Virus record (IMG/VR): IMGVR_UViG_3300045256_000127
DNA length: 18,490 nt
DNA from: a virus
Taxonomy: Duplodnaviria; Heunggongvirae; Uroviricota; Caudoviricetes
Strand: one strand, 5' to 3'
Part shown: one piece after another, positions 1 through 18,490 of the stretch
How the letters are laid out: each line of letters begins with the position of its first letter
Numbering within the stretch: the first letter of the stretch is position 1
The notes under the pieces: model-generated
The model's database searches: none
Told to the model about the DNA's origin: nothing
What the model saw: the letters and a program-made list of their open reading frames with translations, nothing else
Program-made: the position numbers and the translations under genes

Positions 1-2
1 TT

Positions 3-185
3 GTGAACTACCGCTTCCCTAAAGGGCAGCGGCTTCCCGTTTCACCCTCGGTCGCCTAAGTATCCAATCAAGGATGCACGGTCTTATACCAAGTCCACGG
101 GCTTTACTTCCCGCCGTTCCGGCGGTAGTTTATCCCCTTTCGGGGTATTCTGATTGCATCACCACTTGGTTTTCGTGGCGATACA
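3..185 (-). ncRNA. TnpB-type omegaRNA (reRNA) scaffold; guide would lie left of position 3, outside the window
   Basis: Minus strand reads CTACCGCCGGAACGGCGGGAAGTAAAGCCCGTGGAC..GTATAAGAC..GGAAGCCGCTGCCCTTTAGGGAAGCGGTAGTTCAC, matching the typical tnpB 3'/right-end pattern as I recall it. Stems: 158-165/175-182 (G.U pair on minus), CCCC-GAAA-GGGG (145-134), 111-115/121-125, 62-65/72-75, 11-32. The 5' boundary is approximate. Confidence 0.65.
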
Positions 186-365
186 AGATAATAGAGTCAG
201 TTGCACCAGTTTTATTCCCACGAAAGTAGGATTTATTTTGCTTCGATCTCCAGTGCATCGCCTTCATCCCCTACCCTAAAGGGCTGGTAGGCAGTCTCCC
301 TCGCTCCGCTCGGTCGCTTTGCCTACCAGCATCTACGATGTAGGGGCTTTCGGCTCCGAAGAACG
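3..365 (-). mobile_element. Non-autonomous IS200/IS605-family element (both ends present, no tnpA/tnpB)
   Basis: Minus strand. Left end: target TTAC (366-369), guide AAAG (350-347, i.e. +16..+19 as in IS608), then hairpin CCCCTAC...GTAGGGG (346-340/274-268). Right end: guide GAAG (36-33), hairpin CCGCT-GCCC-TTTA-GGG-A-AGCGG (32-11), terminal TCAC (6-3). Both guide/cleavage tetramer pairs obey the IS608 TnpA pairing rule (guide 1:site 2, 2:1, 4:4). No transposase ORF inside. Confidence 0.85.
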
Positions 366-378
366 GTAAAGTTGGTTT

Positions 379-1398
379 CTACTGCCGCTCGTGGAGGGAT
401 TGATTGATACCCTCCATCTGCTCCTGGGTGCGGCGGGCGGCGTTCAACTGGCGGTCCAGGTTCTCCCGCAGCCGGTCCATGTCGCTGTTGTTAGCCTTCG
501 CCCGCAGCGAGCGGATGCCGGACACGATCTCACCCATGTGATCGACGGCCTTGCCCACATCCTCGATGATCTTGTCCCGGTCGGCCTGGGCCAAGTCTTT
601 CGCCTTCCCACGCAGGTTCCGGGACGTTTCCCAGATGTTGAAGGCGTCTTCGAGTTTCTTAACGACCAGATTGAAGAGTTCCTTAATCTGATCGACCGTC
701 TGCGGTGTGCAGTATTCCGACAGCTTTCCGGCCTCGTAGTCGGCCATGAAGGCGTCGTACAACTCCCGCATGTCCCGGAGGTAGGTCTGGTCCCTCGGGT
801 CACGGTCACGGCACAGCTTCTCGTCCAGTTCGTCGAGCTTCTGCTTCGTGGCTTCCTTCGTCTCAAGCTCGATGGTCTTGGCGGCGTTCTGGACGACCTT
901 CTCAAGATTCAGTGCAAAGTTAGTCCCGGCCCAACCCAGGCCGACCAGCACACCCAAGAACCCCAGGAACGTCATCACCGCCCCGCCGCCGAATGCCCAC
1001 GACAGGAGCAGCATGGTAATGCCGATGGTGGTCGAGCCGACCGTCAGCGGCGTCACAAACAAGTCGAGTATCGCCTTCTTGCGGATGCTGTCCATAGTTG
1101 GCTTCGCTTTCGGCTGGGCGGTGTATGGTTCTCCCGGCCTCAACTTCGGGCGAGGCGGGCGTGGCTTCGGTGGTTCTGGGTCAAACCCCGGTATCCCTTG
1201 AAACAGCCGGTCTTTCAGAATCCCGTCAATCGGCAACGGGGGCGGAAGATCGGGCAGTTTCTTCTTCGGCGTGGGCTTCTTCTTTGGAACGATGGGGCGG
1301 ACTTCCACCCCATCGAGAGAACTCTTCTTGGCTTTCTTTCCGTAGTAGGCCGGGGTGTTCGGTTTCTTCCCCGGCCTGTTTCCCTTCCGTGGCGGCAT
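379..1398 (-). CDS. Hypothetical membrane protein: Lys/Pro-rich N-terminus, two TM helices, helical/coiled-coil C-terminus (XpaC-like architecture possible)
   Basis: 339-aa ORF with GAGG RBS, last gene of a tightly packed minus-strand run. Hydrophobic LFVTPLTVGSTTIGITMLLLSWAFGG and VMTFLGFLGVLVGLGWAG, followed by a charged helical region. Confidence 0.8.
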   Translation of the reverse strand: MPPRKGNRPGKKPNTPAYYGKKAKKSSLDGVEVRPIVPKKKPTPKKKLPDLPPPLPIDGILKDRLFQGIPGFDPEPPKPRPPRPKLRPGEPYTAQPKAKPTMDSIRKKAILDLFVTPLTVGSTTIGITMLLLSWAFGGGAVMTFLGFLGVLVGLGWAGTNFALNLEKVVQNAAKTIELETKEATKQKLDELDEKLCRDRDPRDQTYLRDMRELYDAFMADYEAGKLSEYCTPQTVDQIKELFNLVVKKLEDAFNIWETSRNLRGKAKDLAQADRDKIIEDVGKAVDHMGEIVSGIRSLRAKANNSDMDRLRENLDRQLNAARRTQEQMEGINQSLHERQ

Positions 1399-1405
1399 AT
1401 AATCC

Positions 1406-2956
1406 TCAGTACGGCAGTTGTCCCACGATGAAGGCCACCGTCATAGAGCCATTCGGCTCGGACACATCGGCCTTAACACGATTCCGGTCGATCCCGTGCC
1501 CCACCAGCCAGTCCACGGCGGATTGCGCCCGCTGAGCCGCCAGTGCCTTGTTCGCCTCGATGTCGCCCTCCTTGCTGCAATGCCCCCGGACGATCAGGTA
1601 GTATTGCGGCCAGGACTTCATCGTGTTGACCAGATCGGCAAGGGTCTGCTCGCTCGCCGTCGTCAACGTCGCCCCGCCCCGTGCGAACACCAAGCGAGGG
1701 ACTTGCAGTGTACCAACCGGGATCAGTTCCTTCCACTGCTTCTCGTTCAGGGCGACCAGTGCCTTGTCCTGCCGAACCTCTTCCGGCTGCACACCGGGGT
1801 GGAAGTTCTTGTCAAAAAGGCCACGGATCGTCTTGTCGTAGTAAAGGCGGTTGGGCTGCCCGCCGGTCGGGTCACGCTCCATCGCCCCGGTCTTGATGAG
1901 GACGCCGTTCAGGTTGACGATCATGTCCTCAATGTGCTGGTAGCCGGTCCCCTGAGTCAGCCCGAAGTGGGCATAGTTCTCCTGGGTGTTCTTCCACCGG
2001 ATGCCGTCCGCCACCCGCTTCGCAGACGCTTGGCTGATCGGCTCGCCGGTGAGCTTGGAGTCGTTGAACACCAACTCCTCACGGTTCGTCAGGGTGAAGT
2101 TCGCCCGGAAGTAGCTCTCCACCGTCTGCCGCACCACGTCCTCGTTCTTGATGAGGAAGTCACGGCTCACCACCAGCACGTCCACGACGTACCCCCGGAA
2201 CCGGCTGCTGTCGATCAGCACCTTGTAGTCGGGGTTGTCCAACATCTTCGAGACGTAAGGTTCCCAGAGTACGAACGCCTTCTTCTCGCCCGGTCGGGAC
2301 TTCCGGTACTCCTCGTAGACCGCCTTCGCCCCGTTGACCTTCACGAACTGGCTCGCTTTGAGGCGGTCCAGGTTGAAGTTCGCCATCAGCACCCGAGTCA
2401 GCGTCTCACTCGGACTATCCCCGGTCATGACGAACCGCATCTCCGGGTCGTTGAGGGCGTCCACGTTCGGGATCGAGCGGTAAGCGACCAGGGCGTCCGC
2501 CCCCTTCGTCTCGTCGATCAGTGAAACCACGACGGCCGGGATGTCCCCCAACTCCGCACTGCTCTTAATCAATGCGTCGAGAGTGAACACCGCCATCTGC
2601 GTCTCGCCACTCTTCAGCGAGGCGAGCCGCTTCGGGTAGTCCGCCTGATCGTCCACGAGATCACACTTGATCCCTCGGGACGATAGTTCGTTACGGAACT
2701 CGTCGGTGCGGAGTACGGCGTACCCGCTGAACGAGTCGATGCCCATCTTGAACTTGATCTTGTAGTGGGCTTCCGAACTCGTGTCGTCCAGTTGCTTTTG
2801 CTTGGCCTTCGCCTCCTCCTCGGCCTGCTGTGCCGCCTTGCGAGGGACGAAAATCCATCGGTAGCCCATCACCCCAATAGCCAGGATGACGAGCCACACG
2901 ACGGCGACGATCACCATCCGTGCCTTGCCCATGCCGTTGTCTTGCGCCATGTTCAT
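1406..2956 (-). CDS. Membrane-anchored NMT1/THI5-like substrate-binding protein fused to a C-terminal OmpA-like domain
   Basis: N-terminal TM (VIVAVVWLVILAIGVMGY). PBP-like DSFSGY, DETKGADALV, AFVLWEPYVSK, YVVDVLVVSRDF. OmpA-C motif IVRGHCSKEG..ANKALAAQRAQSAVDWLVGHGIDRNRV. Start abuts the upstream stop (TAAATG). Confidence 0.85.
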   Translation of the reverse strand: MNMAQDNGMGKARMVIVAVVWLVILAIGVMGYRWIFVPRKAAQQAEEEAKAKQKQLDDTSSEAHYKIKFKMGIDSFSGYAVLRTDEFRNELSSRGIKCDLVDDQADYPKRLASLKSGETQMAVFTLDALIKSSAELGDIPAVVVSLIDETKGADALVAYRSIPNVDALNDPEMRFVMTGDSPSETLTRVLMANFNLDRLKASQFVKVNGAKAVYEEYRKSRPGEKKAFVLWEPYVSKMLDNPDYKVLIDSSRFRGYVVDVLVVSRDFLIKNEDVVRQTVESYFRANFTLTNREELVFNDSKLTGEPISQASAKRVADGIRWKNTQENYAHFGLTQGTGYQHIEDMIVNLNGVLIKTGAMERDPTGGQPNRLYYDKTIRGLFDKNFHPGVQPEEVRQDKALVALNEKQWKELIPVGTLQVPRLVFARGGATLTTASEQTLADLVNTMKSWPQYYLIVRGHCSKEGDIEANKALAAQRAQSAVDWLVGHGIDRNRVKADVSEPNGSMTVAFIVGQLPY

Positions 2957-3838
2957 TTACCTCCGGGAAGACCCAGCGGCGACGACAACGACGATGACGA
3001 GGAAGACCACGACCCCGATACACACCCAGCCCCAGGTCGGAAGTCCGCCGCCACCCGTGTTAGCCTTCGCTACCTCGGTCGGGTTTACAGTGCCGCTCTT
3101 GTCCAGTGTACCGTCTTCCTTCACGGTGTAAACCGTGACCGGCTCGCCGATGGGCGTGTCCGGCGGCGACGTGAGGGCGGTGATGATGTGCCCGCTCAGC
3201 TTCGGGTCGAGTGGGGCGATCATGCGGAAGTCCTCGTCCGACACGGCACTGTTGCCGCCGCCCACTTCGGCGACCGAGGCGTTGACGGCTTGCTTCAGCG
3301 ACTCCGGGTCGTTGGCCCGCATGTACACCTTGCTGCTCTTGGCGAGGGCGTGGTCGTCCTTCATCCCGACGCCGATGGTTTCGATCACGATCCCACGGGC
3401 CTTGACGTGGACGATGTTCTCAGCCAGGAGGTTGCCGTCGGTTGCTTCGCCGTCGGTGGCGATGACGAGCTTGAACGTGCCCAGCCCCTTGTCACGCTTG
3501 CGGGCTTCGATCAGTGCATCCGCTGCGTCCTTGACGTACTTGCCCAGCGGGGTGCCGCCGCTCGCTCGGGTGGCACGGATCGCTTGCTTCAGCGACTCCT
3601 TGTTGACCGGGCCGAGGTTGGCGATCCAGCCGTTGAACGTGATGATCCCGATGTGCGTGTTCGGGCCGACCCGATCCACGACGCCGCAGAGGGCGTCCTG
3701 AGCGGCCTTCATCTTCGAGACGCTGCCCAGCCGCTCGTCCATCGACCCGCTCGTGTCCAGTAGCACCACCACGTTGTCGGCGGCGAAGGACGGCGAGGCG
3801 AGGAAGAGTAATGCGAACGCTGCCAGTAGCTTCTTCAT
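2957..3838 (-). CDS. Exported vWA (MIDAS) domain protein with C-terminal membrane anchor
   Basis: Start moved to MKKLLAAF (ATG 3838, GGAG upstream). Signal-peptide-like N-terminus. MIDAS residues DTSGSM, GTPLG, ATDGEA. Tail GGGGLPTWGWVCIGVVVFLVIVVVVAAGSSRR. Confidence 0.88.
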   Translation of the reverse strand: MKKLLAAFALLFLASPSFAADNVVVLLDTSGSMDERLGSVSKMKAAQDALCGVVDRVGPNTHIGIITFNGWIANLGPVNKESLKQAIRATRASGGTPLGKYVKDAADALIEARKRDKGLGTFKLVIATDGEATDGNLLAENIVHVKARGIVIETIGVGMKDDHALAKSSKVYMRANDPESLKQAVNASVAEVGGGNSAVSDEDFRMIAPLDPKLSGHIITALTSPPDTPIGEPVTVYTVKEDGTLDKSGTVNPTEVAKANTGGGGLPTWGWVCIGVVVFLVIVVVVAAGSSRR

Positions 3839-3870
3839 GTTATGGAACTCCGGGAGTGTGTACATGGAAA

Positions 3871-3893
3871 GGGCGGGGCAATAGACCCCGCCC
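3871..3893 (-). terminator. Intergenic 8-bp GC hairpin (weak terminator or mRNA stabiliser)
   Basis: GGGCGGGG (3871-3878) pairs with CCCCGCCC (3886-3893). Only TTT follows on the minus strand. Confidence 0.4.
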
Positions 3894-3907
3894 CCACAGA
3901 GAACGGC

Positions 3908-5767
3908 TTAGTAGTCGAAGTCCTTCGGCTTGATCGCCTCCGGGTTGACCCGGACCAGCCGGAACTCCACCCGCATGTTACGCTTCGCCTCGTCCATGTT
4001 GGACGGCTTGGCGACCAGCGGCTCCCGGATGCCCATGCCCACCGGGACGATCTGGCTCGGGTCCAGGTTCAGCCCGTTCTTCTTGGCGTACTCGATGATC
4101 GACTTCTTCACTTCCTCGGCACGGGTCTGGCTCAGGTTCAGAGCCGCCTGCATCGTCTCCTGGGGGTTCGGGTCGGAACCCTGGAAGTCCCCGGCGGCGA
4201 TGTGCTTCATCACGTCGTTCGTGGCCGTCAGGTCGAGCGCCTTCCCGTTCAGCTTGTAACTGTACGGGGTGCCCTTGCCGTCGCCCTCACGGGTGATGAT
4301 CCCCTTGCTCATCCCGGCCTTGATGAAATCGACCAACGTCTTCGTCGGGTCGGCGTGGCCCCGGATCACGATTGCCGCCTTGCCGAACGTCTGCGTGCCC
4401 TGGACGACCCGCTTGAACTCCGCACCGTACACGTCGATGGAGAACTTCTCCTGGTTCGGCTCGAAGTTGATGGCGAAGCTCACGAGCGTCCGGTCGTCGA
4501 GGTTCTGGTTCGGGAAGGCGTCGATGCCCTCGGCCTTGAACCCACCCCCGGCGAACTTCGGCTCCTCGTAGGTCAACCCGGCCATCCCGGACAGCTTCCG
4601 CCAGTCGAACCCGGACTTGTCGTAGCCGAACCGCTCCTTCGCCGCACCCAGCGTCACCGCCAGATCGAGGCCGGACTTCAGCTTGGCGTCGAACCCGTTC
4701 AGGTTGCCCGGATCGTTGAAGTACACGATGTTCCCAGGTAGGCCGACGAAGCTGGCGTCACTGACCAGCCCGTGAGCGTCCACTTCCAGTGTCGGCAGCA
4801 CCTTCTCACCGTACACGCCCTGGGCCATCTTCAGGAGGTTCATGTACTCGGGCGACTTGCCCTTGCCGTCGTTGTAGGCATTCTTCCAGGCGACCAGTTG
4901 GCTCGTCGCCTTCAGGTAGCCCGCAGTGAACTTCTCGCACCAGTCCCGGTTGTTCTTGAAGAAGTCCGACCGGACCATGTACACGTCGGCGACCGACCGG
5001 CTCATCTGGGCGGTGGACACGACGACGTGCGCACCCTTGACGGTCCCCTCGGCACCGCTCCCCTTCTTATCCAACCCGCCCGTCAGGCCGAGCATGTCGG
5101 GGCTGATGACGCACACGCAGTCGATGCTGGCGTCCTTCTTGAATAACTCGCCGGGGCTGTCCTCGCCGGTCAGGTTCTTCGTCCAGACCACGTTGATGTC
5201 GGTCCACTTCAGCCCGCCCGCCCGGAGGGCGTCGTCGAGCAAGCCGACGTGCGGCCCGCCCTGCTGGAGAGCGAACTTCTTCCCCTTGAACTCGTTGATC
5301 GTGTGGACCGCCTCACGGGCAACAACGTGGTCGCCCGCACTCCACGTCAACTGGAACAGCATGACCGGCTTGGTGGCCGGGTCGCTGCCCAGAACGTCCG
5401 AGGCCAGGGCGATCTGGGCCGTCGTACCCCGGATGACCGGAGTCTTCCCGCCCATGTAGTCCCGGACCTGCTGGACGAAGTTGTCTCCGTTGACCATCTT
5501 CAGCTTCAGCCCGGCTTGGCCGTAGATGGACTTCGGGTCGGTCGAGCCGCCCCCGCCGTTGGCGAGGAAGGTCGCCACGTCGCCACCCCAGGTCAGGTAC
5601 GGAACCGGCATCTCAGCCGCAGCCTCAACCGGCTTGACCTGCACCTGCCCGACGGTCTGGCTGAAGTGCGGAACGGTCGGGGCCGCAGGCGGCTGGGCCG
5701 ACATCGGGGACGAAATCATCCCCACCACGGCGGCTAACAGCACGCCGAAGGCACAGAGCTTCTTCAT
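3908..5767 (-). CDS. Secreted NMT1/THI5/SsuA-like substrate-binding protein fused to a C-terminal OmpA-like domain
   Basis: Signal peptide MKKLCAFGVLLAAVVGMISSPMSAQ with GGAG RBS. PBP-like QLTWSAGDHVVAR, KGKKFALQQGGPH, VADVYMVRSDF. OmpA-like VIRGHADPT...LNLSQTRAEEV...VGMGIREP...NMRVEF. Confidence 0.85.
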   Translation of the reverse strand: MKKLCAFGVLLAAVVGMISSPMSAQPPAAPTVPHFSQTVGQVQVKPVEAAAEMPVPYLTWGGDVATFLANGGGGSTDPKSIYGQAGLKLKMVNGDNFVQQVRDYMGGKTPVIRGTTAQIALASDVLGSDPATKPVMLFQLTWSAGDHVVAREAVHTINEFKGKKFALQQGGPHVGLLDDALRAGGLKWTDINVVWTKNLTGEDSPGELFKKDASIDCVCVISPDMLGLTGGLDKKGSGAEGTVKGAHVVVSTAQMSRSVADVYMVRSDFFKNNRDWCEKFTAGYLKATSQLVAWKNAYNDGKGKSPEYMNLLKMAQGVYGEKVLPTLEVDAHGLVSDASFVGLPGNIVYFNDPGNLNGFDAKLKSGLDLAVTLGAAKERFGYDKSGFDWRKLSGMAGLTYEEPKFAGGGFKAEGIDAFPNQNLDDRTLVSFAINFEPNQEKFSIDVYGAEFKRVVQGTQTFGKAAIVIRGHADPTKTLVDFIKAGMSKGIITREGDGKGTPYSYKLNGKALDLTATNDVMKHIAAGDFQGSDPNPQETMQAALNLSQTRAEEVKKSIIEYAKKNGLNLDPSQIVPVGMGIREPLVAKPSNMDEAKRNMRVEFRLVRVNPEAIKPKDFDY

Positions 5768-5823
5768 GTACTCTCCAGGTTAAAGGACGGGGACAGGTTG
5801 ACTTCAGTGAAGCCGACCCCGGC

Positions 5824-6381
5824 TCACATGTCCGGGGCGGCAAGAACGTCCTCGACGGTGATGTCCGGCACCCACCGCCACAACATCCGCTCCAACGCCC
5901 ACGCCGGGACGTTGTGCGACTCTTCCGACTTCTTCGCCAGGAACAGGGCGAACTCCTTCAGCTTCGCCTTGTTCTCCCGCTTGTTCCGTAACAGCGGGGC
6001 GTGTTCCAACCACCACGGCGAAGTCGGTTCCTCGAACCGCACGGTGTAACCCTGCGGCACGGCGTACTGAACATACGCCTTCGGTTCCGACGGCGTGGTG
6101 TTCGTGTTGTCGATGATGATGAGCGGGTGCCCCTCCTCGATCAACTTCTGTGCCCGAACCTGATTCCACTTGTGGGCGAACCCAACGTGGTTCGGGCGGA
6201 ACGAATACTTCGCCGGTTGCTCGGGTTCCACGAGCTTGTAGAAGTATTCGTCGGTGGACAGCACCGCCCCGACCGTACCGGCGATCTCCTTCGCCCGGTA
6301 CGACTTCCCGGAAGAAGGCAGGCCACGCATGATGACCAGTTCCTTCACCGCCGGGGTTTCGAGTTCCGTTACACCGTCCAT
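5824..6381 (-). CDS. P-loop kinase, AAA_33 / N4BP2-like polynucleotide-kinase family
   Basis: Walker A IMRGLPSSGKS, then STDEYF, AHKWNQ, IIIDNTNT, HNVP...LERM, the motif series typical of N4BP2-like kinases. Confidence 0.85.
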   Translation of the reverse strand: MDGVTELETPAVKELVIMRGLPSSGKSYRAKEIAGTVGAVLSTDEYFYKLVEPEQPAKYSFRPNHVGFAHKWNQVRAQKLIEEGHPLIIIDNTNTTPSEPKAYVQYAVPQGYTVRFEEPTSPWWLEHAPLLRNKRENKAKLKEFALFLAKKSEESHNVPAWALERMLWRWVPDITVEDVLAAPDM

Positions 6382-6384
6382 GTG

Positions 6385-6561
6385 TTATCCCTTCCCACGC
6401 ACCTTGTCGTGGATGAAGTCCTTCCCACTGTAGAAGGACGTGATGAGGGCGACCGTCCCGAGGACGTAGTAGCCGTGGTAGTAGAGAACGACGCACAGGG
6501 TCATCTGCGGCCAGACCAGGATGCCGAGCAGCAGAAGCACCCACCCAAATAAACTGACCAT
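6385..6561 (-). CDS. Small hydrophobic membrane protein (58 aa)
   Basis: 3' part of track ORF 6385-6951. ATG at 6561 has an AGGAG RBS. MVSLFGWVLLLLGILVWPQMTLCVVLYYHGYYVLGTVALITSF is largely hydrophobic. Confidence 0.7.
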   Translation of the reverse strand: MVSLFGWVLLLLGILVWPQMTLCVVLYYHGYYVLGTVALITSFYSGKDFIHDKVRGKG

Positions 6562-6586
6562 GCTGTTTCTCCTATTTTGCAGATGG

Positions 6587-6615
6587 AGTATACAGCATGG
6601 TCTTCGTTTTGTATA
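6587..6615 (-). promoter_or_regulatory. Candidate sigma70-type promoter
   Basis: Minus strand TATACA-N17-TATACT in the intergenic gap upstream of the 58-aa gene. Confidence 0.35.
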
Positions 6616-6631
6616 GCGGGTTATTTTGGGC

Positions 6632-7357
6632 TTAAACCATCGCCAAGCCACCCGGCGGCTGCTTCGGCATCGGCCCGCCCGGACTCTGTAGCGGGGCGGT
6701 CGGATCGGCGTTCGGGTCAGGCGTCCCGGCCCCGGCCGGAGGTTGTGGCATCGGGGCAGCTTGCGCCATTTGTGCTGCCGCATTAGGATCAGCACCGGCG
6801 GCTGCGGTAGGGTCTTGACCCGCTGGAGCGGCAGCAGGTTCGCCTCCCTGTGGCGGGGCGGTCGCATCTTGAGGAGCGTTCGTATCTTGCGTAGGTTGCT
6901 GCGGCTCGACTTTGGCGGCGACCTTCCACCGCTTTTCCCCGTAGGTGTCAAGGGCGTCCTTACCGAACATCCGTTGCAGGAGTTGTCCTACCGTGTCCTT
7001 CGGTCCGACCTTCTGGTCATTTCCGACTTTCGACAGGTATTGCATGGTTTGGTCGGCCTGCGTGCCCAGGGCTGGGTCGCCGAGAGCCTTCATACCCTGG
7101 AACACGGGTTGGAGTTTCTTCAGTACAACGTTCGGCCCCTTGCCCTGCGGCGGGGAGTCCGGCCCGGCGTCGTCGTCGGCGATGTCCGACAGGTTCAAGT
7201 GCGTCTGATCCTTCGCCGCACCGAGAAGGAGCTTCACGGTCTGGTCGTAAAGACGCTGAATTTTGGCCTGAACCTCCCGCCGCTTCGGTTGGGGTGCCTG
7301 TGCATCATCTTGTTCCATAAGCCGTTTCATCAACAGCCAGTTCTTAAACACGCTCAT
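6632..7357 (-). CDS. Hypothetical protein with Pro/Ala/Gln-rich low-complexity C-terminus (possible virion-internal protein)
   Basis: 241-aa ORF. N-terminus MSVFKNWLLMKRLME. Repeated DPTA/DPNA units. TTAAATA lies 6 nt before the ATG, with no SD. Confidence 0.75.
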   Translation of the reverse strand: MSVFKNWLLMKRLMEQDDAQAPQPKRREVQAKIQRLYDQTVKLLLGAAKDQTHLNLSDIADDDAGPDSPPQGKGPNVVLKKLQPVFQGMKALGDPALGTQADQTMQYLSKVGNDQKVGPKDTVGQLLQRMFGKDALDTYGEKRWKVAAKVEPQQPTQDTNAPQDATAPPQGGEPAAAPAGQDPTAAAGADPNAAAQMAQAAPMPQPPAGAGTPDPNADPTAPLQSPGGPMPKQPPGGLAMV

Positions 7358-7363
7358 AGAATG

Positions 7364-7419
7364 TATTTAACAAGTAATCCACGCTTTTGATAAACAAAAT
7401 CATATTCTCTGGCTAAATA
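7364..7419. promoter_or_regulatory. Divergent pair of T4-late-like promoter motifs: TTAAATA (minus, 7370-7364) and CTAAATA (plus, 7413-7419)
   Basis: AT-rich intergenic gap between divergent starts at 7357 and 7435. Both motifs resemble the T4 late consensus TATAAATA. Confidence 0.5.
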
Positions 7420-7434
7420 TGATCGAGGTTAATC

Positions 7435-7989
7435 ATGGGCAGACCAGCACTACCACCAAAAGAGAAGGCAAGACGCAATAAAGAACAACGCCAAAAACGA
7501 CTAGCCGAGCAGCACAAGCGGCTTGAGGCTGGTCTTTGTCGGCAATGTGGCGAGCCTCGATCTGACAAGTCGCAAGTATTCTGCGACAAGCATTTGGCTC
7601 GACATCGAGAAACATGTCGTGGTTATGCAAGCAATGAAGACCCGAATACTGCAAAATACCGCAGGCTAAAAAGCTCGGCACAGCAACGAAGCATAACCGT
7701 AGATTTTGATAAAGAAGAATTCATGGCATGGTTCGAGGGTGAGCAGAAGCAGTGTCATTACTGCGGAATCGAAGAACACCGCCTACACCAACACCATGAC
7801 CCTAAACAAAGAAGATTGACTGTAGATCGAAAGGATAGTAAACGGCACTACTGTGTGAACAACATCTGCTTGGCTTGCTTCCGATGCAACAACATGAAAA
7901 GCAACTTCTTCACTTCGGAAGAGTGGATGGGCATTGCACTAAATATCATCAGGCCGAGGCTTGCCGAATACCATAACCTCGGAGAGTGA
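7435..7989 (+). CDS. HNH (His-Me finger) endonuclease-like protein with N-terminal Zn finger; probable free-standing homing endonuclease
   Basis: CRQCG..FCDKH, CHYCG, LTVDRKDSKRHYCVNNICLACFRCNNMKS. GC counted as 27/60 at 7441-7500 versus 38/60 at 8041-8100. Confidence 0.8.
   Translation: MGRPALPPKEKARRNKEQRQKRLAEQHKRLEAGLCRQCGEPRSDKSQVFCDKHLARHRETCRGYASNEDPNTAKYRRLKSSAQQRSITVDFDKEEFMAWFEGEQKQCHYCGIEEHRLHQHHDPKQRRLTVDRKDSKRHYCVNNICLACFRCNNMKSNFFTSEEWMGIALNIIRPRLAEYHNLGE
7939..7945 (+). promoter_or_regulatory. CTAAATA late-promoter-like motif inside the HNH 3' end, upstream of the next gene
   Basis: Same heptamer as 7413-7419, 46 nt before ATG 7992. Confidence 0.35.
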
Positions 7990-7991
7990 CT

Positions 7992-8774
7992 ATGCGACGT
8001 AAAATCCGATTCAAAGAGTTCTTCGAGGCGACCGACATCTTCGGGTTCGAGGACAAGACCGTGCCCGACCAACCGGAAACCCCGGAGACGCCGGTCAATA
8101 CGTTCAGCGTCGGCACCATGATGGACTACCTGTCTAAGTGGAAGATCGGGGCCAAGACGCCGCACGTCAAGTTCATGAACGAAATCCGCTGGGGTCAGAA
8201 CTTCGGGGCGGTCCGGCTCGTCGTCTCCCCCAAGATGGCCTTCATGGTACAGAAGCTCGGCAAGGATTTGGAAGGCCAGGACGCCTGGATCACCAAGAAG
8301 CGGTTCCAACTGAACCGGACCGGCTACGGCGGGTTCGAGGAAGCCGTTGCGTCCGAAATCTTCGATGTCATCAAGGAACTCAGTGAAGGCGGCGTGGACT
8401 CGGCTAAGAAGGAAGTCGAGCGGCTGGACCGGCTTACGGAACGCATCTCCATGAAGATGCAGAAGGTGGCTCAGAACAAGTTCATCTACGAGGGCATCAA
8501 GAAGATCAGCGACAACGAGTACCAGATCGTGTTCGCAGTGAACTCCTACGGCCTCGAAGCCCCGAGCCAGCGGCGGGTGGAACAGCACATCACCCAAGTC
8601 AAGTTCGACCCGGAAGTGGGTTTGATTAAGTGCAGCGACTTCAAAATCGAGTCGCCGACCGGCGGGCCGCACGAGTGGCGAATCATGCCTGCGGACCTGG
8701 AAGTCAACTTCTCCCCGGCCCAGGACCGGGAAGAGATTGAGGAAGTGATCGCCGTTCACTTCAAGTATTTCTAA
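7992..8774 (+). CDS. Hypothetical phage protein (260 aa)
   Basis: GGAG (7981-7984) precedes ATG 7992. Strong GC3 codon bias. N-terminus MRRKIRFKEFFEA. Confidence 0.8.
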   Translation: MRRKIRFKEFFEATDIFGFEDKTVPDQPETPETPVNTFSVGTMMDYLSKWKIGAKTPHVKFMNEIRWGQNFGAVRLVVSPKMAFMVQKLGKDLEGQDAWITKKRFQLNRTGYGGFEEAVASEIFDVIKELSEGGVDSAKKEVERLDRLTERISMKMQKVAQNKFIYEGIKKISDNEYQIVFAVNSYGLEAPSQRRVEQHITQVKFDPEVGLIKCSDFKIESPTGGPHEWRIMPADLEVNFSPAQDREEIEEVIAVHFKYF

Positions 8775-9082
8775 GAGACGACCTGACCCTCGTCCTTCTT
8801 CGGGGGCCAGCCGCCCACGATCACGTCGCCCCAGATCATGTCCCGGATGCCTTTGAGTTCGCCGATGACGTTGAACCCGAGCATCTGTTCGGGGTTCTTC
8901 TTATCGATCTCCTCCAGCGTCTCCAGGGCTTGATTCAGTTGGAACGCCAGCCATGCGGCATTGTCGCCCCGGATGAAGAGGCCGGGCCAGTCCTCGTACC
9001 CGTCCTTCATATTAAACTGGACGGCTCCCGTTTCCACCCGTTCGTCTGTGTCGAGTTGTAGAACTCGTACCTTCTGCGGCAT
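8771..9082 (-). CDS. Hypothetical protein (103 aa)
   Basis: AGGAG RBS. PRVETG..DWPGLFIRGDNA-like phage orphan pattern. Stop overlaps the convergent gene's stop. Confidence 0.75.
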   Translation of the reverse strand: MPQKVRVLQLDTDERVETGAVQFNMKDGYEDWPGLFIRGDNAAWLAFQLNQALETLEEIDKKNPEQMLGFNVIGELKGIRDMIWGDVIVGGWPPKKDEGQVVS

Positions 9083-9090
9083 TGCTTCTC

Positions 9091-9285
9091 CTAGACTAAT
9101 TGGTACTTTCGGTCCATCGTCATTCGCATGCCGTCAGTCTGCAACAGGTAGCTGAGGGCGTCGATGACCTGCCACTCCTTGACACCTGGGTCAAGGAACA
9201 ACACCTTCTGAATGACTTCCAGAGGCCGCATCGGGTTCGCCGACATCGCCTCTTTTACCTTCGAGAGAACGTAGTCATTTTTCAT
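9091..9285 (-). CDS. Small hypothetical protein (64 aa, possibly winged-helix-like)
   Basis: GGAG RBS, overlaps the end of the upstream gene, and fills the gap in the minus-strand run. Confidence 0.65.
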   Translation of the reverse strand: MKNDYVLSKVKEAMSANPMRPLEVIQKVLFLDPGVKEWQVIDALSYLLQTDGMRMTMDRKYQLV

Positions 9286-9958
9286 GCTTGAACTCCCGGT
9301 TGAAGAACTCCTGAAGGTCGGCGTTAAGGTTGGCCTGATAGACGGTTACGTCAAAGCCAACACCCTTCGCCAGCTTCTCCAGGGCGTCCATTTTCTTGAT
9401 CCACGGTGAGAGCAGCAGGTAGTAGTGGGATACCTTGCCGCTGCTCACCCAATACTTCATCTTCGGACCGTCCACCGCCTCTTTTGTCTTATCGAAGGTC
9501 GGCTCGCCGTCGAACTTCTCGAACAGGAACCGCTTCGTGCAGTCCAGTTCTTTCGTGATCTTCGGGTTGACGACCAACGGTCGGGGCGGCGTATCAGCTT
9601 CAACGTGTGTGGCCTTCTTCTCCATCAGCCGCTTCCAGACCTGATACCGCACCCACGCCTTGTCGCCACAAATGCCGTTCGGCTCGACCCTTGCGTTGTA
9701 GGTCTTGAGGACGTGCAGGTTGGCCGAGATGTAATCCTTCAGGCTGCTCTCGTCGAGCAGGCCACGGGTTTCTCGGATGAGCTTCCAGCAGTGCTTAAAA
9801 AGGTTGCACTTCCTCGGGTCGCCTTTGTCGGGTAGCTTGGCGAGGCGTTGATCTGGGAAAATTCTCTTACAAAGCTCCTCCCAGATGCAGGCGGCTCGGA
9901 ACGCCTTCGCCTCGTCGGGGGTCATGTTCCATTCGAAGATCGCCTGCATCCGTGTCAT
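9275..9958 (-). CDS. Hypothetical protein, remote resemblance to T4 gp59 helicase loader
   Basis: 227 aa. The CDS itself is well supported. Function is tentative, based on LFKHCWKL..LKDYISANL..GDKAWVRYQVW and WVSSGKVSHYYLLL. Confidence 0.7.
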   Translation of the reverse strand: MTRMQAIFEWNMTPDEAKAFRAACIWEELCKRIFPDQRLAKLPDKGDPRKCNLFKHCWKLIRETRGLLDESSLKDYISANLHVLKTYNARVEPNGICGDKAWVRYQVWKRLMEKKATHVEADTPPRPLVVNPKITKELDCTKRFLFEKFDGEPTFDKTKEAVDGPKMKYWVSSGKVSHYYLLLSPWIKKMDALEKLAKGVGFDVTVYQANLNADLQEFFNREFKHEK

Positions 9959-9961
9959 AGT

Positions 9962-10378
9962 TCACCTTACCGGATCGAAGTTCGCCGTCGTTCCGTATGA
10001 GTCCGCAAAGTCTTTGCAGACTTGGTATTTACTCTTGAGGACATTCGGGCGACCTTCGAAGTATAGTTCTTCGTTGGACTCGCCGACCCGAATGAACCCT
10101 TCATTCAGTAAAAGCCGCCTGATCTCGTGTCGAGCATCAGTGCAGGCGATTTCGTAAATGTGCCACTCGGCGTTGTGGCTGCCTTCTCTGTCGGCAAGTT
10201 CTGAGTGGTCCCTGTGCATCTCGTCGAGCTTGCTGATGATATCGCCGATCTTCGGGACTTTCTTGATGAAGTATGGGTTTTCGGACACAATTTCGATATG
10301 CTCGTAGAGTTGGCACTGGATGAACTCACCGTTCGGGCAGAGCCATCCTGCCACTTTGGCAGCCAAAGGGTCTGGCAT
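9962..10378 (-). CDS. Hypothetical phage protein (138 aa)
   Basis: AGGAGG lies 6 nt before ATG 10378. GWLCPNGEFIQC..YEH and EGFIRVG motifs are typical of phage orphans. Confidence 0.8.
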   Translation of the reverse strand: MPDPLAAKVAGWLCPNGEFIQCQLYEHIEIVSENPYFIKKVPKIGDIISKLDEMHRDHSELADREGSHNAEWHIYEIACTDARHEIRRLLLNEGFIRVGESNEELYFEGRPNVLKSKYQVCKDFADSYGTTANFDPVR

Positions 10379-10586
10379 GGGCAACCTCCTTGTTTCGGGT
10401 CTAAAGTAACACTTCTTACGGAATGCGCCAAGTCCGCTTGTTTCTCTTCAAGGATTTTGGTAGAAAGATCGATGATACAGAGCAGGTGGCTCTCTCCACC
10501 AGACACAACCGGCTTGCAGTCGCCAGGGCGTGTCTTAGAAGAAAACCTGGGATTACGAATGTTTTCGTAACACCGGCCAGTCTCCA

Positions 10587-10877
10587 ACCGGGGGACTAAG
10601 GGCTTGTCCCGACGATCAAGGTAAGCTCGTACTCCGATACCCTTAAAGCCGAAGTGCTTGTGCGATATATGCCCCGAGGGTGGTCACAAGCTAAGAGTAC
10701 AGTTAGGCGATCATCTAATAGCTGCACTGGACTTTCGTTCAGTTGTTAAATACCAACTCTCGACGCTCCGCACTTAGACAAGTGCCGGAGATAACTTCTC
10801 TACGGCTGTAGCTTTGCGCTATATCTTAAAAGAGAAGTTATATATCTGAGTTGTATTTAACACCTTCGGCCCCCGGT
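10587..10877. ncRNA. Unclassified large structured RNA candidate (or structured origin/regulatory DNA)
   Basis: Stems read by hand: 10587-10594/10870-10877; 10597-10602/10640-10645; 10648-10654/10864-10870; 10656-10662/10685-10691; 10726-10732/10737-10743; 10744-10759/10848-10862 (1 bulge); 10766-10775/10780-10790; 10791-10801/10831-10841; crossing pair 10629-10634/10695-10700. No plausible CDS. Confidence 0.6.
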
Positions 10878-10896
10878 ATGCGCCCTGCCAACAGTG

Positions 10897-11151
10897 ATGT
10901 ACATCGCTACACTATTCCAGCCGAGTCTTGAGTCAGTCGAGAACTGGATGTGTTTCGACGACGAGGAACTGGCAATCCGCAAGGCCCGACACTTCCTCTA
11001 CGATTTCAGCTACGACACCTTCATCGTGATCTACCACCCCAACGGCCAACCATCGCAGTTCGTCTTCTGGCTCGACGACACGGTTTGCCATAGTCCCGAA
11101 GCCCCCGCCTGTTTCGGCCCAAAAGTGGATTGGCGCAACGAGGGGTTTTGA
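10897..11151 (+). CDS. Small hypothetical protein, DWRxxGF C-terminal paralog 1
   Basis: 84 aa, ends KVDWRNEGF. Alternative GTG start at 10894. Confidence 0.7.
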   Translation: MYIATLFQPSLESVENWMCFDDEELAIRKARHFLYDFSYDTFIVIYHPNGQPSQFVFWLDDTVCHSPEAPACFGPKVDWRNEGF

Positions 11152-11166
11152 GTAACATCGGGACTC

Positions 11167-11433
11167 ATGTACTCCGTCCTTTTCATCTGGCCCAGCAACG
11201 ACGTTGAAGAAGAGTGTTTCCAGAAGTACGCCAATCTGGAAGACGCATTCTCCTTCGGCCACACCAAGATGCAGTCCATGCCCGGTGCGGTCATGTGCGT
11301 CATCGTCCGCCCAGGCAGACAGAGCGTGCGAATCTGGTGGGATGCCAGTCGCCTCGTCTCGAACCTGCCCGAACTAAAAGAAAGCGAGCCGAGTTTAGCG
11401 CAAAAACTTGATTGGCGCAAGTACGGTTTCTAG
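11167..11433 (+). CDS. Small hypothetical protein, DWRxxGF C-terminal paralog 2
   Basis: 88 aa, ends KLDWRKYGF. N-terminus MYSVLFIWPS parallels MYIATLFQPS. Confidence 0.72.
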   Translation: MYSVLFIWPSNDVEEECFQKYANLEDAFSFGHTKMQSMPGAVMCVIVRPGRQSVRIWWDASRLVSNLPELKESEPSLAQKLDWRKYGF

Positions 11434-11479
11434 CTAAATTCAGTTAAACCCAAACCCGCATGGATGCGAGGACATAGGC

Positions 11480-11929
11480 ATGGCTGCCTACGGCTACTTC
11501 TACCACGTCACCGATAATCCCAATTGGGCCTTCTCCGTTCGACTCTCGCCTCGGATCACGAACCGATGCGACCAGGACGAGCCGCCGGTCCCCCGCATTT
11601 GCGTCTGCCCGACCGTCGCCGGTTGCTTCATGGCGGCGTGCTACACCGAGGGCTACCGGCGAGTCTACCGCACCCGGAAGAAGGTTCACGCCGTAGAGCC
11701 GTACCGGGTTTACGACTCAAAGGTCACGGGCGAACTCTGGCTGCTCGAACCGACGGACTTCGTTCTGATTCACGACTTCACTGAAGACGACATCGAGCGG
11801 TTCCCCAGGAGCTTCAGTCATTGCAAGACTGACCGGGGGATGATTAACAGCCAGATCGCCGCCAAGAAGCGGCTGATCCAGCACTTCACGAACATCGGAC
11901 ACGAACTGCCGAGGGCACAATGGATTTGA
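11480..11929 (+). CDS. Hypothetical phage protein, possible ADP-ribosyltransferase-like fold
   Basis: GAGG RBS. Motifs FYHVT, PRICVCPTVAGC, VYDSKVTGELW. CDS solid, fold assignment tentative. Confidence 0.7.
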   Translation: MAAYGYFYHVTDNPNWAFSVRLSPRITNRCDQDEPPVPRICVCPTVAGCFMAACYTEGYRRVYRTRKKVHAVEPYRVYDSKVTGELWLLEPTDFVLIHDFTEDDIERFPRSFSHCKTDRGMINSQIAAKKRLIQHFTNIGHELPRAQWI

Positions 11930-13215
11930 TGGAATTCAGTGAAGCCCTGGGGAGAATCGGCGAGCAGTCTGCTATCTACATGTACGCCGATCCGGTCGTC
12001 CCCGACTTCACTACGGGAAACGGGTTCGACCTTCACGTTTTCGGAAGTGGAATCTCAGCCAGCACCGAGGTAAACCCCAAGACCTGCCGCAACATTGCGT
12101 CCATGCTCGACATGGCGATCACCGTCCCCGGCAAGACCCTTCTTGCCTACGACATCAAAAGTACGATCAGTTACATCCGCCATTACCTGAAGAAAGGACT
12201 CAACGTCCAGGGCAACCTGATCGACATCCGCATCGTCGAGAAGTTCATGGGCAAGGACGAGCGGCCCCCTACCTCGTTCGTGGACGCCGTGGCCCGCTCC
12301 CGTGAACTGATGAAAGACAAGTCGTGGGTGCCGCTGTTCAAGAAGCTGCATCAGCCGCTCGCCGTGGAGACGATCCCGGCGATGGAGACGGTGGCCCTGC
12401 TGGACACGGAGGCGAAGTACGCCAAGTGGGGCTGTTACGAAATCGAGGGGCAGACCAACGGGCGGCTGCGGAGCTACAAGGCGTTCGACAAGTCGTATCT
12501 GCCGCACACGCTGTCGGACGACCAGAAGCAGTTCCTCAAGCCACGGGGCGTGAGGGAGAGCTTCCTGTACTTCGACATCAAGAACTGCGAAGTGACGGTC
12601 ATGGGCTGGCTGTCGGGTGACGCCTACCTGTACGATCTAACCCACGGTGAGGCCGACGTATACGCCGCCATCTATAAGGACGTGACGGGCGACCAGTGCA
12701 ACAGCGACAAGAAGCGGGAGATGGCGAAGCTGATGTTCCTGTCGGTCATGTACGGCAGCGGGTCGAAGACGCTCTCGGAGAAGCTGAAGATCAATTTGAA
12801 GGTTGCAGAGGAGTTGGTGGCCCGTATCCACGGGCGGTTTAAGACGACATCGAACTACATGAAGGGCTTGCAGGAGCAGGCCAAAGACGGCCCGGTGACG
12901 GACAAGTTCGGGCGGAAGCGGGAGTACGAGTCCCCGTACATCGCACGCAACGCCGTGACGCAAGCTGCGGCGGCGATGGCGTGCCTAGAGAAGTTGAATG
13001 AAATCCATGCGGTGCTGAAGTCCACTCCGGCTCGGCTCTGCTTATCGGTTCACGACGGCTACTGCGTCGTTAGCCCGACGGATTACCTAAAAGACGCATA
13101 CAGTAAGATTAAGGGCGTCTTTGAGGTTGATTCTAACCTGTGTAATGGGTTAAGATTCAAAGTCGGGTACAGCGTCGGCGACACGCTCGGCACGCTGACA
13201 TCTTTCGGTTCTTAG
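11920..13215 (+). CDS. polA: Short family-A DNA polymerase with degenerate 3'-5' exonuclease region
   Basis: Motif A FLYFDIKNCEVTVMGWLSGD, motif B REMAKLMFLSVMYGSG, motif C LSVHDG, plus YEIEGQTNGRL. 431 aa, with no recognisable Exo I DxE. Confidence 0.85.
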   Translation: MDLMEFSEALGRIGEQSAIYMYADPVVPDFTTGNGFDLHVFGSGISASTEVNPKTCRNIASMLDMAITVPGKTLLAYDIKSTISYIRHYLKKGLNVQGNLIDIRIVEKFMGKDERPPTSFVDAVARSRELMKDKSWVPLFKKLHQPLAVETIPAMETVALLDTEAKYAKWGCYEIEGQTNGRLRSYKAFDKSYLPHTLSDDQKQFLKPRGVRESFLYFDIKNCEVTVMGWLSGDAYLYDLTHGEADVYAAIYKDVTGDQCNSDKKREMAKLMFLSVMYGSGSKTLSEKLKINLKVAEELVARIHGRFKTTSNYMKGLQEQAKDGPVTDKFGRKREYESPYIARNAVTQAAAAMACLEKLNEIHAVLKSTPARLCLSVHDGYCVVSPTDYLKDAYSKIKGVFEVDSNLCNGLRFKVGYSVGDTLGTLTSFGS

Positions 13216-13222
13216 GAGGACA

Positions 13223-13786
13223 ATGCAATCGATTATAAACAACTTCCCCATCAACAACGAGGAATATGCAGCCCTCGAAAAGAAGTTCGGCCTCTTGGCA
13301 CACGACCAAGCGTGGCAGCTAAAGAGGAAGAACTATAACAACAACATGACCGACGAGCAGGAGGATGTGGTACAAGAAATCCGCATTGCTATGATTCGGG
13401 CCGGGTCGTATTACAAGCGTCAGACCTACATTGAGAACTCCTTCCGTTCGCTTCGCCGCCGGGTCCGTGACCCGTTCTTGCGGGGCGTGCTGGAGGAGTT
13501 GAAGTCGTTGTGGAAGAACCGCACCCGCCACGGGGCGAACCGACAAAAATTCGGTCCGCACCAGGAGCGGATGTTGGATCGCCTCGTCCGCCGGTTCGTG
13601 CCGGAGGACCGCCAGCCGAGCCGGGAAGCCCCGCTCCAACTGGACACGAAGTTCCAGACCTACTGCAAGCAGATCACCTGGAACCACCAGAAGCTTTTGG
13701 GTAAGAAAATCACCCGAGAGAAGTCTTGGCGGACGGGTCTTGTCTCTCTAAACGACTTCGACTACTTGGCTAAGAGCGAACTGTAA
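13223..13786 (+). CDS. Hypothetical protein with sigma70 region-2-like motifs
   Basis: AGGAGG RBS. EDVVQEIRIAMIRAGSYY and KFQTYCKQITWN resemble sigma regions 2.2-2.4. No region-4 HTH is visible. Confidence 0.6.
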   Translation: MQSIINNFPINNEEYAALEKKFGLLAHDQAWQLKRKNYNNNMTDEQEDVVQEIRIAMIRAGSYYKRQTYIENSFRSLRRRVRDPFLRGVLEELKSLWKNRTRHGANRQKFGPHQERMLDRLVRRFVPEDRQPSREAPLQLDTKFQTYCKQITWNHQKLLGKKITREKSWRTGLVSLNDFDYLAKSEL

Positions 13787-13810
13787 CAACTAGGCGCACC
13801 CTTCGGCGTC

Positions 13811-13819
13811 TGGTATGAT
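13811..13819 (+). promoter_or_regulatory. Candidate extended -10 promoter (TGG-TATGAT)
   Basis: TGn+TATGAT in the intergenic gap upstream of the MazG-like and helicase genes. Confidence 0.4.
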
Positions 13820-13841
13820 CTGGGGATCAAGGAGGATACCC

Positions 13842-14141
13842 ATGCCGGTCACGAAGGAACAATTCTTTCAGATGGTGGAAGCCGAGATTAACAACGCACA
13901 GTCTCGGTTTCCCCCACTCAACTCCCTACACGAAGCCTACGCCGTCCTGCTCGAAGAAGTGGACGAAGTATTCGAGCAGATGAAGCTCAAGGAATCGAAG
14001 CGGGATCACGATCTCCTCATCAAAGAACTCGTGCAGGTCGCCTCGTGTGCCCTGCGGACGGTTCTCGACGTTGTTAACGACCCCAAGAAAGTGCCGCCCC
14101 CGCCAGAGGGGAATCTGCTGATCGAACTCGGCGTGAGATAA
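13842..14141 (+). CDS. MazG-like (all-alpha NTP pyrophosphohydrolase) protein
   Basis: AAGGAGG RBS before ATG 13842. SLHEAYAVLLEEVDEV...KELVQVASCALR contains the ExxE/EExxE acidic pattern. Confidence 0.75.
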   Translation: MPVTKEQFFQMVEAEINNAQSRFPPLNSLHEAYAVLLEEVDEVFEQMKLKESKRDHDLLIKELVQVASCALRTVLDVVNDPKKVPPPPEGNLLIELGVR

Positions 14142-14185
14142 TAGCGGCGGGTTTCGTTTAACAAGGTTAGCTAACGAGGAGACAT

Positions 14186-15670
14186 ATGCAAGACCCTGAC
14201 ATCGACGATCTGGTAAGCCCCGATGCCGAGAGCAGCGAGACGTACCGCTGGGACGAGGACTTCCAGCGGCACATCATCGCCCTGCTCCTGGTGGACAAGC
14301 AGTTCCTTGTCCAGAGCGTCGATCTGATTAAACCCAGCTACTTCACCAACAAGGCCCACAAGGAAGTCTGCCGGGTTCTGTTCGAACACTACCACAAGTA
14401 CAAGCTCGTCCCGAACAAGACGTTCATCCTCGAAGAATTGAAGAACGTCTTCAAGGAAGACAAGTCGAAGTTGCTTTACCTCAGTGAAGTCAACTCGCTG
14501 TACGAGTATTTCGAACCCGCCCTGGATCACCGGGAGTACCTGTCCGACAAGATCGTCTTCTTTGCGAAGATGATGTCGCTGAAGAATGCCTTCACGCACT
14601 GCCTGAAGGAGATCGACAAAGACCCGGAGTCGGCCGAAACCTGGGCGAAGGTGTACGATACGCTGCGGAAGGCGATGAACGTGGACCGCAACTTCGAGAC
14701 GGGCCTGGACTACTTCGGGACGACGAAGGAGCGGTACGAGCGGATGGCCGAGACGGAGACGGACGGCAGCGACAAGTTCGTCACCGGCTACGAGGGCGTG
14801 GACAAGGAGATCAAGGGCGGCGGCTACAACCGTGGCGAAATGATCGCCGTCATCGCCCCCTCGGGCGTTGGTAAGTCGGTCATGTTGACCAACATGGCCC
14901 GCACGAACGTGCTGCGCAACAAGAAGGTGTTGTACGTCACGCTGGAGTTGTCGGAAGACCGGCAGGCCGAGCGGTTCGACGCCATCTTCGCCGACTCGAA
15001 CATCCACGCCCTGTACGACAACAAGGACAGCATCTTCGCCGAGCTTGAGCAGATTGTGGAAGACAAGCAGGACAAGAAGCTTGTCATCGTGAAGTATTTC
15101 GCTCCGAAAACGTGTACGGTCAACGTCCTTCGGGCTTATATTTCGCAACTCAAGTTCTACGGCTTCGTCCCCGATATGGTAGTATTGGACTACATCGGGG
15201 AAATGAAAGACTACCCCGACATGAAGGTTCACGAGTCCCGTGAACTCATCATCAGTGAACTGCGGGGTTTGGCGAACGAAGGGGAGAAGTTCTTCTGTGC
15301 CGTCGCTATCCAGCCGAACCGTAGCTCGAAGTTGCTCGAAGAACACCAAGCCATCGAAGACGAACACATGGCCGACTCGTTCGGTCAGATTCGCCCGCTG
15401 GACGGTGCCCTGTCGATCAACCAGAGCAAGAACGAGGCCCAGGTCAACATCGGCCGGGGCTGGGTGATGAAGCAGCGATTTGGCCGGGCCAAATACTACT
15501 TCTATCTTGAGTTCGACCGGCAGAGCTTGCGTATCAAGGAGATTTCGCAACAGACATACCGTAACAGGCAATCGTCCCGGACCGAGAAGGTTTCGGAAGA
15601 GACTGCCATTGACAACATCGTGACACATTTTGTACCCTCTGATGCAGCGGAGGAAGGAGATAAGAAATGA
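14186..15670 (+). CDS. dnaB: DnaB/T4 gp41-like SF4 replicative helicase
   Basis: Walker A IAPSGVGKS, H1a YVTLELSE, H2 VVLDYIG, H3 AIQPNR, H4 ADSFG, Arg-finger KQRFG. GAGGAG RBS. Confidence 0.9.
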   Translation: MQDPDIDDLVSPDAESSETYRWDEDFQRHIIALLLVDKQFLVQSVDLIKPSYFTNKAHKEVCRVLFEHYHKYKLVPNKTFILEELKNVFKEDKSKLLYLSEVNSLYEYFEPALDHREYLSDKIVFFAKMMSLKNAFTHCLKEIDKDPESAETWAKVYDTLRKAMNVDRNFETGLDYFGTTKERYERMAETETDGSDKFVTGYEGVDKEIKGGGYNRGEMIAVIAPSGVGKSVMLTNMARTNVLRNKKVLYVTLELSEDRQAERFDAIFADSNIHALYDNKDSIFAELEQIVEDKQDKKLVIVKYFAPKTCTVNVLRAYISQLKFYGFVPDMVVLDYIGEMKDYPDMKVHESRELIISELRGLANEGEKFFCAVAIQPNRSSKLLEEHQAIEDEHMADSFGQIRPLDGALSINQSKNEAQVNIGRGWVMKQRFGRAKYYFYLEFDRQSLRIKEISQQTYRNRQSSRTEKVSEETAIDNIVTHFVPSDAAEEGDKK

Positions 15671-16176
15671 CGGCGATCAAAGTAGGCGACGAGGTTGTTA
15701 ACCTCGACGAGAAGAACTTGAACTTCGACGAGACGACTCTGACCACCTATCTGCAAAAGGAAGGTGGGTTCTACAACAACTTCGGCGGGTATCTGGCGAA
15801 GGCCGAGTACCTGTTACAGTACCGGGAGTTGGATCACGAGACGGAGTACGCCGACAAGTTCAAGATGTACAAGGACGAGGGCGGCAGCGACAAGCTCGCT
15901 GAAGCCAAGACGGAATCGGACCCCGATGTCATCGAGGCGAAGAAGAAGGTGATCGAGGCGAAGTACCTCGTCCGCCAACTTGTTCAGCACTTGAAGGCGT
16001 GGGACAAGAACCACGAAAACGCCCAGAGCCTCGGGCACCATCTCCGCAAGGAAATGGACAAGCTCTCGAACGAGATCAGAGCGGCTGGGTATCGCCACGA
16101 TACCCCGGACAACAACTACTCCTACGAGGATGAAGTCAACAAGATCGTGGGTGGTCGAGTTGATTCAGAAAGCTAA
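15667..16176 (+). CDS. UvsY-like recombination mediator
   Basis: Helical protein of UvsY size. LNFDETTL..YLQ..GGFY, AEAKTESDPDV and LKAWDKNHENAQSLG follow the pattern I recall for UvsY. ATGA overlap with the helicase. Confidence 0.55.
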   Translation: MTAIKVGDEVVNLDEKNLNFDETTLTTYLQKEGGFYNNFGGYLAKAEYLLQYRELDHETEYADKFKMYKDEGGSDKLAEAKTESDPDVIEAKKKVIEAKYLVRQLVQHLKAWDKNHENAQSLGHHLRKEMDKLSNEIRAAGYRHDTPDNNYSYEDEVNKIVGGRVDSES

Positions 16177-16793
16177 TGGTTGACCCCATTAACATGACTC
16201 AGTACGATCTCTCCCCGGAGAGATTGGAAGAGACGTTCTTGTTCTGCATCGGCGTGGCAGGGAAGCCAGCCCTCACCACCGCACGATTACTCGAAGACCT
16301 GCTCCGCACGGCCCACGCCCGCCGGAGCAAGACGCCCTGGATGAACCCCTTCCAGGCGTTGAAGAAGTACAAGACCGTGGAGTCGATGATCGACTTGCTC
16401 AAGGCAAGTCGGTTCGGCTGTTTCACCCTGAAGGGGCGTGGGTTCCACTTCATCGTGAACAGCGGGCTAGACCTGCGGACCTGCACCGCCGAACAGCTTT
16501 ACGAGTGCCCCGGCGTGTCCATGAAGACCGCCAAGTTCTTCGTGATGCACACCCGCCGTAACCAGGAGATTGCGTGTCTCGACACGCACGTCCTGAAGTG
16601 GTTCCGTGACCTGGGCTACGAGGACGTTCCGAAAGGCTCGCCCCAGAATCCGAAGGTCTACAGGAAGTGGGAAGATATCTTCTTGGCGGAAGCGAAGAAG
16701 CGTAACAAGGTGGCAGCCGATCTCGACTTAGAGATTTGGAACCACTATGCCGGGAACAAAATCAGTACGGAGGCACCATGCGGTACACGATGA
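16176..16793 (+). CDS. HhH DNA glycosylase/AP lyase (OGG-like)
   Basis: HhH LYECPGVSMKTAKFF with Lys, catalytic Asp in LDTHV, plus LFCI..AGK and DLDLEIW. No Fe-S Cys cluster. Confidence 0.8.
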   Translation: MVDPINMTQYDLSPERLEETFLFCIGVAGKPALTTARLLEDLLRTAHARRSKTPWMNPFQALKKYKTVESMIDLLKASRFGCFTLKGRGFHFIVNSGLDLRTCTAEQLYECPGVSMKTAKFFVMHTRRNQEIACLDTHVLKWFRDLGYEDVPKGSPQNPKVYRKWEDIFLAEAKKRNKVAADLDLEIWNHYAGNKISTEAPCGTR

Positions 16794-17059
16794 AAGTCTG
16801 GAACTGGCACGATGGTGGTTGGACTAAGAACTTCGACGCCCTCAGTGAATTGTTCGAAGCTCTGGATGATCTCGTAGACACGACTGAGGAAGCCGCCGGT
16901 TTCGTTACTTTTACTCAAGATGGCACCGTCCATCTCGTAGACGAAGAAGAGACGGTGGTCGCACTTTTCGACGGCGACATGTTACTCGTCCCTGTGAGTG
17001 CAGACGGTGACTGGAGAGAGTGGGACGATCATAGAAAGAATCTGCAACATGCGATGTAG
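16778..17059 (+). CDS. Acidic hypothetical protein (93 aa)
   Basis: GGAGG RBS before ATG 16778. Overlaps the glycosylase stop. Confidence 0.7.
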   Translation: MRYTMKVWNWHDGGWTKNFDALSELFEALDDLVDTTEEAAGFVTFTQDGTVHLVDEEETVVALFDGDMLLVPVSADGDWREWDDHRKNLQHAM

Positions 17060-17234
17060 CAACTGTGACGGGCAGGGTCGGATTCGGTGGACGTTCGAAG
17101 GGACGACCGAACCGGCCTACCCGTGGAACGCCAGAGAAGACATGGAAACCTGCCCGACCTGTAAAGGGACGGGCGAACGCAAGGAGGCGTCAGGTGAAGT
17201 ATCTCAGCGTGGACTTGGAAACGACCGGACTTGA
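17049..17234 (+). CDS. Small DnaJ-type zinc-finger protein (61 aa)
   Basis: Two CxxCxGxG motifs: CSNCDGQG and CPTCKGTG. Confidence 0.7.
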   Translation: MRCSNCDGQGRIRWTFEGTTEPAYPWNAREDMETCPTCKGTGERKEASGEVSQRGLGNDRT

Positions 17235-17808
17235 CCCGTCGTACTGTCAGATTCTCGAAATCGGGGCCGTCGTGGACGACATGGCGTGGCCCGACAAACT
17301 CCCCAACTGGAAGAACGGCCTCGCCTTCGGCGGACGACCCTTCTTCCATGCCTACCTCGTCAACGAAGTCATCACCGGCAGTGCCTACGCACTGATGATG
17401 AACGCCGCCATCATCGAGAAGATCGCCAAGCGGAAAGACTACAAGTCGTTCAACTTCTACACGCCGGAAGAGGCCGTGGAGAAGTTCTTGGACTTCGTGT
17501 ACGAACACTTCCCGAGTAACAGCTACAAGAAGGTCACGGTGGCGGGGAAGAATTTCTCCAGCTTCGACCGAAACTTCCTGGTGAAACTGCCGAACAGCGG
17601 CGAACTGATGAGCCGCTTCCACCACCGGGTCTTCGATCCGGGTAGCATGTACTTTGGGTCGGAAGATACCGAACTTCCCAACCTGGAGACGTGTCTGAAG
17701 AGGGCGGGGATCGGCGGGGAAGTCACCCACAACGCCTGCGAGGACGCCTACCAAGTCATCCAGGTCATCCGTGCCTGGGTGAAGGAGAAGGGCTGGGAGA
17801 GCGAGTGA
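17194..17808 (+). CDS. DEDDh 3'-5' exonuclease (DnaQ/oligoribonuclease-like)
   Basis: GTG 17194 after AAGGAGG. ExoI SVDLETTG, ExoII GKNFSSFD, ExoIII HNACED. Confidence 0.88.
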   Translation: MKYLSVDLETTGLDPSYCQILEIGAVVDDMAWPDKLPNWKNGLAFGGRPFFHAYLVNEVITGSAYALMMNAAIIEKIAKRKDYKSFNFYTPEEAVEKFLDFVYEHFPSNSYKKVTVAGKNFSSFDRNFLVKLPNSGELMSRFHHRVFDPGSMYFGSEDTELPNLETCLKRAGIGGEVTHNACEDAYQVIQVIRAWVKEKGWESE

Positions 17809-17915
17809 ACCGCATCTACCGTTTCCTGCACATGCTGACCCACTGGCACTGGCATCCGGTGAACGGGGACGAGTACCTGTGGTGCGGTTGGTGCGGAAAA
17901 TGTTGGAAGAAGTAA
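17805..17915 (+). CDS. Tiny Trp/His/Cys-rich peptide (36 aa)
   Basis: GTGA overlap with the exonuclease stop. MNRIYRFLHMLTHWHWHPVNGDEYLWCGWCGKCWKK has a possible HxH/CxxC metal site. Confidence 0.5.
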   Translation: MNRIYRFLHMLTHWHWHPVNGDEYLWCGWCGKCWKK

Positions 17916-17941
17916 CGTAATACAACTAGATATTTGCGTCC

Positions 17942-18075
17942 GTCTTCAGCCGCAGAGCAGAAGGTTACGACTGTCCGCACGGATGTCGTATCGTGAACTG
18001 CGGAGGACTCCTGTTAGTAGCGGGTTCCTGATGATCTTCGGGTCAAGGAACAAACGGGACCAATAAGCGAAAGCT
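17942..18075 (+). ncRNA. Structured RNA (riboswitch-like leader or sRNA)
   Basis: Stems 17942-47/18003-08, 17950-55/17998-18003, 17966-71/17985-90, 18009-15/18053-59, 18024-29/18046-51. C(UUCG)G loop 18036-41 and C(GAAA)G loop 18068-73 both read on plus. Confidence 0.55.
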
Positions 18076-18077
18076 GC

Positions 18078-18122
18078 AAAAAGGTCTAGGTATTACTTTG
18101 TTGGTATACCTAGACCTTTTTT
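18078..18122 (+). terminator. Strong intrinsic terminator (potentially bidirectional)
   Basis: AAAAAGGTCTAGGTAT (18078-93) pairs with ATACCTAGACCTTTTT (18106-21), giving a 16-bp stem with a T6 tract. Confidence 0.85.
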
Positions 18123-18136
18123 GTTTGGAGAACGTC

Positions 18137-18490
18137 ATGAAGGAAGTGTTCGTCCGGTCCAAAGGCCACGCCGCCATGTTCGAGAGCGACGTGCCGTTCG
18201 CTGCCATCAGCGTTTCGACCAACGCCGGTGAGTGGCCCGTCATCAGTGAAAACAACCGGGTCGCCCTGCTCCAACTGAGCTTCGCCGACCGGGATATGGT
18301 TCGGGAGGCCACGCCGGAAGTGATCGAGAAGTACGACCTGTTCCGCCCGGAGCAGGCCAAGCAGATTCTCGACTTCATCGGCGAGAATTGGGACAAGGTG
18401 GAAGCCTTCCTGGTTCACTGCGAGGCGGGGATCAGCCGTAGCCCGGCCATCGCTGCGGCGATTACCAAGATCGCCGGGGGCGACGACGCC
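18137..18490 (+). CDS. CX5R (PTP/dual-specificity) phosphatase-family protein, 3'-truncated by window end
   Basis: Absent from the ORF track (no stop in window). GGAG RBS, ATG 18137, open to the end. Translates to ...FLVHCEAGISRSPAIAAAI..., the canonical HCxxGxSRS loop. Confidence 0.88.
   Translation, partial: MKEVFVRSKGHAAMFESDVPFAAISVSTNAGEWPVISENNRVALLQLSFADRDMVREATPEVIEKYDLFRPEQAKQILDFIGENWDKVEAFLVHCEAGISRSPAIAAAITKIAGGDDA

Follow-up and report, generated by a model that had tools for sequence, protein, structure and literature searches.

The window analysed here, an 18,490-nt stretch of Caudoviricetes DNA (IMG/VR record IMGVR_UViG_3300045256_000127), contains on its minus strand a protein-free IS605-type mini-element (PATE) of 363 nt, in which a hairpin from the tnpB coding region, Pa, is retained beside an omegaRNA scaffold (Table 1). 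This retained coding-region hairpin is what is new; protein-free PATEs with an omegaRNA have already been published, and the element as such neatly illustrates a known class. The best explanation, which we consider probable without regarding it as settled, is that the element is a selfish protein-free derivative of the IS605 family from a clade of phages of about 500 kb, moved by TnpA and homed by TnpB, with Pa serving as a cis-acting signal. That it is a mobile PATE is almost certain: it has every PATE character that could be tested.

Table 1. Features of the mini-element and its surroundings in the window, listed from the upstream gene to the right flank.
Feature	Position	Strand	Remarks
Last gene of co-oriented OmpA/vWA operon, 339 aa, no Pfam/PHROG match	379..1398	-	stop 13 nt upstream of element
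Target/TAM pentamer TTTAC, outside element; left cleavage site TTAC (369..366)	366..370	-	
Whole mini-element (PATE)	3..365	-	no ORF common to sister copies
Left end with guide AAAG (350..347, +16..+19), subterminal palindrome (346..268), variable inner stem-loop	255..365	-	
Mini-specific spacer, AT-rich, less conserved	188..254	-	
Hairpin Pa, 12-bp stem, 9-nt loop GAAAACCAA (174..166)	154..186	-	
Hairpin Pb, 4 bp, GAAA tetraloop	134..145	-	one compensatory change in L091
TnpB omegaRNA scaffold	3..136	-	covariance model 97.9 bits, pair counts, ISDra2 architecture (PMC10097598)
Scaffold stem 1	125..111	-	
GAA linker, able to pair with terminal TTC	110..108	-	pseudoknot by analogy with ISDra2
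Scaffold stem 2	101..97 with 40..36	-	
Scaffold stem 3	93..89 with 51..47	-	
Variable inner hairpin and right-end hairpin with TTTA loop	within 3..136	-	
Right end: guide GAAG (36..33), subterminal palindrome, cleavage site TCAC (6..3)	3..36	-	
First two bases (AA) of right flank, start of RNA guide	1..2	-	agree with bases after TTTAC in G000

Both ends of the element have a guide tetramer matched to a cleavage site, AAAG with TTAC on the left and GAAG with TCAC on the right. These pairs, already named in the initial annotation, were read directly from the sequence and are identical in all minis. Subterminal palindromes are found at both ends, and terminal inverted repeats are absent. The left end is 94-98% identical to the left ends of the full-length elements L001a, L002, L014 and L021, and the right end is 94% identical to the right ends of L001a and L001b. 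The spacer is closed by a TATTAT hexamer (193..188), a candidate for a weak -10-like sequence or for a relic of Ile-Ile codons. Two blocks of 13-19 nt are invariant across the minis. Compared with shuffled sequences, the minus strand folds with z = -6.9 for positions 1-380 and z = -5.3 for positions 3-190.

No transposase or nuclease gene is present in the mini-element. All RuvC catalytic codons are gone, and the DNA of the ENQV codons that precede RuvC-II persists; the lack of a RuvC motif and of tnpA had been correctly recognised from the start. The TAGTAGS-type TnpB tail, by contrast, had been taken as encoded and is homologous DNA without an open reading frame: a stop codon precedes it, and the closest tnpB genes use one or the other of two frames across it. 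A peptide product was rejected because the 45-codon open reading frame of the window is closed in the sister copies. We also rejected an IStron, as there was no Rfam group I intron match at E ≤ 1, the element ends in C and it is only 363 nt long.

Searching Rfam with the element returned no family at E ≤ 1, whereas a purpose-built covariance model (R1), constructed from 17 tnpB-linked 3' ends and zero mini-elements, matched 136..3 over its full length with 97.9 bits. Of the covariance-model check proposed in the initial annotation, the public half thus came back empty and the purpose-built half positive, and the description of the right half as an intact TnpB reRNA stands, given this full-length match and the covarying stems. 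In a comparison of two minis and five full-length ends, 99.4% of cells are paired and 9 of 22 pairs show double changes, while slid controls reach 37-48%. Between the window and the sister mini L091, 11 pairs have changed: six by compensatory substitution, four so that they still pair, and one so that it is broken. Compensatory changes occur in every scaffold stem. The stem variants of minis are also seen in full-length elements, so that recombination could have supplied some of the 'compensatory' changes. The GAA linker and the terminal TTC are present as in ISDra2; both are invariant, and the pseudoknot therefore has no covariation. By these comparative measures the omegaRNA scaffold is under structural constraint, which makes its loading by TnpB in trans plausible.

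Related jumbo phages carry sister minis of 347-349 nt, which occupy four TTTAC sites other than that of the window. Three of them (L010a, L010b/L013 and L016) are 81-84% identical to the window mini, and L091 is 74% identical. Excision in silico of L010a, L010b and L016 reopens the interrupted reading frames, which fixes both ends and demonstrates insertion into genes. Full-length elements with the same left end contain tnpB alone (L001a, L002, L005, L012), a ribbon-helix-helix gene and tnpB (L001b, L021), or tnpA and tnpB (L006, L088). The last two, which encode a PF01797 TnpA together with TnpB, have the left-end motif and the right-end type of the mini. One contig holds both the mini L016 and the tnpB element L021, the left end of which is 98% identical to that of the window, and L091 follows a tnpB element at a distance of 36 nt. 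The contigs carrying these elements, fragments of large related phages, reach 587 kb and show 40-60% protein identity to a further IMG/VR record, G000. Neither GTDB genomes nor cultured phages or plasmids gave a match to the element, the exact right end of the window is absent from IMG/VR, and a search of 54 viral records with the covariance model R2 revealed no further minis.

Several elements of this family carry additional genes. A 52-aa ribbon-helix-helix protein (PF01402), possibly an autorepressor, is encoded between the left end and tnpB (L001:7157-7312, also L007, L014, L017, L021). L088:4963-8168 and L006:1257-5847 have about 1 kb and 2.5 kb of extra genes, respectively, between tnpA and tnpB, arising from cargo capture or nested insertion; the extra genes of L006 have homologues at 57.5-60.3 kb of G000.

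TTTAC precedes all 18 distinct left ends of the family, 17 at the spacing seen in the window and one at a spacing shorter by 2 nt, and the patterns used to find these ends did not include TTTAC. G000, a record of 107 kb and about 21% completeness, which implies a phage of roughly 500 kb, is the same as positions 366-18490 of the window except for one base and departs from it exactly at TTTAC. Beyond this junction G000 has 31 bases, starting with AA like the right flank of the window. Given that AA starts the right flank of 4 of 17 family elements, this agreement is weak by itself. From the sequence, G000 probably carries the empty allele; its contig ends 31 nt past the junction, and the window flank is 2 nt long. 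The initial annotation had pointed to an empty site in relatives as informative, and here the filled and probably empty genomes have one difference over 18 kb. The probable empty allele and the restored reading frames also support insertion 3' of TTTAC with no target duplication. The empty site of L010b was not found. No mini copy, scaffold, tnpA or tnpB was detected in the G000 contigs, and at about 21% completeness the absence of helper genes from this record is uninformative. Copies with different flanks and cognate tnpA and tnpB genes with matching ends, both suggested as things to seek, thus come from the related elements described above. Taken with the probable empty allele and the tnpA-bearing relatives with the same left end, the sister copies at other TTTAC sites support the suggestion of a mobilisable mini-IS.

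The guide inferred from the G000 flank folds on itself with -4.5 kcal/mol and matches only its own empty site in G000. The bases past the junction form a hairpin with TTAC, of 10 pairs and spanning the junction, which is unique among the 113 TTTAC sites of G000. At this probable empty site (G000:C1:12-36) the hairpin is perfect on the plus strand with one G-U pair, and it is perhaps a terminator that was destroyed by the insertion.

Coverage data came from one sample, a hot-spring or mat metagenome. Contigs bridging the left junction have a depth of 10.6-12.3 and the interior of the element has a depth of 20-24, about twice that of the flank; 11-12 contigs run from the left end into other flanks. 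The doubled depth and the multiple flanks indicate many family members and probably a second copy of the window mini. We find it scarcely credible that the mini is an assembly artefact, a collapsed join of left and right ends. The window does end 2 nt past the element, and L017 and L010b share a left flank and differ in their right flank, but the internal sequence is common to independent copies from other samples and absent from full-length elements, and two runs gave contigs that span the left junction and take in the interior. The shared left flank of L017:1550-1853 and L010:4964-5312 is 6.7 kb long and 99% identical, and the left palindrome of L017 has a deletion; the mismatch on the right reflects either recombination between copies, which would swap guides, or mis-assembly.

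Judged by its sequence relationships, the element most likely moves with a borrowed TnpA and homes with a borrowed TnpB. As a first step, which is well supported, the TnpA of an autonomous element with the same ends would excise the mini as single-stranded DNA and insert it after TTTAC without duplication. Transcription, either running on from the operon upstream or starting at a weak promoter inside the element, would then produce an RNA comprising Pa, Pb, the scaffold and the right flank. By analogy with what is known of TnpB, this RNA would be loaded, and its 5' end trimmed, by an active TnpB that a full-length element supplies, either in the same phage or in one that co-infects. TnpB would cut TTTAC followed by the right-flank sequence, a combination that the empty allele alone possesses; with the filled genome as template, repair would copy the element, resulting in retention or homing.

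A possible source of the read-through is the gene at 379..1398, for which (382-1398) no identity match is on record. The element was initially described as lying about 10 nt past the TAG of the operon in the same orientation; the orientation is right, and the distance is 13 nt. No terminator-like site was found on the minus strand within positions 1-500. A sigma-70 promoter scan of the element was negative, and the TAAATA word that is enriched before G000 genes is absent from it. The operon itself (window:379-5767) encodes, in a jumbo phage, two OmpA-domain proteins, a vWA protein and a 339-aa membrane protein of no known family.

The negative promoter scan, and the lack of a detected helper in the 21%-complete G000, would also be expected if only the DNA ends mattered and the scaffold, Pa and Pb were hitch-hiking relics that yield no working guide RNA. 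The self-folding of the inferred guide points the same way, as does a mini, L079, from which Pa and the 5' arm of stem 1 are missing. We nevertheless think such a passive element unlikely, because, over 26% divergence, compensatory change has preserved stems far from the right-end hairpin and the spacer has drifted, and because of the two invariant 13-19-nt blocks. L079 belongs to a second, unrelated type of mini of about 170 nt (L079:1501-1608, or G003:18447-18554 on the minus strand), with another left end and an apparent TTTAT target; its scaffold has no 5' arm of stem 1.

The initial annotation offered a guide cassette and a mobilisable mini-IS as alternatives. In plain form both descriptions apply; a special cassette directed against competitors is not supported. 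To our knowledge, every TnpB element cuts, by default, the allele without the element; this is not a special anti-competitor system. It is very improbable that the element is a domesticated guide cassette, kept at the end of the operon as a weapon against competing phages or a means of steering a dead TnpB, even though it is intergenic, co-oriented and 13 nt after a stop codon, and an element-free relative exists. The insertion is recent and strain-specific, with one difference in 18 kb, and the inferred guide matches nothing in G000 except its own empty site. The idea of a stand-alone cassette serving the phage finds no support in the sister copies, which interrupt unrelated reading frames at unrelated sites and have unrelated guides. 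A nuclease-dead partner (TldR) was rejected as well: the 121 nearest TnpBs all have the RuvC-I Asp motif, all but one have the RuvC-III motif, and across the family the guides (right flanks) differ from site to site.

The extra 5' hairpins noticed before the scaffold are real. Pa and Pb are kept with compensatory changes in all three mini lineages that were available for comparison, and neither is formed at the 3' ends of tnpB genes. The loop of Pa is unchanged in all mini lineages. Together with its closing bases (13 nt) it matches tnpB, read in the sense direction, at the ENQV codons, which precede the RuvC-II glutamate by seven codons; the match is exact in L012, L001b and L092, and the mini L091 matches L001b at 18 of 18 positions. 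A 41-nt Pa query gave only chance matches to plasmids. In the minis, pairing of the Pa loop with the 5' strand of stem 3 is feasible, at -8 to -9 kcal/mol; as both strands are invariant, this pairing is a possibility only. The L079 type has no Pa, and thus Pa is not universal to minis. At three of five mini sites (L010a, L010b, L091), compared with 0 of 12 full-length sites, a GG complementary to the Pa loop lies just before the T-run of the target (Fisher p about 0.015, a post hoc result on small numbers).

The coding-region counterpart of Pa was analysed in 46 dereplicated tnpB genes, with expectations derived from the codon usage of each gene. The Gln codon of the ENQ motif is CAA in 27 of 27 genes (16.7 expected), which ranks second of 314 columns, and the Asn codon is AAC in 24 of 30. 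The nine ENQ bases form a hairpin loop in most tnpB genes, and covariation is seen at the closing pairs (C-G/T-A, A-T/G-C). For stem pairs 1-4 the signal exceeds permutation with p ≤ 0.002, values that are uncorrected for relatedness and therefore inflated. Pairing is 0.88 in register 0 versus 0.11-0.40 at four of five slides; sliding by +3 also scores 0.67, owing to codon periodicity. Relative to synonymous recoding, the folding z is about -1.8, and other windows range from -0.5 to +0.5. The loop is out of frame in three tnpB genes and absent from 14 of 46, and a crude pairing scan over all tnpB genes placed the ENQ window outside the top eight. In an independent set of 14 tnpB genes from cultured bacteria and phages, Gln is CAA in 10 of 10 (4.8 expected), including genes of Rhodococcus, Streptomyces and Mycobacterium that use CAA for 9-12% of Gln. 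The hairpin is kept in IS605-type genes and absent from the one IS607-linked gene checked (L128). In full-length elements, the ENQ region showed no special pairing with the element's own scaffold. We found no description of the ENQ hairpin in the literature searched, which took in few subscription journals.

In the last and least certain step of the mechanism, Pa would be a cis-acting signal, located in full-length elements within the tnpB frame some 430 nt upstream of the guide. In the mini lineage the surrounding sequence would have been deleted and Pa kept beside the scaffold; there it would most likely aid the loading, processing or stability of the RNA, or control the scaffold through base pairing. 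In its general form we put this forward tentatively, at somewhat less than an even chance: large 'ENQ'-class TnpB transposons may carry an undescribed in-frame cis-acting hairpin (9-nt loop GARAACCAA) before RuvC-II that acts in the biogenesis or regulation of the guide RNA. The minis would then be a natural minimal construct that joins this hairpin and the scaffold; it might work as a switch, with the loop paired to stem 3 as long as TnpB has not trimmed the 5' end.

Because the top strand, which transposes, is at the same time the sense strand of tnpB, G-T pairs cannot separate RNA from single-stranded DNA. Homing could proceed as proposed with Pa acting in the single-stranded top strand, in TnpA transposition or circle handling, and the retention of the hairpin in IS605-type genes and its loss in IS607-linked L128 would agree with this. 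We consider a role in DNA quite unlikely, since transposition of IS608 requires only the two ends (PMC3201880), many IS605-type tnpB genes and the mini L079 have no such hairpin, and in the minis Pa adjoins a GNRA hairpin and the scaffold. For the preferred role of Pa in RNA, a comparable case is the inhibitory region by RuvC-II in the mRNA of AmaTnpB, for which pairing with the omegaRNA has been proposed (Nety et al., PMC10278001). Pa is likewise a piece of tnpB near RuvC-II, with a loop able to pair with stem 3 of the mini. It was rejected as the same region on position and sequence: the AmaTnpB region (nt 826-875) is 3' of the catalytic Glu and has another sequence. Separately, a one-base variant of the loop occurs inside a 125-nt inhibitory fragment of AmaTnpB (PMC10278001 supplement 1), and a Mycobacterium TnpB of another clade (PMC10278001 supplement 2, ortholog 35) has the identical 9-nt loop, with a short stem, in its zinc-finger codons.

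Known minimal elements resemble the window mini in different respects. PATE-like minimal IS200/IS605 elements of Geobacillus stearothermophilus encode omegaRNAs and are proposed to depend on TnpA and TnpB acting in trans; for full elements, cleavage of the empty donor joint by TnpB is followed by repair that copies the element (Meers et al., bioRxiv 10.1101/2023.03.14.532601). The window mini also has no protein gene, two intact ends and an omegaRNA, but it resides in jumbo phages and belongs to a long-lived lineage (74-84% identity between copies) with its own spacer and with Pa and Pb before the scaffold. With the PATEs of Haloquadratum walsbyi (PMC3119063) it shares subterminal palindromes, the absence of terminal inverted repeats and target duplication, strain-specific insertion and a non-coding length; those elements, described before omegaRNAs were known, have another end family and host domain. 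Standalone omegaRNAs of OMEGA systems have been shown to work in trans (summarised in PMC10691335). They too are mobilised guide-RNA loci without effector or transposase; their description includes no coding-region hairpin such as the window mini retains, and for the mini, function in trans is predicted. The TTAC/AAAG pair of the left end is that of IS608 from Helicobacter pylori (PMC3201880), and the scaffold resembles the ISDra2 omegaRNA in its 5' stem, long central stems, terminal stem with UUUA loop and GAA/UUC pseudoknot potential (PMC10097598). Unlike IS608 and ISDra2, the window mini has a pentamer target, a GAAG/TCAC right end, a large variable insert in the left palindrome and no genes.

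With filled and probably empty phage genomes, helpers and sister copies in hand, homing of a protein-free guide between phages can now be tested. Our understanding of how TnpB recognises its guide RNA, trims it and controls it is incomplete. The ENQ hairpin provides a direct and cheap handle on this question: its nucleotides are fixed in tnpB genes ranging from those of actinobacteria to those of jumbo phages, and a natural series of deletions has picked it out. Codon-optimised tnpB genes erase this hairpin, which bears on genome-editing practice.

The strongest synonymous bias of all columns is elsewhere in the gene: at codon 218 of P0001 (tnpB), Lys is AAG in 26 of 32 genes (11.6 expected), possibly a second signal at the nucleotide level. 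Two fragments of lake jumbo phages, G001 and G003, are dense in the IS family of the window element, with 4-5 scaffold matches in 24-55 kb, and the insertions interrupt genes that resemble, by similarity only, those for a nuclease, a thymidylate synthase and a peptidase.

Follow-up and report, generated by a model that had tools for sequence, protein, structure and literature searches.

The gap between two divergent gene blocks in this phage DNA is rated as the site of a genuine new RNA family, whose structure is strongly supported and whose function is unknown. The window, that is, the whole stretch of 18,490 nucleotides that was analyzed, is part of a 107-kb IMG/VR virus record (CheckV completeness 21%), in which the RNA is present as a single copy. 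The family comprises 17 loci on 16 contigs of huge phages, with contigs of up to 459 and 613 kb. What can be observed directly is the conservation of the element, its covarying fold, its fixed position between p227 and a compact family-A DNA polymerase (PolA), and a promoter-like motif on the plus strand. The original prediction, made from the letters of the window alone, was of a new large structured phage ncRNA, probably pseudoknotted and belonging to no known family. It is borne out by the negative Rfam searches, the 17 loci and the strong covariation.

The gap extends from 10385 to 10893 and measures 509 nt, between a minus-strand ORF with its start at 10384 and a plus-strand ORF that begins at 10894. 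Within it lie a probable promoter for leftward transcription, a sigma70-type promoter that points rightward, and a structured RNA of ~410 nt. A gap of ~510 nt filled with stems had been claimed, and all of the stems noted at that time were located in the sequence: ACCGGGGG/CCCCCGGT, the arm of about 15 bp (10741-10760/10848-10865), the 11-bp ATAACTTCTCT/AGAGAAGTTAT, and the pairings GCCGAAG/CTTCGGC and GTACTC/GAGTAC. The stretch from 10587 to 10877, originally given as the full ~290-nt extent, folds at -104.9 kcal/mol on the plus strand (z -4.44) and at -101.8 kcal/mol on the minus strand (z -4.04), and none of 200 shuffles was as good in either case. This stretch is indeed well structured, but its 5' boundary was misplaced. 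The start is now put ~110 nt further 5', at about 10473. One of the upstream hairpins has a loop (10515-10520) that forms pairs with 10721-10726. The full element, 10473-10885, reaches -146.5 kcal/mol, and 0/100 shuffles were as good. Across the family the length of the RNA ranges from 375 to 488 nt, and no ORF inside it is kept across the family. The features are collected in Table 1.

Table 1. Positions of the predicted RNA, its helices and the neighboring features in the window.
Feature	Position	Strand	Remarks
p227, all-alpha protein, divergent neighbor	9275-9958	-	227 aa
ORF140	9962-10384	-	between p227 and the RNA
Probable leftward promoter of ORF140 and p227	10403-10431	-	inferred, read from sequence; -35 TTGGCG 10426-31, 17-nt spacer, extended -10 TGT-TACTTT 10403-11
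Sigma70-type promoter of the RNA	10438-10466	+	TTGTTT, 17-nt spacer ending TGG, TAGAAA
Whole structured RNA	about 10473-10885	+	MFE z -5.22; homologues via covariance models R1-R3
5' domain	10485-10535	+	H1 10485-89/10496-500; H2 10501-13/10522-35
LR, 5' strand	10515-20	+	H2 loop UGCAGU; long-range helix
Conserved linker	10542-47	+	AAAACC
Hairpin H3	10547-59/10564-76	+	in all members
Hairpin H4	10579-85/10591-97	+	AGUCUCC/GGGGACU; 9 stem variants across the family
PK2, 5' strand	10587-91	+	H4 loop ACCG(G)
Hairpin H5	10603-10620	+	CUUG/CAAG; start of core, helix 1 of core model
Core	10624-10706	+	followed by conserved GUUAGG
Long helix H6	10624-34/10695-704	+	contains GTACTC/GAGTAC
Pi, 5' strand	10639-43	+	within H6
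PK1, 5' strand	10648-54	+	within H6
Hairpin Ph	10656-62/10685-91	+	within H6
Pi, 3' strand	10677-81	+	within Ph loop
LR, 3' strand	10721-10726	+	GCUGCA; pairs with H2 loop
3' domain	10727-10861	+	D1, D3, D2, D4; basis MFE
Hairpin D1	10727-32/10737-42	+	
Closing arm D3	10745-59/10848-61	+	encloses D2 and D4
D2	10767-75/10780-89	+	
D4	10791-801/10831-41	+	inner hairpin 10807-12/10818-23
3' tail	10864-10877	+	two adjacent pseudoknot strands
PK1, 3' strand	10864-70	+	CUUCGGC
PK2, 3' strand	10873-77	+	CCGGU
3' boundary motif	10878-10884	+	(U)AUGCGCC, semi-conserved; same place in about 8/15 members
PolA, compact family-A DNA polymerase	11920-13215	+	Pfam DNA_pol_A E 1.6e-21

As judged from the compared sequences, covariation supports about 14 helices. 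Four of these (PK1, Pi, LR and PK2) join distant segments or form pseudoknots. In the 5' domain, H2 shows compensatory changes among the relatives. Its loop provides one strand of LR, which occurs in at least eight variants, including GGUAGU/ACUACC, ACGGCAAU/AUUGCCGU, GAUAAUU/AAUUAUC and GGUAAAC/GUUUACC. In H3, an A-U pair is replaced by G-C in L018, and the loop GU(A/G)(A/G)GUCUUA is conserved and common to the distant members. A compensatory change from C-G to U-A within the window clade keeps H4 and breaks the 8-bp closing stem that had been proposed originally. The letters of that stem are present, but it is consequently better read as the hairpin H4 together with a pairing of 4-5 bp between the H4 loop and the 3' tail (PK2). 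The variants of PK2 are ACCGG/CCGGU, AACGG/CCGUU, ACGG/CCGU, CGAG/CUCG and AAGG/CCUU. In H5, six of nine pairs are changed on both sides, and the exact register is uncertain.

In the core, the window has ACCCU/AGGGU as Pi, for which other members have CCCACC/GGUGGG, UCCACC/GGUGGA, CCGGC/GCCGG or GCUCGC/GCGAGC. PK1 is GCCGAAG/CUUCGGC in the window, and its 5' strand elsewhere is GUCCCAUGAGU, GAUGCUAUGG(U), GCCUUGGU or GGUGCCAUGG, each with an exact complement ~150 nt downstream. Two features of the original prediction are thereby recovered: the 7-bp inner stem corresponds to PK1 and the crossing GTACTC/GAGTAC pairing is part of H6. Because both H6 and PK1 covary, the pseudoknot is real. PK1 and Pi are true pseudoknots, since their strands alternate along the RNA with the strands of H6 and Ph. 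In the 3' domain, other complementary sequences are substituted for D2 and D4 in L009 and L018.

Covariation among the homologous loci is strong. The alignment of all 15 members with MAFFT and RNAalifold was too poor, with only 23 pairs recovered; consequently, covariance-model alignments and alignment-free comparisons within and between phages were used. In the covariance-model alignment of 13 cores, 24 of the 29 pairs have changed on both sides, among them compensatory changes in 7/7 pairs of H6 and 7/7 of Ph. Core cells are paired in 88.8% of cases, against 67.6% in shuffles (0/500) and 35-46% when the partners are slid by 1-3 columns. In the alignment-free control, the pairing of a phage's own 5' and 3' strands is compared with that of its strand and another phage's, on the basis of the longest Watson-Crick run and 10000 permutations. 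The observed value was reached by 0/10000 permutations for each of PK1, LR, Pi and H6 (duplex energy z -5.7, -2.9, -2.7 and -5.9, respectively) and by 1/10000 for D3 (z -5.3). PK2 was not significant in a first crude test (1227/10000) and reached 25/10000 (z -2.3) once the H4 loop had been defined. Its support is therefore weaker than that of PK1, LR and Pi.

The family was collected with PolA as the anchor. Close relatives (L002, L008, L009, L018) were found through neighboring genes, and in these the gap is 79-87% identical, compared with 59-83% for the ORF140 protein and 79-90% for PolA. A covariance model of the core (R1, 10596-10712) gave matches upstream of PolA genes ~39% identical, in L029 (34 bits), L031 (30 bits) and L035. 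The rebuilt models R2 and R3 added L037, L028, L033, L032, L034, L039, L036/L040 and L038; the compact PolA that adjoins the RNA in distant members is only 35-40% identical. Sequences outside the model scored up to 83 bits, with 44.7 bits for L037, 38.3 for L028, 31.4 for L033, 29.3 for L032 and 29.4 for L036; weaker yet correctly placed matches were obtained in L034 (19.0), L039 (17.7) and L038 (19.9). A family-specific DNA pattern retrieved only true members and one new contig, L063 (52 bits). In all 17 loci the RNA lies on the PolA strand, within the gap between leftward p227 and rightward PolA.

The limits of this distribution were approached from several sides. Exact-pattern scans of 185,579 GTDB species genomes with two family motif patterns gave no match, and BLASTN of the gap against GenBank phages returned nothing. 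No credible covariance-model match was found in the GenBank huge phage LR756511.1 (PolA 30% identical) or in the IMG/VR loci L041-L056 (PolA 31-33% identical). So far, the family is restricted to one lineage of huge phages. ORF140 was discarded as an anchor, its homologues occurring in many unrelated phage contexts without the RNA. One more distant relative, L049 (PolA 32% identical), has an ORF-free gap of 700 nt between a p227 homologue and PolA (L049:2181-2880), in which a TTGATT..TATCTT promoter, a GGUAG...CUACC hairpin and the family-like words GGGUAAGUCUU and GAGUUAGGACGC were seen by eye only; its covariance-model score is 4.6 bits.

Wherever an RNA-bearing locus extends far enough, a p227 protein, 35-89% identical, is found in this position. 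Its conservation equals or exceeds that of PolA (50% vs 39% in L029, 41% vs 38% in L028). Its predicted structure has a pLDDT of 87, and an invariant GDPRK...RETRG region is present. No family was found for it in Pfam or PHROG, and the fold searches gave no significant match: the best E-value of Foldseek against the PDB was 0.46, and VIA (Z <=5.6, AAA+ lid-like helices) and Atlas (TM <=0.33, including RepA_N clusters) stayed below meaningful levels. Only a faint, non-significant likeness to AAA+ lid, DnaD and RepA_N helices can be noted. On the other side lies the replication module, in which PolA precedes a sigma-like gene and DnaB; relatives also have gp32 and RecA farther along. Among the neighboring ORFs scanned with Pfam, only DNA_pol_A, DnaB, OmpA and VWA were detected. 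ORF140 looks like an accessory gene that is mobile and has been inserted here, with p227 on one side and the RNA on the other. As a separate observation, ORF140 homologues that are 51-83% identical lie in many unrelated phage contexts, where they adjoin genes for a methyltransferase, NAPRTase, ADP-ribosylglycohydrolase or RNA ligase.

Neighboring genes and architecture are the only guides to the role of the RNA, and no partner or activity has been shown. On this basis, a stand-alone RNA that acts in trans, or as a component of a ribonucleoprotein, is given about an even chance of being the correct description. The gap would then be the stand-alone gene of a new RNA family of ~410 nt, transcribed rightward by the host RNA polymerase from the conserved sigma70-type promoter. 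The transcript would fold into a compact, multiply knotted body. Its 5' domain (H1-H4) would be tied by two loop pairings, one between the H2 loop and the linker that follows the core (LR), the other between the H4 loop and the 3' tail (PK2). The core would be an H-type pseudoknot (Pi/Ph) within the long helix H6, and the 3' tail would thread back into this core via PK1. With PK1 and PK2 both formed, the 3' end would be locked by two adjacent pseudoknot helices, a sequestration that is inferred to define and protect the RNA molecule. The folded RNA might then serve in trans as a scaffold or partner of a replication-module protein (p227 or the thumbless PolA), or it might be ribozyme-like; it would be neither an mRNA leader nor a DNA origin.

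A first alternative is the replication origin. In this case, the RNA would be an origin-associated transcript, acting as a primer or as an R-loop former for the leading-strand start in the manner of ColE1 RNA II or T4 oriF/oriG, and the fold would guide hybrid formation beside the polymerase and helicase genes. This possibility is considered unlikely. In its favor, the RNA lies exactly at the divergence point of the gene blocks, near PolA and DnaB (and gp32 and RecA in relatives), the host-type promoter points towards the replication genes, and the minimum of the cumulative GC skew of the 107-kb record is located ~1 kb to the right. The shape of p227 also has a faint, non-significant likeness to RepA_N and DnaD-type initiators, and ColE1 RNA II is itself a structured primer of ~550 nt. 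However, neither iterons nor tandem repeats nor a distinct AT-rich unwinding block occur in or beside the element, the change of gene direction confounds the GC skew, and the phages encode their own DnaB-type helicase module. The four covarying long-range helices and the sequestered 3' end of the gap RNA far exceed the needs of a primer, and a 3' end tied up in a pair of pseudoknots offers a poor site for extension. Due to the extent of conserved tertiary pairing and the buried 3' end, a folded functional RNA is favored over a primer. The structured origin that had been offered as the alternative from the outset is weakened but not excluded.

A second alternative is a cis-acting leader, that is, the 5' part of an early rightward transcript that controls the downstream replication genes. 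Possible modes include ligand or protein sensing, attenuation, and processive antitermination of the type of HK022 put or EAR. There are grounds for such a reading, which is nevertheless considered doubtful. The RNA always precedes the same operon, and no convincing terminator shared by the members is evident after it; consequently, read-through into the downstream genes is possible. The U-rich stretches that follow small hairpins in L029, L036 and L039 could be regulated terminators. However, PolA of the distant members has its own promoter against the ATG: a -10 box lies 6-9 nt before the start codon, often as TGn or with a full TTGnnn -35, and without a Shine-Dalgarno leader. Such boxes are seen at L028:9986-10003, L029:9964-10003 and L037:836-874, and also in L033, L034, L039, L035, L036 and L032. 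Their position suggests, from the letters alone, leaderless expression of the polymerase across the phage lineage. What lies directly downstream of the RNA also varies among members: the window has three small ORFs there, L031 has an additional spacer the size of an ORF, and in L002 the first small ORF is deleted and AT-rich DNA is inserted, the RNA staying intact in all of these cases. Because of the distant PolA promoters and the varying downstream genes, the RNA behaves as its own gene, and it is probably a separate gene rather than a PolA leader. Its length and its four pseudoknot-type contacts are, moreover, well beyond known leaders, and there is no match to a riboswitch family. In L002, the RNA and PolA are separated by ~1.8 kb of AT-rich sequence (L002:505-2300), which carries two long direct repeats (around 720-850 and 1575-1700) and a small helix-turn-helix-like ORF (1278-1478) and looks like a mobile insertion.

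The separate, folded RNA gene admits a more specific and quite speculative proposal, for which the confidence is low. The RNA could be the nucleic-acid subunit of a megaphage replication-initiation ribonucleoprotein, with p227 and/or the thumbless, exonuclease-dead PolA, and might, for example, recruit or template PolA. If this were true, there would be an RNA-dependent step in the start of DNA replication that has no described phage counterpart.

The reading direction of the RNA also has to be considered, since the Watson-Crick covariation is strand-neutral. If the minus strand were the functional one, the element could, for example, act as an antisense RNA or form an extended, structured 5' leader for the p227 operon, which runs leftward. 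The minus strand of the window clade folds as well as the plus strand or slightly better, and the strand-neutral counts of G.U against A.C (34 vs 36 and 7 vs 5) do not discriminate. Nevertheless, the minus strand is judged to be a very improbable choice. A TTGnnn-17-TAnnn[T/A] motif stands upstream of H1, in the equivalent place, in all 15 full-length members, with a predicted RNA start at about 10473 in the window. In 14 members, the opposite strand of the 200 nt that adjoin the element on its right has neither such a motif nor an extended -10, one weak case excepted; the leftward promoter candidate lies to the left of the element. Close relatives keep the block that holds this leftward candidate, in which the 5' copy of ATGCGCC (10423-29) is located, and its GTAACA/TGTTAC recurs in L029. 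The plus strand folds better in 10 of 15 members, markedly so in distant ones (-148.8 vs -119.2 and -134.4 vs -108.4 kcal/mol). For eight distant members (group 2), the consensus fold of a strand-neutral MAFFT alignment has -34.7 kcal/mol on the plus strand and -23.3 on the minus strand. In D3 and H6 there are seven internal G.U against one A.C; the count from the covariance-model alignment, 44 vs 6, is biased by the strand of the model. The orientation, which had been left unresolved, is now held to be the plus strand with good confidence. The tests that are independent of the promoter are weak. In the absence of transcript evidence, the start, end and strand of the RNA remain predictions.

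Descent from a known family, as a diverged RNase P RNA, HEARO/IscB omega RNA, group I intron or tmRNA, is supported by word matches only (CGAAAGUCC on the minus strand and loose HEARO-like words) and has next to no chance of being correct. Rfam 15 gave no match for the whole window at gathering thresholds. At E<=10, only a 16-bit match to the L21 leader was obtained (E 3.5, 10497-10545, in the 5' domain), which is taken as chance, and eight distant homologous loci gave nothing at E<=1. The novelty of the element therefore withstands the Rfam comparison, and the judgment by eye that it fits neither tRNA, tmRNA, group I intron nor RNase P agrees with the lack of Rfam and ARAGORN matches. Two likenesses mentioned in the original prediction did not hold. 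The RNase P-like CGAAAGUCC is already CAUAGGUUC in L002, the nearest relative; RNase P RNA (P4 sequences GGAAAGUCC ... ACAGAA) was rejected for want of an Rfam match, the P4-like word being on the other strand and changed in L002. The HEARO/IscB-like words are accompanied neither by a match to Rfam RF02033 nor by any IscB, TnpB or HNH Pfam family among the neighboring ORFs scanned. The tmRNA candidate was dropped as well (none by ARAGORN, which also found no tRNA in the window, and none by Rfam). The same applies to group I and group II introns (no Rfam match, the element lying between divergent genes and not inside one) and to GOLLD, ROOL and OLE (no Rfam match even at a permissive threshold). 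The RNA was not described in the papers covered by a literature search. Yutin et al. 2024 (PMC11348598) describe divPolA1 neighborhoods and mention no non-coding or intergenic element.

Several known systems nevertheless provide useful points of comparison. ROOL, GOLLD and OLE are 'ornate' large ncRNAs of bacteria and phages for which cryo-EM has been reported (PMC12286853). The gap RNA resembles them in being large (hundreds of nt), elaborately folded, strongly covarying and present in phages or prophages, and in being no obvious mRNA leader and having no known biochemical function when found. In contrast to them, it is smaller, has no sequence or structure match to them, and does not stand beside tRNA genes but is fixed between p227 and the compact PolA. 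Like ColE1 RNA II and T4 oriF/oriG, it would be a structured transcript, several hundred nt long, that the host RNA polymerase makes, oriented towards replication genes and with a family-A polymerase nearby. It differs in having no iterons or unwinding element, and neither an RNase H site nor an RNA-DNA junction is known for it. Its conserved tertiary pairing is far more extensive, and its 3' end is held in two pseudoknots. Bacterial RNase P RNA is alike in size, in its long-range pseudoknot helices and in a 3' region that pairs back into the core. However, the gap RNA has no Rfam match, and the universal CR-I to CR-V were not seen in an informal inspection by eye. The HEARO/IscB omega RNA (RF02033) is likewise a pseudoknotted RNA of ~300 nt beside a protein gene it could serve, but the gap RNA lacks the Rfam match, the IscB/HNH Pfam neighbors and the transposon ends.

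To our knowledge, few large, highly ordered RNAs contain several conserved pseudoknots, and new biochemistry has followed from nearly all of the classes found to date. The present RNA is so far known only from very large phages, with contigs of up to about 460-610 kb, and has a fixed place at the replication module, with an unusual minimal polymerase and a conserved unknown protein as its neighbors. It poses a concrete question, namely whether a folded RNA takes part in the start or the control of replication in huge phages. At ~400 nt, the RNA is a target for cryo-EM and probing and a new marker gene for the phage lineage, and its knotted 3' end is of interest for RNA-stability engineering.

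Some minor observations were made along the way. A 19-mer metagenome scan yielded four contigs, all from one sample (Ga0256913), that have only a hairpin word of 19-26 nt in common with the window; according to the covariance model, they are not homologues, and they were set aside. These four contigs share a distinct, conserved and apparently structured motif of ~90 nt with GGAGCCGAA-AUGCCCCGAGGGUGGUCAC, which equals the core-hairpin word of the window (19-26 nt). It is located at L019:1183-1217 (-), L020:574-592 (+), L021:1775-1793 (-) and L025:4332-4350 (-), with a second inverted copy in L021 near 1436 (+). The motif has no Rfam match and adjoins tRNA-like fragments that ARAGORN does not call. 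In the window record itself, the ATGCGC hexamer is strongly depleted, with 3 forward and 3 reverse occurrences in 107 kb against ~33 expected per strand. ATGCGCC occurs three times on the plus strand of the record, and two of these three copies, at 10423-10429 and 10878-10884, flank the RNA as a direct repeat with a spacing of 455 nt. Roughly half of the distant members also have the 3' copy.
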